The position numbers and the translations under genes were made by a program. The notes beneath the pieces were generated by a model that was given only the letters and a program-made list of their open reading frames with translations, did not search any database and was not told the DNA's origin. A stretch of DNA of 64,000 bases, from the NCBI GenBank assembly GCA_021815445.1, contig JAKAGM010000002.1, forward strand, positions 95,511 through 159,510, read 5' to 3'. This document shows positions 1 through 64,000 of the stretch, one piece after another (positions within the stretch are counted from its first letter, which is position 1; each line of letters opens with the position of its first letter). This DNA is from a bacterium. GTDB lineage: Bacteria > Patescibacteriota > Patescibacteriia > UBA10025.

Positions 1-178
1 GCCTCGATGAGGTGGTCGGGGAAGACAAGCTGAGGAAATTACCTCCCGGCATGTTTGATTATAAAAAACTCCGCGTGACGCAGAAATTTTTCGATTATAT
101 GGAGCCGGCCCTCGGGAAATACGCGCCGCCTGATTCTGACTATCATCGCCTCCTGACGCTGGTGAGAAAGGGAAAATA
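1..178 (+). CDS. 3' end of an unknown protein-coding gene (partial, runs off window start)
   Basis: Open frame from window edge to TAA at 176-178; followed by GC hairpin terminator. No recognisable motif. Confidence 0.3.
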
Positions 179-194
179 ATCAGCATAAAGAAAA

Positions 195-226
195 GGGGAC
201 GCACGTTGTACGTCCCCATCGTTTTA
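195..226. terminator. Bidirectional intrinsic terminator hairpin between convergent genes
   Basis: ggggacg-cacgttgta-cgtcccc perfect 7-bp stem followed by T-run (plus) and A-run (minus). Confidence 0.45.
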
Positions 227-244
227 CAGACTTCTGAATCTTCT

Positions 245-1306
245 TCACTTAGGCGCGATGACTTTTCTAATGCGCTGGGTGAGGAAGTCGCGAAGCTCTT
301 GGATCTTGGCATCCGTGAGTGCTTCATGCTGAAAGTGCGAGAGGGAAAAGAATGATTCCAGCTCGCTTTGCACCATGACGCCGCGGTAGGCCAGCTCGCA
401 TGCTCCCGCACGGAGCTTGTAGATATCCTGGAATGTCCATGTTTGGATATCTCTCAGGTAATCGTCGAGGTCCATCTTCTGGAACTCGTCGATGTAGTCC
501 GATACGCCCAGCTGTACATCTCTCAGTAGCCGGTTTTCCGAGAGCATGGCGAGCATTGTCGCTTCAAATGCCCGCTTTAACTCGGGGCGCAGTCGGCAGA
601 GCTGGATCAGGAAGACCCAGAGAATGCCGACTTTGTGGTAATGCCGCCAGCATCCGATGTCATATGTGACTTTATCTTTCGGATGGATGGCCTCCAGGTT
701 GAACATCCCGGTGGTTGTTTGGTAAAGCTTGGGGAAGAAGAAGTCAATGTACTTCATTCGCCTTCCGTCGGCGCACAGATTCCTGGGGATCGGATCGATC
801 CCCACTTCAAGAAATTCACCGACCTGTGATGCCAAGAACATCGGCCTGAAGCAACGAATCATCCGTCTCGTGTGCTCGCAGGCCTCTGTTACCAGCTGAG
901 CTTGCGACAGCAGCGTTTGAGCAGACGGCCCGCTAAATGGGGCTATCTCGACGAGATGGACCATCCCCTCTGTGACCTTAATGGTAAGGCCGAAACGAAC
1001 TTGGTCCGGATCGGGCACATCGACGCCAAGTTTTGCCAATTCCTTCACGTAGTCACGCAGCTGTCTGCAGAGGTCGCGTGCAACCTCCTCCTCGAGCGGC
1101 CTCTGAGATGCTTTGTAGATGAAGTGCTCACCTGGTGGGGTCTGGATGTGGAACACGTCATTGTAGGAACCTTCGTCGCGGCCGTGTACTCTGCATTCTC
1201 CCAGACCTGGAAGAACTATCGTGTGCCCAGTGGCGACATCGGGAGCGAGTATCGGAAAGTCAATCCTTGATGGCATTATGAACTCCTTCGCGTTGTGAAA
1301 GAACAC
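245..1306 (-). CDS. hypothetical protein (353 aa)
   Basis: Long ORF with protein-like composition; no motif I can assign. Confidence 0.5.
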   Translation of the reverse strand: MFFHNAKEFIMPSRIDFPILAPDVATGHTIVLPGLGECRVHGRDEGSYNDVFHIQTPPGEHFIYKASQRPLEEEVARDLCRQLRDYVKELAKLGVDVPDPDQVRFGLTIKVTEGMVHLVEIAPFSGPSAQTLLSQAQLVTEACEHTRRMIRCFRPMFLASQVGEFLEVGIDPIPRNLCADGRRMKYIDFFFPKLYQTTTGMFNLEAIHPKDKVTYDIGCWRHYHKVGILWVFLIQLCRLRPELKRAFEATMLAMLSENRLLRDVQLGVSDYIDEFQKMDLDDYLRDIQTWTFQDIYKLRAGACELAYRGVMVQSELESFFSLSHFQHEALTDAKIQELRDFLTQRIRKVIAPK

Positions 1307-1486
1307 TCTCTCAGGCTAGGCCTTTTTTGAGTGCTTTCGGTCCAAGAACATTGTTGTTTTATCGGGGGAACCTTACACAAATTATCATGTTTTGTCAAGG
1401 GGTAAGCATGAAAAATATTCTTGCGTTTTTTATAAAAAACTTCCGTGTTGACGGAAGTATTTTATAAATCAAAAACAGTCTCAGGA

Positions 1487-1603
1487 CCCCGGCGATGGCC
1501 TACTTTCCCAACGAGCTAAGCTCGAAGTATCATCGGCGCTGGCAGGCTTAACGACCGAGTTCGGAATGGGATCGGGTGTGGCTCTGCCGCTTATATCACC
1601 AGG
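1487..1603 (-). rRNA. rrf: 5S ribosomal RNA
   Basis: Reverse complement aligns along its length with bacterial 5S (e.g. ...CCGAACTCGGTCGTTAAGCC..., ...CCTGGTGATATAAGCGGCAGAGCCACACCCGATCCCATTCCGAAC...). Confidence 0.85.
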
Positions 1604-1942
1604 GTTCTGAGACTGTTTACAGGAATGTAAAGGTAATGTGTTTGTGAAGAGCGTATCTTCTGTGAATACGGTTAAATACTCACGCTCTATTAGTACTCCT
1701 CCGCTTCACTCCTTACGGAGCTTCCACGTAGAGCCTATCAACCCAATAATCTCTTGGGGAGCTTACTGAAATGTAATCTTGAAGGAGGTTTCACGCTTAT
1801 ATGCTTTCAGCGTTTATCCTTGCCGAACGTCGCTACCGAGCAATGCCCCTGGTGGGACAACTCGTCGACGAGAGGTTCGTTCTTCCCGGTCCTCTCGTAC
1901 TAGGGAAGAGTCTTCTCACATTTCTACGCCCGCGACAGATAG

Positions 1943-1994
<52 letters not shown>

Positions 1995-2007
1995 TGGCGA
2001 ACAGCCA

Positions 2008-2038
<31 letters not shown>

Positions 2039-2225
2039 CGATGGGCCGACATCGAGGTGCCAAACCCCCTCGTCGATGTGGACTCTTGGAGGGGATCAGC
2101 CTGTTATCCCCGGAGTAGCTTTTATCCGATGAGCTTCCGCCGTCCTATTTCGTGGACATACTACCTGCTATCCCTTTTGCAAGGAACAACAAGTAATACG
2201 CCGCGTACGGTCGGATCACTAAGTT

Positions 2226-2256
<31 letters not shown>

Positions 2257-2852
2257 TGCAGTAAAGCTGGCTTGTGGCTTTGCCCTATCTCTCGCATTTC
2301 CATCGCGAGATAGCCAACCTTTGTAAACGCCTCCGTTACATTTTGGGAGGCGACCGCCCCAGTCAAACTACCCACCAGACACTGTCCGTTCCCCGGATTC
2401 ACGGGTGAACGTTAGTCATAAAACCATCTCAGCGTGGTATTCCATATTGCGACTCCACCCCATCCAAAGACAGGGTTTCATAGTCTCCCACGTATGCTCG
2501 GCAGAGAAAACTCTATGACAATGCCAAGTTGTAGTAAAGCTTCACGGGGTCTTTTCGTCTAGCCGCGGGTAACGAGCATCTTCACTCGTCTTGCAATTTC
2601 GCCGAGTCCCTCGTTGAGAGAGTTTTCAAGTCGTTATGCCATTCGTGCAGGTCGTAACTTACACGACAAGGAATTTCGCTACCTTAGGACGGTTATAGTT
2701 ACCGCCGGCGTTCGTCAGCGCTTCAGCTCGGAGCTTGCACCCCTCACCTTAACGTTCTGACACTGGCCAGGCATCAGCCCCTATACATCACCTTTCGGTT
2801 TAGCAGGGACCTGTGTTTTTGATAAACAGTCGCTTGAAATCGTTTGCTGTGT

Positions 2853-3156
2853 CCAGCACCACTTTCAGTTGCCAAGCGAATGTTGTATACGTCGATACAA
2901 TTCTTGCTTAGCTCTGCCATGTTGTTTCAATCTACGTTCCCGAAGTATGGCGTCTTGTTTATTGCCATACTGTTCGCAATAGACAAGCTGCCACGCGCCT
3001 GATTGACGGTTCGTTGACGTTTGATTGCCGCTGTTATGTTCCTGCAATCGTCGGTCAAGATTGTGTGTCAGGCCTATATATAACTCCTTACTTACTGAGT
3101 GTCTAATGACGTAGATGTTCCACATAGTATTTGCTCCTTAAACTGAAAGTGGTGCT
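2853..3156 (-). mobile_element. Insertion within 23S (helix 63 variable region): 18-bp inverted repeat stem enclosing a GIY-YIG ORF
   Basis: ccagcaccactttcagtt (2853-2870) and aactgaaagtggtgctgg (3139-3156) are perfect inverted repeats. Flanking sequence aligns to E. coli 23S about 1690 and about 1770, so the insert replaces a variable helix. Confidence 0.55.
2865..3125 (-). CDS. stand-alone GIY-YIG nuclease domain protein (86 aa, YhbQ/Slx1-URI-like) encoded inside 23S insertion
   Basis: N-terminus YVIRHSVSKELYIGLTHNLDRRLQEHNSG matches the GIY-(x10)-YIG...R...E...N signature. The ORF exactly fills the loop of the 18-bp stem. Confidence 0.6.
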   Translation of the reverse strand: MWNIYVIRHSVSKELYIGLTHNLDRRLQEHNSGNQTSTNRQSGAWQLVYCEQYGNKQDAILRERRLKQHGRAKQELYRRIQHSLGN

Positions 3157-4385
3157 GGAGGGCCATGTACCGAAGGTACGGCCGTTGTTTTGCCGAGTTC
3201 CTAAACGAGGGTTCTCTCGTACACCTTAGGCTTCTCGCCTCACCCACCTGTGTCGGTTTCCGGTACGGGTACTACACTGATAATGTCTTCAATCTTTTTC
3301 TAGGCACCACATTTTCGCAAATTGGTATTGCCTTGCGACGCCACCTTTTGCCATCCCCAGCTTTCGCTGAAAACAGCAACGCGCATAACCAGAACACGCC
3401 CGCAATAGCTTGATGCGTCAGAAAGAAGACTCAATGCAGTAGTGCTGGAATATTAACCAGCTGTCCATCGGCTACGCATGTTAAGCCTCACCTTAGGACC
3501 GACTAACCCTGGGTCGATTTGCGTTGCCCAGGAAACCTTGGGTTTTCGGTGGACGGGGTTCTCACCCGTCTTTTTGCTACTTATGCCAACATTCTCACTT
3601 CGAAGCGCTCCACCGCCTCTTGTCGAGACGACTTCATGGCACTTCGAACGCTCCTCTACCACTATCTCGATTCCGAAGAACCGAGATAATTCCCACGATC
3701 GGTACGAAACTTAGCCCCGGTACATTTTTGGTGCACAGAAGCTTGACTAGTGAGCTGTTACGCTTTCTTTAAAGGATGGCTGCTTCTAAGCCAACCTCCT
3801 AGTTGTCAGGACTTCTACACTGCCTTTTACACTTAGTTTCGATTTAGGGACCTTACGTTGGGATCTGGGCTGTTTCCCTTTTGACCGGTGAAGCTTTGAC
3901 CCCACGGTCTGACTCCCCAGATAGTCTGCATCGGCATTCGGAGTTTGGTTTAGTAAAGTAGGCTTACGCCATCTTCACCAATTCAGTGCTCTACCACCGA
4001 TGCGTAGTTACTGGAGGCTAGCCCTCAAGCTATTTCGAGGAGAACCAGCTATCGCCGAGCTCGATTGGAATTTCTCCGCTATCCACGGGTCATCCCCGCG
4101 TGTTGTACGGCGCGTGGGTTCGGACCTCCCCCGCCTTTTACGGCGGGTTCATCCTGCCCATGGATAGGTCGCACGGCTTCGGGTCTTGTCGACAGAATCA
4201 AGGCGCGCTATTAACGCTCGCTTTCACTGTGGCTATTCCCTTCTCGGGCTTCACCAAACTCTGTCGAACAAACTCGTTGGCTCATTCTTCAATAGGCACG
4301 CCGTCACCCGGCTTGCGCCGAGCTCCGACTCCTTGTAAGTATATGGTTTCAGATACTTTTCATCCCCCTCACCGGGGTGCTTTTT

Positions 4386-4416
<31 letters not shown>

Positions 4417-5317
4417 ATCACAAAACGTATTTAGCCTTGGGACGATAGTCGTCCCTGCTTCCCATAAAATTTCACGTGTTTCATGGTACTCGAGAGAAAT
4501 CATCGTAGCTCCCAATCCGTTTCGCTTACGGGACTGTCACCCTCTGTGGTAGAGCTTTCCAGCTCCTTCTGCTACGGACTGAAGAGTGCCTTCACCACCC
4601 CAGCTTGCGCCGGGACGGATAAGGAACTCCCTCTAGGTCTGCTACCTCGAATCTACAGGATTCGAACATAATTTCCTCATCAACGCCCTCTTTCATTGGG
4701 CCTGCACCCATATCCTGCATTGCTGCAGGAAGAGAAGAGAGTTTTGGCTGTTCCCCTTTCGCTCGCCACTACTTAGGGAATGGGCCAAATCACACATTGA
4801 TACCCTGTCTTTCGACAGGAGATCAAACGTGCAATCTGACATTTGTTTCTTTTCCTCTGGCTACTAAGATGTTTCAATTCACCAGGTAGTCTTCACTGTG
4901 CCTATGAATTCAGCACAGGATGGCTGGCTCTTCGCCAGTCGGGTTTCCCCATTCGGACATCTCCGGATCAAAGGTTGGTTGCCACCTCCCCGAAGCTTAT
5001 CGCAGGCTCCTACGTCCTTCATCGTCGTTTTGTGTCAAGGCATCCACCATATACCCTTAAACGAGTATTTAACCGTAATCGCAAATGATACGGTTCTTAC
5101 TATTTGATGCTCATCACTTATGTTACCTCTACTACTACATATTCAGTTGTTAACGTTCATTCCTTGAGCAGAAGTAGAAAGATGAAACTGTTTTCATGCT
5201 TCTATTTCGGTTCTAGGGTTGGAAAGGGCACTCCTTTACCTACAGGACCCTTCGACTTCGCCCCGTGTGACTGTGGGGCTCCGCTCAGGGCAACTCGCTG
5301 ACGCTCGTTGAGTATGA

Positions 5318-5348
5318 AAAATCCCGCTTCCGCGGGACTAAACCAGCC
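5318..5348 (-). terminator. candidate intrinsic terminator (minus strand) upstream of the rRNA operon
   Basis: Minus strand reads tcccgcggaagcggga followed by ttttt. Confidence 0.3.
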
Positions 5349-5522
5349 GATAAAAGCAGTGGCGATTTAGCCTCGCATTTTTGCTGAAGTTAGAGAATTT
5401 TGCGTCATACTGTGGATGATCCGTGGATTATTCCAGCCCTTTTTCAGGGCAGATACGATTATACGCTGATTTGGAGGTGGTGTCAACAGGCGAGTTTTGA
5501 GGGTTAAAAAAGGCTTAGGCTC

Positions 5523-5592
5523 GCGCACCCAGAGCCGGGTGCGCTCGGGGTAATAACCAAACCGAGAGCGGGTCTCCGCGCCCGCGATCGGG
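5523..5592 (+). repeat. Left boundary module of ORF cassette: hairpin gcgcacc(8 nt)ggtgcgc plus repeat aaaccgagagcggg-hairpin-cccgcga
   Basis: Direct repeat partner at 6496-6565 in mirrored order; inner hairpin stem conserved, loop differs (tctccgcg vs ggcct). Confidence 0.5.
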
Positions 5593-5747
5593 AGTTTGAC
5601 ATATTATTGAGTCGGACGTAAAGTTGCATCGTTCGAAATACGTCGTTCGTTACCAATTCACCGTCTGGCTACGCCAGACAAACCAATGACCATTTCACTG
5701 ACTGCGCAGGTTCTCGAAATCCTGAGTGCAGAGTGAAGGAGGAAACA

Positions 5748-6386
5748 ATGGATCTCAATCAGGCAGTCGTCATCCCGGTCGCGCCAACAGATGACTGGCA
5801 GCTGCAAAGAAACGAGTGCGTCATCAGTTTGGGCAGGCACTGGCCATTGCAGTCCATCAAAGATCAGCAGTTTGACGGCTTCGCCGACCCACAGCAGTGC
5901 AGCGGCAGCCTGTATATTTACTTCAGCGGTGGTTTCACCAGCGGCCAGATGTCCGCGATTGAGCTTCGATGCGATAAGTGCCACCTTAACATCAACGCCA
6001 AAACGCACCAGTGCCGTATTCCCGCCTGGGATGTAAAACAGCTAAAGCTCGCCTTGGCCAGGCTGATGCTCGTTTGCGCCCGGGGGAATACGACCTTTCC
6101 GATCAGTTATCCTGGCTCCCATTATCTAGATGGGAAAACTGACCTCGCCACATACATTCCTGTCTGGGATACTGGTTTTTTAACCCCGAACGCTCAGCCG
6201 ATCTGCATTGGACTGTTCCTACCACACAAGATTGGCAGTTGGACCGATGCTGAGCATGAACATGGCGAGCCAGTTTCCAGACGTGCGTTTACCAACCTTA
6301 CCGAATCCAGTGTCCTCATCATCACTGATTTGCTGCATAACAGCCAGATGTTTGAACAGAGGAACAAGCGCACCATTGGCCAGTGA
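5748..6386 (+). CDS. hypothetical protein (212 aa) in a compositionally distinct, repeat-bracketed cassette
   Basis: ATG preceded by AGGAGG (aggaggaaacaATG). ORF lies between direct repeats 5557-5592 and 6496-6529; codon usage and GC differ from flanking genes. Confidence 0.5.
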   Translation: MDLNQAVVIPVAPTDDWQLQRNECVISLGRHWPLQSIKDQQFDGFADPQQCSGSLYIYFSGGFTSGQMSAIELRCDKCHLNINAKTHQCRIPAWDVKQLKLALARLMLVCARGNTTFPISYPGSHYLDGKTDLATYIPVWDTGFLTPNAQPICIGLFLPHKIGSWTDAEHEHGEPVSRRAFTNLTESSVLIITDLLHNSQMFEQRNKRTIGQ

Positions 6387-6495
6387 GCTTCACTTGCTCT
6401 CTTGGGATCTGAACTTTGCACATACCACCCGCTCTCCATCGAGCTCAGCTCGATCGGACGGCGGTTTTTTTATTGAGTAAAAAGCTATATTATTA

Positions 6496-6565
6496 ACAAA
6501 CCGAGAGCGGGCGGCCTGCCCGCGAACGGAGATTATCAAGCCAGCGCACCTTGGAGAAGGTGCGC
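6496..6565 (+). repeat. Right boundary module of ORF cassette (repeat aaaccgagagcggg-hairpin plus gcgcacc(8 nt)ggtgcgc hairpin)
   Basis: See 5523-5592. Confidence 0.5.
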
Positions 6566-6613
6566 TGTGCCTTATTAAACTGAGAGCACACTCTCAAGTG
6601 TGCGATAGTTTTT

Positions 6614-7180
6614 TTATGGAAAAAGCAATTTCTTCAACCGCCGCATCCTTTTCGGGTCGGTTTTTGCTTCGAGGAACTCCAGTTTCATATCTCTTCCGAA
6701 TTTGCCTCTTAAAACCATTACAGAGAATTGCCGAAAGGAAAGCATGTATACCCGGATTTTCTCGCCTTCATCCAAGGTCTGGGGATGAGTCTTTTTGCAA
6801 TCGTAGGCGATGTAGGTATAAATATCCCAGTCAATCTTTGACGTGGCGCGTTTCGACTTCCATTGCTTCCATGAGCGGGATGTATACCCGGTCTCTTCCC
6901 GGAGTTCCCGTTTTGCCGCGGCGAACGGGGTTTCGCCATCGTCAACGCGCCCACCGGGGAGTGAATCAAACACTTTCCCTGGGTGGGGCTGGCTTTGTCG
7001 CTGGGCGATGATTTTCTTATCCGGAGTGATGGCCAACACAACAACCGTATCAGCTCGTGCAAGCATTTCGTATCTTTGGAAGCTTCCGTCGTATACTTTT
7101 TGTTTCCACTGGTAGACGTCAAAAATCTCTCCGTGGAAAACCCGTTTTGCGCCTTTCGGAAGTTTTGGCTTTGTTCTCAT
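6614..7180 (-). CDS. NUDIX hydrolase
   Basis: Nudix box GGRVDDGETPFAAAKRELREETG (GX5EX7REUXEEXGU). Confidence 0.85.
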   Translation of the reverse strand: MRTKPKLPKGAKRVFHGEIFDVYQWKQKVYDGSFQRYEMLARADTVVVLAITPDKKIIAQRQSQPHPGKVFDSLPGGRVDDGETPFAAAKRELREETGYTSRSWKQWKSKRATSKIDWDIYTYIAYDCKKTHPQTLDEGEKIRVYMLSFRQFSVMVLRGKFGRDMKLEFLEAKTDPKRMRRLKKLLFP

Positions 7181-7231
7181 AATGATAGTTTAGCATATTT
7201 AGAAAGAAGGTAAGAGGTTGTAGAAGCGATG

Positions 7232-7376
7232 CCCTCCGGGCGGGCTCCACTTTTCTTTGCTCGTCCAAAGAAAAGTGGAGAGAAAAGAAAAGACGTCGCA
7301 GCGCAAACTCGGCCGTTTGGCCTATATCATTGTTCTATCGCCGGCCTCAGGCAGTGCGCCGCGCAAGGGGAAAATT
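7232..7376 (+). repeat. Structured intergenic repeat family, copy A (about 145 nt; candidate sRNA or MITE-like element)
   Basis: Near-identical to 22456-22589 and 36803-36958. Contains 13-bp hairpin ccacttttctttg/caaagaaaagtgg and a long-range helix with compensatory changes between copies. Confidence 0.6.
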
Positions 7377-7492
7377 TATTAAAGTATTTTTGCAAACTTA
7401 CTTTTTCCACGGTAGCCAGAATTATTCTCGTTCTACATTACACTTGGATTTAGACTGTGGAAGGTTTGATAGCCAGCTGGTAGGATATAGTC

Positions 7493-8143
7493 ATGGGCTA
7501 CTTTTCATCCAAGACAGGCAAACCGAGCGCAGCAGCAATCAAAACGCTGCAAAGTCGAGACCCGGTGATGCGCAAGCTCATACACCGCGTGGGCATTTTT
7601 GAAATACCGCGTTCGGCAAGAACATTCCGGACGCTGGCTGAGTCGATTATGTACCAGCAGCTGTCAGGCAAAGCTGCCGCGACGATTATATCCCGTTGGA
7701 GAAAATTGTGGCCAAAGACTTCATTCCCGTCACCACAGCAGGTTTTGCACATGCGGGCTTCGCGCATGAAGAAGGTCGGGGTTTCCCGGCAGAAAATCAG
7801 TTACCTTAAAGATCTTTCACGGAAGACATTGTCCGGCTACGTTGCTATAAAAACACTCAGCAGTCTCAATGACGAGGCGGTGATCCAGCACCTTGTTGCC
7901 GTAAAGGGGATTGGCCGGTGGACGGCGGAAATGTTCCTTATGTTCGCGCTGGGCCGCCATGACGTGTTTCCTGTCGATGACATGGGTATTCAGAAAGCAA
8001 TTGTCCGTGCCTACGGCCTGCGTTCCAAACCCAGCAAAGATAGGATGCAAAAGATGGCCGAGCGATGGCGGCCGTATCGGACGCTTGCCAGCTTATATCT
8101 TTGGAGAAGCGTGGATCAAACCCCGTTAGAAAAAGTAGAGTAA
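7493..8143 (+). CDS. HhH-GPD family DNA glycosylase (AlkA / endonuclease III-like)
   Basis: Helix-hairpin-helix plus Gly/Pro-Asp motif: LVAVKGIGRWTAEMFLMFALGRHDVFPVDD. Confidence 0.75.
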   Translation: MGYFSSKTGKPSAAAIKTLQSRDPVMRKLIHRVGIFEIPRSARTFRTLAESIMYQQLSGKAAATIISRWRKLWPKTSFPSPQQVLHMRASRMKKVGVSRQKISYLKDLSRKTLSGYVAIKTLSSLNDEAVIQHLVAVKGIGRWTAEMFLMFALGRHDVFPVDDMGIQKAIVRAYGLRSKPSKDRMQKMAERWRPYRTLASLYLWRSVDQTPLEKVE

Positions 8144-8239
8144 TCTGGCAAGGAATGCATGATGCACTGAACCAGAATCTTGAATTGCTGCAGCAACCTT
8201 TACGCTTTTTCTCACGGGAGGATCTCCCCGACTGCGTAT

Positions 8240-8268
8240 TGACATTATATGCATTTATTGTTAACCTG
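8240..8268 (+). promoter_or_regulatory. candidate sigma-70 promoter for the small zinc-ribbon ORF
   Basis: TTGACA, 17-nt spacer, weak -10 TTAACC/TAACCT; about 60 nt upstream of ATG with GGGAGG RBS. Confidence 0.25.
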
Positions 8269-8328
8269 TAGCGAAACAAACACAGATACATTTGATCGTT
8301 AACGCTTTTCCTTGTCGGGAGGCAGGAA

Positions 8329-8544
8329 ATGTCAATAACAACGGTAGTGGCCTGTACTTCCACGAATCGGAATCATACCAGCCGCGGTCCCTTTTGCGGA
8401 TTCTGCGGGATCAAAAAAGAAGGGGAGCCTGATTCTGAGATCACATGCGATCCATTGAATCACGAACGCCTGCCGCGGGTATTCGAATTTTGCCCGCGAT
8501 GCGGACTCCCCAAATCCAGACTCACCTTTGCGCCGGTTAGGTAA
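8329..8544 (+). CDS. small zinc-ribbon protein (71 aa)
   Basis: CGFCG ... CPRCG two CxxC pairs; GGGAGG RBS; followed directly by an intrinsic terminator. Confidence 0.45.
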   Translation: MSITTVVACTSTNRNHTSRGPFCGFCGIKKEGEPDSEITCDPLNHERLPRVFEFCPRCGLPKSRLTFAPVR

Positions 8545-8546
8545 AC

Positions 8547-8576
8547 TCGACAAGTAAAGTCGAGTTTTTTTCTTGT
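8547..8576 (+). terminator. intrinsic terminator
   Basis: ctcgac-aagtaaa-gtcgag followed by ttttttt. Confidence 0.6.
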
Positions 8577-8718
8577 CTCTTACAAAAAGAAGCTCATTGC
8601 TGACCTGCAGAATTTGACCAGTTGACCAAAACAGCTCCACTTGCTAAGGTAATTCAATTCGGTAACGGTGATAAACAGGAAAACACAGAACACACATCCA
8701 AATAAAGGGAGGTGCACT

Positions 8719-10239
8719 TTGGGTGCAGAAAAGCTCTTTACCAAGTTGGAGGCATTAATTCGGCCCTCGGCAGCCGACAGTTATGCCGCCAGTATCACAG
8801 AGTGGTTCGACAAGACTTATGGCGCCACCTGTGAAGCCGCGTCAGCTGAACGCGGTGAAATCGCCGGGCATTTGCGGGCACGATCGCACGACGGCTTCAT
8901 TACGGAAGAGGTCGGCTCATGCCTTGACGCGTTGATGGAGGTCATTGACGATCTGCCTCCGGATCGCGCTGCGTGGGTGCGCAAGCTGGTGGACACCTAC
9001 AAAAGAGAGCGCGCGTTGACCGGTGAATTCATCCAGCGCAAAACGGGAGTAACGACTGCCGCACGTCGCGCATGGGCTGCTGCACGTGCGGAGTCAAACT
9101 TCTCACTCTTTGCCTCCTCCCTGCGGGAGGCGGTCAGCATCATGCGCGAGGAAGCTCAAATGCGCGGTGCCGGCGATCGCAGAGACGACATATACGGCGT
9201 ACTCGTCAATCTATGGGAACCCGGCTTTCCGATGGATCGTCTCGCGGTAATTTTTGACGGAATGCGGGACTTCACTGTACCGCTGCTCCAGCGGATCCGT
9301 GACACTGGAATCAAACCGAACACGTCGTTTCTCGACGGTCGTTTCGATCCGCGTGATCTTCTGCCACTCTCCCTGACGTTGATGCGCACCTTGGGCTTTG
9401 ACATGTCACGGGGGGGTCTCGACGAAACAACGCACCCATTCTGTTCCCGCGTGACACCGTCGGACGTTCGCTCTATGACGCGGTTTACCGAGGGTTTCCG
9501 AAGTTGGTTCTTCGGCATCGTCCATGAGATAGGGCACGCGCTCTATGAGCAGGGTGCGTGCGGTGTCAGTGACTGGATGTCGCCGGACGGTGTGCAGGTG
9601 TCACTCAGTATTCACGAATCTCAGTCACGCACGTGGGAAAACTTCGTCGGCCGCGGATCGTCCTTTTGGGAGTATTTCTACCCGATTCTGTGCAGCCATC
9701 TGCCGCAGTTTGTGGATGTGCCGCTCGACGAGTTTCTCCGGGCAACCAATGCTGTGACGCCGGGCTGTATCCGTACGAATGCCGACGAGGTGACGTACAA
9801 CCTCCACATCATCATTCGCTTCGAACTTGAACGGGCACTCTTCAACGGGGATATCAGCGTCGACGATCTGCCCTCTGAGTTCAATGATCGTATGGATCGA
9901 TACCTCGGCATCAGGCCGCCCAACGCGGCCCAGGGAATCCTCCAGGACATCCAGTGGTCAATCGGCTACTTCGGGTATTTCCCGACGTATACCCTGGGCA
10001 ATCTGTTCATGGCGCAGGTGGCCGAACGTTTCGCCGCGGAAAATCGCTACTATGTCAATGAGTTCCGCACTGGGAACTTCGGCATCCTCCTCGAATATCT
10101 TCGGGAAATGGTCCACAAGACCGGCTACACCGACGACATCGACGGGGCGCTCAGGCGGATTACCGGATCTCCGCTTGATCCGGGATACTGGCGCCGCTAT
10201 ATCATGTCGCGCGTCGGGCCGGTGTACGGGCTCAGCTGA
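8719..10239 (+). CDS. M32 family carboxypeptidase (carboxypeptidase Taq-like zinc metallopeptidase)
   Basis: HEIGHALYE (HEXXH), IHESQSRTWEN and GYFPTYTLGNLFMAQ motifs typical of peptidase M32. Probable TTG start 7 nt after AAGGGAGG. Confidence 0.8.
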   Translation: MGAEKLFTKLEALIRPSAADSYAASITEWFDKTYGATCEAASAERGEIAGHLRARSHDGFITEEVGSCLDALMEVIDDLPPDRAAWVRKLVDTYKRERALTGEFIQRKTGVTTAARRAWAAARAESNFSLFASSLREAVSIMREEAQMRGAGDRRDDIYGVLVNLWEPGFPMDRLAVIFDGMRDFTVPLLQRIRDTGIKPNTSFLDGRFDPRDLLPLSLTLMRTLGFDMSRGGLDETTHPFCSRVTPSDVRSMTRFTEGFRSWFFGIVHEIGHALYEQGACGVSDWMSPDGVQVSLSIHESQSRTWENFVGRGSSFWEYFYPILCSHLPQFVDVPLDEFLRATNAVTPGCIRTNADEVTYNLHIIIRFELERALFNGDISVDDLPSEFNDRMDRYLGIRPPNAAQGILQDIQWSIGYFGYFPTYTLGNLFMAQVAERFAAENRYYVNEFRTGNFGILLEYLREMVHKTGYTDDIDGALRRITGSPLDPGYWRRYIMSRVGPVYGLS

Positions 10240-10393
10240 TCCGCAACATCAACTTGATCTTTCCCCACGCAAGTCTCTCTACGACTTGGGTGGGTTTTTT
10301 CTCATTGACATAGTAACGCCAAACGTCTACAGTGCAGGCAAGTTCAAAGACTTCCGAGGAGTGAAAAGCGAACCCTAACGACTGGAGGAATTT

Positions 10394-10618
10394 ATGGGCG
10401 GACAAATGCCGGATGATGGCGTAAGACCGGCGGAAGAAGTCCCCGCAGAGTGCCCCAATTCTCCCACCAAGCAACATACGAAATGCGGGAGATATTGCGC
10501 CTACAGCGGAGAGGTGGTCAATTCCGGCAACGCTGTGATTCCAGGCTGTGGCCAACGACATTCCGCCAGCAAGGCACACGGCCACATCTACTGCATGGAT
10601 TGCGGCAAGAAGTTGTAA
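10394..10618 (+). CDS. small Cys-rich protein (74 aa), possible zinc finger
   Basis: Strong RBS ggaggaatttATG; Cys spacing C-x9-C-x3-C ... C-x2-C; terminator-like structure about 180 nt downstream (10790-10830). Confidence 0.35.
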   Translation: MGGQMPDDGVRPAEEVPAECPNSPTKQHTKCGRYCAYSGEVVNSGNAVIPGCGQRHSASKAHGHIYCMDCGKKL

Positions 10619-10924
10619 AATCTTACTACATTGGCCGTCTGTGTGTCGTATCGTCTGTACCGTAACATGAAATTGTAACCCACAAGCCGCCAGCTGCTGA
10701 CAATGCAACTCACCATTACTTGGCGTCGGACAGTTTGCGGCACGTCGCCGGGAGCCCTCCCGGTTGAGAGGTCCCTCCGACACTTATGTCCCCTTGTTTC
10801 TCAAGGTCCAGGCACGGTGCTGGAGGGTTTTTTTGTTAAAAAGAAAGGGGTATGACGGGGTAAGAGGGGGCCATAAGAGCAGGTGATTGATTTTTTTGCT
10901 ACCCAAGAGTATTGTGGATACGCT

Positions 10925-11284
10925 ATGTCCACACCGTTGACGGCAAAAAGATGTGTTCCCTGTGAGGGTGGCATTCCACCCCTCACCGACGCGGAAATCG
11001 CGAAACTTTTGCCGCAAGTCCCCGGCTGGCGAGTCGTTGCTATGGAAAAGACTTCACGGGTCATGAACACGCTTCAAAAGACTTTCCAATTCAAAGACTT
11101 CCGCGAGGCTATGGCATTCTTGAGAAAGGTAGGAGACCTCGCCGAATCAGAGGGGCATCACCCGGACTTTTACGTCCACTATAGCCGCGTTGATTTTACC
11201 ATCTGGACGCACGCAATCGGCGGACTGCACGAGAATGATTTTATCCTTGCCGCTAAAATAGATAAGATTATCAAAGGAGGTTGA
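10925..11284 (+). CDS. pterin-4a-carbinolamine dehydratase (PCD/DCoH)
   Basis: Signature E-x3-HHP: AESEGHHPDFYVHYSRVDFTIWTH. Start chosen at MSTPLTAKR. Confidence 0.8.
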   Translation: MSTPLTAKRCVPCEGGIPPLTDAEIAKLLPQVPGWRVVAMEKTSRVMNTLQKTFQFKDFREAMAFLRKVGDLAESEGHHPDFYVHYSRVDFTIWTHAIGGLHENDFILAAKIDKIIKGG

Positions 11285-11811
11285 CATTATATTGCCGGCA
11301 GCTTGTGGTCACCGTTCTTCTGACTCCTGCAGGGGAGGACGCCCCCTCCCCACTCGAGGACTGCAGGCTGCCGCATGCTTTTCCCCTTTTGCGAACCCGG
11401 TATGGTAATCTCGAGCAAAGGATAGACGCCTTCCGTCCTTAATGCTCAGAAAACCATCCTGTAGTTTTACAGGAGGGGTTTTTCTAATACAAAAGCATAT
11501 TCAAGGATGAACGAGAATACATCTAGGGGAGGAGATAGAAAAAAATATTCCAAAAGCACAATCACCTGCATTACTGGTGGGTTGAGCTTTATAACATTTG
11601 ACCGTCTCTACGCTCTGGTGTAAGGTAACGGAAGTTTTGATCGTCGAAACTACGGCGCAGCGCACTCTGCGCCTGTAGCGCCCCCTTACGTTTTTTTGCT
11701 GCAGTGGTATGGGTTCCCCCCATTCCCCACGCCAAGCGTATCGGGGTTTTTTATTTTATCCAAAAAAATAAAAGAATATTTTGGTACTCTAAAATCCACA
11801 ATGTGCCGCCT

Positions 11812-12534
11812 TTAAAGGCCGGTAAATTTTTCTACAATAACCTGCTCCTTGGGAAGCTGAAGATTTTTTAGCAGCGCTACCATGGCATCAACCATCGCCG
11901 GCGGACCGACGATCATATACGTGGGCCGCATGATATCGGGAATCTGGCGACGAAGCAATGCTTCATCGATTAACGTTCTTTCCCCGGTCCATGTGGCCTC
12001 AACGCGTTCCCCTCCCGTTAATGTCGGTACGAAGCGGAAAAAGGTATTTTTCTTTTCCCACGCCTCCAGGTCGGTATAGTAGGCGCATCCTTCCAGGCAA
12101 AAGTTGCTATAGAACAGAGTAATGTGATAGGGAAGCTGCCTGTCAGTAATATATTTGACCATGCTGCGGAACGGGGTAATACCGATGCCGCCGGCAAGGA
12201 AGACTAATTCCTTTGCCGTGTCTTGCGGAAGCACGAATTTTCCCGCAGGCCCGATGGCTAAAAACTCAGTGCCCACGGGGGCTTTAAGGAGACTCTGTTT
12301 ATATGCCGAATCACTCATCCGCATCGCAATCACGAGGTCGGGCTCTGTCGGTGATGAGGCAAACGACATGCTTCTCCGGTTTCCTTTTTTGTCCATTACG
12401 GGCTGGTTCAGGTAAATCCAGTTCATAAACTGCCCGGGCTGGTAATCAAACCCGTCCGGCTTGCTGAACGTGAACTCCATCGTGTTGTGCGCTATCTCGC
12501 GCTTGCCTTTGAGGAAGACGTGAAACTCTGGCAT
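11812..12534 (-). CDS. FAD/NAD(P)-binding oxidoreductase, ferredoxin-NADP reductase-like
   Basis: RSMSFAS (RxYS FAD motif) and LAGGIGITP (NAD(P) GxGxxP) motifs. Confidence 0.7.
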   Translation of the reverse strand: MPEFHVFLKGKREIAHNTMEFTFSKPDGFDYQPGQFMNWIYLNQPVMDKKGNRRSMSFASSPTEPDLVIAMRMSDSAYKQSLLKAPVGTEFLAIGPAGKFVLPQDTAKELVFLAGGIGITPFRSMVKYITDRQLPYHITLFYSNFCLEGCAYYTDLEAWEKKNTFFRFVPTLTGGERVEATWTGERTLIDEALLRRQIPDIMRPTYMIVGPPAMVDAMVALLKNLQLPKEQVIVEKFTGL

Positions 12535-12537
12535 GTT

Positions 12538-13548
12538 TTAGAAATTAATAATTGTTTTTATTCTATTCTCGGTGTAGCTACTTGCATCAATGAATGCCTG
12601 CGCGCCATCCTGAGCTTTGAAGCGGTGGGTGATCAAGCTTTTCAGGTCGACTTTCTCTCTCGCAACAAGCTCTATCGCCTCGGGAAACGTGTTGGCGCAG
12701 GTCCACGAGCCGAACACTCGAAGCTCTTTCTTCACGATGTTCATCATGTTGATCCGTGCGGGGGATGAAAAGACGCCGAGGAGGTACACGCTGCCGTTGC
12801 GCCGCGCTATCTCGAAGCTTGTCTCAGCGGTTGCTTCAGTACCGACTACTTCGTAGACGATGTCATACTTGTCGGGCGTGATTTCCCGGACTCGCTTTTC
12901 CACGTTGTCTTTCTTGGCGTCGATAACGTGCCGGATCCATCCTTTTTTCTTTGCGAAGGCGAGCGTATTATCACGGACGTCGATGCCGGTAACGAGCGCT
13001 CCTGCAGCTGAAAGTATCTGGTCGACGAGCAGGCCTATCGGCCCCTGGCCGACTACCGCTGCCCGCTTGTTCAGTAAAAATCCTGCCTCCTTCACTGCGT
13101 AGACGGCGATTGACAAAGGTTCTATCAGCGCAGCTTCGTCAAAAGAAATCGTCTTTGGAAATCGATAGACAAGGTCTGCGGGGATGGCAAGATATTCCGC
13201 GAGTGCGCCTGGTCTGTGCAGGCCTATTACTTCGGCCTTTGCGCACAGCTCGGGCTTGCCGGTGAGGCAGTAGAAACATTTGTCGCAGGTGACTACATGT
13301 TCGCCGACAACGTGCTCGCCGACCCGGACGTTGGTCACGTTTTTTCCTACAGCTGCGACGATGCCGGAAAACTCGTGGCCGATGATCGCATTACGCGGGA
13401 CTTTCATTCCGCCTTTGTAGATGTGCAGGTCAGTGCCGCAAATACCGACACTCTTGATTTTCATCAAGACCTCTTGTGTGCCTATCTTAGGCTTCGGTGC
13501 GTTTTCGTAACTTATTTTTTCCTTACCGTGAAAGACGAGGGCTTTCAT
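12538..13548 (-). CDS. zinc-dependent alcohol dehydrogenase (MDR superfamily)
   Basis: GICGTDLHIYKG...GHEFSGIVAAVG zinc-ADH signature; start set at MKALVFHGK (six-frame ORF extends further upstream without support). Confidence 0.85.
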   Translation of the reverse strand: MKALVFHGKEKISYENAPKPKIGTQEVLMKIKSVGICGTDLHIYKGGMKVPRNAIIGHEFSGIVAAVGKNVTNVRVGEHVVGEHVVTCDKCFYCLTGKPELCAKAEVIGLHRPGALAEYLAIPADLVYRFPKTISFDEAALIEPLSIAVYAVKEAGFLLNKRAAVVGQGPIGLLVDQILSAAGALVTGIDVRDNTLAFAKKKGWIRHVIDAKKDNVEKRVREITPDKYDIVYEVVGTEATAETSFEIARRNGSVYLLGVFSSPARINMMNIVKKELRVFGSWTCANTFPEAIELVAREKVDLKSLITHRFKAQDGAQAFIDASSYTENRIKTIINF

Positions 13549-13725
13549 GCGTATTCCAAATGTGGGAAATAGTACAAAAAGAAATCGGAAGTAAACTGAT
13601 TCTAACATAAAATGCCCAAAAAGGGGAGTTTGACACCAATCTTGTTGTCGAGGTACGATAATTATCCTCTGTAACAAAGAAAAAGATCGTACACTAGACA
13701 TATCAACCAGAAAGGAAGGTTTACC

Positions 13726-14859
13726 ATGGGACCCTACGGCGATATCGCGGTGTGTGGGGGAAGGTCACATCCCAAGCTCGTGCGTGGCATTTGTAGGCAT
13801 CTTTCTATCAATTCTACTCCCATCGAGTTTGTCGACTTCAGTAACGGTAATCGCAAGGTGAAGATCGGCGGCGATGTACGCAACAGAGATGTATTTGTAC
13901 TCCAAACCGGGGCCCGCGGAGGCGTTGATAATCGGTTCTTCACAAAGATCGCACCGCTTCGCCGAAGAGAAATCTTCGATCGCTGGCGTACCTCGAATGG
14001 CCTCAATGAAGAAGAGGCAGGTTTTGCAAACGCTTTCCTGGACGTTGCGGAGGGATTTCCCGACCTATCAGGCCTTCTCTGTAACGCCGACCTTGTGGAG
14101 CTGTTGATTATCATCAGTGCTTTGCATGACGCATCCGCAGGTCGAATCACTGTGGTCATGCCGTACATGTTCTACGTCCGATCCGACAAGAAAGATGAAG
14201 GACGCATCGCAGTGACGGCAAAACTTGTCGCGGAACTCGTGCAATTGGCCGGCGCCGACCGCGTACTCCTCATGGATCTGCACAAACCCCACATCATGCA
14301 CTACTTCGGTACCCAAGCAGACCAGCTGCTTGCCCAGTCACTCTTTATCGGCCACTTTCGCGCACGCGGCTACAAAGATCTCGTCGTCGTGAGCGGTGAC
14401 GAGGGCGACGGGAAATCAGCGCGCAAGTTTGCCCAAGAAGCCGGCGGTCTCTCTTTTGCGATTATCAGCAAAGATCGTCCAGATGACACAGAAAATGCCA
14501 AGGTCCTGGGTATGATTGGGTCTGTCAGGGGCAAGAACTGTATCATCCATGATGATGAGTTGCTCACAGGCCGTTCTGTAGAACCCACAATTCGACTTTT
14601 GGAACGGGAAGGCGCGGCAAGTATTCATGCATGTATGACGCACTTTATCGCTTCCAATGGCGCCATTCAGCGTCTCGAAAGTCTCCCCATCACCGAGCTG
14701 GTGACGACGAACACAATCCCGATACAGGGAGACCTGCCAGAGAAGATTGTTATTCTCGATACCGCCCCCATCTTTGCCGGCGCGATCCAGCGGGTTCATG
14801 ACGGCCGGTCGGTCAGTGAGCTTATCGAGTTTCTGAGAAAAGAGGCTCTGGGACTCTGA
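13726..14859 (+). CDS. prs: ribose-phosphate pyrophosphokinase (PRPP synthetase), divergent with about 60-aa N-terminal-domain insertion
   Basis: PRPP synthetase-like blocks: VFVLQTG, RITVVMPYMFYVRSDKK, GADRVLLMDLH, IHDDELLTG, VTTNTIP; AAGGAAGG RBS. Confidence 0.75.
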   Translation: MGPYGDIAVCGGRSHPKLVRGICRHLSINSTPIEFVDFSNGNRKVKIGGDVRNRDVFVLQTGARGGVDNRFFTKIAPLRRREIFDRWRTSNGLNEEEAGFANAFLDVAEGFPDLSGLLCNADLVELLIIISALHDASAGRITVVMPYMFYVRSDKKDEGRIAVTAKLVAELVQLAGADRVLLMDLHKPHIMHYFGTQADQLLAQSLFIGHFRARGYKDLVVVSGDEGDGKSARKFAQEAGGLSFAIISKDRPDDTENAKVLGMIGSVRGKNCIIHDDELLTGRSVEPTIRLLEREGAASIHACMTHFIASNGAIQRLESLPITELVTTNTIPIQGDLPEKIVILDTAPIFAGAIQRVHDGRSVSELIEFLRKEALGL

Positions 14860-15049
14860 GGACCATATTACTATCTCATTTTCGGGTTTCCTGGCTCTGC
14901 CACGGGAGCCCTTTTTTTATTATAGGGTAAAAAAATACCCCCGAGAACTGTTTCCGGGGGAAAGACTGATTGCACTGGCTAGGCGTTTACTAAACCTCGG
15001 TTAAGGAGAAGGTCAAAGAAACACCGAATCTTTTTGCCTTCTCTGGATA

Positions 15050-15601
15050 TCAGCGCGAGCCGGGTAGAGAAATTTCGGAGGTCTCTACGAATGGGTCTGC
15101 GCCGAGATCTTGGAGTACTACGACTGCACAGTATGCAGTCTTAAGGTCCCCTTGGTACCAGCTCAGGGGGCCGAAGACCCTTTTCAGAGTCTCATGCCGA
15201 AGTTTGATGCTGGGATCATCCTGTCTGACAGGACATTCCTCGAGACCCGTGCGTTCGGCGAAGCTGACGACGATCCTCCTCATCTCCTCAAGGTGATCCT
15301 GGTATCGGGGATCGTCTGCACACCACGAGTCGAGTCTTTCCATCACGTCAACCATGACGAGCCTTCGCTGTCCGTCGAGGAAAATGATGACATCCATATT
15401 CCCGACTTTCCATCTCACCATGGTATTCCCGTCAATGACGATCCAGCCGGATGTCTCAGTGCCTCCGAGTTCTTCCGGTGTAAGCTGGTAGTCTGGGAAC
15501 TCATTGAGCCTCTTGAGCCGATTCATCGCGTCGTTGATGAGCTCAAAATGCGCGAAGAGCACTTGGACACGACAGCTCCGAGTAACAATTACCTTTGCCA
15601 T
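15050..15601 (-). CDS. hypothetical protein (183 aa)
   Basis: Protein-like composition; the antisense ORF 15110-15676 is rich in P/H/C and judged spurious. Confidence 0.4.
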   Translation of the reverse strand: MAKVIVTRSCRVQVLFAHFELINDAMNRLKRLNEFPDYQLTPEELGGTETSGWIVIDGNTMVRWKVGNMDVIIFLDGQRRLVMVDVMERLDSWCADDPRYQDHLEEMRRIVVSFAERTGLEECPVRQDDPSIKLRHETLKRVFGPLSWYQGDLKTAYCAVVVLQDLGADPFVETSEISLPGSR

Positions 15602-15710
15602 GGGTGTCTCCTTATTCCGAGGGTTGAGAGTACGTTTTTTATGTTTCAGCTTACTCTATCCCTTGGCAAGTACTAATGTCAAGAGCTTGCATTTTTTTGT
15701 CATGAGCAGG

Positions 15711-15727
15711 CCGGATTCTGAATCCGG
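15711..15727. repeat. REP-like palindrome CCGGATTCTGAATCCGG (solo copy)
   Basis: Identical unit occurs in doublets at 46833-46882 and 49026-49073 near RAYT-type transposase genes. Confidence 0.5.
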
Positions 15728-15745
15728 TTTAATAATAAAAAAGCC

Positions 15746-16096
15746 CTAGGCGGATGCGCTAGGGGTGGAAGCCGTGCTGTTTGCTGCTACTTGACGCCTG
15801 AATTCTGCGACGACGGGAAGCAACTCATCGAGCGTAAGGCGATCATCGCCTGTTACTTGTTCCGGGTCCCCGAAGCTTGCAAGTGCAGTCTCTATCAGAT
15901 TCGCTAGGTCCTGCATCTTCGGTACGCTGCGGCGGGAGAAGAAGAAAGCTGTTCGGGCGAGTTCGTTACCCGCATCTCTGATAATGATCGTAGTGCAAAC
16001 CCTGTCCATGTGCTCTTGCCCTGGCGCGATGCGAGCAATGTTTGTTGCGGCATTGGAGTAAAGCTTAAGCCAACGTTCCCAAGTCATTTCTTCCAT
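15746..16096 (-). CDS. hypothetical protein
   Basis: Start MEEMTWERW preceded by GGAGGGG. Confidence 0.4.
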   Translation of the reverse strand: MEEMTWERWLKLYSNAATNIARIAPGQEHMDRVCTTIIIRDAGNELARTAFFFSRRSVPKMQDLANLIETALASFGDPEQVTGDDRLTLDELLPVVAEFRRQVAANSTASTPSASA

Positions 16097-16222
16097 TGAC
16101 CCCTCCTTGCACAATTACGTGGAAGTCCAGAAATACATGACTTCAATAGATTATCTGCTATAACGTACTTTGTCAAAGCAAATAAAGCCCAAGGAACCCG
16201 AATCCCGCCATTGCGGGACTCC

Positions 16223-16786
16223 TCAGGATGACAAGCTATTGGCTACCTGTTCTTTCTGCGCTATCTTATCCAACTTCGCCTCAAGCGCGCGCAGTGTCGT
16301 ATTATTCTCGATGCGGTAATCTGCCAGTTTCATGCACTCAAAGAGTCTTTGAATATGACTACCGCTATTTTCACGTTCCTCGTTTCGTATCATTTCCTCG
16401 ACAGTTTTCGCTTCGCCAAGCCTGCCCCTTGCCTGAGCGCGGTCAAAGCGAACGTCCGGTTTCGCATCGACAGCAACAAGAATTAAGCGGGCGTATCTTT
16501 TCAGGTACCTAATTTGTCCAAGTTGACGCATGCCTGAAATGATTCCAACACGAGTAATTTTCCTTAACAACACTTTTACCAGGTAATCATCTCCAAAATC
16601 TTCAGCGACTTTCGTACCGAATTCAACAAGACTCTCGCGGGTGAGATCAACTTTACCCTCTCGGGCAAGTTCTTTGAGCGCACCGCTGATTTCGTATACC
16701 GGCGCCTGAAGTTTCCGGCCCAAGTATCTGGCCGCGTAGTCTTTGCCGCTCGCAATCGTGCCGATGATGCCGATGACCGTTTTCAT
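16223..16786 (-). CDS. P-loop nucleotide kinase (dephospho-CoA kinase / AAA-type small kinase-like)
   Basis: Walker A GIIGTIASGKD at N-terminus; about 187 aa. Confidence 0.55.
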   Translation of the reverse strand: MKTVIGIIGTIASGKDYAARYLGRKLQAPVYEISGALKELAREGKVDLTRESLVEFGTKVAEDFGDDYLVKVLLRKITRVGIISGMRQLGQIRYLKRYARLILVAVDAKPDVRFDRAQARGRLGEAKTVEEMIRNEERENSGSHIQRLFECMKLADYRIENNTTLRALEAKLDKIAQKEQVANSLSS

Positions 16787-16790
16787 GTCG

Positions 16791-17093
16791 CTAAAAGTTA
16801 TTCATTGAATTTTTGCGGCGTGTTTGAAGTCTAGAGGTGATGAGCGCAATAAGCCAGATACCTATCACCGGCACGAGCATCACGATTCCCAGCACCGATG
16901 CGTTTTGTATCATGCCGCCCGTTGTAGATTCAAAAAATGGACCGCCTTTGTACCCCAACACATGATCAACAGCAATCATAATCGTGGCGCCCCAGAGCAT
17001 CAAACTCAGTAACCCGAGTTTATGTTTTTTGTGCAGCAAAAACCACAACAAGGTTGCCATAAGAGCTGCAACCAGCGTTGTAAGCAGCCACAT
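16791..17093 (-). CDS. small integral membrane protein (paralog of next gene)
   Basis: Hydrophobic segments; shared motif LxxMxWGxxxMxAVxHxxxG..FF with ORF 17098-17436. Confidence 0.45.
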   Translation of the reverse strand: MWLLTTLVAALMATLLWFLLHKKHKLGLLSLMLWGATIMIAVDHVLGYKGGPFFESTTGGMIQNASVLGIVMLVPVIGIWLIALITSRLQTRRKNSMNNF

Positions 17094-17097
17094 ACTT

Positions 17098-17436
17098 CTA
17101 TACGGCTACTACGCGAGCTTTCTTTGCGCGGATGCTCGCAACAGCGTTCGCAACGGCTACCACAACACCCCAGGCGGCGACGATAGCGAGAGTTATACCT
17201 CCGCCGACAATTGCGATTTCTTTCAGCATGATATTGATATCTGCCGGGCTTTTCATTGCCGTCAGGAACGGGGGGAAAAAGACAACCTCGCCATGGGCTA
17301 TGTGCTCTACTGCAAGCATCACCACGCCGCCCCAGAACATCGTGTTTAACCACTCGAGGTGGTATTTCGCGGGGATCTTTTTCCTCATACCCGAGGTGAT
17401 AATTGCCGCAGTCGTCGGCGCTAGAAAGCAAGCCAT
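17098..17436 (-). CDS. small integral membrane protein (tandem paralog)
   Basis: See 16791-17093. Confidence 0.45.
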   Translation of the reverse strand: MACFLAPTTAAIITSGMRKKIPAKYHLEWLNTMFWGGVVMLAVEHIAHGEVVFFPPFLTAMKSPADINIMLKEIAIVGGGITLAIVAAWGVVVAVANAVASIRAKKARVVAV

Positions 17437-17492
17437 AGTTTGTCCTCTTTATTTATTTTAAGCGAGTATTAATCTTCTCATGCATCAGATAT

Positions 17493-19265
17493 CTATTGGA
17501 TTGCAATACTATAGAGTCCTTTATTTGTTCCAATGAAAAGTGTCTGAGAAGCATCGTGAAAAGAAATACCACTTATCACATCATTAGATCCAAGTTTCAC
17601 GGGTAAATTAATTTTATTCCAACTATCGCTGCTGTTTTTTGATACATACACATTATTGTCGAAATCCGTCGCGAAGATCATGCTTTCATTCGATCGACTC
17701 GCCGTTATTTGATATACATGGAATCCGGTATTTTTTATCACCCACGTCTTTCCCATATCTGCACTCCTAAAGAACCGATCAATCCCTGAAGCCGGGTTAA
17801 CTCCATACAGTAGGCCATTGGTCACAATCAAATCCGTCGGGACATACTGCTTTTTAGAGTCATCGCCTTGCAAGATAACATCCCATGTTTTCCCCCCATC
17901 AAGGGATTTATTCAAGTTATTACATACGGCATAAACAATATCTGGGTTCTTTTGGTCCACAACGATATTTGAATAAGAACATTGGTTCGCCTTATTATTA
18001 GCCGCTCCGAGGGATTCATAGACTTTATTCCAATTTTTGCCGCCATCTTGAGACTGGTACAGGTAATAATCAGTTTTTACACCATCATATCCACTGCCGG
18101 ATTTTTTCCAAGTTTCAAATTTTGTCGTCGCGTATGCTACTTTTCCAGTGCTACCCAAACTCAAATTTGTCGTTTGCAGTCCATCTATAATCACCGGCTG
18201 CCAATTTACCCCTCCATCCACACTTTCGATGATTGTATTAATATCCCACTCGCCAGAATCCTTTGGGGGTGTAAACATCCCCCCTACCGCGTAAAGATGG
18301 TCTGAATTATCGGGATCAATCACGAGGTTGTCAAAAGATAAATTCACTGGAACGTTATTAACATTTACTCTTTTCCAGTTCGCTCCGCTGTCGGTGCTTT
18401 TGTAGAGGCAATGGCCCTCTCGTATGCCGGCGTACATCAAAGCCGGCTTTACACGAGTAGTAAAAACAGACTGAGCACTCTCTCCTTCAAATGCGACAGT
18501 TGTCATTGAGACGCTCTCCGGGATGTCGCTACAGGTAGCAATGTCGGAAGCAACTTTCTCAAGCTGGTCAAGGTACACTAGAACATCTTCTTGAGAACTT
18601 ATGCTTTTCCAGGTAGCACCACTATCAGTAGTTCTATACAAACATCCATCGCCAAAGCCAGTCTGGGCGTACATCTCAGTTTGGGCTTTATCAACAGCTA
18701 GGACTGGGCCCAATTGGAAGTTGGCAGGTAACTGAGCGCTATTCAGCTGACTGCTATTAACCAAGGTAGGTAATCCACTGCATGTCGCGATCAGATTTTG
18801 CACTTCTAGAGTAGTCTCTTCTCTCATCTTAGCTGCAAAATCTGCCAATTCAGTTTCAGTGGCGTCCGGCTTGGTAAGCTTATATTTTTGAACATTTGCT
18901 GCAACATACTCCTCCAAAGTTATTTGTCCACTTTGAGTATTAACCGCCGGTGAGTTCGATATACTATTCTTTATACTATACGGAGTACTTTTTTTTGTGC
19001 CATTCCACCACCAGTAGAATCCTCCACCAGCCAAAATCAAAACTAACAATCCACAACCTAAGATTAATTTGTAATTATATTTCTTAACCTGGTTCTCCTG
19101 AAACATACCCAGAGCTGCATCAATTTCACCCATCTGCCAGCCGACTTGGGCTAAGGTTTTTCGTATCTCATCCTTGCCCACTCCTTGTTCCAAGGAGTTT
19201 TTAATGTAGCCTACTAGCTCTTGATTTGGCATAAAATAACGAGTTAATTTGTGAATGAATTTCAT
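17493..19265 (-). CDS. membrane-anchored BNR/Asp-box repeat (sialidase-like beta-propeller) protein
   Basis: At least six SxDxGxTW Asp-box repeats (TTDSGATWKS, STDSGANWKR, SVDGGVNWQP, SQDGGKNWNK, SLDGGKTWDV, SADMGKTWVI); N-terminal soluble domain followed by a TM helix. Confidence 0.75.
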   Translation of the reverse strand: MKFIHKLTRYFMPNQELVGYIKNSLEQGVGKDEIRKTLAQVGWQMGEIDAALGMFQENQVKKYNYKLILGCGLLVLILAGGGFYWWWNGTKKSTPYSIKNSISNSPAVNTQSGQITLEEYVAANVQKYKLTKPDATETELADFAAKMREETTLEVQNLIATCSGLPTLVNSSQLNSAQLPANFQLGPVLAVDKAQTEMYAQTGFGDGCLYRTTDSGATWKSISSQEDVLVYLDQLEKVASDIATCSDIPESVSMTTVAFEGESAQSVFTTRVKPALMYAGIREGHCLYKSTDSGANWKRVNVNNVPVNLSFDNLVIDPDNSDHLYAVGGMFTPPKDSGEWDINTIIESVDGGVNWQPVIIDGLQTTNLSLGSTGKVAYATTKFETWKKSGSGYDGVKTDYYLYQSQDGGKNWNKVYESLGAANNKANQCSYSNIVVDQKNPDIVYAVCNNLNKSLDGGKTWDVILQGDDSKKQYVPTDLIVTNGLLYGVNPASGIDRFFRSADMGKTWVIKNTGFHVYQITASRSNESMIFATDFDNNVYVSKNSSDSWNKINLPVKLGSNDVISGISFHDASQTLFIGTNKGLYSIAIQ

Positions 19266-19266
19266 A

Positions 19267-19338
19267 TGCCCTCGACAGGAATCGAACCTGTATCCCAGGC
19301 TTCGGAGGCCTGTGCACTATCCTTTGTGCTACGAGGAC
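19267..19338 (-). tRNA. tRNA-Arg (anticodon CCG)
   Basis: Manual cloverleaf fold: acceptor GTCCTCG/CGAGGGC, D stem GCAC/GTGC, anticodon stem CAGGC/GCCTG with loop CTCCGAA, T arm ACAGG-TTCGATT-CCTGT; no encoded CCA. Confidence 0.75.
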
Positions 19339-19595
19339 ATGCTAGATGGGTTGTCTACATACTGTCTAATAAATTCCTTCTTTACGGAGGAACTGCGCTT
19401 AATCTGATACTCTCGCCATCGTGCCTTTTCCCGTGTTGGATACTCTTCGAATCCAATCAGTTTCCATGGAACTTTCCGTTGTGTTGTCTGGACGTGCCCT
19501 TCATTGTGCCGGACTAACCTTGCCCGAATATTTCCCGTCTGCCCAATGTAGAAAGTGTTATCTTTCTGACTCTGAAGTAGGTATACGTAGTACAT
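19329..19595 (-). CDS. stand-alone GIY-YIG nuclease domain protein (88 aa) overlapping the 5' end of tRNA-Arg
   Basis: YYVYLLQSQKDNTFYIGQTGNIRARLVRHNEG = GIY-YIG signature; stop codon TAG lies inside the tRNA acceptor/D region (GTCCTCGTAGCAC). Confidence 0.65.
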   Translation of the reverse strand: MYYVYLLQSQKDNTFYIGQTGNIRARLVRHNEGHVQTTQRKVPWKLIGFEEYPTREKARWREYQIKRSSSVKKEFIRQYVDNPSSMSS

Positions 19596-19603
19596 AAACT
19601 TTC

Positions 19604-19679
19604 GGCTTCGGCCTCCGGCCCAGAGGGCCGTACGGCCCGGAGGGAGGCCTGTGCACTATCCTTTGTGCTACGAGGACAG
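19604..19679 (-). repeat. Partial duplicate of tRNA-Arg 5' half (positions 1 to about 43) interrupted by a 33-nt GC-rich palindromic insert in the anticodon loop
   Basis: 35-nt exact repeat of 19305-19339 (ggaggcctgtgcactatcctttgtgctacgaggaca) plus ggcttc beyond a 33-nt insert containing the perfect palindrome GGGCCGTACGGCCC. Confidence 0.6.
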
Positions 19680-19687
19680 GTTGGCTA

Positions 19688-20416
19688 TCATTGTTGACAC
19701 TGCTCCGTTTTTAACAATTCGGCCATTCTTTCAACATCTTCCGGCTTGCCAAAATCCATCCAACTGTCTTTGATGTGTTCAACGCGCACCTTGCCCCGCT
19801 GAGCGAGCGCGGAAAGCGCGTCGGTAATCTCATATTCGCCGCGCGGGGACAATCCGACGTTATGGATTGCCGTGAAAATGTCCGGTGTAAATTTATACAA
19901 GCTTGAGTTGATTACGTTGCCGACATGCTCCTGCGATTTCTCCGCTATCCGTTCCAAAATATTCTCTTTATTCACAACGAGAACGCCGTGCTGTTCGGGA
20001 TGGTCGTGGCGCAAACCCCCGACGTAGCAGAGCTCGTCGTTATGAGCCATCATTACCCGCAGATCGCTTTGCGCATAGTAATTATCTCCCGCAATGGAGA
20101 TAAACTGTTTGTCCGAGAGATACTCTTCGGCGCATATCAAGGGGCATGCAGTTCCGTATTTATCAGGTAAAGCGCCGAATTGGTCGATAAGGGTGATAGG
20201 GTATTCCGGGTGCTGGGCGGCAAACCGCTCTATGTTCTCCTTCTTATACCCGACGACCAAGTAGATTTTTTTAAAACCGGCTTTCATTACATTATCAAGC
20301 AGGTAATGCAAAAAAGGCCTGCCCTGCACGTCAATCATGTGCTTGGGCATATTCTGGCTGAGATGCTTCATCCGCGTGCCTTTGCCGCCTGCGGAAATAA
20401 GAATGTCAGTAATCAT
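19688..20416 (-). CDS. sugar-phosphate nucleotidyltransferase (NTP-sugar pyrophosphorylase family)
   Basis: N-terminal ISAGGKGTRM (GGxGTR nucleotide-binding motif). Confidence 0.75.
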   Translation of the reverse strand: MITDILISAGGKGTRMKHLSQNMPKHMIDVQGRPFLHYLLDNVMKAGFKKIYLVVGYKKENIERFAAQHPEYPITLIDQFGALPDKYGTACPLICAEEYLSDKQFISIAGDNYYAQSDLRVMMAHNDELCYVGGLRHDHPEQHGVLVVNKENILERIAEKSQEHVGNVINSSLYKFTPDIFTAIHNVGLSPRGEYEITDALSALAQRGKVRVEHIKDSWMDFGKPEDVERMAELLKTEQCQQ

Positions 20417-20454
20417 GAACGTAGTGTAATGAAAAACAGCTTTTTGGTAAAATG

Positions 20455-21456
20455 CTATGTCAGTTTGCGGATAAACGTATATGCGCCGTACATTGCGGAC
20501 TTTAGCGGATAGTCATAGGTGCCGGCATAATGAACCTGCGTACCGCCGAAACCTTTTTTGAATCTTGTAATTCCAGCCCAGGAGTGGGTTTCAGCGCTCG
20601 ACTCGGGCGCTATGCCCCAAAAGTCATACCACCGGAACCCGGCTTTTTTCGCGTCGAGAATCTGCTGCCACTGAAGTAGATGTGGCGCCATGACGTTGCG
20701 CGAAACATTCGATGACGCACCGTGGACATACGTTGCCGTGTCTCCGTAATGCATAACGATGTTTGCCGCTATCACCTGTCCTTCGTATTCAGCGCAGTAG
20801 AGATATGCCATATCCCGTGGAAGTGTGCCCAACATCTTTTCATAATACGAGAGACCATGGGACTGGAATTTGTCGCGCGTTACTGTCTCCATGTTTATTC
20901 TCCAGAAGTGCCTGAGGTCGTCAGACGTTCCGCGTCTTACCGTCACTCCTTTTTTCTGAGCGAGACGGATATTATACCTAGTTTTTTCATGCATGCTGCT
21001 AAGCAGATTCGCTTCATCGAGGGAAAGATCGAGGTGCAATGTGTCAGCGGGTTGCTGCGGTTTAGTTTGTTTGAAGCCGTGGAGACTTTCTCCCATATCC
21101 GCAAATGTAAATGGCGGCTCAACTCTGACAAACAACGCTTCCGCTTCCCGCGCCCTTTCCACGATTTTGGCTAGGGCTTCACTTAACATCTTTATTTTTT
21201 CATTCTTATCCTTTATCTCATCAACCACCGGTCCTCTTGGTACGTACCAGTATGACTGTCCGAGGGGCATGCGGTGGATGAAAACCGTTGCCAAACCAGC
21301 CATCCGTCCGCCAATGAAAAAACCAAGCCGTAGTACGGAACGACCTGCGGCTTTTTGGAATTCTCCCCACGCCCATGATTGTAAAAACTGGCTTCGCAGC
21401 TGCGAGCTGACAAGCTTATCAATTTCACCCTCCTCTTTAAGCAGCTGTACGTCCAT
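20455..21456 (-). CDS. FemAB-family aminoacyl-tRNA-dependent peptidoglycan peptidyltransferase
   Basis: Acyltransferase of about 330 aa with FLQSWAWGEFQ-type N-terminal region characteristic of the Fem/MurM family; start set at MDVQLL. Confidence 0.65.
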   Translation of the reverse strand: MDVQLLKEEGEIDKLVSSQLRSQFLQSWAWGEFQKAAGRSVLRLGFFIGGRMAGLATVFIHRMPLGQSYWYVPRGPVVDEIKDKNEKIKMLSEALAKIVERAREAEALFVRVEPPFTFADMGESLHGFKQTKPQQPADTLHLDLSLDEANLLSSMHEKTRYNIRLAQKKGVTVRRGTSDDLRHFWRINMETVTRDKFQSHGLSYYEKMLGTLPRDMAYLYCAEYEGQVIAANIVMHYGDTATYVHGASSNVSRNVMAPHLLQWQQILDAKKAGFRWYDFWGIAPESSAETHSWAGITRFKKGFGGTQVHYAGTYDYPLKSAMYGAYTFIRKLT

Positions 21457-21472
21457 ATTGCAAACTGTGCGG

Positions 21473-22030
21473 TTAGCTCCCGAGAACTTTGAGAGCGGCG
21501 CGGACGCGTTCCTCTGCATTTTTCAATTTCTTCGGCACCTGTTCAAGGGCATTCCTGGCTTCGCCAGATGAATATCCGAGATTTACCAGCGTCTCAAGCT
21601 CGTCGGCGCCGGCAGATCCGCTTTTTTTCGCATTTGGAAATGTATGCTTGAGTTCAAGCACAAGGCGTTCCGCAGTTTTTTTCCCGATGCCTGGGTATTG
21701 CTCGAATGCCTTAGGGTCTCCGCGGGAAATTTTCGCTTGCAATTCTGTAATTGGCGCGATCGCCATAATCCCGAGAGCGGTTTTGGGTCCGATACTTTTT
21801 ACCTTCAGCAACGTTTTAAAGAAATTCAGCTCGTCAGTTGTTCTAAAACCGTAGAGTTCCATGAGGTTCTCGCGGACAACAAGATGGGTAAAGAGTTCAA
21901 TTGTCTCGCCGACTGCCGTAAGCTCAGCAAGCGGTTTCGCCACCCCGACAGCATACCCGACGCCGTGAGTTTCGACGATGAGATGCTTGTCACTTTTATA
22001 TCGGATTGTTCCTGAAAGATATGCAATCAT
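21473..22030 (-). CDS. ruvA: Holliday junction branch-migration protein RuvA
   Basis: MIAYLSGTI... OB domain, two HhH motifs (SIGPKTALGIM, YPGIGKKTAERLVLEL), C-terminal domain III. Confidence 0.85.
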   Translation of the reverse strand: MIAYLSGTIRYKSDKHLIVETHGVGYAVGVAKPLAELTAVGETIELFTHLVVRENLMELYGFRTTDELNFFKTLLKVKSIGPKTALGIMAIAPITELQAKISRGDPKAFEQYPGIGKKTAERLVLELKHTFPNAKKSGSAGADELETLVNLGYSSGEARNALEQVPKKLKNAEERVRAALKVLGS

Positions 22031-22097
22031 ATATGCCAGTATAGCAGATAATCGTCTTCCTCAGGAGCCGAAAAAAGAAAATGCCGCGTTACATATT

Positions 22098-22334
22098 TTA
22101 TTGCGTACGCGGCACCGCTATTCTCCGTTTTTTCCATGAACCCAGCGACTCGAGTGAAACAAATTGCTCTTCAGGTGCGTCAGGTTGCAGCGCGTGGTTA
22201 TGTTCGTAAACCTTTAGACGCATTCTTTCTAAGGCTTCGCGGGCGCCTGACCCTGTCACAATTCGGTCAAATGGGTTAATGAGTGCGCGAGTCTTGGGAT
22301 CACGATGATATATTCTGGCGACGAATTTCGCCAT
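22098..22334 (-). CDS. hypothetical small protein (78 aa)
   Basis: GGGAGG RBS 5 nt upstream of ATG. Confidence 0.4.
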   Translation of the reverse strand: MAKFVARIYHRDPKTRALINPFDRIVTGSGAREALERMRLKVYEHNHALQPDAPEEQFVSLESLGSWKKRRIAVPRTQ

Positions 22335-22455
22335 GATACCTCCCTAGTCAAAAGGGCAAAAGAGATATTTGACCTTATCAAGAGATGCGGCGTTCGTCAA
22401 GTTATCAATAATTGAATGGCTCAGTGGTTCAGCACAAAATTATATCGAAACCGTG

Positions 22456-22589
22456 CCCTCCGGGCGGGCTCCACTTTTCTTTGCTCGTCCAAAGAAAAGT
22501 GGAGAGAAAAGAAAAGACGTCGCAGCGCAAACTCACCCTGCACCATCAGATGGTGCAGGGCTCAAACATGCGCAGCGCGAGGGGGAATT
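22456..22589 (+). repeat. Structured intergenic repeat family, copy B
   Basis: First about 80 nt identical to copy A; middle hairpin replaced by ccctgcacca-tcaga-tggtgcaggg; 3' conserved block gcgcagcgcgagggg. Confidence 0.6.
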
Positions 22590-22673
22590 CTAGAAATTTA
22601 CAAGCTTGCCGCTTAAGAAATGCCAAACGACTGCCGGGAAGATACAGAGCGGTGGGCCGTTGAAATTTTTCAA

Positions 22674-23057
22674 TTACATAAAACGCCTCTGGGATATTTC
22701 GCCGAGTTCCAATTTTACGGCTTGACGGTAGAAGTACACATAGAGAGCGAGTACCACCACGCTGACGCCAAAGGTGAATAAGCTCGTGAGGAACGCAAGA
22801 ATAGTGTAGACCCCGAGGTACCATTGTGCCCATGAACGGACTCGAAACACGCCGATGCAGTTAACGAGGCCGATGACGATCTGGAGGCCGAGAGAAACAA
22901 CATAAACGACGGTTGAGAAGGTGCTTTTGCCAAAATCACTCACTACCTGCATGAAGTTTAGTACTCCAAAAACGACGCTCAGGATCACCCAGAGCAATAA
23001 GACAAACCAAATCAAGAGGAGGACGGGTTGCTGTTTGAGGGTGGAAAAAGTATCCAT
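22674..23057 (-). CDS. hypothetical integral membrane protein
   Basis: Three to four predicted TM helices; start chosen at MDTFST downstream of the candidate promoter. Confidence 0.45.
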   Translation of the reverse strand: MDTFSTLKQQPVLLLIWFVLLLWVILSVVFGVLNFMQVVSDFGKSTFSTVVYVVSLGLQIVIGLVNCIGVFRVRSWAQWYLGVYTILAFLTSLFTFGVSVVVLALYVYFYRQAVKLELGEISQRRFM

Positions 23058-23087
23058 CTTGATTTCTGGAAGTAAGTGCATGCATTA

Positions 23088-23116
23088 TAGCATTTTTTTC
23101 AGGAAAAAGCAACATA
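23088..23116 (-). promoter_or_regulatory. candidate sigma-70 promoter (TTGCTT-17-TATAAT)
   Basis: Minus strand: ttgctt tttcctgaaaaaaatgc tataat about 25 nt upstream of ATG. Confidence 0.4.
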
Positions 23117-23152
23117 TATAGTAATAACTGCAACTCCTTCAAGTATTATTAT

Positions 23153-23258
23153 CTCCCCAAGTCGGGCTAAAGGAGAGAGTCATCGGGTAATATCGCAAAA
23201 GCGAAACTGCCTGATGTATTTAGCCCGGCTTGTGGAGACAAATCCCTTTTTCACATCA
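23153..23258 (-). repeat. Structured about 105-nt element, copy 1 (paralog of 26430-26537)
   Basis: Minus strand: GAAAAAGGGATTTGTCTCC...CCGACTTGGGGAG with closing helix TCTCC/GGAGA, CAAG/CTTG and inner stem GCCGGGCTA/TAGCCCG. Copy 2 has the inner stem replaced by GCCGGACCAG/CTGGTCCG (covariation). Confidence 0.55.
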
Positions 23259-23272
23259 TCAAATAGTTCGAT

Positions 23273-23316
23273 GGGGTGGAAAAGAGAGAGGAGGCCTTGG
23301 TTGTGCGAACCAAGGC
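23273..23316 (-). terminator. Terminator-like hairpin with conserved loop GTTCGCACAA followed by CCTCTCTCTTTTCC (family member i)
   Basis: Minus strand ccttgg-ttcgcacaa-ccaagg then pyrimidine/T tract; immediately 3' of the radical-SAM gene. Confidence 0.5.
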
Positions 23317-23373
23317 TTTTTATCCGGCATGCGCCAGATAATGGGCCCTCCTCTGATTGACCTGGAAAAAGAA

Positions 23374-24615
23374 CTACTCAATCACCCTTTCCCAACCGTC
23401 CGGAAGAGAAAGCAGGTGATTCGTTGCATAGAATCGTAGGTCGCCCAAGGTCGGAGCAAGGCGATGGTTATTGAACAGTACAGAAGTTTGAAACTCCGTA
23501 CCCACCGTCATGGCCACATCCTCCGTGGCCACCTCCTCTGCCGGGAGCTGGACGAAATATCCATCCGCAGTCTCCCGGACACCGAGGGGATGAAAGCCCA
23601 GCCAGCGAAGATATTTGCCGATTTTTTCAGGATCGGCTTTCCCCCACTGGCCGAGCTCGTCTGTGCGCGGTCGGTTGTTCCGGTTGTACGGGACGGGCAT
23701 ACCAAATTCGTCTCGATACAAAGTGCCAGTGTGGCGATGCACACGGACACCACATTCCGCCGCGGTGGCCAGAATTGCCCTCTCAACCTCGGGAGCGAGC
23801 CAGTTTTTCATCCGGTAGTACGAATGCCCTGCCGGGTGTGCTTTCTCGTCTTGGCCGCCGTCGAGAAAACCTAACCTGCGAAGCTGGTCGTCTTCGGGCG
23901 CCACGCCGAAGTTTCCAACCGAACAGCCCCGATAGGTCAAGAACTGAATCCCGAGCTCGGCGAGCTCACGGATCAGCCGAACCCCCGCTTCGATGTTATT
24001 CGAGTTGAGAGGACCAAGCATCACCGAGATCCGACCGGCGGGGATACCAGCAGAGAACACCCGTTTTAGGCCAGCCATTTGCGCGGGCGGCTTAACGGGA
24101 CTCCCTTCGAACTCGGGGCAGGAGGGGGTAATCGTCGTGCAGAAAATCGCGCGGCGATCCGGCCCCCACTCCTTTATTTGGCGCCAGCCGAACGGCGCCC
24201 GGTGCAGGATAAACACTGGATTTCCATGCGGAAAAATCCGCAGGAACTCGGTGATCTCCGGCACCTGCATGGAGCCGTCGCTCCGGGCGCAGAGCATGAC
24301 GATGTCACGCTCCGGCTTGAACAGGCGACTCTGGTCCAGCCATTGGATCATCTCCTCCGGGGTGCAAATCCGGCGCAAGCCCTTCTGCCCTGTGCCGATG
24401 GTATCAACAGAATTGTTGATCCACCGGTAGTAGCAGAAGGAGCACCCGATCGTGCATCCCATAACGAGATCACCGTCCCAGGTGTAACGCCGCTTGTAAA
24501 ACGGTGCCGGGGCTACCGGGACGCTCTTCCAGCCGGGCGGCGTGCCACCAAGCAGAAGGTGTTCTCCATTAACAATTGCCGCATCTCGGGCGGCGGAAAG
24601 TTCATCAAAACCCAT
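23374..24615 (-). CDS. radical SAM enzyme (CxxxCxFC cluster motif; SplB/COG1533-like or ThiH/MqnC-like)
   Basis: GCTIGCSFCYY = C-x3-C-x2-C with aromatic residues, about 60 aa from N-terminus; 413 aa; high-GC codon usage. Confidence 0.65.
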   Translation of the reverse strand: MGFDELSAARDAAIVNGEHLLLGGTPPGWKSVPVAPAPFYKRRYTWDGDLVMGCTIGCSFCYYRWINNSVDTIGTGQKGLRRICTPEEMIQWLDQSRLFKPERDIVMLCARSDGSMQVPEITEFLRIFPHGNPVFILHRAPFGWRQIKEWGPDRRAIFCTTITPSCPEFEGSPVKPPAQMAGLKRVFSAGIPAGRISVMLGPLNSNNIEAGVRLIRELAELGIQFLTYRGCSVGNFGVAPEDDQLRRLGFLDGGQDEKAHPAGHSYYRMKNWLAPEVERAILATAAECGVRVHRHTGTLYRDEFGMPVPYNRNNRPRTDELGQWGKADPEKIGKYLRWLGFHPLGVRETADGYFVQLPAEEVATEDVAMTVGTEFQTSVLFNNHRLAPTLGDLRFYATNHLLSLPDGWERVIE

Positions 24616-25346
24616 TATACCTCCTTCCGCCCTAAAATGGGGGCGATTTTGGTCTTAAGTTCACGGCCTCGGCGAATTGCCTCTTCAGCGGATACGCCAT
24701 ACGCTCGCATGTAAGTCAGCCGGTCGAGTTTCTCGTCAGAGTTCTCGACACGGCCATCCTTGCCATGCAGAGCAGAAAGGCCGTCATCCAACATCTGGGC
24801 GGCTATGCCGTCCAGCCGTGCCGCCTCGCAAACTTGAGGCGGACAGCCAAGTGCCGCGGCAATAAACAGCCGAAAGGCGCTTTCTTTTTGCACTACACGC
24901 CACCAAGTTATTGTCGGCTCGAGTAGCGCATAGCCGGGATTTTCCAGCTCAACCTCCAAACGCGCGCCCTCAATTACCTCACGCAAGCGCTGTTCAAAGA
25001 GGAGTAGGATTTCCAACCGTGCGGCGATCTGGCGGGCTTGGGCAATATCCCATGCCGCCTGCTCAATCGCCGCCGCTCCGCTCCGAGTGAACCAGAAAGC
25101 CGGTGATCCGTCACGGACGGTATCCTCGTCAATGAGGTCGTCCATGACTTTAAACGCCCGGCGCAGGTGCTCCACCTGGCTGCACAAGAGGTCAACCTCT
25201 GTGGCAGTACGCGTGCCAAGCCGAGCCAAAGCCCGAACTTTTTTCGCATAACTGCCGGAGGTGACAACTTTTTCTATAAATCGCGGCGTCTGGAAACTAC
25301 GCTGATAAAACTGTTCCAGTGCCGCGAGTTTTTCACGCCAGTTCAT
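24615..25346 (-). CDS. isoprenyl diphosphate synthase-like protein (class I terpenoid synthase fold; short, divergent second Asp motif)
   Basis: VMDDLIDEDTVRDGSPA matches first aspartate-rich motif DDxxD-x4-RRG-xP of trans-prenyltransferases; stop overlaps start of radical-SAM gene. Confidence 0.5.
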   Translation of the reverse strand: MNWREKLAALEQFYQRSFQTPRFIEKVVTSGSYAKKVRALARLGTRTATEVDLLCSQVEHLRRAFKVMDDLIDEDTVRDGSPAFWFTRSGAAAIEQAAWDIAQARQIAARLEILLLFEQRLREVIEGARLEVELENPGYALLEPTITWWRVVQKESAFRLFIAAALGCPPQVCEAARLDGIAAQMLDDGLSALHGKDGRVENSDEKLDRLTYMRAYGVSAEEAIRRGRELKTKIAPILGRKEV

Positions 25347-26394
25347 CGAGCACCTCCGTTTGGAAGCCTATCGATTCACTGATGTACCGACACTGCCCAC
25401 TAACCATCTCCCGCGTCTGCTCCAGCGAACTGGAAACAAACAGCCAGGAGAAAAGCTCGTGAATGCCGGCGATGAAGTCCATACCGAAGTTAACTCGGCA
25501 TGTATGAGCCAGTCCGTCATAAACAACGCTGTTACCCGTGGTTTTCACCACAAAGTCAGCGAAGTCCATGACATCTAGGGCGCCCATGTCGCGCAGCAGC
25601 TCCTGTCGCCTGGCATCTTGCCAGTCATCAAAGTCGCCGCGCTTAAGACATTCCGCCTGTCGTTCGGTTTCATCCCTCTCCACCCGAACGACAATCGCGG
25701 GTCGGCGAGTGGCGTAGGAAGCATAAATGATTTGCTCCCGCCGCTTGATCCCGTCAACCACAGCAAATGTGGCCGGGTCCTGGCGGATTCCTGATTGCTC
25801 AAGAAACCGCCGTGCCACCGCTATCCGGTCCCTCGACTCCACCTCATTGGTGAATCGCTGAACCAGACTCCAGCTGTTTTCCGAAGTCATCGAGCCAAAA
25901 TTCGACTCGATTATCCCCTGGGCATACTCTCCCCACTTATAGCAAGAGAAATACGGAAGACTAGAAAATATCTTCCGCAACATCGTCTTGCCGCTGGCAG
26001 GGAGCCCCACCAGGCACACCATATACTTATTCAAAGTATATGGCTCACTGGGGAGATCGGGACGAGTTTTTGTAAACAACCCCTCCCTTCCCAGTAAATA
26101 GTGCTGGTGAAGATACGCCAATCGTGTCATGGTATTTCCGGCGTAATGAACCGGCCCCTCGACCCCCATGCCCTGCAACGCCAGCTCAACTTTGCGTTGA
26201 GTGAGCGCCGTGGTGACATTTTGGTCAAGGATCACAATCTCGTCGTACCGACGCCGGTGCGGGAGATTCCAAAACTCCACTCCGCGCTGGTCCAACCGCG
26301 AATGGTCGCTGATGACCACCTCCCACTCGCGTGGAAGAAGGTCAAGCAGTGCCACTCCTGATTTGGCTATAAGAATAGCCAAAATATTTTTCAC
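25333..26394 (-). CDS. two-domain P-loop kinase (N-terminal unknown domain plus polynucleotide-kinase/AAA_33-like kinase domain)
   Basis: Walker A CLVGLPASGKT; probable GTG start (VKNILAIL) 6 nt after AAAGGAGG; overlaps next gene by 14 nt. Confidence 0.55.
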   Translation of the reverse strand: MKNILAILIAKSGVALLDLLPREWEVVISDHSRLDQRGVEFWNLPHRRRYDEIVILDQNVTTALTQRKVELALQGMGVEGPVHYAGNTMTRLAYLHQHYLLGREGLFTKTRPDLPSEPYTLNKYMVCLVGLPASGKTMLRKIFSSLPYFSCYKWGEYAQGIIESNFGSMTSENSWSLVQRFTNEVESRDRIAVARRFLEQSGIRQDPATFAVVDGIKRREQIIYASYATRRPAIVVRVERDETERQAECLKRGDFDDWQDARRQELLRDMGALDVMDFADFVVKTTGNSVVYDGLAHTCRVNFGMDFIAGIHELFSWLFVSSSLEQTREMVSGQCRYISESIGFQTEVLDELA

Positions 26395-26429
26395 GCATTC
26401 CTCCTTTTTGCTTTTTGTCTTTGTCTTTT

Positions 26430-26537
26430 CTCTCCCCAAGTCGGACCAGTGGAGAGAGTGCTTCGTCTGACATTTAGTAATATCAGAAGAAGCGTCTGGT
26501 CCGGCTTTGGAAGACAAATCCCTTTTTCAACAATAAA
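26430..26537 (-). repeat. Structured about 105-nt element, copy 2 (immediately upstream of kinase gene RBS)
   Basis: See 23153-23258. Confidence 0.55.
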
Positions 26538-26587
26538 TAAACATGTGGGTAGTCGAGGCTTTTATGCCTTGGCAGTTATTTAATGTT

Positions 26588-26636
26588 AGAAAAGAGAGGG
26601 AAGCCGCCGCGATTGTGCGAACCACAGCGGCTTCCC
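26588..26636 (-). terminator. Hairpin family member ii (loop GTTCGCACAA, tail CCTCTCTTTTCT)
   Basis: Minus strand ggaagccgctgtg-gttcgcacaa-tcgcggcggcttcc. Confidence 0.5.
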
Positions 26637-26657
26637 GGAAAGTGCAGTCAAGTAGAC

Positions 26658-27002
26658 TTACGCCTCCTTGACCTCCGCGGCGGAGATCACATCTCCGACC
26701 GCGTAGTCACCACCGTGCGAGGAGGCGACGATGTAGGCCACCATCTTCGGATCGAAGACGGCGACCATTCCGAACCGGTGGACCAAGTGATGCGTCAGCA
26801 CCGCAACCACCGGCAGGGTGGCGGGCCCGTTGACCAGCGCCAGCTGGCCACCGAGCTCGCCCGCTTCGAGCTCGACCATCCGGGACTCCGCGTCCTGGAC
26901 GATCGCATTGTTCTTGGCCGGGTCGCCAAACCCGACCGTGAACAATGTAACAGGTTTCCCTGCGACGGAAACCTGTGATGTTTCAATCTTGTAAGTCGCC
27001 AT
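26658..27002 (-). CDS. hypothetical protein (114 aa)
   Basis: Start MATYKIETSQ after GAAGGGAGGG RBS; no motif assigned. Confidence 0.45.
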   Translation of the reverse strand: MATYKIETSQVSVAGKPVTLFTVGFGDPAKNNAIVQDAESRMVELEAGELGGQLALVNGPATLPVVAVLTHHLVHRFGMVAVFDPKMVAYIVASSHGGDYAVGDVISAAEVKEA

Positions 27003-27138
27003 TTTCCCTCCCTTCGAGAGGTAGCCCTTCTCACCAGCCAAAGCATGGCTACTTTAGCAAGGGCGGCCTTATTTTTCAGGCCTGGTTTGAATTTGAACCA
27101 ACCGCACCGGTGAGGCACGCGGTCAGTATGTTATTTAT

Positions 27139-27726
27139 TTACTTTTTTTCCTCGAGAGCAACTTGTTCCACGAGGAATTGGGCGAGTGCGGCCACGCATG
27201 GCCGCTGAGAAACATCCTCACCTCTTTCGAGGTAGTGAACGCTCCCCTTAAAGACTCCATCCTCGCCTACGCCTTGGACGGAGTCCTCCTGACCGTGGTA
27301 GTCCGAGAAAATCTCGGCTACCACTTTTATCCCAAGCTCTGTGCAAAACGCGCGCCACTCGGAAACCCGGCTCAAGTCGCCCGCCAGAATGACGGCGTGA
27401 GTCGCGGCGGCGCAAATCTTTTTATTCTCTGCACTGGGAATACCGCCAATATCCACCAGCGTCATGGGGAGTGTGCAGCTGGCGACCGAGTCGGCCACCC
27501 TCTCCACAAACAGTGGCGTGAACTTGGTCTTATAGGCCGCCTTGCACGCCGCCGCCAAGGCAGGATCTGCCTCAACGGTCTCCTGGAACCATGCGCCCTC
27601 CCCATCCGGACACGCGGTGATCACATATGGATACGGCGATCCAGGAATGCGCCGCACCGCCCGCTTGAGTCCTTCCCTCAAACAGGATTTGCCGGACCGT
27701 GGTGGTCCGCAGAGCACGATTTTCAT
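27139..27726 (-). CDS. small P-loop NTPase (195 aa; CobU/MobB-like architecture)
   Basis: Walker A LCGPPRSGKS at residues 6-15; Walker B-like hhhD (TLVDIGG). Confidence 0.5.
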   Translation of the reverse strand: MKIVLCGPPRSGKSCLREGLKRAVRRIPGSPYPYVITACPDGEGAWFQETVEADPALAAACKAAYKTKFTPLFVERVADSVASCTLPMTLVDIGGIPSAENKKICAAATHAVILAGDLSRVSEWRAFCTELGIKVVAEIFSDYHGQEDSVQGVGEDGVFKGSVHYLERGEDVSQRPCVAALAQFLVEQVALEEKK

Positions 27727-27799
27727 CGCCACTCCTTTCCTGCTTGGGAACGCCCAAGCTTGTTTTCTCCGCATCCAACTCACAAACCATTTGCGAGCT

Positions 27800-27848
27800 G
27801 GAAAAGAGAGGGAAGGTTCATAAGTTGTGCAAACTTATCATCCTTCCC
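27800..27848 (-). terminator. Hairpin family member iii (loop GTTTGCACAA, tail CCTCTCTTTTCC)
   Basis: Minus strand ggaaggatgataag-tttgcacaa-cttatgaaccttcc. Confidence 0.5.
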
Positions 27849-27995
27849 TTAAGTGCAAGCATTATGGGCTCAGACCACCCTTATAAGATGCCGGCCATCC
27901 GGACATCCACTTAAGGTAGCTTTCCCATTCAGGCATCTGCCAATGCCGCCCGATATTTCCCTCGATGCCAGGTTTTAGGGGAGAAGTCAGCAGTC

Positions 27996-28421
27996 CTAGG
28001 ACTGCTGAAAAATCTTGATCTCCACCCGCATGTATGTGACATACACGCGAAACTGACGAAATTTTTCCGCCAGTTTGGAGGCAAGATCTTCCACCATCAG
28101 CTTCCACTCCTCGTCGGATTCGCCCGAATACAATGGGCTTTTGTCCGCGAAGAGGGTCAGCGACGGCTCATCCTCGGCGTGCACGCCACCTTTACTCGGG
28201 TAAGCGTACACCAGCACCGTCTCCTGAATCCCGACCGGAATGTAATTCCGTCCGGCTTTAAGAGCGGCCCGGTATTCCTCCTTAAGAAAAGCGACTACCG
28301 CCGCCTTCTCTTGGAGAAATCCTTCGTAGCCCTGCTTCAGGCCAAGATTGATCTCGGCCCGCAGGGTGGAGGATGCCTCTCCTTTACGATCGCCCTCTTG
28401 GGCAATCGCATACTTTGCCAT
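27996..28421 (-). CDS. hypothetical protein (141 aa)
   Basis: GGAAGGAGG RBS; no motif assigned. Confidence 0.45.
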   Translation of the reverse strand: MAKYAIAQEGDRKGEASSTLRAEINLGLKQGYEGFLQEKAAVVAFLKEEYRAALKAGRNYIPVGIQETVLVYAYPSKGGVHAEDEPSLTLFADKSPLYSGESDEEWKLMVEDLASKLAEKFRQFRVYVTYMRVEIKIFQQS

Positions 28422-28527
28422 AATTTCACCTCCTTCCGGCTGGTTTATGGCTCGACCGTCGCACCGCGTCGTCCGGTTTGTGGGTATTTTCCACTTTCAG
28501 CTAGCAAATTATTTCTACGGGCTGAAA

Positions 28528-28566
28528 AAAACTAGGAACCGACGAAAAGCAAAACTGCCGGTTCCC
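28528..28566 (-). terminator. intrinsic terminator after exonuclease gene
   Basis: Minus strand ggaaccg-gcagttttgcttttcgt-cggttcc followed by tagttttttt. Confidence 0.5.
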
Positions 28567-28573
28567 AAAAAAG

Positions 28574-29128
28574 CTACATTTGTCCGAGTTGCTTGAGCGC
28601 TTTGATCGCGCACAAGCCGCTCACCCACGCATCATAGCGCGGGTCATGCTTCCGGCGCTGATCCGCTGGAATGTTTACCCAGTCCTCACCGTGAATCTGG
28701 TGAGGGACCAGGCCGCACGCCAGCTGTAAGCTGGCGCAGTCTATTAGCGGGAACGGGCCTTTGAACTCCCGTTCCTTGAAGTCATCCCGCTGGCAAGCCA
28801 GCAGGAAACCCGCTTCAACTGGATAGCCGTTGTCGGCTATCACGATCAGGCGGCCTTCCTTCTCGGCCGCCTTGTCCCTCTGGGTCTGAAGCCAAGCCCA
28901 GAAGGTGTCACGGAGTTCCCGGCCGTTGCCGAAATTCTCCGTGATCTGCATCCCTGGCAGCACGTTCTGTGCAACCCAGGGATCAACCGGGCCCTCAATC
29001 GGGCACCGGCCGACGAATTCAGAGAGCACATTGCCCTCCGAATCCATTGTAATAGCTCCCACGGCAAACGCAGCGCCGAGGAGCGAGTTGGTCTCGCAGT
29101 CAAACACAATAATGTTTTCTACCTTCAT
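28574..29128 (-). CDS. DEDD-family 3'-5' exonuclease (DnaQ/RNase T-like)
   Basis: Exo I motif IIVFDCETNSL; size and later acidic/His residues consistent with DEDDh. Confidence 0.65.
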   Translation of the reverse strand: MKVENIIVFDCETNSLLGAAFAVGAITMDSEGNVLSEFVGRCPIEGPVDPWVAQNVLPGMQITENFGNGRELRDTFWAWLQTQRDKAAEKEGRLIVIADNGYPVEAGFLLACQRDDFKEREFKGPFPLIDCASLQLACGLVPHQIHGEDWVNIPADQRRKHDPRYDAWVSGLCAIKALKQLGQM

Positions 29129-29417
29129 TACAACCTCCCTTTCCAAGTGTATGTCTTGTGATTAGAATCATTTCACCAACTGCAACCCCCACCTTAGTTA
29201 CAAGATGAGGGAGCGCACTTGGTGCTAGTGATCGCCGTCTCGTTACATCGCCTCGAAAAAAATCGAAGCTTTTAGATTCCTGATAGCGGCTAGCGAAGTT
29301 GATGCGAACTCACCGGACCATCTCTCTCCAAACCAACTGTTCCGGTCAGGTGATCTCGCATACATACCTATAAAGAACAAATGAAAGAACGATACTGCAA
29401 AAGAACAAACTCCTTCT

Positions 29418-29565
29418 CTCCGAAAGAGCGTAGAGAAGAGACAGATGCGACCTTTCAATTGAATATGATTATGAGGTCGTCTGCTTCTCTCTCCTCTCTA
29501 CGCGCTTTAGGTGATACCAATAAAAAGGGACTCTGCTCGTTAACTGCGAGAGAGTCCCTTTTATT
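29418..29565. repeat. Long imperfect inverted repeat (about 30-bp arms) plus adjacent perfect 12-bp palindrome aaaagggactct/agagtccctttt in an 850-nt AT-rich intergenic region
   Basis: gagcgtagagaagagacagatgcgacct ... aggtcgtctgcttctctctcctctctacgcgct; palindrome 29523-29565. Confidence 0.4.
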
Positions 29566-29992
29566 GATCCAAGGTCATATCGTGAATAATTACTATAGCT
29601 CTTCGGCAGTTTTCACCGCCGCGTTCACCGTTCCCACTGTTTGAGCGGGGGAAGGTGCTCTCTCCATGCCCGCCCCGATTGCTATGAAGGGCGGCGCATA
29701 TCATTGATTCAATTTTCAAAGTTCGCTCGCTTCTCAGGTAACCATTTCTAGCGTAACGAGAGATTATATACCTAAAACAGAAACATGTCAATGCTTTTCG
29801 TCAAAAAATTACCAATATTATCAAAGTATAATGACTCCAACTATATTTTTATATGTCTGCTAAACTATGTTTGTCACTTTACGTTGACAAAGCTTACTAC
29901 CTATGATATACTTGATGTGGAAACAGATGTTTTGAGACGATCCAGAAAGTACAAGTGATAAATAGGTTATCCACAGGGTATAGACAATAAAA

Positions 29993-30760
29993 ATGGCGGA
30001 AAAAACGTCGGTAACAATAAAGACACTTGCCCAAGTAGGTCTCTCAGAAAAGGAGGCAACGATTTACGAGGCGCTCCTTCAGCTTGGTAAAGCTGGCATG
30101 GGTCAGCTCCTTGCCCGTGTCCCCTACAAACGAGGCAACGCCTATGACCTTGTTTACGAGCTTATGAGAAAAGGGCTTATTTCCGAAACGGAGGAACGGG
30201 GAAAAAAGGTATTTGCCATTGAGCCGCCGTCAGCATTAAAGGTACTCCTTGAAAACAGAGAGCAAGAGCTGAGACGCCAGCAGCAAACCTTGAGCGCAAG
30301 TCTCGATCAATTGCAATCAGCCTATCGATTGGCAATGAATAAGCCCGGCGTCAGATACTACGAAGGAAAAGAAGGGATAATAAAAATCTACGAGGAACTG
30401 CTCGAGAATAACCAGCCAATAGATAGCATTGAGGAAAAAGGCGATCTCCTTACCTACATTCCCGACTATGCGCCTCAGTACGTGAAAAAGCGCGTACAAA
30501 AAAAACTTTTTAATCGTGTCATTTCTCCAGATACCAACACACTCAACAAAACTGATAAAAACAAATTCATCGAGGCGCACCGCCTACCAGCCGATCAGTT
30601 TCCTTTCCGTATGGACATCAAAATCAGTGGAAACAAAATTTCCCTGATCACGTTCCAAAAAGAAAATGCCGTCGGCGTGCTGATGGATAATCCGGAGATT
30701 GCCGATAACTTCAAAATACTTTTTGAGTTTCTCTGGAGAAAAACAGCACCGTCAACCTAA
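29993..30760 (+). CDS. TrmB-family transcriptional regulator
   Basis: N-terminal winged HTH (LSEKEATIYEALLQLGKAGMGQL) plus C-terminal domain, about 255 aa. Confidence 0.65.
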   Translation: MAEKTSVTIKTLAQVGLSEKEATIYEALLQLGKAGMGQLLARVPYKRGNAYDLVYELMRKGLISETEERGKKVFAIEPPSALKVLLENREQELRRQQQTLSASLDQLQSAYRLAMNKPGVRYYEGKEGIIKIYEELLENNQPIDSIEEKGDLLTYIPDYAPQYVKKRVQKKLFNRVISPDTNTLNKTDKNKFIEAHRLPADQFPFRMDIKISGNKISLITFQKENAVGVLMDNPEIADNFKILFEFLWRKTAPST

Positions 30761-33750
30761 GCGGCCTTGTCGTGCTGGACGCTTTGCTCCACTCCGCCTT
30801 CCGCATCGAGACTACGAAGGTAATTTTTGTTGAGCAGGACATCATCGAGCGGAACTATCCGGCAACCTGGTTGGAGATTGGAGGTGATGGCATCCATCGG
30901 AGCCGTACCTCGGGCGATGACGACTGAAAGTGGAGCATCCTCTTGTTTGTAATCCTCCCCCTCTATGCCTTTACCGATAATGATAAATATTGAGATATCG
31001 AAATCGATGGCTCGATCCTGACGAAGCCGCTGTAAATCTTTTTCTACCTGTTGAAGTTCGGTGAATCGGTAATACCTCCCGAAATTCTCCCGGACGTTGT
31101 CATCGATATAGATACCGCCGTCTTTTAACTTTGCACAAACGTCCTGGATAAATTGGCCGTAGCGTTTTCGTTCCACATACACGGTCGAACGAACGCCGAG
31201 AGCGACATCTATCTGTTCGTCCTTCAGCCTAGCAACTTCATTAAATTCACCGAGGATAATGCCTGCAGGGTGGGCATTCAAGTGATCATAAAGATCAATG
31301 CCATCAAGGTTGTTTTTCGTGTATGCTTTCATATCTTGAGTCAGCAGTTCTCGCGCCCGCTGAACAGCCGGTGAAAGTTGCTGGATTGTTCGTTTTTTTA
31401 AATATCTCGGACCATCGGGAGTCTCTACTGCGTCGGAAGTTGGGATAGTTTCGGCGTCAGAAATCTTAGCTCCCATCTCAGCCATAATCTGTTTAAACGC
31501 ATTCGGATTCTGTTCCAGCCTCTGCCGGGTGTTTTCATCATAGGTGAGGGTATCATCTCCGGTCTTGCCTTGCTCGATGGCCATCACGGTCTTGAGGTAC
31601 TCAACGAGCTCACGCCGCTCATCGTGGGTAAGCGAGGTTCCAAGAGCTTTTTCCATCTTTTCATAATCAAGGAGGGCGTCCATAGGTACACTCGGATCGT
31701 AATACACCGCGTCACTCATTGCGAAATCTGCGTATTCATGACCTGTTCTATTGGCAATTCGCTGGTGTTTGGCTACGCCGCTCCCTGGGCCGAACTCTAC
31801 AAGAGTTTTGTCGCCTGGCCGAGATCGTCCGACGTCAGCCAAAAACTTCGTCGTATCGATGCCCAATCGGCGGTCATAGTCCTGAACACGACGGTCAACA
31901 CGCCAAAAAAGTTCTGGCATAGGCCTGAGTTTTCCCATAGCGGAGAGTGCACGGAGATACAGTCCCTCACTGCTCCACTGGGGATGCTCTGGCGTTGACT
32001 GAAGGCTTTCAAGGATGAGCTCCTGTCTCTGTCTGTAGCTGTTCAGGTCAACGTGATCTCCGCCGAGCGTTTCGGCAATTTTAATGAATTGCACCCTGAG
32101 CATCTCCTGCAGGGCATTCTCTTTTTTAAGTTCTACCAGCACTTCATCGATATCCGCCGGCCCCTTGTCCAGCTGATGGCGTACCTCTGTTAATAGGGAC
32201 TTGGCACGCAACATGAGACTCTCATACATTTCCTGCTCGGAGAATTTGAATTGCGGAAACATCGGCGCAAAATCGGTATGGATCCACTCCGCTTTTGCAC
32301 GCGCATCTTGAGACATCGTGGCGTACCGTGAAAAGAGTTTTTTTGCGTCTGCATCGTCGAGTCGCTCTGCTATGGCGAGCACCGTGTTGCCCATCGCGGA
32401 ATCTTGTTCAATGGATAAAAATGACTGTGCAATTTCATTCTTTGCGGCTGGGTGAGAGGCCAAGGCGTCTTTCATTCGTGAAAAACCTTCATGCTTACTC
32501 CCCGCAAGGTATTTTAAGAAATATACCTGTGAACGCAGCGGGAGCTCTGAGAAAGAGATCCTGACGTTTTGTTCTATCTTTTGCCTTAATGCAGGACGAT
32601 GAAGATGTTGCAGTAACAGTGAGGCCTCCTCTTCGCGCGTTTCGGCAAATGGATTGAGCTCCGTATCAGTCTCCAAAGACTCGGCCGGTTGGACATGCAC
32701 AGTTTGCGGATGTTTTTCCGAAAAGACACCTGGGTCGACTTTTCCCCAAAAACGAAGGATGTCGCTATGGTCAAAAACCCCAATTGCATTTTGCGCGATG
32801 CGCTGAACGCGTCCTTGGTGTCCCGTTGGCGCATCTGTTTCCAACTGCTGAGTGAGGTCTGGGTATGCCTCGCCACCGGCCTGGAGTGAATCAACAATCC
32901 TGCCCTCTCGCCGATCCCCGTGGTACTTTAACAAGCCTACTGATGGATTCTCTGCCTCATCGCGTACGCGCTCGAGAGCCAGCTCCGCCGTGTACCCAAG
33001 TATAGGGGAGTCATTGCGACGCTCAAGCTCTTGAATAATTTTCGAGACCCGCTGGTAGGCCCCCTCAGCCCAGTCTCCGTTGGCAACAGCTTGAGCTGCC
33101 ACAGTTTGCAGCTGATGGATTACATCGAGCTTGAGGGGCAGTGGTTGTTCGTCGACACGGTCGATGAGTTTCTTGATTGCGCCCTCGCCAGAAAAGCGAA
33201 GCCCGTACACAACCTCTCCGATCATGGCCTGTCCGAACCATCCTTGAACCTCAGGGACACGGGTCGCCTCAGCAGCCGCCAAAAGCTGATTGTCCAATGA
33301 AAGATGATTTGTGATATTAGGCGAGTACGAGAAAAGAAGCCCCTGTACTGAATCGAGGAAGTTGAGCAACTGTTCCCGCTTTTCCGGGTCTCCTGACCGC
33401 TGATTAACAAATTGTGTTAACTCATGAAAAAAAATTGCTACTCCATTGCTGTAGCGGGGAGTAAGTACACCCTGTTGGTATTCCGCACTGTCGCCGGTGA
33501 GGCGGGCAATTGAATCACCGACGATATCCGTTCCTATCATATCTCTGCCATGCCGATCTGACGAATTCGTGTAGAGTTCATCTAACCACTGGCGCGACCA
33601 AGAGCTGACACGCTCTTGAGCTTCACCGTCGAGCTCTGGTGACGAAGTGGTGTCTTTCTCCTTTTTCTCTTCCTTATCTAAGGAATCTCCATGAGTTTCT
33701 TGAGGTTGTTCCGGAAAGCCTATGTTTCTCATTGCTTCGTGGTGATCCAT
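30757..33750 (-). CDS. large (997 aa) protein with C-terminal class I SAM-dependent methyltransferase-like domain
   Basis: LVEFGPGSGVAK (motif I, E/DxGxGxG) and LKDGGIYIDD (motif IV-like) near C-terminus; N-terminal 600 aa helical, unassigned. Confidence 0.55.
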   Translation of the reverse strand: MDHHEAMRNIGFPEQPQETHGDSLDKEEKKEKDTTSSPELDGEAQERVSSWSRQWLDELYTNSSDRHGRDMIGTDIVGDSIARLTGDSAEYQQGVLTPRYSNGVAIFFHELTQFVNQRSGDPEKREQLLNFLDSVQGLLFSYSPNITNHLSLDNQLLAAAEATRVPEVQGWFGQAMIGEVVYGLRFSGEGAIKKLIDRVDEQPLPLKLDVIHQLQTVAAQAVANGDWAEGAYQRVSKIIQELERRNDSPILGYTAELALERVRDEAENPSVGLLKYHGDRREGRIVDSLQAGGEAYPDLTQQLETDAPTGHQGRVQRIAQNAIGVFDHSDILRFWGKVDPGVFSEKHPQTVHVQPAESLETDTELNPFAETREEEASLLLQHLHRPALRQKIEQNVRISFSELPLRSQVYFLKYLAGSKHEGFSRMKDALASHPAAKNEIAQSFLSIEQDSAMGNTVLAIAERLDDADAKKLFSRYATMSQDARAKAEWIHTDFAPMFPQFKFSEQEMYESLMLRAKSLLTEVRHQLDKGPADIDEVLVELKKENALQEMLRVQFIKIAETLGGDHVDLNSYRQRQELILESLQSTPEHPQWSSEGLYLRALSAMGKLRPMPELFWRVDRRVQDYDRRLGIDTTKFLADVGRSRPGDKTLVEFGPGSGVAKHQRIANRTGHEYADFAMSDAVYYDPSVPMDALLDYEKMEKALGTSLTHDERRELVEYLKTVMAIEQGKTGDDTLTYDENTRQRLEQNPNAFKQIMAEMGAKISDAETIPTSDAVETPDGPRYLKKRTIQQLSPAVQRARELLTQDMKAYTKNNLDGIDLYDHLNAHPAGIILGEFNEVARLKDEQIDVALGVRSTVYVERKRYGQFIQDVCAKLKDGGIYIDDNVRENFGRYYRFTELQQVEKDLQRLRQDRAIDFDISIFIIIGKGIEGEDYKQEDAPLSVVIARGTAPMDAITSNLQPGCRIVPLDDVLLNKNYLRSLDAEGGVEQSVQHDKAA

Positions 33751-33911
33751 GAATGCATTTTACTATTAATAAACAAATAAGAATACTGCAAAATTGGAAA
33801 AAAGTCAAGGTACCGCGCAAAAGGTTGACATCATTCATTCCCCCTGATACTATGCACCATCGATCTTTTTTCAAATTATCCTCCGGCAGAATAGGCAGAA
33901 AGGAGCGGTCA

Positions 33912-34274
33912 GTGATACATATTTGTCAATCTAACGCGGCCTGGACTGTAAAGCAGGGGTACAGCAAAAAAGTCCTGCTCACGGGTGACCAGATAGGCGT
34001 TCCCGGCGTATTGGTGCAGATGGTACGAGTCCGCCCCGGTGAAAAGGCTGAGATCCACTATCACAAGGGCTGTACGGAGATCTTTTTCTTTCCCGCCGGG
34101 ACCGGTGAATGGACCGTCAACGGCAAGAAAATCGAAATCTGGCCCGGTGATTTCCTGGTTATCCAGCCTGGTGACCGCCATTGCGTTCACAATCCGAACG
34201 CCCACGACTTGGTTTACACCGCCTTCAAAGTCAACGTGTCGCCGGAGAACGACTACTTCGAAGATAAGCCATGA
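33912..34274 (+). CDS. cupin-domain protein
   Basis: HYHKGCTEIFFFPAGTGEW...GDFLVIQPGDRHCVHN cupin motifs; GTG start after AAAGGAG. Confidence 0.6.
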   Translation: MIHICQSNAAWTVKQGYSKKVLLTGDQIGVPGVLVQMVRVRPGEKAEIHYHKGCTEIFFFPAGTGEWTVNGKKIEIWPGDFLVIQPGDRHCVHNPNAHDLVYTAFKVNVSPENDYFEDKP

Positions 34275-34400
34275 CGCTATCTTTGATTGGGCATACACGC
34301 TTCCTTAAGCACGGGGAGCGTTTTTTTTACCGGAGAATGTCCCATTTTTTGGATCCAACTAGAAAAAAATCAAGATTAGCGGTACAGTGGGTATTACCCT

Positions 34401-36410
34401 ATGAAATTCCAGCTTACCTCAACCTTTAAACCCACAGGTGACCAGCCCCGAGCAATTGCCAAGCTTTCAGCAGGTCTGAAAAAAGGTTTTAAAGAACAAA
34501 CACTTCTCGGAGTTACCGGTTCCGGCAAGACATTCACTATGGCAAATGTCATCCAGAACCTTCAGCGGCCCACGCTGATTATTTCTCATAACAAAACACT
34601 CGCCGCCCAGCTCGCGAGCGAGTTCCAGGATTTTTTCCCAAAAAACGCTGTAAACTATTTCGTGTCGTACTACGATTACTATCAGCCTGAGGCGTATATT
34701 CCACGGACTGATACGTATATAGAGAAAGAGACGAGCATCAACGAGGAAATCGACAGGCTCCGCCACGCATCGACGCAAGCGCTTCTCTCGCGTCGCGATG
34801 TCATCATCGTTGCGTCAGTCTCATGTATTTACGGCTTAGGCTCGCCGGCGGAGTATAAGCGCGGGGCGGTCACCCTGCAGAAAGGCAAAAGTTTTTCCCG
34901 CCAAGCGCTCCTTGAACAGCTTGTCCGCATGCAGTTCGAACGGAACCAGATCGACCTGTGGCGGGGCAGGTTCCGCGTGACAGGGGAGACTGTCGACATT
35001 TTTCCGGCTCTCGCGGAGGACAGTTATTACCGGCTCAGCTTTTTCGGCGACAAACTCGATTCGATTGAAGAAGTGGACGCAATTACCGGAAAAACGCGCT
35101 CCTCGCTCCCCGCTGTCGACATTTACCCTGCAACGCACTATTTAGCTCCGACGGACAATCTGGACAAAACTTTTAAAAAAATACGCGAAGACCTCGATAC
35201 CCAGGTAAAAAAATTCACGAAAGAAAATAAGCCCCTCGAGGCGGAACGGCTCCAGCAGCGGGTGAACTTTGATCTCGATATGATCAAACAGACCGGCTTC
35301 TGCAGCGGCATCGAGAACTACTCTCGGTACTTTGACGGGAGGAAGCCGGGGACGCCGCCCTACACGCTGATGGACTTTTTTCCCAAAGACTACCTGCTTT
35401 TTATAGACGAGTCGCACATGACTGTCCCGCAAATCAGGGGTATGTACGCGGGTGACAGGGCGCGTAAGCAGACTTTGGTTGATTACGGTTTCAGGCTCCC
35501 GGCAGCGTATGATAACCGGCCGCTGAATTATCCCGAGTTTAGCAAACATATCCACCAGGTAGTGTACGTATCGGCAACGCCCGATGAGTATGAAAAAAGG
35601 CGGTCCCAGCAAATTGTGGAGCAGATTATCAGGCCGACGGGTTTGATTGATCCGACTATTGAGATACGGCCGACCAAACACCAGATTGATGATTTGATAG
35701 ATGAAATTCGGAAAAATACCAAGAAAGGACAACGGGTATTGGTCACAACATTGACGAAACGGATGGCCGAGGATCTCGCCGACTACCTCGAGGAATTAAA
35801 TATCAAGGTTCACTATCTCCATTCTGAGATAGATACGTTCGAACGGCTCGAGATCCTGCGTGACCTGAGGCTCGGGGTCTACGACGTCGTTGTCGGGATT
35901 AACCTGCTCAGAGAAGGACTCGACCTGCCTGAAGTGTCATTAATAGCGATTCTGGATGCCGATAAAGAGGGATATTTACGGTCGACAACGGCGCTCATGC
36001 AGGTGATGGGCAGAGCCGCACGGCACCTCGAGGGCAGGATCATTATGTACGCCGACACGATCACAGGATCAATGAAGCGAGCTATCACCGAGACCGAAAG
36101 ACGGCGAAAGATCCAGGAGCAGTATAATACGAAACACCACATTACGCCGGTATCCATCCGCAAGGCGATCAAAGAATCGCGGCTCGCGGGAAAGAAAACT
36201 GAGTCTGCACACGTTGTCGATGTTAAAGCGGTGCCCAAAGAGGAGCTTCCGCATATTCTCAAGGATCTCCAAAGCCAGATGGACATTGCTGCCAGAAATT
36301 TGGAATTCGAAAAAGCGGCTGAAATCAGGGATGAAATCGCCGCCTTGAAAGAAGTTCTCGGCGCAGGCCACAAAAAGTCAACACTTGCCAAACGTCGAAG
36401 TACGCAGTAA
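34401..36410 (+). CDS. uvrB: excinuclease ABC subunit B
   Basis: [11 protein letters not shown]..., GVTGSGKT Walker A, DESH box, helicase motifs and C-terminal UVR domain ([12 protein letters not shown]). Confidence 0.95.
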
Positions 36411-36802
36411 ACTCATTTTCATCCGTTCTTTGGTAAGTTTGCTAGCATAAAAAAACAGGTGTCCTCTTTGCGGACGCCTTCTTGGCTCTACTCCGTTCCA
36501 GGCAAGCGGAGCGAGCTTCTTGGCCCTCGCCGATCGCGCGTGCGAAATTTCCAGGTTTCTCCTGAGCCCTGCATAGCAGGGGCGTTGACGGAGATAATTC
36601 TCTAGTTATCTGCTTACCATACTGGGAATAACCCCTGGAGCTCGCATCTATGACCGGCGAGTTTTTTTGTTACCTGTAAAGGTCAGCCCGCTTAGCCAGG
36701 TGTGTTTTTTAGAATACCTAGTGTGCGCTGCAATTACCAATCAATTTATTGAAAAAAAAGAAGATTATTACCGCATAACTTATTGAAGTATTTTCATCTT
36801 TC

Positions 36803-36958
36803 CCCTCCGGGGTGGGCTCCACTTTTCTTTGCTTGTCCAAAGAAAAGTGGAGAGAAAAGAAAGGACAGCACGGCGCAAACTCGGCCGTTTGGAAAATATC
36901 TCCCTTTTTTCGCCGGCCTCAGACAGTGCGCCGTGCGAGGGAAAAATCCTTTTCTGGC
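36803..36958 (+). repeat. Structured intergenic repeat family, copy C
   Basis: Aligns to copy A over 150 nt with compensatory substitutions (gtcgcagcgc/gcgccgcgc vs agcacggcgc/gcgccgtgc). Confidence 0.6.
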
Positions 36959-37089
36959 ATTTACAAACCAGTCGTTTTCAAGACGGCAAGATAGAGAGCA
37001 CCAGTGAGAGCTGATGGTAGTTAATTTTTTGCCGATTAGTTTGAAAATAAAAAAAAGACCGTCTTTTTCCTCCTGGGAAAGACGGTTGA

Positions 37090-38439
37090 CTACACAAGGT
37101 ACGGTCGAAGATTTTTCGATCTGCTGTTGTGGCGAAGGCGTCTGATAGCCTTCTCCTTGATCTGGCGAATCCGTTCGCGGGTAAGGTTGAATCGTACGCC
37201 GATCTCTTCAAGCGTCAACGACTTCTCGTGGGAGAGCCCGAAATAGAGATCAATGACCTCAGCCTCCCGAGGCGTAAGAGTCTCCATCGATCTCTCGATC
37301 TCTACGCGAAGTGATTTCTTGAGAAGATCGTCTTCCGGTGACGGAGCGTTCTCATCCGGGAGCACATCGATGAGTGAATTGTCCTCGGAGGTGGAGAAGG
37401 GTGTATCCAAAGACAGGTGCGTGTTGGAAATTTTCATCGTGTCGGACACTTCAGACTCCGAAATCTCCATTTCCTTGGCGATTTCTTCCGGCGTCGGTTC
37501 GCGTCCGAGTTCCTGTTCGAGAGCCGAAGATGTTTTGCCGATTTTGTGAAGAGTGCCTACTCGATTTAAGGGGAGACGCACGATGCGCGAGTGCTCGGCG
37601 AGCGACTGAAGGATCGCCTGGCGGATCCACCAAACAGCGTAACTGATGAACTTGAAACCGCGAGTTTCATCAAAGCGTTTCGCGGCCTTTATGAGTCCGA
37701 TGTTGCCATCATTGATGAGGTCGGCCAAAGACAAACCCTGTTTTTGATACTGTTTAGCGACTGATACGACAAACCGCAGATTCGCTTTTGTCATCCGTTC
37801 GAGTGCAGTTCGGTCACCCTGGTGGATGCGTTTTGCCAATGAGACTTCCTCTGCGGCTGTCAGTAACGGGGTGTCTCCAATTTCTTTCAGGTAGATATCA
37901 AGCGAGCGGTCCTCATCTTTGTAGCGTCTGCTAACCCGTATCGATACTGATGTCGTTGGTTCACTTGAATGTCCACGACCGGATCGAGAACTCCCGACAC
38001 TGGATTGTACGGGCATCGGTGCGAGGCGAGCCCGAACTACTTTTTTCGCGAGGATGACAACGGTCACCTGTGCATGTTCTTGGGCATTCCGCATCCAGAC
38101 ATAGAGCTTTGCGACTTTTAAGAAAAGCTTGTCGCTCAGCTCTTCATGATAGTCGGGCGGGAGGGCCGCGTAGATTTCATCCCAGTCGATTTGCCGGTGA
38201 TCTCCGTTTTGGGGCAGAAGCGCCAGGAGCCAGGCATGTTTACCCACCAATCCCCAGAACTCGTCCGGACCGATCTGTTGAAAGATGACGAACAGACGGT
38301 CTTCGTGTCGGCTTACAAAGGGTTCGAGGGGCTCGAGATCCTCCCGGCTTCCGTAAAAGCCGCGAAAGGCGGACATGGATATCCCGTCCATTCCCTTCAG
38401 CATTTCTCGAAGCAATTCAGCTCCCGTCATGTTCATCAC
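37090..38439 (-). CDS. rpoD: RNA polymerase sigma-70 factor with an unusual about 170-aa non-acidic N-terminal extension
   Basis: Regions 1.2-4.2 present (DIYLKEIG..., [38 protein letters not shown]); start uncertain. Confidence 0.8.
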
Positions 38440-38572
38440 CTCCTTATGAACGGGAAAAAACGAGGGTTTAAGAATACAAATAATGTGAAAGACCTGTTTT
38501 CAGCACTACTGTACCATATGGCAAAAAAAATAAAAACCCCGTCTCTCGTATATTCCGAGAGCGGGGCGGGTA

Positions 38573-39445
38573 TTACAAGTCATCCTCAGCGGCCGCTACA
38601 GCTTCTTTCTGTACCGGCAGTGTGCCGCCTGAATAGTGCTGGATGAGCAGAAGGTACACGTTTGTGCCAATACCGAGTTTTCTCGCAGTTGCATAGGCCT
38701 TTTCAGGATCGAATTCGGCAAACAGTTCCGGCTCCGTGCATCCTTTTGCCCGGCATGCCGCGGCGATCATCCTCTCAGCATCCCGTGACAGAATGATTCC
38801 CGGGGGTCTCTGGTCCCGTGTTAGCACATCGCAATCCGTGTTGACAGGATCGGGCAGATTATTCGGCTGGTCTGCCGACGGCTCCGCCGGCTGAGGTGCG
38901 GAAGGATGGAGAAAACCATTCAGTTCGACGCTAGGAATCAATGTCTGGGAAAGCTGTTCGAGATGAGCAAGCATCCACTCGCGGAGCTCATCCACTGGAG
39001 CGTTGACCGCTTCAGCGACATTATCCCATAGCTTTGTTTTCTGCCACGCATTCGCGATTGCTTGAATGATAGTTCCCAGTGCGCTGGTGGTCAGCCGGAC
39101 TTGTGATCCGGGCTTCGGCGGTGCGGGAGGAGTCGGTTGCCTCCTCCCGCTCTTTCCTTGCCCGCGTTGGCGCTTGCGAGCCGCCGGCTGGGCAAGTTCG
39201 GCGATACCATACCAGGTCATCCATCGGCGAAGACGGTCAGCATCAATGTCCCAACTCGATGCAAGCGCATCGGCTGGAACCCGTTGGTCGTGAAGTCGCT
39301 GGCGAAGAAGATCCGCCATGTTGCCGGGACAGCCGAAGAAATCTTCGAAACGTCGGATTGCCTCCAAATCTTCCCGGGACGGAATACCCCCCAACGCGCG
39401 CCAGGACCCTCCCGGACTGCGTGCGTTTGTGAAAAACACGATCAC
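38573..39445 (-). CDS. hypothetical protein (GC-rich, Pro/Ala-rich middle)
   Basis: High-GC ORF pair 38573-40128 contrasts with flanks. Confidence 0.4.
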   Translation of the reverse strand: MIVFFTNARSPGGSWRALGGIPSREDLEAIRRFEDFFGCPGNMADLLRQRLHDQRVPADALASSWDIDADRLRRWMTWYGIAELAQPAARKRQRGQGKSGRRQPTPPAPPKPGSQVRLTTSALGTIIQAIANAWQKTKLWDNVAEAVNAPVDELREWMLAHLEQLSQTLIPSVELNGFLHPSAPQPAEPSADQPNNLPDPVNTDCDVLTRDQRPPGIILSRDAERMIAAACRAKGCTEPELFAEFDPEKAYATARKLGIGTNVYLLLIQHYSGGTLPVQKEAVAAAEDDL

Positions 39446-40128
39446 CTCCCGCGCTTCGGTTTCTCGATGGCTTCCCTCAGAGCTCTCATGATGTACGTCA
39501 GGTTGCCTGGGGTTACGGCAATTCCATACTTTGTCTTGACCGCCCTTGCAAGCTCTTGGATTGATCCGACATCAGGATCGCTCTTGACTTCAGAAAGAAC
39601 TTCAAGGGCCAGCTGCTTGTCCCCCTTCCCTGTGGCCTCGATGATCCGTGAAGCAATAGATCCTTTGCGCCGTCCGTCCGTCTGGTCACCTGTGGTAGCA
39701 CTTTTCTTTGGGCGGCCGCCACGGCGCTTTGTGTTTGTGGCAGGTGTCGCGTCCGTGTCCGTCGATGGCGGGTGCTGGTCGGTCGAATCGGTGTCCGAAC
39801 TGTAGTCGATAGGCACACCCCACTGCGATGCCTGGTTTTCCAAGAAACGGAAGACGCTCATCGCGGCTGCAATTCCTTCATTGCCGGTCAGACCAGCCAT
39901 CACCGGAAGGTGATGGATGACTGTGGGCAGGGTGATTTTCCCGTCGCGACCGCTGGCCGAGGCAAGCTGCAGGAGCTCGCCGGGGTTTTGACTGAAGAAC
40001 CCAGCATTGTCGAACGTTGTACCACCAGCCGCAAACAGCGCTCGCAGTGTTGATACGAACGTTGTTTCGGCCACCGGTTGCTTTTTCTTCCCTCGTGGCA
40101 TGTAAACAAACCTCCTCTCCCTAGCCAA
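39442..40128 (-). CDS. hypothetical protein with AT-hook-like KRRGGRPKK segment
   Basis: Stop/start overlap with previous gene; possible C-terminal HTH. Confidence 0.4.
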   Translation of the reverse strand: MARERRFVYMPRGKKKQPVAETTFVSTLRALFAAGGTTFDNAGFFSQNPGELLQLASASGRDGKITLPTVIHHLPVMAGLTGNEGIAAAMSVFRFLENQASQWGVPIDYSSDTDSTDQHPPSTDTDATPATNTKRRGGRPKKSATTGDQTDGRRKGSIASRIIEATGKGDKQLALEVLSEVKSDPDVGSIQELARAVKTKYGIAVTPGNLTYIMRALREAIEKPKRGR

Positions 40129-40380
40129 GCTAGGATGAATTGTGAAGTGAACGGTTATTCCCTTGTGTTTTTGATGTTGACCCCCGTTGGATAGTTTCTT
40201 ACGAGAGCGGACGATTACCTTACTAAAAAGAGGGGCTTAAGTCAATAATGCGCGCATTTGTCTTCTGTCGTCAGGCATGTTCGGTGTCGCAAATCCACAG
40301 AAAAAACTAGTTGCCGTGCCGACGGACACGTTCGTCGCGTTACCCCAACAAGTTGCCGTCAAACTGCTATACTATAGCCA

Positions 40381-41312
40381 TGAAAACAGTTCTCATCACC
40401 GGAACGTTCGATTTTTTACACCCGGGGCATCTGTGGTTTTTTAGGCAGGCCAGACGTTATGGAGACCGTCTTGCCGTCATTGTCGCAAAGGATATAACAG
40501 TCAAAAGAGTCAAAGGCCGTATGCCATTTCATAAAGAGCGGGAGCGGCTCGCCATGGTCAAGAACGTCGGCTTCGTCGACGACGCCGTACTCGGGAGAGC
40601 GGGCGACAAGTACACTATTGTGGAAAAAATTAATCCCGATGTCATTTGCCTGGGATATGACCAGCTGGCATTTACTCAAAATCTTGCCAAGGAGTTTAAA
40701 GAACGCGGACTCACTGTTCGGGTCGTCCGGTTGAAGGCATATAAACCACAACAGTACAAAAGCTCAATTTTCCGTGCCGCGAACTTGATTGATGTCCACA
40801 CGTTAGACCCGACATTACACATCGACCTGCCCTATGCCACGACGCGGAATTTTACGAAAAGAAAACTTTACTTTCACGCGCGGGCATTTCTCCGGTACGA
40901 TGTCGCTAAGCGACTCCTCCGCGTTCACAAGCTTCTCAAACGCCGCGGGTACCATATAAAAATCTGGGACGCGTACCGGCCGCTTGCAGTGCAAAAAATC
41001 CTGTGGAAGGTGAAGCCTGACGCCCGGTATGTCATACCCCCCCGGATTGGTTCGCCTCACAATAGGGGTGCGGCGATAGACTGCACGCTTATCGACCGAC
41101 GGGGCAAGGAGCTTGATATGCCTACCGGGTACGACGAGTTCAGCACCCGTGCCCACCGGATGTCGACACACATGACAAAGATTCAGCATACAAACATGTT
41201 GATACTCGAACGGGCCATGCGAAGCTCAGGCTTTATTCCTCTACCCACAGAGTGGTGGCACTTTTCAGCTCCCGGCTGGAAAGAATTGCCGCTCTTGGAT
41301 ATCCCGTTGTAG
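40381..41312 (+). CDS. fusion protein: N-terminal cytidylyltransferase-like (HxGH) domain plus C-terminal VanX-like D-Ala-D-Ala dipeptidase (peptidase M15D)
   Basis: GTFDFLHPGH nucleotidyltransferase motif; SPHNRGAAIDCTL and EWWHF zinc-binding motifs of VanX/M15. Confidence 0.65.
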
Positions 41313-41371
41313 CCCTGTTAGCCGTACCCCTTGCCATGATTCAAAGCTTTTGCTAGACTGCACCCAACACT

Positions 41372-41632
41372 ATGCCAACAACCAAATCTTCAGCGAAACA
41401 CTTGCGGCAGACCAAATGGAGGACCGCTCACAACCAAAAGATTCTCAATGAGATCAAATCGTTGCTCAAAAAGAGCCGTCTCCTCATCGTGGCAAAGAAA
41501 AAAGACGAAGCACAGGCAAACACCGCGCTCCTGATTAAAGCCGTCGACAGAGCGAGCCGGAAAAACGTCATCACCAAAAACAAAGCAGCCCGTATCAAGT
41601 CTCGGATCATACTCCAGCTCAATAAGCTCTAG
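41372..41632 (+). CDS. rpsT: 30S ribosomal protein S20
   Basis: Basic 86-aa protein, KSAKK...IKNKAARIKSR pattern typical of S20. Confidence 0.85.
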   Translation: MPTTKSSAKHLRQTKWRTAHNQKILNEIKSLLKKSRLLIVAKKKDEAQANTALLIKAVDRASRKNVITKNKAARIKSRIILQLNKL

Positions 41633-42663
41633 ACGCAGACGCTTGCGGCAAAAAGATCGAAGAGGAGCCCGGGGTTCCCCTGCGATGTTTTCAGTTTCCG
41701 GTCCAAAATGACCAGCTGTTGAAATACTTCTCTGAGCTCATCAGAGGTAAATTTTTTCGCTTGCCTCATGAGCTGCTGCGCGATAAACGGCGGGAGTCTC
41801 AACCGCGCGGCAACCGTCGCGGGATGAGGTTCCTGCTCAATAATGTTATGCGTCTGAACCAAAAGCCTGCATTGCCGTATAAGCATGGTGAGGATATAGA
41901 GTTCATTGAGTCCGTTAGCCAACAGCTCGCCAAAAAGACGAAGCGTTTCCCGAAGGTTCCGGTCTGCCAAAGCATCCGTGAGGTGGAAGATATTGTCATC
42001 GAACGACGTGAGGACAAGCTTGCGGACGTCATCAGTCGTGGCCGGCTTAGGGTAGCTGTACGCGACGAGCTTGGCGACTTCATGCGTGATCTGCCACGTG
42101 TCCGAACCGGCACGGTTAATAAGCTCATCCACGGCTGCTTCCTGCAGGGATCCGTGCAACTCTCGCGCTCTGTCGCGGATGAACTTCTTAAGCTCTCCGC
42201 CGGTCAATAAGGCAAAAGACTCCGCATGCTCACCTTCACCCAGCATCTTAAGGAGGGGTTTGGGCGACTTTTTCTCAGCAGTTTTTTTCTTTGCAGGTTT
42301 ACGGAGCCGCTTCCGTGATTCGCTTAGCACATCAGCCTCCCAAAAAATAAGGATGTTATTGTCCTTCCAGTCTTTGCTTCCCAGGTAGTCGACTATTTCC
42401 TGCTGGATGTCTTTTCGCTTGTTTTTGCCGATTATCTGCTCGACGACAATCATCCGTTTGGGCGCCAGGAAACCGGAGGCTCCGACAGCTCTGCGAAACT
42501 CTTCAAACGACAGCTTTTCACCGTCGAGCACGAGGGTATTCATGTTCGAAGGGTCAAACTTTGTATGGTACGCTTCCTTGAGCTGATGGAGGCGTTCCCG
42601 GGATCGGTAGGTGTCCGGGCCGTAAAGAAAGATGATCATAAGAGGATTGACAACATACATCAT
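41629..42663 (-). CDS. holA: DNA polymerase III delta subunit
   Basis: IFLYGPDTYRSRE N-terminal signature and length (about 340 aa). Confidence 0.7.
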   Translation of the reverse strand: MMYVVNPLMIIFLYGPDTYRSRERLHQLKEAYHTKFDPSNMNTLVLDGEKLSFEEFRRAVGASGFLAPKRMIVVEQIIGKNKRKDIQQEIVDYLGSKDWKDNNILIFWEADVLSESRKRLRKPAKKKTAEKKSPKPLLKMLGEGEHAESFALLTGGELKKFIRDRARELHGSLQEAAVDELINRAGSDTWQITHEVAKLVAYSYPKPATTDDVRKLVLTSFDDNIFHLTDALADRNLRETLRLFGELLANGLNELYILTMLIRQCRLLVQTHNIIEQEPHPATVAARLRLPPFIAQQLMRQAKKFTSDELREVFQQLVILDRKLKTSQGNPGLLFDLFAASVCV

Positions 42664-42740
42664 AGCATGTACATTGCAGTATCAAAACAACGATAAAGAT
42701 TGTTCACCACAACCTGCGCATATGCGCGTAAAAGGAGGCA

Positions 42741-43473
42741 AATGCCCGAGACACAGTCGCTCATTATAAGGACTATCAGCCAGTTACTGGCCGAGAAGCC
42801 ATGGGTTCGTGCAAGTCTTGTAGAACCCATGCCTCTTGAAGTGCGGATCAAGGGGATCCTGATCCTTGAAAATATCACCTTGACCCATCTCCGTATTGTG
42901 GCCTCAGTCTGGCTGTTTGAACACCTTGGGGAAAGGCATCCAACCGCGGCTGACATTGTTGACCTCTTGTCAGATATCGACGAATTCAGATGGCCGAGCG
43001 AGCGGACTGAACACATCACTGAGCTCCAGACGCGCATCGAGATCATGACAACCAAAAGACACACTCTGGAGCAATCAGGAAACGGCGGCCTGATGCTGAA
43101 CCATTACATCAGGAACGCAGTTGACCGGACACCTGATCAGATCAGGGAGGTGCTCAATAAGTTTAACAGGGGCACATTGCCGGATCAGCCTTTGAGTCCC
43201 GGCAAAGCGATCACCCGCGTGCGAGAAATCCTTGAATCACTCCCTCATATGACCGAGAGAGTACAGATCGGCGTGGCAGCGTGGCTGTACAGGCAAGTGA
43301 GCGGCATGTGGCCGACACGTGAACCGCTTCTGGACATCTTTGCCGTCGGGAAAGGTAAGATTTCTATACGTGCCAAGACGGTGGATGATCTCCTTGAATT
43401 CGGCACGCTGCGTATGCGCAATATTAACCAAATTGCGCTTTCTCGCGCGATTGATCCGACTCGTGAGCCATAA
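42741..43473 (+). CDS. hypothetical protein (244 aa)
   Basis: AAGGAGG RBS 5 nt before ATG; the overlapping minus ORF 42660-43064 is judged spurious. Confidence 0.45.
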
Positions 43474-43499
43474 GTTATTTCCACGAGTCTTTTTTTATT

Positions 43500-46311
43500 C
43501 TATTTCATTTCTTCCATCTCTCCCCAGTTTTTTCCTACAGCTACTTCAGTTTCAATAGGAACCTTCAGTTTATACACCGTATCCATAGTCTCCGCGACAA
43601 ACCGGGCGACTTTTTTCGCATCAGCATCGGGGACTTCGAGGACAAGCTCGTCGTGCACCTGGAGAAGCAAGCGACTTTTTGGGCTGACGTTCGACAGTTT
43701 ATGAAATACCTCCATCATCGCCAGCTTCATAATATCCGCGGCCGTTCCCTGCACGGGCATGTTGATCGCCATGCGCTCAGCCTGCGCGCGTACCTGCGGC
43801 ATTGAAGAGTTGATTTCCGGCAAATATCTCCGGCGCCCCAGCAACGTTTCCACATACCCGATCTTATGCGCCAGCGCTTTTGTCGAATCGACGTATTCTT
43901 TTATCCAATGGTGGACGGCGAAATACTTGTCGATAAACTCCCGCGCGTGTTCTCGGGTAATGCCCTTCCGCGAAGCCAGGCCTATGACGCCCATGCCGTA
44001 GAGCACGCCGAAGTTCACTTCCTTCGCCGCGTACCGTTGTTCCTTGGTCACTTCGTCGAGCGGTATCTCGTACACGTCAGCGGCGGTACGTTTATGAATG
44101 TCTTCGCCTTTTTGGAAAGACTCGATCATTTTCTCGTCGTTTGCCAGGCTGGCGACAATACGCAGTTCAATCTGGGAATAATCGGCGGAGATAAGCGTAA
44201 AGCCACGTTCAGCGATAAACGCTTTTCTGATTTCGTTTCCCAGCTCGGTTCTGATAGGAATGTTTTGGAGGTTAGGGTCGGACGAGGAAAGCCTGCCCGT
44301 AGCCGCCACAGTCTGGTTGAACGACGTGTGGACGCGGTCGGTCTTTTTGTTCACCAGCTTCGGTAACGCCTCGGCGTAGGTCGATTGCAGTTTAGAAAGT
44401 TCCCGATACTCCATGAGCGGTTCGATAATAGGATGCTGGCCGGCAAGCTTTTCAAGTTCGCTTGCAGCCGTCGAAAGTCCTGTCTTTGTCCGCTTGATTT
44501 TCATGTCAACGCCCACTTGCAAATCTTCAAAGAGCACCTCCTTGAGCTGGAGAGGGGAGTTGATGTTAAATTCTTTTCCCGCGTGTTTGTAAATCTCCGC
44601 TGTCAGCTTTGTGAGCCGCTCCGCAAGTTTTTTCTTTAATACATCGAGAAATGGCACGTCAATTTTTATGCCCGCTAATTCCATGTCGGTGAGCACAGGC
44701 ACGAGCGGCATTTCAATCTTCTCAAAAAGCCCGGCCATGTTGTTTTTCACCAGCATTTTCGACAGTTTTTCGTAAATGCGGTAGGTGTAATCGGCGTCCT
44801 CGCAGGAATACCACGAAAGCTTGTCTTGGGGCACTCTGTCCATCGTAATCTGTTTTTTCCCCACGCCGATCAGCGCCGTCGTCGGAATCATCTGATGGCC
44901 GAATTCCTGGAAAGCCAGCGAATCGAGATTGTGTTGTCGCGTGCCGGGGTTGAGCACGTAAGAGGCGATCATGGTGTCGAAAGAAATAGGGTTCACTTCA
45001 ATTCCGGCAAGTTTCAAAATCTGCACGTCATACTTCAAATTGTGTCCGATCTTTTTCACCCCCTGGTCTTCAAGCACCTGTCTGATCTTAGCAAACGTTT
45101 TTTTGTCATCAATGACGGGTAGTCCTACGTACCAAGCCTGTTCACCTCTCCATGAAAAGCTGATCCCAAGCAATCGAGCGTCGTGCGGCTCCAAGCTGGT
45201 CGTCTCAGTATCGATGACTATTTCTTTCTGCTTTTTTAACTCTTTGTAAAAAGTGTCAAACTTCTCATCGGTATCAACAAGCGTGTATTCAACATCCTCA
45301 TCCTGAGGTATCTCGAATTTCGGCAAGGGTTTCCTCGCGGTAATCTTCTCGTATACCGGTTCGTCTGTCGGTGCGTCTGTTGAACTGGTTTGGGAATCCT
45401 CTTTGGTGAAGATAGTGCTCTGTTGGGAAGGCAGCCGGCTTAGGAGTGTCTTGAACTCAAGTTTTTGGAAAAGGGAGAACACCTTATCATGATCATACGG
45501 CTGTGCCGCTGTATCTTCGAGAGCAAAGTTCACCGGCGCATCAAACACGATAGTCGCCAGCTTCTTGCTCATGAATGCATTTTTCTTGTCCTTTGAAAGT
45601 TTTTCCTTCACCCCGCTCTTCAGCTTTTCAGCTCTTGGGCTATTCCGCTCTAATTCCTCATACAGCGTTTCAATATCGCCAAACTCTTTAAGTAATTCAG
45701 TGGCCGTCTTTTCACCGACGCCCTTGACGCCCGGAATGTTGTCAGATGCGTCGCCGGCAAGCGCTTTGTAATCGATAATTTGTTTCGGGGTAAGCCCGTA
45801 GCGTTCTTTAACAGCTGCGGAATCATATACCACAGTATCACTCATACCTTTTCGCAGTGTGAACACTTTAATGTGGTCGTCTATGAGTTGGAGCGCATCC
45901 ATGTCTCCTGTTGCTATAATCACGTTCGCTTTATCCTCGGTCTGTTTTGCCATCGTGCCGATCACGTCGTCAGCCTCATACCCGTCTTTTTCAAAAACAG
46001 GTATACGAAAGGCATCGAGCACATCGTGCGCGAGCGGTATCTGGTCGTAAAATTCCTGCGGCGCTTTGACTCGCGTCGCCTTGTATTCCTTGTACTGTTC
46101 GTGCCGGAATGTCGGGCCTTTCTTGTCAAATGCGACTGCCACATAGCTGGGCTTGAATTCTTTCAACGCCTTAAGAAGCGTCGTGATGAATCCATATACG
46201 GCGTTGACCAGCGTTCCGTCTTTCGTCTGCAACGGCGGCAGAGCGTGGAACGACCGGTGCAGAATCGCATTCGCATCGAGTATCAGGAATGTTTTGTTCT
46301 TTTGTGGCATA
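43500..46311 (-). CDS. polA: DNA polymerase I
   Basis: 5' nuclease (FLILDANAILHRSFHA), 3'-5' exo and polymerase motifs (DYSQIELRI, QVHDELVLE); start set at MPQKNKTF. Confidence 0.9.
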
Positions 46312-46440
46312 GGGCACAGGGTATTGTAACATGGGCAGCAGTACAGTAGAAGCTTGACAAGAAGATGTATAAGTATGTATTCTATCCTATCAAAACAAAC
46401 CCAGTTGTCTCGAAAACCCCGTTTCATGAGGAGGTAACGA

Positions 46441-46737
46441 ATGATCGCAATCATTGACCCGTCGACAGGTAAGCCAACGAGACTACGTCCGGGTGACGTG
46501 ATTGAAGTCCGTCAAGGCGGTGGGACTGTCTCAATCAAGCGTGGCGGCGTTCCCTTACACTTCAAGCCGTCTCGCGGGAGTGCTGTCAAGGGCATCGCTC
46601 CCACAGAGATTGCTATCTCATTGTCGGGGTACTTGATGGAGCATGGTCTTATCGAGCTGATTGCCTGTCTCACAGGCAAGCCTGGCGAAGGTCGAGTCAG
46701 AGAATGCACGCGTACCTATCGGGCTACCGTTGGTTGA
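46441..46737 (+). CDS. hypothetical small protein (98 aa)
   Basis: Strong RBS tgaggaggtaacgaATG. Confidence 0.45.
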   Translation: MIAIIDPSTGKPTRLRPGDVIEVRQGGGTVSIKRGGVPLHFKPSRGSAVKGIAPTEIAISLSGYLMEHGLIELIACLTGKPGEGRVRECTRTYRATVG

Positions 46738-46832
46738 TCTCAGCACGTTTTACCTAGTTCCGAAGCCGGACATATCACGTTCGGCCTCGTTTTCTTTTTG
46801 GTTGAAACTTTGCTTTCCCCACGCCGAGCAGG

Positions 46833-46882
46833 TGGGATTCTGAATCCCGCTGCGATTTCATTTACCGGATTCTGAATCCGGC
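46833..46882 (+). repeat. REP-like palindromic doublet A: GGGATTCTGAATCCC - 17 nt - CCGGATTCTGAATCCGG
   Basis: Same architecture as doublet B at 49026-49073; solo unit at 15711. Confidence 0.6.
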
Positions 46883-46940
46883 CTCAGCGGTTTGGTTTGA
46901 TATTTAGAGGGTAAGTAGATAAGATAGTAAAGCCATAACT

Positions 46941-47684
46941 ATGAAACTTAAGGAAACCTTCAGAACCATCCCTCAGCACTACGACAGGTCGCGGATCGGG
47001 TATCCACTTGCTGTATTCAGTGATGTCATCTCCTATGCATGGTTACAAAAGACCGATCCGATCCTCGAAGTAGGCGCCGGCACCGGAATTGCCACGGTTC
47101 CATTTGCCCGCACGGGCAACCCGCTCATTGTCAACGACCTGAGCCGGTCATTACTCAGTGTCGCAAAGAAAAAATTAAAACACTACCACAACGTGCAATA
47201 CGCCGTCGGACAATATGAGGACGCTCGGCTTCCAAAGAATTATTTCGCGCTCATCACCTCGGCTCAAGCATTTCACTGGATAAAACCAAGCATACGATTT
47301 ACGAGAACCCTTCAGCTGCTCAAAAAAGGCGGGGTAGTAGCATTGTTTTGGAACTTTAGCTATTACAATAAAGGCGTGGGAAGGATGGCCATGCGACTCC
47401 ACAAGAAATATGCCCGTTCGCAAGACGGCAAAGCAAACATCATCATCGACCAGCTGAAACGGAATCGCCATTTTACCGGCGCTGTCCTGAAAATATATCG
47501 CCGGAACCTGCACATGACAAAGCAAGAATACATCAACATGCAGACGTCGTTCTCCTGGTATTTAGCGTTATCCGAAACACGAAAACGGCAAGCGCTTGCG
47601 GAACTGAAAGACGGGCTCAAAAGATTTCCTGATCGAATGCCGATGCCCATCAAAACCAAACTTATTCTCGCGAGGAAAAAATGA
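46941..47684 (+). CDS. class I SAM-dependent methyltransferase
   Basis: ILEVGAGTGIATVPFA motif I. Confidence 0.7.
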   Translation: MKLKETFRTIPQHYDRSRIGYPLAVFSDVISYAWLQKTDPILEVGAGTGIATVPFARTGNPLIVNDLSRSLLSVAKKKLKHYHNVQYAVGQYEDARLPKNYFALITSAQAFHWIKPSIRFTRTLQLLKKGGVVALFWNFSYYNKGVGRMAMRLHKKYARSQDGKANIIIDQLKRNRHFTGAVLKIYRRNLHMTKQEYINMQTSFSWYLALSETRKRQALAELKDGLKRFPDRMPMPIKTKLILARKK

Positions 47685-47729
47685 CCACACCAACTATCGA
47701 GTCACTCCAAAAAGCAATAATTTCTTTTG

Positions 47730-47810
47730 GATAAGAAAAAGCCCCACTCCAGAATTGCTTGGAGAGGGCCCGGCTGGCTATTTGATTCGCCGCGTATCTC
47801 AAGCCGGTTT
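47730..47810 (-). repeat. about 80-nt repeated 3'-UTR/terminator module (copy 1) behind membrane-protein gene
   Basis: About 85% identical to 48270-48350; hairpin ctcca..tggag then gggctttttc on minus strand. Confidence 0.5.
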
Positions 47811-48269
47811 TGTGCGACTTCTCTGGTACTCGATGCCAAGGCGATGGGCCGATTCCGCAATCATCAGACACCCGGCGGTAGCCCGCAGATGGTCGGTCCC
47901 TCTGCGGAAGTTTTCTGCGGCCATCACCAGTACGACGGCGACCAAGATGACTGTCACGCCGAAGGTGATCATGAATGGAAACGCGAAGGCATCCCAGTCG
48001 ACACCGAATGACCTCAGCCAGAATGCCGATACGTCCTGTTTCAGTCCGGTCGTTTCAACCATGAGTAGCGAGATAAGCATCGACGCGCATGTCACCACAA
48101 ACCCAATCGAGATGCGATTGATACGCCGAGACCAACGCTCATTGAACGCCAACCGATCTTCGAGCTTCAGTACATCTGCACTTTTTTGCATATCCATCCT
48201 CCTATGGGTTAGAATGTCACGAACGATTTTCACAGCTACCTTACCTGAGGACAAGTTTGGTGTCAACAA
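47799..48269 (-). CDS. hypothetical membrane protein
   Basis: TM helices; ends inside repeat copy 1. Confidence 0.4.
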   Translation of the reverse strand: MLTPNLSSGKVAVKIVRDILTHRRMDMQKSADVLKLEDRLAFNERWSRRINRISIGFVVTCASMLISLLMVETTGLKQDVSAFWLRSFGVDWDAFAFPFMITFGVTVILVAVVLVMAAENFRRGTDHLRATAGCLMIAESAHRLGIEYQRSRTKPA

Positions 48270-48350
48270 GATAAGAAAAAAGCCCCACTCCAGAATGGCT
48301 TGGAGAGGGCATGGCCGGCTACTTGATCTACCGTGTATTCAGCCGGCAAC
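48270..48350 (-). repeat. repeated 3'-UTR/terminator module (copy 2)
   Basis: See 47730-47810. Confidence 0.5.
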
Positions 48351-48737
48351 TTCGCAGGTCTGTCTTTTGCGCTTGAGGTCGTTCCAGCGATCCGTGATAC
48401 CGTAGTACAAAGCTCCCATTGGGCAGACAACCACGAAGAAGATGAGGGCCCCGACCATGAATGCCGGACTGGCAAGGATAAAAACGACGTCCGTGAGATG
48501 GACGAGCCATGCCCAGCAATTCCGTGGGAGAAACTTCATGCGGATCACCCCGAGATAGCCAGTTGCGATGCAAGACGGGAAATCGCTCGACTCCTCACCT
48601 TCCATGTTGCGCTCCGCTCTCCAGCCAGGCGCGGTAAATTTCGCGAAAAAGGCTGCGACGTAGTGGGCGAGCAGTAGCAGGCCCAGCATGAACAGCAACG
48701 CTATCGTTTGCTGATGAACATACTTACAGCAATCCAT
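48339..48737 (-). CDS. hypothetical membrane protein
   Basis: TM helices; ends inside repeat copy 2. Confidence 0.4.
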   Translation of the reverse strand: MDCCKYVHQQTIALLFMLGLLLLAHYVAAFFAKFTAPGWRAERNMEGEESSDFPSCIATGYLGVIRMKFLPRNCWAWLVHLTDVVFILASPAFMVGALIFFVVVCPMGALYYGITDRWNDLKRKRQTCEVAG

Positions 48738-48804
48738 TGAAAACCTCGCTTGTTGAAGGGTGCAGTGTTACCTCCGTTGTATGTTTTGCGTTACTATGGC
48801 GGGT

Positions 48805-49371
48805 TTATAGGAAACTGTCAAACGCTGACGAATATGGAAAATCCTCCGGGTTGATTACAAAGCCGGCCCGAACTGGGTTGTCGTGGATGTAGTTGAGCTT
48901 TTGCTCGAGGAAACGCTCAGAGTAAATATTTTCAACCCAGTTGTTCGGTTGCCAAACTCTGAACTCTTGTTTTGATGAGTTGAGATAAAATGTATTGAGC
49001 ATAGTTTTTGTCCATTCTGAAGAGGCGGGATTCGGAATCCCGCGGGGTAATTGGTATGCCGGATTCTGAATCCGGCCTTCTCGTTTATCGTATTTTAACT
49101 GCTCGATGATTTGTTTGGCAGTATGTTTTTTGAAATCCCGGAGAATATTCGAGATGAAGTATTTACTCTCAGGCCAGATGATGTAGTGAAGATGGTTTGG
49201 CATTATTACATAGCCAATTACATCAAACTTTTTGCTTTTGGAATAGAAACGCAGATTGTCTAGGATTATTCGACAATATGCATCACTAACAAATATCGGC
49301 ATGTCATGCCAAACCTTCGTTGTCACGAAATACGTATGACCATGAACATTAATTGTCCGCAATCGGGACAT
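48805..49371 (-). mobile_element. RAYT/IS200-like HUH tyrosine transposase gene (copy 1) carrying an in-frame REP-doublet-containing insertion
   Basis: HUH motif VIMPNHLHYII, RVWQ, catalytic-Tyr helix NYIHDNPVRAG, PEDFPYSS. About 38 extra aa relative to copy 2 coincide with palindromes at 49026-49073 that encode GRIQNPA/RGIPNPA. Confidence 0.65.
49026..49073 (+). repeat. REP-like palindromic doublet B (inside RAYT copy 1 coding sequence)
   Basis: GCGGGATTCGGAATCCCGC - 12 nt - CCGGATTCTGAATCCGG. Confidence 0.6.
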
Positions 49372-51379
49372 TGCGCGATTTTGCCCTACTTTTCTTGTAC
49401 TTTGTCCACGCCACTGCGCCGCACGCACTTATTATTGCCGTTGCGCCTATCGCATACCACACTGGGTTGTCATTCTTTTTCCTGGTCTCAATCGGGATAA
49501 CTTCTGGAGCATTCTCGACAGCTTGACCGAGAACCTCGGGTTTGACTAAATCTCCGTCTTCACGGGGGACAAGCCGGGCTGCGCCGCTTACTATTTCGAC
49601 GATGCCCGTGACTATTACTTTATCGCCTTCTTTCCAGTCCGGCTTTTTTATATTTGTTGTCCGTTTGAAGAACACATCTGCTATGAAACCATCATCGCCT
49701 GTTATTGAGAATTTTAATGGCCCTGTAGCCGAGATGCTCCCCTGGATTCTGACAAACTGGGCCGGGTAATCTGCCATCTTGCCAACCGCGATGTCTTTTG
49801 GTGATAACCCCTGTGATCCTGCAACAGTTACATCATCTCTGTTTTTGACATTGATCTTCGGCTGGCCTTGTTCTGTCCCTATAGTGCCGTGGATGGTGAC
49901 GGTATCTCCGGCGGAAATCTCCGGAAAGCCGGCCGAGGAAACTACTTTGATTCCGGCGGTATTGTCCTGAATATATAGAATCCCACTTCCCAAAAGATCC
50001 GGCTCAGCAAGAGCTACGCCCGAGATTTCAACTGACACGCCGTGTTCGGCCCGACGAGCTTCGGCGATTGTCATATTTTTTATTTCCGCATCAACGCTTT
50101 TCTTCTTCTCCTCCTGAGCAGGCGCGGCAGGCAGTGTCGAAGAACCGGCATTTTCGACCAGACTGTTTTCACTGTTCGGCGAAGGTTCGGTCCATTTCCA
50201 CCCGCCATTTGTAAAGAAAGCAAAAGCCCTGTCTTTCGGAGCTTTTTCGTATTTGACTCCCTGTACCACCTTGTCAAGCGGATTGATGAGATAAATCGCG
50301 TCTCCTTCGTTATTAAGCGTGATTTTAGTTTTTGATTTTGGGAAAGCGATAACGTCGTCCACTTCCAAGGCGAGCTGGCTCTGGATGATGAATGTTTTTT
50401 TAGTATCAGTCAGCCGCCAGCCGCGCAGCTGGATTGTTTTTGATGATATATTCATCAGTTCAATGTATTCTTCCTGCGTCGCGTCGCCCGGCGCGGGTAA
50501 AAGTTCATTGAGGCGTATCCCGCTGGTATCAGGTGATGATGGCAGAGGCGGAGGAGTCGGTGCAGGCGTATTCACCGTTGGAGTTGGTACGGGTTGCACG
50601 GTGCTTGGTGTCGTCGATGAAGGGGAAGACGGAGCAGATGGAGAGATTGCCGGCGACTCGGCAACTGTTGGAACGGGGGACAGAGGCGTTACTTTCGGAT
50701 TATTCATAGTTACGAATTCAGCTTCACTCCGCGAGTTTTGTGGTTCAGGAATGTTACGTGTGACGAAATCAGCGCCGTTATGGTCAGTATCTTCGCTGTT
50801 TCCCTTAAAGTAATCTTCGCCTCCGTCCAGCATGGCCTCTGACGTTGAGCTTGTGACTGCTTTACGCTCAATACTTTTGTTCGAAGCGGGATTTGCTACA
50901 GCTTCACCTTCATATACCGTTGAGGTTCCAAAACCTACTACGTCAACCACTGTTCCCATTTGATCATAGAGAATGACCGTGTTGTTTGTGGCGATAGAAT
51001 TTGCCGTAGAATACACTGCATCAGGCACTATCGATCCCGTATACCCCGAAGGATGCGCGATAAGGAAAAAACTTCCGGGCGGAAGTGTTCGTTCCCCAAT
51101 GGCGGTTACCAGATCGTATTCGTTTCCCGAAGCGGTTTTCTTTGTCAGGCGGTACCCAGCGATTGATACATCAACAGCCGTCGGGTTATACAGTTCGACG
51201 AATTCGTCGGTCGATTGGCCGGTGCCGCCGCCGACTTTTATCTCGCTGATCACAAGATGACTGCTTTGAGCTGCGCGGACTGACATCTGGCAGCATGTAA
51301 GAATCAACACCGAGGATAAAATGAAAATAAAAAAGAGTCTCATAATGTTATTGTGATATAGACAACGCAGAGTTTTCAC
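49349..51379 (-). CDS. secreted/cell-surface protein with two lamin-tail domains, Pro/Ser/Thr-rich linker and C-terminal membrane anchor
   Basis: Two EF(V/I)ELYNP LTD signatures (DEFVELYNPT, EEYIELMNIS), about 60-aa PT-rich linker, C-terminal TM helix then KYKKSRAKSR. Confidence 0.65.
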   Translation of the reverse strand: MKTLRCLYHNNIMRLFFIFILSSVLILTCCQMSVRAAQSSHLVISEIKVGGGTGQSTDEFVELYNPTAVDVSIAGYRLTKKTASGNEYDLVTAIGERTLPPGSFFLIAHPSGYTGSIVPDAVYSTANSIATNNTVILYDQMGTVVDVVGFGTSTVYEGEAVANPASNKSIERKAVTSSTSEAMLDGGEDYFKGNSEDTDHNGADFVTRNIPEPQNSRSEAEFVTMNNPKVTPLSPVPTVAESPAISPSAPSSPSSTTPSTVQPVPTPTVNTPAPTPPPLPSSPDTSGIRLNELLPAPGDATQEEYIELMNISSKTIQLRGWRLTDTKKTFIIQSQLALEVDDVIAFPKSKTKITLNNEGDAIYLINPLDKVVQGVKYEKAPKDRAFAFFTNGGWKWTEPSPNSENSLVENAGSSTLPAAPAQEEKKKSVDAEIKNMTIAEARRAEHGVSVEISGVALAEPDLLGSGILYIQDNTAGIKVVSSAGFPEISAGDTVTIHGTIGTEQGQPKINVKNRDDVTVAGSQGLSPKDIAVGKMADYPAQFVRIQGSISATGPLKFSITGDDGFIADVFFKRTTNIKKPDWKEGDKVIVTGIVEIVSGAARLVPREDGDLVKPEVLGQAVENAPEVIPIETRKKNDNPVWYAIGATAIISACGAVAWTKYKKSRAKSRNVPIADN

Positions 51380-51441
51380 TCTGCTAAGCCCAAGACTGAT
51401 CCACGGGGGCTAAGCGAAGCGTATGCCTCGCGACGCTAGTA

Positions 51442-51966
51442 TTAATTAGTTTTAAAATAATCAATGATAGGATAATACTCGAAGTAAGAATCAAGCAATT
51501 CCTGTCCGTAAGTTTTTTGAAAATGGAGGTAACTAGAAAAGGGATATGACTCCATCCGCTCTGCGACGCCATGTTTAATACAGTTATGATGGATATAGTT
51601 AACTCGTTTCCAAAAATCTGTTTCAGTCCGCACGCATGTGTCCCAGTATTGGTAAAAAACTCTCCTATTTTTCTTATGATCTATCACGTTGAGAGCCAAC
51701 GCAACCTTACTGTGGAATGTCCGGACAAATCGCGGCAGGGATTCAGCCGCGGACACTCTTATTAAAAGATGGTAGTGCGTACTCATGATAACCCATGCAT
51801 AGAGGCATATGTTGTTCCGAGCTGCAACCGAAAAAAGTGTTGCAAGTATCAATCTTTTTTTAAAATCTGTTTCCATGAAGAAATAATGCCGAAATGTCGT
51901 ACCGGTAATAAAATATACCTGATTATCAAGGTAGAGATGCGGCGGCCGGTGAATTTCCATCCTCAT
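51442..51966 (-). mobile_element. RAYT/IS200-like HUH tyrosine transposase gene (copy 2)
   Basis: VIMSTHYHLLI (HUH), LPRFVR, NYIHHNCIKHGV. Confidence 0.65.
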
Positions 51967-52079
51967 ACCGGAGTATTGATTACGCGAAGCTTATGCTTCG
52001 CTAAGCCTAGGACTGATTTGCGTGGCTTAGCCAAGCGTACGCTTGGTGATGTTAGTAGTTTGTTATATATTCCGAATCC

Positions 52080-52298
52080 CTAATACACCTTCAAAACCTT
52101 CGTTTCCACTACTCGCGAAGGCGTCTGGATTTCAATAATATCACCCTCCTCATGCCCGAGTAATGCCTTGCCGACAGGCGAGCCAAACGAGATGCGGCCC
52201 GTTTCGGGGTCGCCGCGCGACTCAACTATCGAAAATTTCTGCCGCCGCTCCGAAAGTAGTAGTTCGACCTCGGAGCCGATGAAAATGCTTTTTGACAT
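52080..52298 (-). CDS. GreA/GreB C-terminal (FKBP-like) domain-only protein, 72 aa
   Basis: ISFGSPVGKALLGHEEGDIIEIQTPSRVVETKVLKV matches Gre-factor C-terminal domain; no N-terminal coiled coil in any frame. Confidence 0.55.
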   Translation of the reverse strand: MSKSIFIGSEVELLLSERRQKFSIVESRGDPETGRISFGSPVGKALLGHEEGDIIEIQTPSRVVETKVLKVY

Positions 52299-52398
52299 AG
52301 TATATTAGACAGATTTCCCTGTTAGTAACTTGATCCATCACGTCGAATGAAAACAGTCGAGAGTGACAGATCAAGATCATTACCAGAGAAACGTGACG

Positions 52399-52821
52399 TT
52401 ACGCTTCCGATTCAATCGGAATCTTCGCGACTGTCACATCCTCGGGAGCAACTTCTGTGTTCACCTTATCGCTCTTGTCCGCTTTGCCGCTCTTGCCGCC
52501 GAGCATGATAAGCTGGTTGGCGACAATCTCGGTGCGGTATCGCTTGGCTCCGTGCTTGTCCTCCCAGTTTCTGGTGTTGAGACGGCCTTCAATATAGACG
52601 CGGTCACCTTTCTTGAGGTATTTCGCGACGATATTTCCGAGGCGTCCCCACGCAACTACAGGGTGGAATTCGGTTGCCTGCTGCCGCTCCTTCGACTCGG
52701 CGTCTTTCCACGTATAGTTTGTAGCGACGGTAAACGTGGTCAACGACGCGCCGGACGGAAGCGCCCGTACTGCGGGATCCTGCGTCAGGTTGCCGATCAA
52801 CGACACTTTGTTGAGGTTCAT
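52399..52821 (-). CDS. ssb: single-stranded DNA-binding protein
   Basis: MNLNKVSLIGNLTQDP...OB fold...C-terminal acidic tail; start set at MNLNKV. Confidence 0.8.
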   Translation of the reverse strand: MNLNKVSLIGNLTQDPAVRALPSGASLTTFTVATNYTWKDAESKERQQATEFHPVVAWGRLGNIVAKYLKKGDRVYIEGRLNTRNWEDKHGAKRYRTEIVANQLIMLGGKSGKADKSDKVNTEVAPEDVTVAKIPIESEA

Positions 52822-53043
52822 ACGCTTGATTTTCTCCCTCCAAAAATTAATGATTAAAGCTGTTTCGACCTTGTATTGACAAAAATAAATTGATCTGCAT
52901 AATACAAAGCAGGTGCATGAAACCATTTACGCTGCTTAAAAACAGCAGTAGTGTGGATTCACCAATTGCAGCAAGTGCACACTGCGGTTGACCTCAAACC
53001 TCCAAAGGACGACCGGCCCGCAAAAGCTAAGGTCGTTTTTTGG

Positions 53044-53307
53044 TTATCTGCTGCGGAACTTTTTTAACAGAAAATTGTATATCAACACTGTCGGAAGAAA
53101 TATCGCCAAAATCGCCAGATTCCAGCTTGGCGACAGCGAGTCACGGTAAATGTACTGAAGCATAACAAATGTTTCTATCATTACACCTATGCCAAGTACG
53201 AGAAATGCTGCCCTGTTTTTTTGAAATTTTGCATAACTTCGTAGTACAAAAAACATTACGATCATGTAGGCCGTACTTGTTAAGTATACGAAGACGCTGT
53301 CGCTCAT
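53044..53307 (-). CDS. small hydrophobic membrane protein
   Basis: Three predicted TM helices. Confidence 0.35.
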   Translation of the reverse strand: MSDSVFVYLTSTAYMIVMFFVLRSYAKFQKNRAAFLVLGIGVMIETFVMLQYIYRDSLSPSWNLAILAIFLPTVLIYNFLLKKFRSR

Positions 53308-53401
53308 AGTAGTAAGTTATTAAGGGTTAATATTACCTGATAGATGTTAAAAAATCTGGGAGGAAATCTTGATCAACACAGATCTCCTCCCTATCCGATT
53401 C

Positions 53402-53956
53402 TCAGGATGCCGAAATCCACATGCCGCCGACCCATGTGTGGTAGATGCAAAACTGGCCATAGTGGTAGTAATAGTACTTGGCCCACACGTATGCTGGGTA
53501 TCCGTACACACTCACCTGCGCCAAATCAAGCATATACTCGGCGGAGAGCTGGGAGTAACACTCCTTGTATCCCCACCAGTACCATTGGAACCAAATCTTT
53601 GCTGCTCCGCCGGACGGCACAGATTCTTTGACCTTCGCATTCACGACCGGGATGCACTTCTGCAGGCCGGTGACAACGATACGGTCGGAGTCGGCCAGTC
53701 TGCCATACATATCGGCGAATGCAGCTTCATTGAACATGTACGTTCCGTCGGCGTTCTGTGTTACATACGGATCCATCCTGGCGATCCAAGCTTCGTAGAG
53801 CCGGGCCTGAGCTTCCTGGGCCTCCGTATCCGTGATCGGTTGTTGAACAGCCTCAAGTGTTACCGGGGCATTGACCGGTGTTTTTTCGCCGCAACCCGCA
53901 GATATCAGAGCGCCGATGAAGCACACCAGCATCAAAATAACAACTTGTTTCTTCAT
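53402..53956 (-). CDS. lipoprotein (signal peptide plus lipobox LISAGC), aromatic-rich C-terminus
   Basis: MKKQVVILMLVCFIGALISAGCG lipoprotein signal. Confidence 0.5.
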   Translation of the reverse strand: MKKQVVILMLVCFIGALISAGCGEKTPVNAPVTLEAVQQPITDTEAQEAQARLYEAWIARMDPYVTQNADGTYMFNEAAFADMYGRLADSDRIVVTGLQKCIPVVNAKVKESVPSGGAAKIWFQWYWWGYKECYSQLSAEYMLDLAQVSVYGYPAYVWAKYYYYHYGQFCIYHTWVGGMWISAS

Positions 53957-54640
53957 GACTCCACTCCTTTCACGTTTTGACTTGCATCAGAAGAAGAAGA
54001 TGTTTGTTGTTGGAAACCTCGCGCTTGGGGAGAGACCCACGTATCTTCCAAGCGTTTTAGTGGGATACTTCTGCAGAGCATTGGGGCATACTGCCTCCTT
54101 TCAAAGAGCGTTTTCCGGGTTTGCTCACCACTTTTTCTGACGGCTGAATTCTGCGACGGCTGGTTGTCTTTCTCTTCACTCGCCAGCAAGAAACTTGAGG
54201 ATTTTTTTGTGGAGAATTTATTTCATATCGCCGTCGCTTGTAAAGAACATCACCTCGATTTCTACACTAAGTATAGCAAAAAAATGGACTCTTTGCATCC
54301 TAAAAAAATCACAAAATTTCTCCGCATCAATCACTTCTTATTCAAAAAACCGCCGCGCATTTGTTTGGAATGCGGACGGATTATTGCGGCGGCCATTCGG
54401 GTGAAGGATGTGCTGTAGCGGATGCAGAATTTCCGCCTGCCTCAGAAGGCAGTATCTCCTCCCCGGGCATTTTGTGAGCCCCCACCAGGCCGCCAGATAT
54501 CGGGATCCTCTGGTACCATATGCGCACAGTCTGTGGTTTCCCGCCGACAGAGCGTGTCCACACATATGGGACGTACGAGTTGTCCCCCATGGCTTCCTCC
54601 CTGATGCCGGAAAATGTTTAACGAATACGAAATTGTAAAA

Positions 54641-55138
54641 TTATGGCGCTGCTACCCCCTCGGGTGTTGCTGAATGCTGTCCGGGCCCTACGCCTTCTGC
54701 TCCAAGTTCCAAAACATAGCTCAGGTCGTAGAAAGTATACGGGGACGTGCCGATTGGGGTATAGGTATACGTTATTCCACCGGGAGCAGGGTTGCCCGGG
54801 AGTCCGGAAATATATTTAGGCACGAGGTCGATCAGCTGAGTCGGATACGCGCCGCTATTATCCGCCTTGTACTTTTCAAGCGCGGCTTGTAATTTCCGCA
54901 TATCACTGAGTCTTTTACTGTCACGGACTTCAATTTGCTGGCGCTCTGCCTGGCTCAAGTTGGCATTTACGAGAGGATCCACTGGGACATTTTCTGCCGT
55001 ATTTATGTTGCTGTCGTCCGTCGTAAGGAGGGTATTGTCGTTTTTAGTCGAACTTTTTTGCCCGGAAAGAAAAACATATGAAAAAATACCCAGCGTGATG
55101 ACTAAGGCGATGAACAGAAGAATGTAGTTGCGTTTCAT
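54641..55138 (-). CDS. pilin/pseudopilin-like protein lacking canonical prepilin GFxxxE motif
   Basis: N-terminal TM helix then RDSKRLSDMRKLQAALEKYKADNGAYP resembling the GspG/type IV pilin alpha-beta core. Confidence 0.45.
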   Translation of the reverse strand: MKRNYILLFIALVITLGIFSYVFLSGQKSSTKNDNTLLTTDDSNINTAENVPVDPLVNANLSQAERQQIEVRDSKRLSDMRKLQAALEKYKADNSGAYPTQLIDLVPKYISGLPGNPAPGGITYTYTPIGTSPYTFYDLSYVLELGAEGVGPGQHSATPEGVAAP

Positions 55139-55311
55139 ATGCAGATATAGTATACAAAATGTTCCCCCATGTGTCACGGTGGATACTTGCTTATCTATTA
55201 TGTACTCTCGTATACTTTAATTGCATATATAACATAAGCACTGTGACTGGTAGACGCGGATCGAATGTGCAAAAACTTAGTCACAAATGAAAAGAAGGCA
55301 GTTAATGATAT

Positions 55312-55395
55312 GCTGGAGTGGCGGAATTGGCATACGCGCTAGCCTTAGGAGCTAGTGGGAGCAATCCCTTGAGAGTTCGAGTCTCTCCTCCAGCA
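55312..55395 (+). tRNA. tRNA-Leu (anticodon TAG), long variable arm
   Basis: Acceptor GCTGGAG/CTCCAGC+A, anticodon arm CTAGC-CTTAGGA-GCTAG, variable arm GGGAGCAATCCC, T arm GAGAG-TTCGAGT-CTCTC. Confidence 0.8.
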
Positions 55396-55495
55396 ATTAA
55401 TAAACAGTTTGGTGCCTCCTGCCAAAAGGGGATGGCGAGAAGCGAATGGGCAACTTCGTGTGTAAACGAAAAAAATTTATAAACGAACAAAAACT

Positions 55496-55864
55496 ATGGG
55501 AAGCATGATTGAAATCAACGACACCTTACAGCTTACGAAAGAGCAGGGCTTTCCTTTCGAGCTCGACCTTGAGCATCATTTAAAAACCCCATACGTAGCA
55601 GAGGATTTTGATGGCAAGATTTTTGAATTTAGGAATAAACCAAAAATCAGAATATACCACGTGCCGCCAATAAGGAATTTTTTGGTCGAGAATAAGGCCG
55701 GCAAATGGATTTACTGGGGATTGGTCCATATACTCGAAGTGCACCATGACTATACAGCTCAAACAACCGGCGGCAAATTTACAATTTTATACATCTATTC
55801 ACCTGATGAAATGAAAAAGGCTCAGGAACTGGTAGACAGAAACAAAGAGACTAAATTTTTTTAA
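55496..55864 (+). CDS. hypothetical protein (122 aa)
   Basis: ORF with protein-like composition. Confidence 0.4.
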   Translation: MGSMIEINDTLQLTKEQGFPFELDLEHHLKTPYVAEDFDGKIFEFRNKPKIRIYHVPPIRNFLVENKAGKWIYWGLVHILEVHHDYTAQTTGGKFTILYIYSPDEMKKAQELVDRNKETKFF

Positions 55865-55974
55865 CCAGAGCACCGGCGTATTGCGCCAGGAGTCTTTTTT
55901 GATTTTACGAAAAAATTCTGGTATATTGCCATCAATATATCGCTCACTCACAATTCAATGATGGAGGTGTAGTC

Positions 55975-56625
55975 ATGAGTAAAAGTATCGATGTGCACCC
56001 TGGCACCTTACAATGGCGATTCTATTGCTTACGCTTTACTCTCGACGGACTGGAAGTCGAATCGCCCAGAAATCTCTGCCGCTATTTCTGGATATCAGTC
56101 CATGGCTTCGGCATGTGGCTCAGCCGGGAAGCCAAGCTCCTTATGCTTTGGCTTGTTGCAATGGCGGCTACAGCGTTGCTGTTAGCTGTAGTGCGGGTTC
56201 TTCCTAAGAGCTATGTCCTGACCCAGGCGGTATTCTGGGTTATTACGCCACTCTGGTATCTCGTGCTCCTGGTTGCTCTGTTTGCCACGGTGACTCGGGC
56301 GCAAAGGATCATTGATGCTCGGATACCATGGGCAAAAAATCTCATTGTCGGCAGCATCTTTTCCACCTTTGTCATATATGCTGTTTCACACGTCGGCTTA
56401 AGCACACTGCTGCGTCAGCTCTATGAGGAGGCGAAAGGAGCAATGAAGCTCGCTGCTATAATGGTTGCGGCCATGATTGTTCTCGGGATTATCCTGATTA
56501 TCGTCCCGCAAACGTGGTTGCAAAGGGTATCGTGTTTCTTTCGTGCGCTCAGCGCGCGGGCGAGTGCGGGTAAGCGCAGCGCCTGTCCCCAAGTGAACCC
56601 TCCCCCCGGATTCACAGAACAGTGA
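55975..56625 (+). CDS. hypothetical integral membrane protein
   Basis: Multiple TM helices. Confidence 0.45.
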   Translation: MSKSIDVHPGTLQWRFYCLRFTLDGLEVESPRNLCRYFWISVHGFGMWLSREAKLLMLWLVAMAATALLLAVVRVLPKSYVLTQAVFWVITPLWYLVLLVALFATVTRAQRIIDARIPWAKNLIVGSIFSTFVIYAVSHVGLSTLLRQLYEEAKGAMKLAAIMVAAMIVLGIILIIVPQTWLQRVSCFFRALSARASAGKRSACPQVNPPPGFTEQ

Positions 56626-56809
56626 CTCGTTATGGTTTGCCAGTTGGCCTCAACAACTGGTTTTTTTATTATGTATTCTAAAAGCGACAACGCAGAGTTG
56701 GGCAGATCTATGATCCTTCTTGACGTTCTTCCATTGAATCTGTAAGGTATCGTTGCAAAAGGAATAGGAAATAAAAAACGTTCACGCACTCTTACGCAGG
56801 AGAAGCTTC

Positions 56810-57199
56810 ATGTCACAAAAAGTGGTCCCAAAAGTGTACCAAGCTGAAGCAGCCACGAGACGCATCATGTCGGCGATGGAACAAACAGCCCTCGCGAAAA
56901 CTTCAATGCCTGATCCGCTCGAAACGCATATCGAGGTTCTCATCACTCTGGGGATGCTCGATGCGCCCGGATCTCGTGTAACGTTCGCCATTGATTCTAA
57001 AAAACCCGATGAATTGCAGGTGGTTGTTTGGGACGCGGCGGATATGCGAATCCTCGAATGTCTCGGGCGGTGGAGCTTCGGCTTCATAACACGCGGCACA
57101 CAGGCGTGGGCGTCTGTCCCGATGGATGACACCTTCGAATCGATGAGAATCTTCATCAGCACGTTCGCGGAATGCGTCGGGGAGCTGGCCGTAGCGTAG
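56810..57199 (+). CDS. hypothetical protein (129 aa)
   Basis: AGGAG RBS before ATG. Confidence 0.45.
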   Translation: MSQKVVPKVYQAEAATRRIMSAMEQTALAKTSMPDPLETHIEVLITLGMLDAPGSRVTFAIDSKKPDELQVVVWDAADMRILECLGRWSFGFITRGTQAWASVPMDDTFESMRIFISTFAECVGELAVA

Positions 57200-57317
57200 C
57201 CCATGTTCATGGACATGTAGCTGGCGCCAGGTAGCTAATACCGGCGCTTTTTCTTTTATTACCGTTGACATGAGTCTTATTCATGGTACGCTCATATAAC
57301 CATTCTCGAGGATTCAT

Positions 57318-58211
57318 ATGGAAGGCAAAAGTATTGACCGTGAACAGCCGCGCGATGCCCGTGAAATCACGGAAGGGCTTTTTGGGCGTTTACCGGAGAT
57401 TGCAAAACAACTGTCCGCCAAATATTTAGACCAAACGATTGAAACGAACCGGCGGCTGACGGAAAACCCGGATGACCCGGCGGAACATCAGCCGAATTGG
57501 CATCAATGGGGCATTATTACGCATTCGCAAAAGGTCGGCCAGTACTTTCGCGAGGATGTTCCCCAGTACCTCAAGCAGTGGGGCGTGGATGAGAAAGTGA
57601 CGGAACACATGGATGAAAGGATTGGTAATCGGACTAAATGGGAGCTGGTGGAAATCTCGGTTCCGCTCCATGATCTGGGCAAATTTGTCGAGCGGCAGGT
57701 GCGCGAGAAAAAGGGCAAGCAGGCTAAATGGAACTACGTGGGTCATGAAAAGAAATCGGGAGAAATAGTCCGTTGGCCCGCGTTTACCGATATGCTTCAA
57801 CGCGAGTATGGGTTGACGCGGGAGCAGATTGAATATGTCGCCCAGTGCGTCGAGCGGCATTACGAGCTCGCAAATATCCGGGATGCAGCTATACAGTCGA
57901 AAAAAGGATTTTCTCTTGAGTTTGTCGAAAGCGATGATTTTGCCCGGGCATCCGAGAAACTTGCAGGCAACTTTAAGGAATTCGAACCGGAGCTAGGCAT
58001 CTATTATCTCGCCGACTCTCTGGCAAAGACCGATGTTCGCATCACGGCAGAACGCGACGAAGACATTCCGCCGCAGGAGCCGATGATCCTCCAAACACTC
58101 AGTGAACGAGGATTAAGTCCGAAATTGGCAAACGCGGTTAAGCAAAATCCGGTTTCAATCGCATCTGCAAGAAAATTTTTGCAGACCTGGGCTGAATCAC
58201 AGGAGTCATAA
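57318..58211 (+). CDS. HD-domain phosphohydrolase
   Basis: H...HD motif: ITHSQKV ... VPLHDLGK. Confidence 0.6.
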   Translation: MEGKSIDREQPRDAREITEGLFGRLPEIAKQLSAKYLDQTIETNRRLTENPDDPAEHQPNWHQWGIITHSQKVGQYFREDVPQYLKQWGVDEKVTEHMDERIGNRTKWELVEISVPLHDLGKFVERQVREKKGKQAKWNYVGHEKKSGEIVRWPAFTDMLQREYGLTREQIEYVAQCVERHYELANIRDAAIQSKKGFSLEFVESDDFARASEKLAGNFKEFEPELGIYYLADSLAKTDVRITAERDEDIPPQEPMILQTLSERGLSPKLANAVKQNPVSIASARKFLQTWAESQES

Positions 58212-58341
58212 AATACATTTTCTCCAAGAAGCAAATTTCTGTAATGCCCGGCAAGTTTTGCGGGGTTATCGTGTAATAAAAAAACCATCCATACGCGGTA
58301 CGGATGGGAAAGATCGGAGAAGCTCTCAGAAAGCCGGGGAA

Positions 58342-58749
58342 CTAATCTATTCCTGAAGCCCCTCGACACTCACTCGGTGGATTCGGGATCAGGCACATAA
58401 AGAACCCATCACATGCTTCTCCCCGAGTCGGAATCATGTTCAGAATGCCGAAGACCATCATCTGGCACACAAACGCCGTAAGTGCCGTAGCCTGCCAGCT
58501 CCATACATGGTGAGGGGCATTGAGGACCGTTTCAGCGCCGATAACCCACGCTATTCCGCCGTAGATGATTACGGCGGCGACAACCTTTGAATCTTGGCTG
58601 GGGCAGAAAAAGGCCAAGAGCGCGATGAGCAGGGAGAATGTCCCATAGAATATCTCTGCCGATTTCCAGTGTCCGGTGAAGTGTCCCACTAGTAAGATAG
58701 CAAGGCATCCGACAACGATGAAAAGCATGCTTTTGCAAAGTGCATTCAT
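58342..58749 (-). CDS. hypothetical membrane protein
   Basis: TM helices; start set at MNALCKS. Confidence 0.4.
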   Translation of the reverse strand: MNALCKSMLFIVVGCLAILLVGHFTGHWKSAEIFYGTFSLLIALLAFFCPSQDSKVVAAVIIYGGIAWVIGAETVLNAPHHVWSWQATALTAFVCQMMVFGILNMIPTRGEACDGFFMCLIPNPPSECRGASGID

Positions 58750-58932
58750 GGTAGCTCCTTCCCGACAAAAGAGGTTTGTTTTTTTATTGGATTGGATTAT
58801 GGTACCAAACGGCAGAAGAGGATGCAAGCGAGCCGATCATCAAATGGATATTTGCGTATATCGGAGGTGTGTATGCCCTAGGTTTCCTACTGGGGAAGAT
58901 GAGAAAAATGTGATAAAGTAAGGGCATATCAT

Positions 58933-59895
58933 ATGAATTTCGGTCAAAACTTTATCGTCATTTTCGGGCTCATGCTGTTCGAGATCATCTCGAGTGTTGA
59001 TAACGCCGTGGTTAACGCGCACGTCCTCAGGACCATGCCCGAAAAGTACAGGAAAATTTTCCTTTTCTGGGGCATCCTTTTCGCCGTGTTTATCGTCCGG
59101 GGCGTGTTGCCCTTCATCATCGTCTGGATCGCCAACCCCTCATTGTCGCTGGGGGAGCTCCTATCTTTTGTATTTAAAAACGCGCCTGAAATCAGCACCT
59201 ACGTCGAACACTCCAAACCGCTCCTCCTGCTGGGCGGGGGCGTCTACCTGGTGATGGTTTTCTTGAGCTGGCTTTTTCTCGAGGAAAAGAAATACGCGTT
59301 CTTCGTTGAACACTTTATCCATCGTCGGGGATTTTGGTTTTATGCCATTTCCTCGCTTTTTCTCACCGTTACGATTTTTCTTTCACTCCGTCATAACCCA
59401 TTGCTTGCATTCTCGGCCTCCATCGGTGCGTCGGCATTTTTCATTACCGACGGGTTTAAAAAGAACGCCGAGGAAAAAGAAAAGAAACTCCTCGATCCGG
59501 CCTTAAGCGCATGGAGCAAGATTCTCTACTTAGAGATTCTTGATGCGTCATTCTCCATAGACGGTGTCATCGGCGCGTTCGCGTTTACTATCGCCATCCC
59601 GCTTATTCTCATCGGCAACGGTTTGGGCGCATTTGTGGTCCGGGAATTTACTGTGCGGGGGATTAATCTCATTTCAAAATTTGCCTATCTTAAAAATGGC
59701 GCCATGTATTCCATCGGCATGCTCGGCATTCTGATGGTCCTCGAAAGTTTCGGGCGCGAGTATCCTTTTTGGCTGGCACCGCTCAACACCTTCCTTCTCC
59801 TGGGCATTTTCTTTTACCTCTCATGGCGGGAGATAGAAAAAGCTAAAAGACTACCCGAGAACAGCGCATCGACGACGGCTGGTCCATCTGTCTAG
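58933..59895 (+). CDS. TerC/DUF475-like integral membrane protein
   Basis: EIISSVDNAVV motif typical of TerC-family first helix; eight or more predicted TM segments. Confidence 0.5.
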   Translation: MNFGQNFIVIFGLMLFEIISSVDNAVVNAHVLRTMPEKYRKIFLFWGILFAVFIVRGVLPFIIVWIANPSLSLGELLSFVFKNAPEISTYVEHSKPLLLLGGGVYLVMVFLSWLFLEEKKYAFFVEHFIHRRGFWFYAISSLFLTVTIFLSLRHNPLLAFSASIGASAFFITDGFKKNAEEKEKKLLDPALSAWSKILYLEILDASFSIDGVIGAFAFTIAIPLILIGNGLGAFVVREFTVRGINLISKFAYLKNGAMYSIGMLGILMVLESFGREYPFWLAPLNTFLLLGIFFYLSWREIEKAKRLPENSASTTAGPSV

Positions 59896-60165
59896 CTTGT
59901 CCGGAATTTGATTTTTGCTGCGATAGGCATATACTTACTTTAGTTAAGTACTTTGACTATCCGGGAGGGGGTTCACGGCCCTCTTAGTTGGTGAAGCGAG
60001 CGTTTAAAGGCTCTTTGTCCACGGTGACACCTCCAGCATTTTTGTTCGGATGGGGAACTTTAAGCGGCTCAGCGCAGGAATCACGGATGATTCCTGCGCT
60101 TTTTCTTATGGACCTTGACTGATTTTATCTACGTGGTATCATCTATCTATTACTTTTTCTTATAA

Positions 60166-60320
60166 GGAGCGGAGCGAGGGAATTGGCCCAAAGACCTCCC
60201 GGCAGCCTGTCCCACAAGGGATGTACGGTGCCACGTCCAACCTCTTCATCGGCAAGGGGAAGATAAGAAGAATGCAGAGTCTTCTTATCAACGATAAGAA
60301 TTCTTTTATATATTATTAAC
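60166..60320 (+). promoter_or_regulatory. SAM-I (S-box) riboswitch with terminator/antiterminator expression platform controlling metK
   Basis: TTCTTATAAGGAGCGGAGCGAGGGAATTGGCCCAAAGACCTCCCGGCAGCC ... GGTGCC ... GAAGATAAGAAG matches S-box consensus. Antiterminator GATAAGAAGA/TCTTCTTATC competes with P1 and with terminator TCTTATC-aac-GATAAGA then TTCTTTT. Confidence 0.75.
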
Positions 60321-60335
60321 GCATCAAGCACGACA

Positions 60336-61481
60336 ATGAGAAAGCACATATTTACCTCGGAATCAGTCACCGAAGGACATCCCGATAAAGTCTGTGACCA
60401 GATATCGGATGCCATCTATGACGCGATGCTTAAGCAGGATCCTAAGGCCCACGCGGGCATAGAATGTTTTGCCACGACCGGTTTAGTGATGGTAGGCGGA
60501 GAAGCCCGGACAAGGGCGTATGTCGATATCCAGGAGATTGTTCGAAATACATTAAAACGCATCGGCTATGACAAGCCTGAATATGGATTTTGTTATAAAG
60601 ACATCGGAGTTATCAGCACGCTCCACGAGCAATCGCCCGATATCGCCCAGGGCGTCGACGGTACGGGAGAATCCAAAGAGCAGGGTGCCGGCGACCAGGG
60701 TTTGATGTTCGGCTTTGCGTGCGACGAGACGCCTGAGCTCATGCCGCTCCCTATTTCTCTCGCCCACAAGCTTGCGAAGAGATTATCGGAGGTGCGGAAA
60801 GACGGAACGCTCGCATACCTGCGTCCTGACGGAAAGTCCCAAGTCAGCATTGAATATGTGGATGGGAAGCCGACGAGAGTCATGGCCGTCGTCATTGCCG
60901 CGCACCATTCCGAAAATGTCGAAATGAAAAAACTGAGAGCTGACATCACTAAGCATGTGATACAGCCCGTGCTTGGCAAATTGCTTACCGATGAGACGAA
61001 GATGTTCATCAACTCTACCGGCAAGTTCGTTATCGGCGGCCCGCCCGCAGACGCCGGTCTCACCGGGCGAAAAATAATCGTAGATACCTACGGCGGTTCA
61101 GCGCCCCATGGAGGCGGATGTTTCTCGGGGAAATGCGTCACCAAGGTTGATCGAAGCGCGGCATACGCCGCTCGGTACATGGCGAAACATGTGGTTGCCG
61201 CAGGACTCGCGAAGAAATGTCTTATCCAGCTCGCGTATTCTATCGGAGTTGCAAAGCCTGTCTCCATCATGGTGGACACCTATGGTACCGGTGTGAAGTC
61301 TGACGAGGAAATCGAACAGCTCGTCGAGAAGCATTTCCCGGTGAAGCCCGCTGACATCATTCGTGTTCTTGATCTCGAGCATCCCATCTATGAAAAAACA
61401 GCCGCATACGGGCACTTCGGCAGGACCGATGTAGAGTTCCCGTGGGAAAAGTTGGATAAAGTTGATTTGCTGAAGGGCTAA
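60336..61481 (+). CDS. metK: S-adenosylmethionine synthetase
   Basis: [36 protein letters not shown] signatures. Confidence 0.95.
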
Positions 61482-61666
61482 ACATTTCAAATAGAAAGCC
61501 TGCAAACGCTGTGGTATACTGGTGATACCGCAGGCTTTTTTATTCCCATGTATCATATGAAATATTCACGCCGTTCGCAGAGTCACGCGCGATATGCGAC
61601 GCAAACCTCGTATCACCGGGGCAAGATTCGGTCTATCCGGTCTAAAAAGTCCTCACAGCCAAGCAA

Positions 61667-62071
61667 ATGGGCAAAGTAAAATTTTTCATTATTCCCGCTT
61701 TACTTTTTGTCCTTACTGGGTGCAGTAAAACCGCTTCGAATACCAATAGCTCTCTTGCTAACGATATTACCGGCACCGTCGATGCGGCGACCGGGATCGG
61801 GGCGATAAAGATAAAAGAAAAGACCGACCGCGACCTTGCCATCGCACAGGCAAAAGAGCTATGGCGCGCCAGGTTCTTAAGCGGAACCGACCTGTCGAAC
61901 GGCCCATGTTTATCAAATGAAGCAATCCCCGGTTGGGTTGCGGATATTGCCCATAATCCGCGGACTGCCGTGGATGACGATCCGAGCAACCAATGTTCCG
62001 TATACCGCGGCGGCACGGCGAAGCACTTTGTCGAGCTTGACCCGAGCGGGAATCTTATCAGAGCGGAGTAG
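61667..62071 (+). CDS. lipoprotein (lipobox LTGC)
   Basis: MGKVKFFIIPALLFVLTGCSK signal. Confidence 0.5.
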   Translation: MGKVKFFIIPALLFVLTGCSKTASNTNSSLANDITGTVDAATGIGAIKIKEKTDRDLAIAQAKELWRARFLSGTDLSNGPCLSNEAIPGWVADIAHNPRTAVDDDPSNQCSVYRGGTAKHFVELDPSGNLIRAE

Positions 62072-62084
62072 TAAAAAATAAGAA

Positions 62085-62723
62085 GTGATGAGAATATACC
62101 CAAGCTATTATGATATAGCCATTGTACCGTCGGTGGAAATTCGCGACGTGTCAATTATGCTAAGTAAACGCGCAGCGTCAATTGCGAAAGTAAAATTTGT
62201 TCTGTCAGCACGACAGTGTAAACCGCATATTTCCCTTTTCCATGTTGCAGTCCCACGATCACAAATGCGGATGCTTCGCACGTTGTTGAGCAAAATCGTC
62301 AATTCCCGGAAGTTTGGTTCACTCTCTGTCCGGAGCGTTGAAAATCCTGGTAACGCCTTTTGGCTTACGTTTTCCAAACCAGTTTGGGTACGTAAGCTTC
62401 ATGAAGATATTGTCCAAGGAACCCAACATCTTCGAAGTCGTCGACGAAGTATGTCTGACCTCTGGGGCGAATCAAAAACAGCATTGCAGGGAAAGTATAT
62501 TGCACAATACGGGAGTCCGTATGTAAAAAAGCTTTTTTCGCCTCACATTACCATTACTTCTATAAACCGAACAACTGCGCATATGAAAGCAGACTTACGC
62601 ACTGCCCTTACTCAACGCCTTGCAATAAGTTCTTTCCAGCCATTACAGATAGCAGTGTATCAACTCGGGTCGTTTCACACCTGCCATCGAAAAGTATTCT
62701 CGGTCCAGAAAAGACATCAATAA
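62085..62723 (+). CDS. 2H phosphoesterase family protein (LigT / 2'-5' RNA ligase-like)
   Basis: Two H-x-S/T-x motifs (PHISLFH, PHITITS) spaced about 90 aa apart. Confidence 0.55.
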   Translation: MMRIYPSYYDIAIVPSVEIRDVSIMLSKRAASIAKVKFVLSARQCKPHISLFHVAVPRSQMRMLRTLLSKIVNSRKFGSLSVRSVENPGNAFWLTFSKPVWVRKLHEDIVQGTQHLRSRRRSMSDLWGESKTALQGKYIAQYGSPYVKKLFSPHITITSINRTTAHMKADLRTALTQRLAISSFQPLQIAVYQLGSFHTCHRKVFSVQKRHQ

Positions 62724-62729
62724 TGTTGT

Positions 62730-63359
62730 ATGGTACACTTGAATTTATCTATGAAACATAACAAAGTCATTACCGTTATTCGGTGCGGGTTTGCCGGGTG
62801 GATTATTTTTGAGCTTCTTAACTGGCTCACAATCCTCCACTTCACGCTCGATTTTTCATGGCTCGGGCTTGTCCTGACGGCGACATTTGTTTGGGTTTCC
62901 ATCGAGCTTATCTCCAAAAACCTGCGTAAGAAAACGGGAAGCGGTTTCCCATGGGTTGTGTACTTGGTAAGTTTCGCCGGCACGAGCTGGGACGCTCTCG
63001 GAGACGTAGGGCACCTGTATAGCCGGTTCTCGTGGTATGATCAGGCAGCCCATTTTGCCGGCGGCGCTTCACTCGGGCTCATATTTTTTATGTACCTTTG
63101 GCGCCTGCACTCGTCGCGCATCATTACGCTCACGCCGGGTTTGATGGGATTTTTGGCTTGGTCAGCAGCGAATATCATCGGCGTCTTTTATGAGCTGGAG
63201 GAATATACGGAAAGCGTGCTCGTGCATAACAACCGCCTTGGGGATGCTTTTGACACGCCGAATGATCTGATGTGGAATATTATCGGGAGTCTTATTGTGA
63301 TAGTAATCGCTTCCAGGTATGTTCGACGCCTTCAGGTATTCGCTAAAAAATCTAGTTAA
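62730..63359 (+). CDS. hypothetical integral membrane protein
   Basis: Five to six TM helices. Confidence 0.45.
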   Translation: MVHLNLSMKHNKVITVIRCGFAGWIIFELLNWLTILHFTLDFSWLGLVLTATFVWVSIELISKNLRKKTGSGFPWVVYLVSFAGTSWDALGDVGHLYSRFSWYDQAAHFAGGASLGLIFFMYLWRLHSSRIITLTPGLMGFLAWSAANIIGVFYELEEYTESVLVHNNRLGDAFDTPNDLMWNIIGSLIVIVIASRYVRRLQVFAKKSS

Positions 63360-64000
63360 AAAGATTCTCCCTCCGGGAATCTTGCCCTCGTACCACAGAG
63401 TTCTCGCCGTGCTTGCTGCCGCGTGGTACGGTTTCCCGTCGAAAAAAATGATCATCATCGGCGTGACGGGGACAAAGGGAAAAACGACAGTTGTCCATCT
63501 CATTGCTCACATACTCAGGTGTCATAGGAGCAAAGTCGGTTATACTTCTGGTCTTGAATTCTCCTGGCACGACGGTTCTTTGCCGAATCTGACTAAGATG
63601 ACTATGCCCGGACCTTTTATCCTCCAGCGGATGATGAGCAAGATGGTTCAGTCCGGATGCGCGTACGCCGTCATCGAGACAACTTCAGAGGGCATTGTCC
63701 AATCCCGGCATCTTGGAATTGATTATGATATTGTCGCTCTCACAAACCTGTCACCTGAGCATATTGAGTCCCACGGGTCGTTCGAAGCTTACCGTGCAGC
63801 GAAAGGCAAACTTCTCGCCTCGCTTGCCACGCGAAAAAAGAAATCTTCTTTCCCATTCTCGGTCAAGGTGCTCAACCGCGACGATGATTCATATGAATTT
63901 TTCTCCCAATTTTATTCCGACCGCACTGTTGCCGTAAGTCGAGATAGCACACGCAGGGGAACCGAAGATATGCTTGTAGCCGAGCATGTAGCCGTCACAG
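63319..64000 (+). CDS. Mur ligase (MurE-like), 5' portion; continues beyond window
   Basis: LAVLAAAWYGFPSKKMIIIGVTGTKGKTT (Mur ligase P-loop), VIETTSEG, LTNLSPEHIESHG; no stop before window end. Confidence 0.7.
   Translation, partial: MFDAFRYSLKNLVKKILPPGILPSYHRVLAVLAAAWYGFPSKKMIIIGVTGTKGKTTVVHLIAHILRCHRSKVGYTSGLEFSWHDGSLPNLTKMTMPGPFILQRMMSKMVQSGCAYAVIETTSEGIVQSRHLGIDYDIVALTNLSPEHIESHGSFEAYRAAKGKLLASLATRKKKSSFPFSVKVLNRDDDSYEFFSQFYSDRTVAVSRDSTRRGTEDMLVAEHVAVT

Follow-up and report, generated by a model that had tools for sequence, protein, structure and literature searches.

Seven co-directional genes, g1 to g7, form a GC-rich island on the minus strand of a 64-kb stretch of DNA (the window), and all seven ORFs of the original prediction are present at their positions (Table 1). 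Public gene calls on contig DAIENG010000002.1 (GCA_027341205.1) match six of them (184, 141, 114, 353, 243 and 413 aa), while g3 is called with 211 aa in the NCBI record versus 195 aa in a second copy, a sequencing-run assembly. The overlaps described for the last three genes are also found, with 14 nt shared by g5 and g6 (25333-25346) and 1 nt by g6 and g7 (24615). The genes g1 to g4 are spaced by intergenic regions of 136-270 nt, and terminator-like hairpins are situated 3′ of g2 and of g4; these features contradict the view of the seven genes as one tight operon.

Table 1. Genes and structured repeats of the island, with positions in the window.
Feature	Position	Strand	Length	Assignment	Basis or context
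g1	28574..29128	-	184 aa	Plausible DEDDh-like 3'-5' exonuclease family	Motifs and weak profile matches
g2	27996..28421	-	141 aa	Distant Mvol_0529-family member	PADLOC PDLC01067 and family-member searches
Third hairpin copy	27804..27836	-		Terminator-like hairpin, g2-g3 intergenic	Repeat family D1, 64% identity to reference copy
g3	27139..27726	-	195 aa	Small P-loop NTPase	PADLOC Csx3-AAA profile, "AAA" half
g4	26658..27002	-	114 aa	Csx3/Crn3 family	Pfam PF09620, PADLOC, AfCsx3 alignment
Repeat copy A	26428..26636	-		Terminator-like hairpin and ~190-nt leader, between g4 and g5	Direct repeat of copy B
g5	25333..26394	-	353 aa	N-terminal phosphoribosyltransferase-like and C-terminal NMP-kinase-like P-loop domain	First triad gene
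g6	24615..25346	-	243 aa	Short trans-isoprenyl-diphosphate-synthase-like	Second triad gene; both Asp-rich motifs
g7	23374..24615	-	413 aa	Divergent radical-SAM enzyme, C-terminal extension of ~170 aa	Third triad gene
Repeat copy B	23149..23312	-		Downstream of g7, upstream of 135-aa membrane-protein gene	Direct repeat of copy A

Repeat copies A and B align in three blocks with 76-90% identity. The predicted fold z is -7.6 for the g4-g5 intergenic region that holds copy A (26395-26660, 266 nt) and -7.0 for the region between g7 and the membrane-protein gene that holds copy B (23082-23373, 292 nt). The structured repeat matches no Rfam family and is private to this genome, as had been anticipated for the RNA-like motifs of the island.

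The GC content of the island, 0.556, lies above the mean of 0.498 (SD 0.017, maximum 0.527; z = 3.4) of 185 6-kb windows that do not overlap it, and GC3 averages 0.671 over the seven genes versus 0.532 (SD 0.063) in twelve flanking genes; both comparisons refer to the 64-kb window only. This bears out the predicted shift in GC and codon usage, and the GC3 shift is common to all seven genes. At most of the other loci discussed below, the homologues of g5 to g7 are also higher in GC than the distal flanks, e.g. 0.60 versus 0.37. The anomaly here and the GC-rich counterparts elsewhere support the proposed horizontal acquisition, and the island looks horizontally acquired.

The conserved core of the island is the translationally coupled triad g5-g6-g7. 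Among 44 dereplicated locus groups, the triad is complete wherever the contig permits, and several clades encode g5 and g6 as one fused protein. Genes of the g3/g4 type accompany it in about one third of the groups, a g1-type gene in 3 of the 44 and g2 in none; the neighbourhood search that had been suggested as a check returns a constant triad and not a conserved unit of seven genes. The triad is very rare: it occurs in 8 of 185,579 species genomes and at ~44 distinct loci. Its hosts are a scattered set of CPR bacteria, DPANN and other archaea, Deltaproteobacteria, Firmicutes and Thermus. Homologues of g7 number 64 in 5.8 billion proteins, those in the eight species genomes belonging to CPR bacteria, DPANN, Thermoplasmata, Deltaproteobacteria and Firmicutes; none was found in the phage collection, the plasmid collection or the viral contigs. 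The triad is not recognised by PADLOC and no published description of the gene set was found in the literature searched, in agreement with the view that it is not a described operon.

The Walker A loop GLPASGKT of g5 is conserved. Like trans-isoprenyl diphosphate synthases (PF00348; octaprenyl diphosphate synthase 3wjk), g6 has the motifs DDxxDE...R, Q..DD and then K.GR, and the residues concerned (D69, D70, D73, E74, R78, Q184, D187, D188, K196, G198 and R199) are invariant in its family. The first Asp-rich motif, DDLIDEDTVRDGSP, is conserved, and the family profile matches octaprenyl-diphosphate synthase with E = 2.4e-5 over the stretch bounded by the two Asp-rich motifs, which upholds the prenyl-synthase-like assignment. 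Unlike these synthases, g6 is short (243 aa versus ~300-340), scores 25.0 bits against PF00348, below the cutoff of 27, has DDxxS as its second motif, and is always coupled or fused to the phosphoribosyltransferase-kinase protein and to the radical-SAM enzyme.

The retention of both Asp-rich motifs would suit a metabolic or natural-product operon of non-immune function, in which the triad yields a lipid or cofactor derived from isoprenoids, or else a metabolite of nucleoside or terpene-nucleoside type, and some loci (e.g. L010) do lie amid housekeeping genes. This reading appears unlikely to us. The triad has an extremely sparse and patchy distribution that includes CPR/DPANN organisms with tiny genomes, its loci have no consistent transporter, regulator or tailoring genes, g6 falls short of the ~300 or more residues of canonical synthases, and sensor domains for cyclic oligonucleotides (Csx3, SAVED), Fic and NUDIX recur alongside the triad.

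In g7, C54, C58 and C61, the cysteines of the radical-SAM motif, do not vary across 30 homologues, and the other motifs named in the original prediction (the Asp-rich motif, the two Walker A loops and DxE) are likewise conserved among homologues. Remote matches of g7 include the PFL-activating enzyme, which scores 14.4, and NifB and SkfB, which rank first in Foldseek. Since g7 has no close solved relative, its substrate class is not readable from the fold. The original prediction had included nucleic-acid modification or repair among its readings of the island. In a system of this kind, the radical-SAM enzyme would act on DNA or RNA polymers in the manner of spore photoproduct lyase, and the kinase and exonucleases would process ends. 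Exonuclease-type accessories do recur at the triad loci (DEDD-like, DHH-like and Csx3, the latter originally described as a deadenylase), and methyltransferase and helicase genes adjoin the triad in L006 and L009. Nevertheless, the remote matches given above leave the lyase lead marginal, a partner nuclease, restriction-type or other, is not a constant feature of the loci, and the seven proteins match no Dnd, Dpd or other modification-system model in PADLOC, as the original prediction held for a Dnd/Dpd locus; such a role is rather improbable.

By sequence comparison, g3 corresponds to the P-loop ("AAA") half of Csx3-AAA/AAA-Csx3, an accessory family of type III CRISPR systems, and is a gene of its own here. 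It matches positions 109-285 of the PADLOC Csx3-AAA profile with E = 5.6e-59, shares 54% identity with a gene of a type III CRISPR-Cas locus on a Nostoc plasmid, and otherwise resembles generic P-loop/GTPase proteins only. The family conserves a Walker A loop, GPPxSGKS (here GPPRSGKS), and a DxGG motif. Both P-loop proteins of the original prediction stand, with GLPASGKT and GPPRSGKS as conserved Walker A loops, although the family membership of g3 had been missed. Homologues of g3 on plasmids amount to 13 in 72,556 records (7.3 Gb).

The product of g4, previously listed as unknown, matches Pfam PF09620 with 29.1 bits (cutoff 21) and the N-terminal half of PADLOC Csx3-AAA with E = 1.3e-15. Alignment with AfCsx3 shows H57, H60, D69 and H80 retained and lysine in place of R71 (residue roles from PMC7371418), and the same residue pattern is present in other standalone triad-linked Csx3 copies. 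g4 is thus a predicted ring nuclease of the Csx3/Crn3 family with intact catalytic residues. We also note that characterised members of this family are Mn-dependent cA4 ring nucleases. Together, g3 and g4 correspond to the two halves of Csx3-AAA/AAA-Csx3 (clusters 35 and 67, Shah et al. 2019; e.g. Synechocystis Slr7080). In contrast to that family, the halves are separate genes in the island, away from cas genes and CRISPR arrays, and are linked to the radical-SAM, prenyl-synthase-like and kinase triad. The role of the P-loop half is not known even in the CRISPR setting (PMC12409355).

The second supposed unknown, g2, also belongs to a known accessory family. It matches PADLOC PDLC01067 with E = 0.0068 and is matched by 13 of 28 members of the Mvol_0529 family (best E = 1.8e-7), which Shah et al. 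list as cluster 96 among the type III-B CRISPR accessories (PMC6546367). Its homologues are rare, with only 39 cluster representatives among 1.8 billion, and none was found in any triad locus. In the case of g1, D10 and E12 of the D10-x-E12 motif, E105, H161 and D166 are invariant across 26 homologues, and profile matches are weak (RNase T in the PDB, E = 0.75; Rv2179c-like, E = 0.0012 in one member); from these motifs and matches, g1 is plausibly DEDDh-like, as had been suggested. The g1 family is confined to CPR/DPANN-type genomes and is situated just downstream of RNase Y in the three Saccharibacteria-type loci examined, directly adjacent in two of them. Its members adjoin the triad in L012/L021 and L027, as an occasional accessory. 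We infer that the RNA exonuclease-like g1 and the small protein g2 are additions particular to this lineage. Overall, the original interpretation is supported as to the prenyl-synthase-like g6, the two P-loop proteins and the apparent horizontal origin; it overlooked the families of g2, g3 and g4, and its island of seven genes is no conserved unit.

In 16 of the 44 groups, a g3-type NTPase is encoded no more than 8 kb from the radical-SAM gene, mostly paired or fused with Csx3. Three forms are observed in both deep clades taken together: pairs of separate genes, AAA-Csx3 fusions, and a DHH-like-NTPase protein of ~700 aa whose gene lies immediately upstream of that for the radical-SAM enzyme; the DHH call on this protein is weak (Pfam E = 0.05). 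The association itself is present in each clade. L020 encodes the closest radical-SAM relative (82%), yet a distant fused NTPase (33%), and L059 a distant radical-SAM enzyme (41%), yet a close NTPase (61%). This incongruence suggests repeated independent acquisition and not simple inheritance of the association, and the three NTPase/Csx3 architectures appear to have been acquired independently. Other genes recur directly upstream of g5, namely a SAVED-domain gene in L012 (29.3 bits), one Fic family found in 12 of the 44 groups, standalone or fused to the radical-SAM N-terminus, and NUDIX in 3-4 groups. A sensor gene is absent in about half of the groups with adequate flanks. The 64-kb window is free of CRISPR arrays and cas genes, as are the surroundings of all 81 loci to a distance of 10 kb; type III systems are rare in CPR genomes.

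The same neighbourhoods bear on whether the island is a chance juxtaposition in a variable region, in which a housekeeping-type RNA exonuclease (g1), an orphan type III CRISPR ancillary remnant (g2-g4) and an independent biosynthetic triad (g5-g7) are functionally unlinked. The long gaps and terminator-like hairpins among g1-g4, as opposed to the coupling of g5-g7, would fit this, as would the ~190-nt direct repeats that flank the triad as if it were a separate cassette, the absence of g2 from all other triad loci, the usual synteny of the g1 family with RNase Y, and the lack of Csx3 and NTPase at about half of the triad loci. We regard it as quite unlikely, since the NTPase, mostly with Csx3, stands near the triad in three architectures and both deep clades with incongruent identities, in a family otherwise as rare as its plasmid matches indicate; the recurrence of SAVED, Fic and NUDIX upstream of g5 and the GC3 shift in all seven genes also argue against it.

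The observations comprise the domain identities, the strict co-occurrence and fusions of the triad, its rarity and patchiness, the compositional anomaly, and the repeated association with sensor and nucleotide-handling accessories. The reading that we favour, with about even confidence, is that the island may be a horizontally acquired, modular, nucleotide-centred conflict cassette, probably antiviral and so far undescribed; we infer the defence function, the substrate, the product and the direction of signalling. The triad would be a three-enzyme pathway, probably making a modified nucleotide or a ribosyl-diphosphate-derived small molecule. The phosphoribosyltransferase-like domain of g5 would hold a 5-phosphoribosyl compound that its NMP-kinase-like domain phosphorylates, g6 would bind or ionise a diphosphate ester through its two Asp-rich Mg2+ motifs, and the 5'-deoxyadenosyl radical generated from SAM by g7 would rearrange or dehydrate the intermediate. 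g3 and g4, as a split Csx3-plus-NTPase module, may link this pathway to a cyclic-oligoadenylate-type ligand, which Csx3 would bind and, its catalytic residues being intact, cleave, while signal transduction or a reset of the system would fall to the NTPase. The triad could act either as an effector making an antiviral nucleotide or as a signal generator.

In favour of a conflict cassette we count the conservation of the triad, its rarity and spread, the composition, the sensor link, the accessories, the intact g4, the neighbours and the precedents. Against it stand the absence of CRISPR or cas genes nearby, the sensor-free half of the groups, the blindness of PADLOC to the triad, the absence of g7 from the phage, plasmid and viral sets, the few defence-like neighbours and a g7 fold that gives no substrate class. 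In addition, a prenyl-synthase-like protein is without precedent in nucleotide-based defence, and an isoprenoid role suits g6 equally.

Prokaryotic viperins (pVip), which make an antiviral nucleotide analogue by radical chemistry, are often encoded with nucleotide kinases. The island resembles them in that a radical-SAM gene is next to a nucleotide-kinase-type gene, and the working model likewise invokes a radical-made antiviral nucleotide analogue. Ophion, from Gammaproteobacteria, consists of the radical-SAM protein OpnA, the PHP protein OpnB and the phosphoribosyltransferase OpnC, protects against jumbo phages and is proposed to work via modified nucleotides (bioRxiv 10.1101/2025.09.30.679545). 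By description only, the two share a three-gene cassette with a radical-SAM enzyme, a phosphoribosyltransferase-fold protein and a phosphoesterase/exonuclease-type accessory. Unlike Ophion, the island lacks PHP, combines its phosphoribosyltransferase-like domain with an NMP kinase in one protein, and has an obligatory prenyl-synthase-like protein and accompanying cyclic-oligonucleotide sensor domains. In type III CRISPR CorA loci, NrN (DHH) or DEDD phosphodiesterases degrade the SAM-AMP signal and so switch it off (PMC11229360), and the same classes of small-nucleotide phosphodiesterase accompany the triad (Csx3, a DHH-like domain, a DEDD-like protein), all of them off-switches in CRISPR signalling. 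This is in contrast to the absence of CorA and Cas10 from the island, the lack of a match between g1 and the CRISPR-associated DEDDh model of PADLOC, and the weak DHH call.

In an unsystematic look at the flanks, defence-like neighbours were seen in few loci only. Mobile or defence-like neighbours at some loci include a serine recombinase, ParB/SSB/ALP, a type II methyltransferase, an SNF2 helicase with a mad2-like gene, and nSTAND/PIN.

The seven minus-strand genes of the island, numbered g1 to g7 in the table below, were recovered by an ORF check, and public gene calls (GCA_027341205.1, 359-kb contig DAIENG010000002.1) match six of the seven; g3 is 211 aa long in the NCBI record and 195 aa in a second copy from a sequencing-run assembly. 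The raised GC content noticed in the original prediction was confirmed: the island has a GC content of 0.556, compared with a mean of 0.498 (sd 0.017, maximum 0.527; z = 3.4) in 185 six-kb windows of the 64-kb window that do not overlap it. The accompanying shift in codon usage was also found, mean GC3 being 0.671 for g1-g7 and 0.532 (sd 0.063) for twelve flanking genes. The idea of one seven-gene unit stands in part only. Genes g5, g6 and g7, referred to here as the triad, are tightly arranged, with the overlaps of 14 nt (g5/g6) and 1 nt (g6/g7) on which translational coupling had been proposed, whereas gaps of 136-270 nt separate g1-g4. Terminator-like hairpins are present in the intergenic regions after g2 and after g4. 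A CPR/Patescibacteria affiliation is suggested by gene content and by the closest homologues.

Location of the island genes and of other features (L-numbered loci come from other genomes or metagenomes and carry the triad, except L083-L085, which are loci of the g1 family)
Feature	Location	Strand	Remark
g1	28574-29128	minus	
g2	27996-28421	minus	
g3	27139-27726	minus	
g4	26658-27002	minus	
g5	25333-26394	minus	triad
g6	24615-25346	minus	triad
g7	23374-24615	minus	triad
Repeat copy A	26428-26636	minus	upstream of g5; also given as 26428-26624
Repeat copy B	23149-23312	minus	downstream of g7, upstream of the 135-aa membrane-protein gene
Hairpin of the repeat, further copy	27804-27836	minus	
135-aa membrane-protein gene	22674-23081		
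Sigma-70 consensus	29763-29791	minus	facing the island
Promoter-like site	29884-29912		near-perfect, divergent
TrmB-family regulator	29993-30760		
997-aa ORF	30757-33750	minus	beside the TrmB-family regulator
449-aa ORF	37090-38439	minus	
23S rRNA	1669-5073	minus	
SAM riboswitch	60157-60269	plus	upstream of the 381-aa ORF
381-aa ORF	60336-61481		
SAVED-domain gene	L012:6451-7023		Pacearchaeota locus; directly upstream of g5 homologue; 29.3 bits
NUDIX gene	L029:6619-7203		directly upstream of g5 homologue; E = 1e-14; also in L064 and L066
Richest cluster	L059:375-9592		compact, same strand
g1-family gene	L083:8001-8600		
g1-family gene	L084:8001-8564		
g1-family gene	L085:8001-8573		

PADLOC gave no match for g5, g6 or g7, NCBIfam gave nothing useful for these genes, and no literature entry was found for the triad; this agrees with the earlier impression that the gene set is unlike described operons. 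Each motif quoted in the original prediction proved to be a conserved family feature in homologue alignments. The cysteines Cys54, Cys58 and Cys61 of the CX3CX2C cluster-binding motif of g7 (413 aa) are invariant in 30 homologues, and GCxxGCxFCYYRW is invariant across the g7 homologues. The structure model (pLDDT 94) displays the partial TIM-barrel core fold of radical-SAM enzymes, together with an extra C-terminal region of ~170 aa. Because Foldseek prefers NifB, SkfB and SuiB for this model at a query TM of only ~0.4, g7 is predicted to be a distinct radical-SAM subfamily without a close solved relative, and a search of solved-structure sequences with the g7 profile gave no match. A viperin identity for g7 was rejected, as the pVip profiles give no match. 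A marginal match to spore photoproduct lyase (SplB-type) is the main point for a role of the island in polymer modification or repair, which is one part of the modification, repair or defence module originally suggested and which we regard as quite improbable.

The first Asp-rich motif of g6, in which Asp69, Asp70, Asp73, Glu74 and Arg78 are invariant, aligns to that of octaprenyl-diphosphate synthase, and the family profile matches this enzyme from the first through the second Asp-rich motif (E = 2.4e-5). The second motif reads DDxxS rather than DDxxD; Gln184, Asp187 and Asp188 are invariant, as are Lys196, Gly198 and Arg199. With a length of only 243 aa and a Pfam PF00348 score of 25.0 bits, below the cutoff of 27, g6 is best described as a putative short trans-prenyl-synthase-like protein. 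[quoted passage not shown] The PRPP motif of the g5 family, D57-x-N59-x2-T62-(A/G)-x-T65, retains the phosphate loop, and one acidic residue is substituted.

The g7 family is rare, with 64 members in 5.8 billion proteins and representatives in 8 of 185,579 species genomes, namely those of a Pacearchaeota archaeon, Smithella, Minisyncoccales, a Thermoplasmata archaeon, Saccharibacteria, a deltaproteobacterium, Fervidicola and one unclassified bacterium. Metagenomes supplied 62 further loci, and dereplication left 44 groups in total. Linkage of the triad is obligate: homologues of g5, g6 and g7 are adjacent wherever the contig permits. The first two form one protein of ~480-600 aa in more distant clades, and one homologue is a Fic-phosphoribosyltransferase-kinase fusion. 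A supposed fourth conserved gene downstream of g7 (the cluster of L041:3923-4949) was discarded, as its ORFs lie in alternative frames across the 3' end of the gene for the radical-SAM protein. The GC content of the triad exceeds that of the distal flanks in most loci (0.60 versus 0.37 in L029, 0.585 versus 0.33 in L027 and 0.47 versus 0.34 in L016). The compositional anomaly of the island is thus a feature that the cassette shows generally, which supports horizontal transfer, and mobile-element or defence-type neighbours are found at some triad loci. A phage or plasmid origin was dropped, since g7 has no relatives among IMG/VR viral contigs, INPHARED phages or PLSDB plasmids.

The rarity and host range also bear on the question of whether the island is an operon for metabolism or for a natural product. 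Such an operon would be in line with the prenyl-synthase motifs kept intact in g6 and with a phosphomevalonate-kinase-like match, but not with this distribution, the lack of genes for transport and tailoring or the linkage to sensors described below; we consider it unlikely. Were it correct, the triad would still contain a radical-SAM family that is new, highly conserved and tied to obligate partners.

The genes preceding the triad point to type III CRISPR accessory families. The g4 product (114 aa) scores 29.1 bits against Pfam PF09620 (cutoff 21) and 26.4 against the NCBIfam equivalog TIGR02579, which is below the cutoff of 55.4; five PADLOC Csx3 models match, and g4 is annotated as Csx3/Crn3. 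Alignment with AfCsx3, a characterised Csx3 for which the catalytic and ligand roles of His57, His60, Asp69, Arg71 and His80 have been described (PMC7371418), indicates that the equivalents of His57, His60, Asp69 and His80 are kept and that Arg71 is replaced by lysine. Other standalone triad-linked Csx3 copies have the same H/H/D/H set. Fused Csx3 copies lack Asp69 and His57, as expected if they bind the ligand only. The g3 product matches the PADLOC Csx3-AAA model with E = 5.6e-59 and shares 54% identity with a gene located in a type III CRISPR-Cas locus of a Nostoc plasmid; it is the P-loop half of the Csx3-AAA accessory family. Besides the Walker A and DxGG motifs, its similarity is that of a generic P-loop protein: solved-structure sequences gave no match to g3, and the family profile gave generic matches only. 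The function of the Csx3-AAA P-loop domain is called unknown in the literature (PMC12409355). Both domains match strongly and are encoded here by two genes 136 nt apart rather than by a single one, while fused Csx3/P-loop versions are present in other triad loci. The family of g2 (141 aa) is small, with 39 cluster representatives among 1.8 billion; Mvol_0529-fam, type III-B accessory cluster 96, is matched by 13 of its 28 members, which places g2 in a described type III CRISPR accessory family. In contrast to these families as described, g2 and the split g3/g4 pair occur in a non-CRISPR context. No CRISPR arrays came to light when the window and 81 loci were scanned for tandem repeats and by k-mers, and cas genes, including type III genes beside which g4 might lie, were found neither in the window nor in any triad locus (gene tables, and a PADLOC search with the ten largest of the remaining window ORFs).

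Iterated profile searches over all ORFs of the loci, tabulated for the 44 groups, reveal that the accessories are modular. In 16 of 44 groups, a g3-type NTPase domain is encoded no more than 8 kb from the radical-SAM gene; among the 26 groups having at least 4 kb upstream, roughly 14 have one. It takes three forms: an NTPase gene and a Csx3 gene that are not fused, the arrangement of the window; AAA-Csx3 fusions of 364-424 aa (PADLOC C3a67, E = 1e-42 to 1e-53); and, in a clade with long radical-SAM proteins, a ~700-aa protein directly upstream of the radical-SAM gene with a g3-type C-terminus and a weak DHH-like N-terminus (Pfam E = 0.05). On plasmids, g3 homologues occur in 13 of 72,556 records (7.3 Gb); the dereplicated triad loci total ~0.5 Mb. 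L020 encodes the closest radical-SAM relative (82%) yet a distant fused NTPase (33%), whereas L059 has a distant radical-SAM protein (41%) yet a close NTPase (61%) and Csx3 (42%). This discordance implies that the pairing of NTPase and triad was not simply inherited and was acquired repeatedly. The slot directly upstream of g5 that holds a SAVED-domain gene in L012 and a NUDIX gene in L029 is occupied by Fic genes in L026 (28.3 bits) and L020, and by a second radical-SAM gene in L059. One Fic family, standalone or fused to the N-terminus of the radical-SAM protein and carrying the motif HFFADGCGKTAK, is present in 12 of 44 groups; the window has no member. Exonucleases of the g1 type are found beside the triad in L012/L021 and L027. 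We also note that L059 contains the richest version of the system seen, in the order NTPase, Csx3, second radical-SAM gene, DHH-like-NTPase, Fic-radical-SAM fusion, phosphoribosyltransferase-kinase-prenyl-synthase fusion and a 285-aa Csx3-like protein. The recurrence and independent acquisition of the accessory associations speak against a chance juxtaposition of unrelated modules, to which we give little credence.

Comparison with known systems classes the island among sensor-coupled, nucleotide-centred defence cassettes with an uncharacterised effector core. The nearest validated analogue is Ophion, composed of a radical SAM enzyme, a PHP protein and a phosphoribosyltransferase. The island differs from this three-gene set: g1-g7 have no PHP domain, the phosphoribosyltransferase-like domain is fused to a kinase, and a prenyl-synthase-like gene is added. 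Viperin, menaquinone/futalosine and Dpd/Dnd readings were rejected, as such models match none of the seven proteins; the original prediction had set the same loci aside. For a conflict system in general, the defence part of that prediction, we judge the chances to be about even, and either of two more specific models is given less weight.

The triad could carry out a three-step small-molecule pathway whose scaffold is a ribose phosphate or a nucleotide. This scaffold would be bound by g5 through its phosphoribosyltransferase-like domain, and the kinase domain of g5 would add a phosphate; a diphosphate ester would be handled at the Mg2+-binding Asp-rich site of g6, and g7 would use radical chemistry for a rearrangement or a dehydration step. 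The Csx3-NTPase pair, or elsewhere SAVED or DHH-NTPase, may couple this chemistry to a cyclic-oligoadenylate-like ligand. As an effector, the triad would produce a nucleotide analogue with antiviral action, in the manner of viperins and probably of Ophion, and nucleases and NUDIX would limit self-damage or reset the signal. Alternatively, it would make a messenger that variable sensor proteins read and degrade. This arrangement would echo the off-switch of type III CRISPR loci in which DHH (NrN) or DEDD phosphodiesterases clear the SAM-AMP signal (PMC11229360). We put forward only tentatively, as something possible rather than expected, that the triad may be the core of a so far unrecognised immune pathway, of signalling or effector type, that works without a CRISPR-Cas locus next to it and that either converts cyclic oligoadenylate input into a new radical-derived antiviral nucleotide or makes a new nucleotide- or SAM-derived second messenger read and switched off by interchangeable Csx3-NTPase, SAVED and DHH-NTPase partners.

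If this proposal is true, the island would be the first case of radical-SAM and terpene-synthase-fold chemistry wired to CARF/SAVED-type sensors and the first functional context for the enigmatic Csx3-AAA family; it offers the first testable context for this family, whose P-loop half has been without known function since 2018. An immune triad would bring new enzymatic chemistry, the combination of radical SAM, prenyl-synthase fold and phosphoribosyltransferase-kinase, to nucleotide-based antiviral defence. The defences of CPR and DPANN organisms are poorly known, and the cyclic-oligonucleotide sensor domains Csx3 and SAVED are found here away from CRISPR-Cas loci, including in such organisms. 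The compact size of 3-5 genes makes heterologous expression and nucleotide mass spectrometry feasible.

In g1 (184 aa), Asp10-x-Glu12 and His161-x4-Asp166 are invariant, and motif II is an invariant glutamate, Glu105, instead of aspartate. Profile matches are weak, each obtained with single members (RNase T, E = 0.75; Rv2179c-like, 0.0012; RNase_T, 0.023), and neither solved-structure sequences nor PADLOC gave a match to g1 itself. The residue pattern and the weak matches make g1 a candidate DEDDh-like exonuclease. Members of the family are located just downstream of RNase Y in three Saccharibacteria-type loci, and in two of these the genes are directly adjacent; LTD, TsaE and TsaD precede them, and HU follows in two loci. 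The position beside RNase Y points to RNA as the substrate and suggests that the g1 family is an uncharacterised exoribonuclease partner of RNase Y in Saccharibacteria-type bacteria.

A direct repeat of ~190 nt, with blocks 76-90% identical, stands on either side of the triad; it comprises a terminator-like hairpin, with GGTTCGCACAA in the loop, and then two further hairpins. Private structured RNA-like motifs had been named as a mark of the island in the original prediction. The repeat is private to this genome and gave only sub-threshold chance matches in Rfam, and both repeat-bearing intergenic regions adopt similar three-hairpin folds (z = -7.6 and -7.0 relative to shuffled sequence). The inner stems of the two copies differ in sequence and retain pairing. 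The repeat may represent a regulatory leader that was duplicated, or a scar left when the cassette was inserted. The sigma-70 site is a perfect consensus (TTGACA, 17 nt, TATAAT) ~635 nt upstream of g1 in a low-GC gap (GC 0.44).

Several other features of the window were observed. The 23S rRNA match spans 3405 nt against 2925 model positions, which indicates ~480 inserted nucleotides, possibly an intervening sequence or intron. Both kinds of rRNA insertion have been reported in CPR bacteria. The 997-aa ORF has no Pfam or PADLOC match. For the 449-aa ORF, PADLOC gives a match to the MzaA model in the C-terminal part of that model (E = 3.4e-47); instead of serving in defence, the product may be a housekeeping ATPase. 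The SAM riboswitch (Rfam RF00162, 56.7 bits) is an ordinary one.

Follow-up and report, generated by a model that had tools for sequence, protein, structure and literature searches.

Long-hairpin elements at the gene junctions of a Csx3/radical-SAM island and their relation to hammerhead ribozyme units

Two similar long-hairpin elements and a third member

Two look-alike structured elements of about 105 nt lie on the minus strand at either end of a three-gene cassette in the window, a 64-kb stretch of DNA. The question is what kind of element they are, where they came from, and whether they act as RNA or as DNA. Both had been correctly located, and their sequences correctly quoted, in the initial annotation; we designate copy 1 as E1 (23149–23254, minus strand) and copy 2 as E2 (26427–26530, minus strand). 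The cassette between them (23374–26394, minus strand) encodes P-loop kinase-like (25333–26394), polyprenyl-synthase-like (24615–25346), and radical-SAM-like (23374–24615) proteins. E1 and E2 share the exact blocks TGAAAAAGGGATTTGTCT, AAGCCGG, ACTCTCTCC, and CCGACTTGGGGAGA. Searched as a 17-mer with up to three mismatches, TGAAAAAGGGATTTGTCT gave two exact matches in the window (0.26 expected by chance); CCGACTTGGGGAGA, with up to two mismatches, also gave two exact matches (0.47 expected by chance).

RNA structure prediction, which had been suggested as a check, yielded long hairpins for both copies (−41.6 kcal/mol, z = −4.4 for E1; −42.7 kcal/mol, z = −5.8 for E2; dinucleotide shuffles). The hairpin of E1 (23149–23241, minus strand) consists of an outer helix UUGUCUCC/GGAGAUAA with CAAG/CUUG, a 1x1 C.A mismatch, an inner stem CGGGCUAAA/UUUAGCCCG, a variable inner hairpin, and the internal loop ACUCUCUCC on the 3' side. 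That of E2 (26427–26518, minus strand) is built of UUU/AAA, UCUUCC/GGGAGA, AAG/CUU, the C.A mismatch, CGGACCAG/CUGGUCCG, an inner hairpin, and the loop ACUCUCUCCA. Each copy encloses a different inner hairpin, as was noticed at the outset, and this part differs entirely between members in both sequence and length.

Comparison of E1 with E2 revealed 22 pairs, 95.5% of which were paired, with four pairs changed on both sides. Three of these double changes (G-C to A-U, U-A to C-G, and A-U to G-C) confirm the compensatory replacement proposed for the inner stem; the fourth (A-U to U-A) is at the base of the inner hairpin, and one further pair was changed on a single side (C-G to U.G). No pair was changed on both sides when the 3' partners were slid by 1–3 columns. 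The closing helix had been described as conserved and covarying over a long range; the covariation held, but the helix is not identical between the copies, since the A x G mismatch is shifted by one position in copy 2.

A covariance model built solely from E1 and E2 detected a third member, E3, in a second MAG (L011/L038, positions 10562–10667; 32.2 bits, E = 1.8e-6), the radical-SAM protein of which is only 76% identical. The proposed collection of homologues for a covariation test thus brought one further member. The helix common to the three sequences has 21 pairs (93.7% paired), six of them changed on both sides compared to 0–1 in the slid controls; these statistics are weak with three members from two genomes only, and the members are related by descent. 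In all three members the hairpin comprises 13 + 8 bp with one 1x1 mismatch, a length of double-stranded RNA corresponding to the ~20 bp of an RNase III substrate. The sole unpaired conserved segment is a CUCUCU tract, also present in all three. The elements are followed on the 3' side by UAAUAAUAC, GAAAAGACA, or CCCUGAUC, without the U-tract of an intrinsic terminator. In E1 the 5' block could form a 6-bp pseudoknot with the CUCUCU loop; this reading was dropped because neither E2 nor E3 conserves the pairing.

A second model based on the three sequences found no further member; its match in L015 (E = 0.6) was AT-rich sequence and was rejected by eye. The hairpin was not found in 40 other related loci, and blastn-short and nhmmer searches against 45 related loci gave nothing significant. 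Exact-pattern scans returned no matches in genome, metagenome, and viral contig collections (the source MAG was not among them), and blastn of the modules described below gave no match in phages and plasmids. Searches of Rfam 15 with the region and with each module alone, at gathering scores and at E ≤ 10, returned generic hairpins only, the best being miRNA-precursor hairpins with no more than 24 bits. A 12-nt match to GAAAAAGGGATT at position 6648 of L006 is due to chance and lies inside an unrelated hairpin. The elements form a very small family, with three members so far in two genomes.

Modules of the window and hammerhead units of related loci

E1 and E2 each make up only the 3' portion of a bigger module of ~190–230 nt. 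It starts with a GGTTCGCACAA-apex hairpin, continues with a helix between the tail UCUCUUUU and the block AAAAGGGA around a variable hairpin, and ends with the long hairpin; folding of modules 1 and 2 in full gave three helical domains side by side (z = −8.2 and −8.7). The elements had been placed directly after a GTTCGCACAA hairpin, from which they are in fact separated, the gap being 41 nt in copy 1 and 69 nt in copy 2. The 5' block would not be single-stranded, its predicted partner being the U-rich tail of this upstream hairpin. The view of a structured module duplicated inside an island stands, with its covarying long-range helix.

In module 1, the upstream hairpin T1 (23280–23316, minus strand) has the sequence GCCUUGGUU-CGCAC-AACCAAGGC with the apex GGTTCGCACAA, a CUCC linker, and the tail UCUCUUUU. 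The inner hairpin (23257–23278, minus strand; CAC/GUG + CAUCGAA/UUUGAUG) contains UUGAUGA-UGU-GAAA and is followed by the conserved 5' block GUGAAAAAGGGA of E1 (23243–23254, minus strand), in which AAAAGGGA is the predicted pairing partner of the UCUCUUUU tail. In module 2, T2 is a 17-bp hairpin (26590–26636, minus strand; GGGAAGCCGCUGUGGUU-CGCAC-AAUCGCGGCGGCUUCCC with the tail UCUCUUUU) and the only one that the scan flagged as terminator-like. The middle domain (26528–26588, minus strand) is an AU-rich stem around CUGCCAAGGCAUAAAAGCCUCGAC, and the 5' block of E2 (UUGAAAAAGGGA, 26519–26530, minus strand) again has a AAAAGGGA predicted to pair with the T2 tail. Module 3 (27766–27848, minus strand) contains the third GTTTGCACAA-apex hairpin, T3 (27810–27848, minus strand; GGGAAGG..GUUUGCACAAC..CCUUCCC), and then a UCUCU/GGAGA helix around a 13-bp hairpin; no long E hairpin occurs after T3. 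The corresponding helix in modules 1 and 2, UCUCUUUU-C with GAAAAAGGGA, has 8 bp. Within the window this tail-to-block helix showed no covariation, and in L011 the tail pairs with another, nearer block.

The likely origin of the modules is indicated by related loci. In the closest one, L010, whose radical-SAM protein is 82% identical, a hairpin and a type III hammerhead come after AAA-Csx3, and then the kinase/polyprenyl-synthase-like/radical-SAM cassette, a second hairpin and hammerhead, and a small membrane-protein gene. T2 with E2 and T1 with E1 occupy exactly these two hammerhead junctions. L009 likewise has hammerheads 5' of the kinase gene and also 3' of the radical-SAM gene. The motifs in L004, L006, L009–L011, L016, L039, and L042 possess a complete core and three covarying stems. 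Across 12 distinct copies, 16 pairs were 97.9% paired and 13 of the 16 were changed on both sides, with CUGAUGAG, CGAAA, and the U16.1-A15.1 pair invariant. Judged by these sequence features the hammerheads are real, at a score against Rfam RF00008 of only 16.5 bits, below the gathering score.

The hairpin base and tail GGGAAG...CTTCCC-TCT is shared with L010, the post-ribozyme UUUGUC/GUUCUUUG motif is common to the window modules and the related hammerhead units, and the 5' block of E1 aligns with GAAA and the 3' strand of stem III of related hammerheads (compare UGAAAAAGGGAG in L018). The window modules have GAAA, a stem III containing the A15.1-U16.1 pair, and a U-H cleavage site, which we read as a hammerhead remnant. 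UUGAUGA-UGU-GAAAAAGGGA (module 1) and CUGccaAGGCauaaaaGCCuCGA (module 2) also resemble what would remain of the core. We read UUGAUGA-UGU-GAAA of module 1 as what may be left of CUGAUGA-[stem II]-GAAA, and CUGCCAAGGCAUAAAAGCCUCGAC of module 2 as a probable remnant of CUGAUGA-GGC AAAA GCC-CGAAAC, as in the L009 hammerhead. At the position of the catalytic core C3-A9, module 1 has UUGAUGA without stem II and module 2 has CUGCCAA; stem III of the window modules encloses one hairpin only, in place of three stems, and a regex scan of both strands of the window for CUGAYGA..GAAA with stem II found none. Since all three window modules lack CUGAUGA and stem II, they are not hammerheads, and with the catalytic core and stem II lost, hammerhead self-cleavage is no longer possible.

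E3 is similarly placed: a hairpin with a GGTTTGCAC apex and a stem-III remnant, i.e., a decayed module, precede it. Decayed modules are common in related loci (L010 3840–3925, L018, L047, L013), which together with the 40 loci lacking the E hairpin leaves room for functionless decay, in which the hairpin of dying hammerhead units would owe its persistence only to a recent duplication, to gene conversion, or to quasi-palindrome repair from a template. Templated mutation of DNA can also generate compensatory changes in a long palindrome, without selection acting on RNA. However, exact blocks of 18, 9, and 14 nt stand beside fully diverged segments, six pairs are double-changed and few are broken, and a member persists in a second genome despite the 76% identity of the radical-SAM protein. 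We regard functionless decay as rather unlikely.

The elements could also be a newly evolved RNA device in place of the lost hammerhead: a self-cleaving motif of a new kind, or a dedicated site at which a nuclease of the host or of the island, which encodes Csx3 and a DEDD-type exonuclease, would cleave or bind. This is improbable; if true, it would document the replacement of a ribozyme, at identical gene junctions, by a processing element not homologous to it. That the hammerhead was succeeded by a new ribozyme class or variant capable of self-cleavage is barely credible: the elements do sit at hammerhead positions, and new ribozyme classes were reportedly found near known ones by Weinberg and colleagues in 2015, but E has very few conserved unpaired nucleotides and coexists in L011 with intact hammerheads. 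Twister, pistol, hatchet, HDV, and hammerhead gave no match to the region or modules in the Rfam search even at E ≤ 10.

Transcript context and strand of action

Upstream of T2/E2 lies a split AAA and Csx3 gene pair (27139–27783 and 26658–27041, minus strand), the equivalent of which in L010 is a single fused AAA-Csx3 gene; the island also encodes a DEDD-type exonuclease. PDB sequence searches with the radical-SAM-like and kinase-like proteins gave nothing useful. The only sigma-70-type promoter found in the scanned regions (27700–30050, 26350–26750, and 22900–23450) has the perfect consensus TTGACA-17-TATAAT (29763–29791, minus strand) and is the likely source of a multi-gene transcript through the modules. 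The stretches that separate the upstream hairpins from the AAA and kinase genes gave no sigma-70-type promoter. The conserved blocks themselves were rejected as promoters after sigma-70, ECF-like, and sigma-54 spacings had been inspected by eye on both strands; the promoter scan found none. A coding reading of E2 was also discarded: the kinase frame is open across E2, yet homologues begin at an SD-linked GVK/MSN codon.

The three members differ in what follows them. E2 lies in the 5' UTR of the operon, with ~22 nt between its end and the strong SD of the kinase-like gene. E1 is at the end of the operon and, in agreement with the initial annotation, precedes an independent promoter. E3 is followed by a terminator ~50 nt downstream and then by a convergent IS66 transposase gene. 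Common to the three is the upstream decayed-hammerhead module, not the downstream gene.

The location of E2 ahead of the kinase gene, in a structured and partly conserved element, had led to the proposal of a riboswitch or other ligand-sensing leader. That reading is unsupported: neither an expression platform nor a conserved junction was found, and each of the three members has a different downstream context. Neither E1 nor E2 is followed by a terminator/antiterminator or SD-sequestering platform, the element is a single interrupted hairpin without a multi-helix junction, the inner hairpin is not conserved, and the other conserved block is a predicted helix strand. E1 and E3 are not gene leaders, so that the 5'-UTR location is inconsistent, and no Rfam family matched. 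A riboswitch is thus very unlikely.

Action in trans as a small or 3'-UTR-derived RNA, with or without the stem-III remnant, is improbable. The CUCUCU loop, kept in all three members, or the purine-rich block could pair with targets such as an SD; E3 precedes its strong terminator with no same-strand gene beyond, and upstream cleavage in hammerhead-bearing ancestors would have released such an RNA. However, E1 and E2 have no following terminator, E2 continues straight into the kinase 5' UTR, and the promoter scan found none upstream of E1 or E2, which speaks against the independent sRNA-like module suggested earlier.

The elements might instead act as DNA, as a selfish or recombination hairpin (a miniature palindromic insert or attC-like junction) bordering a horizontally mobile cassette. 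The direct repeats of T and E flank a kinase/synthase-like/radical-SAM cassette that is found in many phyla (none in viral contigs), E resembles attC in having conserved ends around a variable centre, E3 adjoins the IS66 transposase gene, and the ACAAGC-UUGGG of module 3 set beside ACAAGC-[76 nt]-CUUGGGG of E1 hints at insertion. Fold energy does not settle the strand: E1 folds better on the antisense strand (−48.3 vs −41.6 kcal/mol), E2 and E3 favour the sense strand, and E3 folded alone prefers an alternative fold. Against a DNA element, the sense strand of the three members has seven G.U cells vs three C.A cells (G.U on the antisense strand), no integrase or recombinase was found among the island proteins, and only two copies occur in the 64-kb window, both inside the island. 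Many copies dispersed over the genome would mark a REP- or MITE-like palindromic repeat; the 64 kb scanned are part of a 359-kb contig. In addition, the attC cores RYYYAAC/GTTRRRY are absent (E has CACAAG/CTTGGGG), and the neighbouring parts of the modules share homology with RNA ribozyme units. We consider a DNA-level element rather unlikely.

Our preferred explanation, to which we assign a probability of roughly 45%, is that E is the long-hairpin end of a repeated, hammerhead-derived between-gene module and acts as a non-catalytic cis-acting RNA processing or stability hairpin. The descent and structure of the module are shown by the comparisons above; a processing or stability function within the Csx3/radical-SAM multi-gene transcript is what we infer. 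E1 and E2 would be the 3' domain of an RNA module on the sense (minus) strand of the island transcript, and its ancestor would be the hairpin and type III hammerhead unit at the matching gene junctions of related genomes. In the window lineage the catalytic core CUGAUGA and stem II were presumably lost, leaving stem III (UCUCUUUU with AAAAGGGA) and one enclosed hairpin. The upstream hairpin would have lengthened into a GC-rich, terminator-like stem, and the sequence 3' of the former ribozyme into an interrupted hairpin of 21–22 bp, probably maintained by selection for pairing. The modules may still mark cistron boundaries in the long transcript through hairpins instead of catalysis, the upstream hairpin as a leaky stop or a protected 3' end and the long hairpin as a cleavage site for an RNase III-type (double-strand-specific) enzyme or as protection of the downstream segment. 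The transcription of the modules, their cleavage, and their effect on expression are likewise putative.

Comparison with known systems

E resembles integron attC in being an imperfect palindrome of ~90 nt whose ends, but not its centre, are conserved, and in bordering a gene cassette; it differs by lacking the RYYYAAC/GTTRRRY cores and an integrase, by having two sites only, and by its ribozyme-module flanks. HK022 putL/putR and lambda nut are paralogous cis-acting RNA elements of one operon system. With them E has in common two paralogous RNA elements with covarying stems in one transcription system with several terminator-like hairpins; unlike them, E comes after, not before, these hairpins, E1 stands at the operon end, and neither sequence nor structure matches.

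Phage T7 early mRNA has RNase III processing hairpins between cistrons. E is similarly paralogous, about two helical turns long with an internal mismatch, and placed between the cistrons of one long transcript; in contrast, it has no sequence relation to the T7 hairpins, a large inner hairpin, a one-sided pyrimidine loop, and only putative cleavage. A role as an RNase III site or stabiliser is suggested by this analogy.

In mobile or prophage regions of bacteria, clustered type III hammerheads are located on either side of genes or short gene blocks and were interpreted as processing long transcripts (Perreault et al., 2011; PMC3088659). The junctions of the window match the hammerhead modules of L009, L010, and L011, with the upstream hairpin, stem III strands, post-ribozyme motif, and multi-gene transcript setting in common, but its modules are without CUGAUGA and stem II, and those of E1 and E2 carry an added hairpin of 21–22 bp absent from intact units.

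Depending on the genome, the junctions of one island carry either intact hammerheads or remnants without a core that have gained a strong upstream hairpin and a selected long hairpin. If the hairpins do the ribozyme's job of separating cistrons and defining RNA ends, a comparison of these two states would open the role of bacterial hammerheads to testing and would also show how a catalytic RNA gets replaced.

Long hairpins and the modules around them

The two paralogous elements, E1 (23149-23254) and E2 (26427-26530), were present on the minus strand with the sequences given in the initial annotation. They shared the exact blocks TGAAAAAGGGATTTGTCT, AAGCCGG, ACTCTCTCC, and CCGACTTGGGGAGA; the 17-mer and 14-mer blocks each occurred exactly twice in 64 kb, against 0.26 and 0.47 occurrences, respectively, expected by chance even if mismatches are tolerated. 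Both elements folded into a long hairpin (−41.6 kcal/mol, z = −4.4 for E1; −42.7 kcal/mol, z = −5.8 for E2). Between these two copies, 22 pairs were counted (95.5% paired), of which four were altered on both sides and one changed from C-G to U.G, with no both-side changes in controls with slid 3′ partners. The proposed covarying long-range helix was confirmed. In the outer helix, the mismatch was displaced by one position in E2. The elements did not directly follow the GTTCGCACAA hairpins, as had been described, but started 41 nt (E1) and 69 nt (E2) beyond them.

Folding of 246 and 266 nt (z = −8.2 and −8.7) predicted the same three adjacent domains around each copy: an upstream T hairpin with the conserved apex GGTTCGCACAA, an 8-bp helix formed by the T tail UCUCUUUU with AAAAGGGA and enclosing a variable hairpin, and the long E hairpin. 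The 5′ block initially regarded as single-stranded is AAAAGGGA, predicted here to pair with the T tail. Module 3 (27766-27848) consisted of hairpin T3, which has GTTTGCACAAC at its apex and shares the CCCTCTCTTTTCC tail, and of a 13-bp hairpin inside a UCUCU/GGAGA helix, with no E hairpin. The helix of tail and block showed no covariation among the window modules, and in the related locus L011 the T tail pairs with a nearer block instead.

Searches of Rfam 15 gave no match to the E1/E2 region at gathering scores. At E ≤ 10, the region and each module alone yielded just generic long-hairpin (miRNA precursor) matches, and no riboswitch, leader, or ribozyme class was among them.

Other features were recorded in the window. 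A structured repeat of ~140 nt occurred in three copies (7238-7375, 22462-22599, and 36810-36947), one of them immediately downstream of the gene for the membrane protein that comes after E1. The hairpin CTCCACTTTTCTTTG..CAAAGAAAAGTGGAG of the repeat was conserved, its second stem covaried (GGCCG/CGGCC vs. CACCCTGC/GCAGGG), and no Rfam family matched it at gathering scores. A perfect 36-nt direct repeat (19304-19339 and 19643-19678, 339 bp apart), identical to the 5′ half of tRNA-Arg(CCG) (gene 19266-19339, minus strand), may be an integration or excision scar at the tRNA gene. Compared with the Rfam model, the bacterial 23S rRNA gene (1669-5073) contained several large insertions, among them ones of ~50, ~63, and >100 nt in domain I. 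A SAM-I (S-box) riboswitch (60157-60269, 56.7 bits) was located upstream of the ORF 60336-61481.

Third member and covariation

A covariance model built from E1 and E2 alone and searched against 413 kb of related loci gave one further match, E3, at 10564-10663 of locus L011/L038 (32.2 bits, E = 1.8e-6). E3 was located ~65 nt after a hairpin of the T type (GGGAAGG..GGTTTGCAC..CCTTCCC + GCUCUUUCC) with a stem-III remnant that itself surrounds a hairpin. On the 3′ side of E3 came a strong terminator and an IS66 transposase gene in convergent orientation. Intact hammerheads were present on the same contig at 5172 and 12552. The terminator after E3 (L011, about 10715-10775) was of the same type as that ending the ~240-nt noncoding RNA of the window.

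With this third sequence, the homologue and covariation check gave a 13 + 8 bp helix of 21 pairs (93.7% paired), with both-side changes in six pairs and one-side changes in three, against 0–1 in slid controls; the three sequences are related to each other, and statistical power is low. All three members kept the 1×1 mismatch joining the two helix segments and the 3′-side CUCUCU tract, and the inner hairpin was unconserved. A second covariance model from all three sequences found no additional member in the related loci, pattern scans of genome, metagenome, and viral collections gave zero matches, and blastn found no match in phages and plasmids. The riboswitch reading offered initially is very unlikely: the element shows neither an expression platform nor a conserved junction, and each of the three members has a different downstream context.

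Assignment of the element to the sense strand is tentative. The predicted folds disagree, E2 and E3 folding better as the sense strand and E1 as the antisense; G.U cells (7 sense vs. 3 antisense) favor the sense strand. Templated DNA repair can be a source of compensatory changes in palindromes. That the element acts as a DNA-level palindrome or cassette-junction site is unlikely.

Hammerheads at the cassette borders of related loci

The radical-SAM-like protein encoded between E2 and E1 had 64 homologues, around which 45 loci were collected via contig look-ups and two protein-guided scans. The cassette was found in MAGs labelled Minisyncoccales, Saccharibacteria, Pacearchaeota, Thermoplasmata, Deltaproteobacteria, and Smithella, as well as in Fervidicola, and in related loci it frequently adjoined Csx3, AAA-Csx3, SAVED, Fic, or exonuclease-like genes. 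All three genes (window 23374-26394, loci L003-L047) recur together in distant phyla. PADLOC gave no match for any of the three proteins; for the kinase-like and radical-SAM-like proteins, Pfam gave none either and PDB sequence searches gave none of use, and the synthase-like protein had only a sub-threshold match to Pfam polyprenyl_synt. The cassette may represent a defence or signalling module that has yet to be described.

Cassette borders of many related loci carried the canonical type III hammerhead motif. In the 12 distinct copies aligned, CUGAUGAG, CGAAA, and U16.1-A15.1 were invariant, and the three stems were 97.9% paired, with both-side changes in 13 of 16 pairs. The viroid-trained Rfam model RF00008 matched only partially (16.5 bits), and the hammerhead call therefore rests on the present analysis. 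Among loci with both junctions kept, L010 had the most similar radical-SAM protein (82%). Its order is AAA-Csx3, hairpin GGGAAG..CTTCCC with UCUGUU|C and a hammerhead, a 250-aa gene, a decayed module, Fic-like gene, kinase, synthase-like, radical SAM, hairpin GAGAGG..CCTCTC with ACUCUUU|C and a hammerhead, and a small membrane protein; the two hammerhead junctions correspond to the sites of T2 + E2 and T1 + E1 in the window. In locus L009, hammerheads were found immediately upstream of the kinase gene and immediately downstream of the radical-SAM gene.

In the window modules, the base of the hairpin and its tail (GGGAAG...CTTCCC-TCTCTTTTC) aligned with those of L010. Module 1 reads UUGAUGA-UGU-GAAAAAGGGA in place of the CUGAUGA-(stem II)-GAAA-(stem III 3′ strand) of intact copies, and module 2 reads CUGccaAGGCauaaaaGCCuCGA vs. 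CUGAUGAGGCAAAAGCCCGAAA in L009. L018 showed this decayed form as well, with UGAAAAAGGGAG-UAGUUCUUUG at its end, and further decayed modules occurred in L010, L013, and L047. The E hairpin starts with UUUGUC, matching the conserved post-hammerhead motif UUCUUUGUC / GUUCUUUGA. The window contained no intact hammerhead. A hammerhead cleaves only when three stems surround the C3-A9 core and G12-A14, and the window modules are therefore unable to cleave by this mechanism. A new ribozyme in place of the old one is hardly credible, as conserved unpaired nucleotides are too few and the element coexists with intact hammerheads. We conclude that the module descended from hammerhead punctuation units, that its catalytic core was lost in the window, and that pairing in the added hairpin is under selection; a decay product without function is an improbable alternative.

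Two further features accompany the hammerheads. The segment preceding them (GGGUAAAAA...; L009 683-740, 1740-1800, and 4905-4950; L011 5100-5150) has interleaved complementary stretches, e.g., AGAGU..GGAAAG..ACUCU..CUUUCC, which co-vary between copies and suggest a pseudoknot upstream of the ribozyme. Elsewhere (L004/L012 2458-3260, L006/L040 7445-8230, also L039 and L042), the hammerhead is followed by a sigma-70-type promoter and then by ~700 nt of noncoding sequence ahead of the kinase-like gene. This region, with an internal terminator-like hairpin, shows 89% identity between L004 and L006; the radical-SAM protein of either locus shares about 70% identity with that of the window. The region had no Rfam match at gathering scores in either locus and is a large conserved RNA.

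Proposed role in the island transcript

The island is located between UvrB and RuvA, and all four proteins examined were singletons at 90% identity among 15 billion sequences. From upstream to downstream on the minus strand, it comprises a gene for a 997-aa protein, a divergent TrmB-like regulator gene, a perfect consensus promoter TTGACA-17-TATAAT (29791-29763, minus strand) with a ~240-nt noncoding leader and terminator, a 190-aa exonuclease-like gene (DEDD-like motif by eye, no database match) and a 141-aa gene, hairpin T3, a split AAA + Csx3 gene pair, T2 + E2, the P-loop kinase-like, polyprenyl-synthase-like, and radical-SAM-like (CxxxCxxC) genes (23374-26394), T1 + E1, and a promoter with the small membrane-protein gene. 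The noncoding RNA (29520-29791, minus strand), ending in the strong terminator AAAAGGGACUCUCUCGCAGUUAACGAGCAGAGUCCCUUUUU, may be a leader or attenuator of the entire island; a further hairpin of roughly 28 bp by eye lies at ~29425-29520.

In the stretches that separate T3 and T2 from the genes next downstream, the scan tool found no sigma-70-type promoter. These genes are therefore probably transcribed by read-through across the modules from the 29791 promoter. Marking of cistron boundaries has been proposed for clustered bacterial hammerheads (PMC3088659). The module would likewise mark cistron boundaries in the island transcript by means of its hairpins. The lengthened, terminator-like T hairpin could serve as a leaky stop or 3′-end protector, and the E helix, of about two turns, could be a site for a double-strand-specific nuclease or a protective structure; release of a small RNA from the module is decidedly unlikely. 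We assign the whole explanation a probability of about 0.45, resting mainly on descent and little on mechanism, with function inferred.

The element is absent from Rfam, and three members are known. Structured elements that punctuate multi-gene transcripts and have a link to clustered hammerheads are already known; what is new is a core-less derivative with an added, selected hairpin where related genomes have ribozymes.

Follow-up and report, generated by a model that had tools for sequence, protein, structure and literature searches.

The window, the 64-kb stretch of DNA analysed here, derives from an uncultured Patescibacteria-like bacterium and carries a Csx3-AAA gene island on its minus strand (Table 1). 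The AAA-Csx3 gene pair is common in Patescibacteria, the AAA partner having 1135 homologues (about 70% identical), and a variable island is built around the pair. The cargo that follows the Csx3-like gene is, in the window, a kinase-prenyl-radical SAM trio conserved in 64 homologous loci, in which the AAA_18 kinase-like gene has a GTG start at 26394, whereas contig L063 carries genes of 154 and 183 aa in this place.

The promoter at 29791-29763 is the only strong one on the minus strand. It is followed by a noncoding RNA that shares conserved blocks with L063 and whose terminator (29561-29521) has a loop unrelated to that of the hairpins described below. From 29763 down to 23374 the minus strand showed no further sigma70-like promoter; expression of the distal modules therefore depends on read-through, and four terminator-like structures separate the one strong promoter from these genes. 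Gene calls covering ~21 kb around the island include no recombinase or integrase domain.

Table 1. Genes, hairpins and other elements of the Csx3-AAA island, ordered along the minus strand
Feature	Position	Strand	Description
Strong promoter and noncoding RNA	29521..29791	-	RNA of ~240 nt with GGAGAGAGCACCUUCC; canonical terminator at its end
Probable fourth, divergent copy	28495..28568	-	12-bp hairpin, loop GUUUUGCUUUUCG, U7 run, then H2
Hairpin A copy (iii)	27810..27848	-	17 stacked positions with two interruptions; loop UGCAC; AAA gene downstream
H2 (iii)	27766..27809	-	UCUCU paired with GGAGA, plus 13-bp apical stem; z-score -6.4
Hairpin H3	27742..27759	-	directly ahead of the Shine-Dalgarno sequence of the AAA gene
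P-loop AAA partner of Csx3	27139..27726	-	195 aa; PADLOC Csx3-AAA, 6e-60
Csx3-like protein	26658..27002	-	114 aa; Pfam PF09620, 1.2e-6; PADLOC Csx3-AAA, 1.8e-15
Hairpin A copy (ii)	26598..26636	-	17-bp stem; loop CGCAC; stop of Csx3-like gene 21 nt upstream
H2 (ii)	26519..26597	-	tail pairs with GAAAAAGGG, the lead of B, enclosing a longer insert; z-score -5.3
B element copy (ii)	26427..26518	-	-42.7 kcal/mol, z-score -5.3; its end ~30 nt upstream of the AAA_18 kinase-like GTG start
Cargo module	23374..26394	-	AAA_18 kinase-like, polyprenyl-synthase-like and radical SAM genes; copies (ii) and (i) on either side
Hairpin A copy (i)	23294..23316	-	9-bp stem; loop CGCAC; stop of radical SAM gene 58 nt upstream
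H2 (i)	23243..23287	-	tail UCUCUUUU pairs with AAAAGGGA around a covarying apical stem; A+H2 z-score -3.4
B element copy (i)	23149..23241	-	covarying long hairpin of ~95 nt, CUCUCUCC unpaired; -42.8 kcal/mol, z-score -4.5

Hairpin A and its homologues

Three minus-strand hairpins (hairpin A) that a first-pass annotation had recorded in the island are all present, with predicted fold energies of -18, -31.5 and -21.4 kcal/mol for copies (i), (ii) and (iii), and z-scores of -6.1 for copy (ii) and -3.3 for copy (iii). Each loop is 5 nt long because the flanking UU and AA pair, and the bases of the stems read GGGAAG/CTTCCC, GCCTTGG/CCAAGGC and AGAGGAGA/TCTCCTCT. The combined pattern GCACAA-N10-16-CTCTCTTTTC is observed three times versus 0.00 expected (100 shuffles); neither the loop 9-mer alone nor the tail 11-mer alone exceeds chance frequency. 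Across the three copies we found no conserved reading frame of the kind expected for a small ORF or peptide repeat: the frame through the loop is TGG TTC GCA CAA in copies (i) and (ii) versus AGT TTG CAC AAC in copy (iii), and the tail frames differ between copies (i) and (ii).

A covariance model (R1) trained on copies (ii) and (iii) only finds the untrained copy (i) at E=4.9e-5 and three copies in other contigs at E of about 1e-5 to 1e-6, and model R2 finds the untrained copy L063c at E=3.1e-7. In a six-copy structural alignment, itself fitted to the model, 93.4% of the cells are paired and compensatory changes occur in 11 of 17 pairs; slid controls pair at 36-55%, and this level of pairing and covariation is equalled in 0/500 shuffles. 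These figures bear out the earlier view that the stems covary, that the structure is under selection and that the loop is conserved.

Three further metagenomic contigs with the same AAA-Csx3 pair have homologous copies at the corresponding gene ends; the two products of the pair are the only proteins common to all contigs carrying hairpin A. Conservation in related genomes, the absence of which had been named beforehand as a refutation, is seen in L063, in L064/L065 and, distantly, in L066, always 3' of genes and in gene orientation. The family as sampled here comes from only four genomes and numbers about 12 copies, comprising seven close ones, the tentative fourth copy of the window and four marginal copies in L066 (E=0.008-0.19); all 12, in the four clear window/L063/L064 loci and in L066, lie 9-147 nt 3' of a gene in the same orientation. 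The original count of three was therefore too low, given the probable divergent fourth copy in the window and the homologues in three contigs. This fourth copy (28568-28495) follows the exonuclease-like gene, and we treat its membership as tentative because model R2 gives no detection at E<5.

The loops of hairpin A read CGCAC, UGCAC, ACGCAC or UCGCAC. Their core is kept in six of the seven close copies and appears in variant form in L066, with stems that are unrelated in sequence; the 10-mer first described as invariant is so within the window's genome, but across genomes only YGCA(C) is kept. A GCACUU(U) box lies upstream of the stem in window copies (ii) and (iii), L063a and L066c (4-5/12 copies overall), and the frequency of its 8-mer in the window is at chance. 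Boundary sequences are homologous between the window and L063, and the homology takes in about 50 nt preceding copy (i) and L063c.

Island specificity holds in part: with model R2 the 64-kb window gave no copy beyond the three of the island, and 14 unrelated control loci gave no hit with E below about 0.04, but other genomes also have the family. Scanning genome, metagenome and viral collections for the exact pattern returned zero additional members. Rfam 15 gave no match over the window at gathering thresholds, and at E<=5 the sole overlapping match between 22000 and 30100 was Ms_IGR-8 (17.3 bits versus a gathering score of 44). The hairpins are an uncatalogued, lineage-restricted family of intercistronic RNA structures, and their restriction to the islands, conservation in relatives and sense orientation 3' of genes argue for a function in RNA.

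Hairpin H2 and adjoining elements

The post-stem sequence is UCUCUUUUC, with four consecutive U, in window copies (i)-(iii), L064 and L063c, and UCUCAUUUC in L063a; in five of the seven close copies the first post-stem bases are UCUCU, with only four U in a row. Uninterrupted runs are found in L063b (U6) and in the fourth window copy (U7), and L066a also belongs to this U6-U7 class. The 'CCTCTCTTTTC tail' of the first-pass annotation is thus no single-stranded terminator tail; it is predicted to form the lower stem of a second conserved hairpin, H2.

In 7/7 close copies the CU-rich tail is the predicted 5' strand of H2, which abuts hairpin A (spacing of 0-1 nt in most), and the unit is therefore a tandem hairpin; z-scores range from -3.4 to -8.3 across these copies. 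For six of the seven, the predicted H2 helix comprises 17-20 pairs and is interrupted by a bulge or internal loop. Its lower stem, formed by the tail and a downstream purine run, has little covariation support because its sequence is conserved, while the apical stem covaries at four of eight pairs. Copy (ii) has an insert of 79 nt, against ~45 nt in most of the others, and the H2 loops vary between copies. The H2 of the fourth window copy can be aligned with the others. Since the tail's conserved downstream complement matters only in read-through RNA, hairpin A is not a simple transcript end. One A+H2 unit ends each module, these being the exonuclease-like gene, the 141-aa gene, AAA-Csx3 and kinase-prenyl-radical SAM.

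At copy (i), the conserved 5' lead GAAAAAGGGAUUUG of the B element (23252-23239) overlaps the 3' strand of H2. The B elements were also picked up as repeat families D3 and D4, and H3 is present in L064 and L063 too.

Possible functions of the A+H2 unit

Sister islands with the same kinase-prenyl-radical SAM core end their genes with an H-type pseudoknot, in which the P1 and pseudoknot helices covary, in place of the long hairpin A. The pseudoknot is followed by a U-run (L001 at 11262, three times in L003, and L008), by a type III hammerhead in which the CU tail serves as stem III (L001 at about 4600, L007 at about 1795, and L003, where RF00008 matches with 31.2 bits, E=5.5e-4) or directly by a tRNA (L006 at 3081). 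U-run, hammerhead and tRNA are three independent routes to a 3' end just after a structured cap. Like hairpin A, these elements end each gene or module beside the same AAA/Csx3 and kinase-prenyl-radical SAM genes, and in them too a purine-rich strand on the 5' side pairs with a CU-rich one on the 3' side, and a CU- or U-rich tail is present; unlike in the A+H2 units, what forms the 3' end can be recognised there as a U-run, hammerhead or tRNA. Sequence homology to hairpin A was not detectable in the 3' elements of L001, L003, L006, L007 and L008, the islands from which the hammerhead and tRNA analogy is drawn.

Because the sister islands have a pseudoknot with U-run, hammerhead or tRNA at equivalent positions, the reading of the A+H2 unit that we favour is an RNA-level boundary element that would define and cap the 3' ends of the module mRNAs, with the loop as the recognition site of a factor; we give this reading a probability of about 0.45. 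Transcription of the island would start at the one strong upstream promoter, and at each unit there may be either leaky termination at the interrupted U-tract or a cut within or next to H2, whose predicted helix is irregular and about 17-20 bp long. After either event the mRNA of the upstream module would end in hairpin A, as a stable cap, and the downstream module would be freed; the conserved loop would be recognised by a trans-acting factor. A simple exonuclease block would leave the loop unexplained, since such a block needs no conserved loop, and the stems span 9-17 bp. Of the functions first suggested, processing or attenuation is the one that the comparative context favours, in the form of an RNA 3'-end processing or attenuation boundary, although sequence alone cannot choose among functions; no island-encoded binding factor was identified for the proposed factor site, and the proposed attC-like recombination site failed the core-site test.

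Ordinary termination could suffice, because the fourth window copy, L063b and L066a have real U6-U7 runs. It is less likely that the hairpins are ordinary intrinsic terminators or leaky attenuators of shared ancestry, their similar loops and tails a lineage habit and H2 an incidental, chance pairing of pyrimidine-rich with purine-rich (Shine-Dalgarno-like) stretches, as CU/GA-rich low-complexity sequence pairs easily by chance. Like intrinsic terminators, hairpin A is a stable GC-containing stem-loop (-18 to -31.5 kcal/mol) at a gene 3' end, 9-147 nt after the stop codon in all copies, with a T-rich stretch after it, and a consensus terminator scan called copy (ii) terminator-like. Its loop, however, is conserved across paralogues and genomes despite unrelated stems, the U-tract is interrupted in most copies, and this tract is the 5' strand of a second hairpin that is predicted in every copy and covaries in its upper stem. 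Moreover, the noncoding RNA of the same island ends in a canonical terminator, and efficient termination at the hairpins would silence the distal modules, for which no promoter was detected. A regulatory site for a protein or RNA, recognised through the loop and sometimes the upstream GCACUU box, that controls read-through (antitermination or attenuation, nut/boxB-like) or serves as a translational operator, appears doubtful. Loop-specific recognition classically shows as an unpaired loop that is conserved while its stem varies, the leader RNA is conserved, and four terminator-like structures precede the distal genes; against this, the box is missing from most copies, the stems far exceed boxB, the copies lie after genes and away from the promoter, no candidate RNA-binding protein was found besides the shared AAA-Csx3 pair, and no complementary partner covarying with the loop was found.

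We consider it improbable that the units act in DNA as cassette-exchange boundaries, that is, as recombination sites like integron attC or REP folded in single-stranded DNA. One unit per module end, homologous boundaries around the differing cargo of the window and L063, a serine recombinase adjoining the L001 island, direct repeats of about 100 nt flanking the L066 island and Y1 transposases in L064 and L004 all fit such exchange, but homologous recombination between conserved noncoding RNA elements explains it equally well, and the L064 Y1_Tnp carries its own IS200-type terminal hairpins. Furthermore, the attC core sites (RYYYAAC/GTTRRRY) are absent from the stem bases, the conserved part is the loop, the reverse of attC, roughly 21 kb around the island were called without an annotated integrase, and all copies are sense to the genes and accompanied by the RNA-only features H2, B and the Shine-Dalgarno-proximal H3. 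Very improbable, finally, is a new small self-cleaving ribozyme formed by A+H2 in place of the hammerheads of related islands, an idea suggested by L001, L003 and L007, where the corresponding intergenic positions are taken by type III hammerheads that use the CU tail for stem III, and by novel ribozyme classes that were reportedly found earlier by looking near hammerhead-associated genes. The unit has very few conserved unpaired nucleotides for a catalytic core, the length of its H2 insert varies widely, and no Rfam ribozyme matched it at E<=5.

Comparison with known systems

Several known elements were compared with the family. Integron attC sites, like the A units, are imperfect inverted repeats with a variable middle at the 3' end of an exchangeable cassette; they conserve the outer R''/R' core sites and extrahelical bases and need IntI, whereas the stem bases of hairpin A fit no such core and its loop is conserved instead. 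REP/BIME elements are likewise repeated extragenic hairpins after genes, able to stabilise the upstream mRNA. REPs are dispersed over the whole genome and number tens to hundreds, their stem and a 5' GTAG are conserved, and a RAYT transposase accompanies them; hairpin A has 3-4 copies in one island (only three island copies in 64 kb by model R2), with the loop rather than the stem conserved. Lambda-type nut sites (boxA and boxB) have stems of about 5 bp and a GNRA-like pentaloop, versus 9-17 bp and YGCAC here, where the GCACUU box is at chance frequency in a minority of copies and the sites lie after genes, not near the promoter. The ANTAR two-hairpin target requires hexaloops with A1 and G4, which the four loop forms of hairpin A and the variable loops of H2 do not provide.

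Two further systems make 3' ends by cleavage. The early region of phage T7 is transcribed as one long RNA with RNase III sites, related and repeated irregular hairpins of ~20 bp, between the cistrons, and cutting there gives the mRNA upstream a 3' hairpin that protects it. H2 as modelled would resemble these sites in being an irregular intercistronic helix of about two turns (17-20 bp), though in a Patescibacteria-like chromosomal island rather than a phage; nothing in T7 matches the conserved apical loop of hairpin A, whose stems moreover vary from 9 to 17 bp. As a functional analogy only, the histone mRNA stem-loop is a 3'-terminal hairpin with a conserved loop bound by a dedicated protein (SLBP), and its 3' end arises when the transcript is cut shortly beyond the hairpin, with an adjacent element as guide. 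For hairpin A a binding protein or guide RNA would be purely hypothetical, and the histone system is eukaryotic, with a fixed 6-bp stem.

Structure and covariation of the tandem hairpins

The three minus-strand hairpins of the island (hairpin A) were confirmed by reading the sequence, and the loop-plus-tail combination that unites them occurs three times in the window versus not once in 100 shuffles; neither the loop motif nor the tail motif alone is above chance there. Predicted folding retains the hairpins of the first-pass annotation but reduces their loop to a pentaloop (CGCAC, CGCAC, and UGCAC), since UU and AA pair and close it. The conservation claimed for the loop holds for YGCA(C), which is constant across all copies, but for nothing else in it. 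A small ORF or peptide-coding repeat was excluded, as the copies do not read the loop and tail in one common frame.

The covariance-model search proposed in that annotation supports a family: a model trained on copies (ii) and (iii) only (R1) recovers copy (i) at E=4.9e-5, with nothing further significant in the window beyond it and the training copies, and scores copies L063a, L064, and L063b on other contigs at 4e-6 to 1e-5. A six-copy model (R2) recovers the untrained copy L063c at 3e-7 and the L066 copies at 0.008–0.19, the best chance match among 14 unrelated control loci being about 0.04. R2 has no further matches in the window, in line with the proposed restriction to the island. The stems do differ in sequence while remaining paired, as had been claimed: in the six-copy alignment, which was fitted to the covariance model, 93.4% of cells pair and compensatory changes occur in 11 of 17 pairs. 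None of 500 shuffles reaches this level of covariation, and slid controls pair at 36–55%. A MAFFT alignment of 11 copies was inconsistent with the structure, so a model-guided alignment was used.

The CU-rich tail is conserved, as described, but is not free: when each of the seven close copies is folded with its downstream sequence, the tail is predicted to form the 5' strand of another hairpin, H2 (z-scores -3.4 to -8.3). H2 begins 0–1 nt past hairpin A in most copies. Its lower stem pairs UCUCU(UUU) with GGAGA or with the AAAAGRG run opening the downstream B element, a pairing that rests mainly on energy because the lower stem is conserved in sequence; the apical stem (7–13 bp) varies between copies, with compensatory changes at 4/8 pairs (RNAalifold). 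The L066 copies likewise have an adjacent second hairpin. A fourth unit, after the exonuclease-like gene, consists of a 12-bp hairpin whose loop contains UUUUGCU, a U7 run, and an H2 alignable with the others; it is only a probable family member because R2 fails to detect it.

In copies (i), (ii), L063b, and L063c, H2 is followed by the B element, a hairpin of about 95–130 nt whose inner helices covary and in which a conserved CUCUCUCC is unpaired but could alternatively pair with a 3' GGGGAGAG. It precedes a gene in three of four cases, a canonical terminator coming next in L063c, and has no match in Rfam. The B element may be a riboswitch-like or sRNA-target element. In copy (iii) and L064, what comes after H2 is a short hairpin (H3) and then the AAA gene's Shine-Dalgarno sequence.

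Island organization and distribution of the family

The window is bacterial DNA, with a 23S rRNA gene, a 5S rRNA gene, two tRNAs, and an S-box riboswitch, and its island region is identical to contig DAIENG010000002.1 of GCA_027341205.1. The nearest named protein homologues belong to Minisyncoccales, Magasanikbacteria, and 'Patescibacteria group' MAGs, from which we infer a Patescibacteria-like host. The 23S rRNA gene is 3405 nt long versus a 2925-nt model (about 480 nt of insertions) and has its own promoter, with no 16S gene upstream within the window; such insertions and such an arrangement are typical of CPR bacteria.

A perfect TTGACA-17-TATAAT is the only sigma70-like promoter on the minus strand between 29.8 and 23.4 kb, so distal modules would be reached by read-through or from promoters missed by the scan. 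This predicted promoter would drive a conserved leader noncoding RNA, which carries GGAGAGAGCACCUUCC and has a canonical terminator at its end; its GGAGAGAG run is complementary to the unpaired B loop and partly to the CU tails. The remaining 400–1400 nt of the leader hold further conserved blocks, for example CCAAGUGCGCUCCCUCAU...GUGGGGGUUGCAGUUGG.

Coordinates of genes and noncoding features in the window and in loci on other contigs
Feature	Locus	Position	Strand	Remark
23S rRNA gene	window	1669-5073		
23S promoter	window	about 5485-5455		
36-nt direct repeat	window	19304-19339, 19643-19678		
tRNA gene	window	19267-19338		
sigma70-like promoter	window	29791-29763	minus	
Leader noncoding RNA	window	29521-29791	minus	
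Leader noncoding RNA	L063	about 4640-4872		
Leader noncoding RNA	L066	about 9445-9530		
DEDD-exonuclease-like gene	window	28574-29128	minus	
Fourth unit	window	28568-28495		
141-aa protein gene	window	27996-28421	minus	
Small AU-loop hairpin	window	27872-27896	minus	
Small AU-loop hairpin	L007	741-765		
Small AU-loop hairpin	L003	about 670-700		
P-loop AAA protein gene	window	27139-27726	minus	PADLOC 'Csx3-AAA' 6e-60
AAA-to-Csx3 region	window	27042-27138	minus	
AAA-to-Csx3 region	L063	6504-6635		
AAA-to-Csx3 region	L064	1408-1540		
Csx3-like protein gene	window	26658-27002	minus	PADLOC 'Csx3-AAA' 1.8e-15
B element	window	26427-26528, 23149-23252	minus	
B element	L063	7772-7865, 8516-8604		
AAA_18 kinase-like gene	window	25333-26394	minus	
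Polyprenyl-synthase-like gene	window	24615-25346	minus	
Radical SAM gene	window	23374-24615	minus	
Pseudoknot	L001	11262-11314, about 4563-4600		
Pseudoknot	L003	about 160-225, 603-668, 1235-1298		
Pseudoknot	L006	3014-3080		
Pseudoknot	L007	689-739, 1751-1802		
Pseudoknot	L008	1726-1775		
Type III hammerhead	L001	about 4600-4660, 7447-7500		
Type III hammerhead	L003	2455-2509		
Type III hammerhead	L007	1-30, 1795-1842		
AGAyTTATATCTTTAG-loop hairpin	L001	about 4085, 6020, 8170		
AGAyTTATATCTTTAG-loop hairpin	L003	about 290, 735, 1480, 3195		
Direct repeats	L066	about 8040-8140, 8425-8540, 19225-19330		about 100 nt
IS200/IS605-type element	L064	1-590		

The AAA protein has 1135 homologues, the 120 best-scoring at about 68–87% identity, and no relatives were found in viral contigs. 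The AAA-Csx3 pair is among the more conserved accessory genes of Patescibacteria, in which we know of no function for it. Radical SAM relatives (64 proteins) keep the kinase-prenyl-radical SAM trio and lack hairpin A; relatives reached via the AAA protein do carry it. These are L063 (AAA 84% identical, syntenic with the window), where Csx3, a 154-aa gene, and a 183-aa gene are each followed by one of three copies; L064/L065 (87%), with one copy upstream of the AAA gene, equivalent in position to copy (iii); and L066 (74%), whose four distant copies come one after Csx3 and the others after three unrelated genes, with the loops CAAUGCAACU, CUUGCACU, UUGCACU, and UUUACUA. The family is thus far known from four genomes only. 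All copies counted, in the four clear window/L063/L064 loci and in L066, lie 3' of a gene in sense orientation, and no proteins other than the AAA-Csx3 pair are shared by all contigs that bear the hairpin. The window and L063 carry different cargo, whereas the boundary sequences are homologous, including about 50 nt upstream of copy (i) and L063c despite unrelated preceding genes; the modules were exchanged between conserved noncoding boundaries.

Hairpin A has no Rfam match at gathering thresholds or at E<=5. The exact loop-plus-tail pattern was also sought in GTDB species genomes, JGI metagenomes, and viral contigs, collections scanned evidently without the source genome. None of the 46 GTDB matches folds like the family or is multi-copy (a single conserved Pelagibacter site accounts for 36, and the other ten or so are scattered, against about 15 expected by a back-of-envelope estimate), and none of the three metagenome matches or the one viral match is a hairpin. 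The Pelagibacter site, CAGTTTGCACAATGATAACTwCCCTCTCTCTTTTCA, is conserved in 36 species genomes (among loci L009-L054, Pelagibacteraceae), is not hairpin-forming, and is unrelated to hairpin A. We found no description in the literature of the motif or of Csx3 in Patescibacteria.

Sister-island elements and a possible role in 3'-end formation

In five related islands with the kinase-prenyl-radical SAM core (L001, L003, L006, L007, and L008), gene ends carry an H-type pseudoknot, unlike hairpin A, and blastn found no significant similarity between window intergenic regions and the sister-island loci. A purine-rich hairpin loop (AGGAGA-like) pairs with a downstream CU-rich strand (UCUCCU-like) across an A-rich linker, AwAUCAAAAA. 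Both P1 and the pseudoknot helix covary between copies (AGGAGAU/AUCUCCU, AAGAGAUU/AAUCUCUU, and GGAAAG/CUUUCC), and the element belongs to no Rfam family. Next comes a U6-U7 run, a type III hammerhead, or the first base of a tRNA, which are three unrelated ways of making an RNA 3' end immediately past a structured element. The hammerheads are intergenic and have intact cores, with scores under the gathering threshold; the one in L003 reaches 31.2 bits (E=5.5e-4, RF00008) with a perfect core. Two directly follow a pseudoknot, whose CU tail is the 5' strand of hammerhead stem III (L001 about 4600, L007 about 1795). In L006, tRNA-Cys begins at 3081, immediately past CCUCCCAAAAAA, an order that recalls the MALAT1/mascRNA arrangement. 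A literature search on hammerhead gene associations returned nothing relevant.

As the simplest account of these observations, we propose, with a probability of roughly 0.45, that hairpin A and H2 form this lineage's module-end RNA element, marking the mRNA end of the upstream module. Transcription would end leakily at the interrupted U-tract, or the transcript would be cleaved inside H2 or close by; the size and irregularity of H2 are those of an RNase III-type substrate. Hairpin A would be left behind as a protective 3' cap. We hypothesize that a trans factor might recognize the YGCAC loop; no complementary sequence covarying with the loop was found.

The gene-end position and U-rich members would also fit plain related terminators, but the conserved loop, H2, and the need for read-through count against them. 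Moreover, the conserved downstream partner of the tail implies that the read-through RNA is also under selection, which argues against a pure terminator, and we consider this reading rather unlikely. A loop-specific regulatory site, nut-like or operator-like, would account for the conserved loop and for the many terminator-like structures downstream of one promoter; it is improbable, given the long stems, the location of the sites behind genes, and an upstream GCACUU box that is not consistently present.

Cassette-like exchange and mobile-element traces near sister islands could instead point to a DNA-level recombination site. However, there are no attC core sites, conservation runs opposite to that in attC, and the surrounding features make sense only in RNA, leaving this option still less probable. 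Least probable of all is a new self-cleaving ribozyme, suggested only by the hammerheads at equivalent sites, as the conserved unpaired bases are too few. There is also a small chance, comparable to that of the regulatory site, that the tandem hairpin is an autonomous 3'-end device, self-cleaving or recruiting AAA-Csx3 via its loop. If so, it would be functionally interchangeable with the hammerhead- and tRNA-punctuated pseudoknot caps and would parallel, in bacteria, the dedicated 3'-end systems exemplified by the histone stem-loop/SLBP and by the MALAT1 triple helix, in which a tRNA-like signal directs cleavage.

Several other ideas were discarded. A boxA/nut reading failed, as the GCACUU box is not consistently present and is no more frequent than chance, and the 23S leader has no matching boxA. 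As judged by eye only, mimicry of a tRNA T-arm or of the tRNA-Cys anticodon loop is contradicted by position 37 and A58, loop-loop kissing via UGCA is impossible for CGCAC loops, and loop pairing with H2 or the leader GUGCG shows no covariation.

Hairpin A and H2 belong in kind with intercistronic and 3'-end stem-loops such as terminators, RNase III sites, and REPs. What is new within that kind is that the loop is conserved, a second hairpin is obligatory, and occurrence is limited to AAA-Csx3 islands, together with the parallel to ribozyme- and tRNA-punctuated sister elements. Their structure and distribution are solid, while their function is what we infer. To our knowledge, almost nothing is known of how Patescibacteria (CPR) transcripts are organized and processed. 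Here, covarying intercistronic structures close every cargo module, and in sister islands their place is taken by pseudoknots with hammerheads or tRNAs behind them; together they offer a concrete model of modular mRNA 3'-end formation in these bacteria. The locus holds an unusual wealth of uncatalogued RNA motifs (hairpin A with H2, the B element, the pseudoknot cap, and the leader sRNA), and if the loop is a handle for an island-encoded factor, a CRISPR-ancillary protein family would be linked to RNA 3'-end recognition.

Further noncoding features and mobile-element traces

The AAA-to-Csx3 intergenic region is nearly identical across genomes; its sequence, GGCCUGAAAAAyAAGGCC GCCCUUGCyAAAGUAGyCAUGCUUUGGCUGGUGAGA, folds into two or three hairpins and may be a leader or regulatory RNA for Csx3. 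A small hairpin with an AU-rich loop (GGCCGGCAUcUUAuAAgGGUGGUCU) lies upstream of copy (iii) in the window, where a 24-codon ORF (MPEWESYLKWMSGWPASYKGGLSP) overlaps it, and downstream of the pseudoknot in sister islands. Another hairpin family in the sister islands, with the conserved loop ..AGAyTTATATCTTTAG.., occurs just upstream of start codons.

The L066 island adjoins ruvB/ruvC and, by eye only, is flanked by direct repeats (gaaaaatgaaaagtgaaaaatgaaaaataacaatctaaaatctaaaattaaaag...); the window island adjoins ruvA. These neighbors and repeats suggest that the locus is mobile or a hot spot. The window also contains a perfect direct repeat of 36 nt, with an 88-aa ORF between the copies; one copy is the 5' part of a tRNA gene, and the arrangement looks like an integration footprint at that tRNA. 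In L004/L005 a Y1_Tnp gene lies inside the island. In L064, the insertion directly upstream of hairpin A is an element made up of a Y1_Tnp fragment with CCACCGGC...GCCGGTGG-type hairpins on either side; a link between this transposase type (IS200/Y1) and hairpin A was rejected, as the element brings terminal hairpins of its own and resembles an unrelated insertion.
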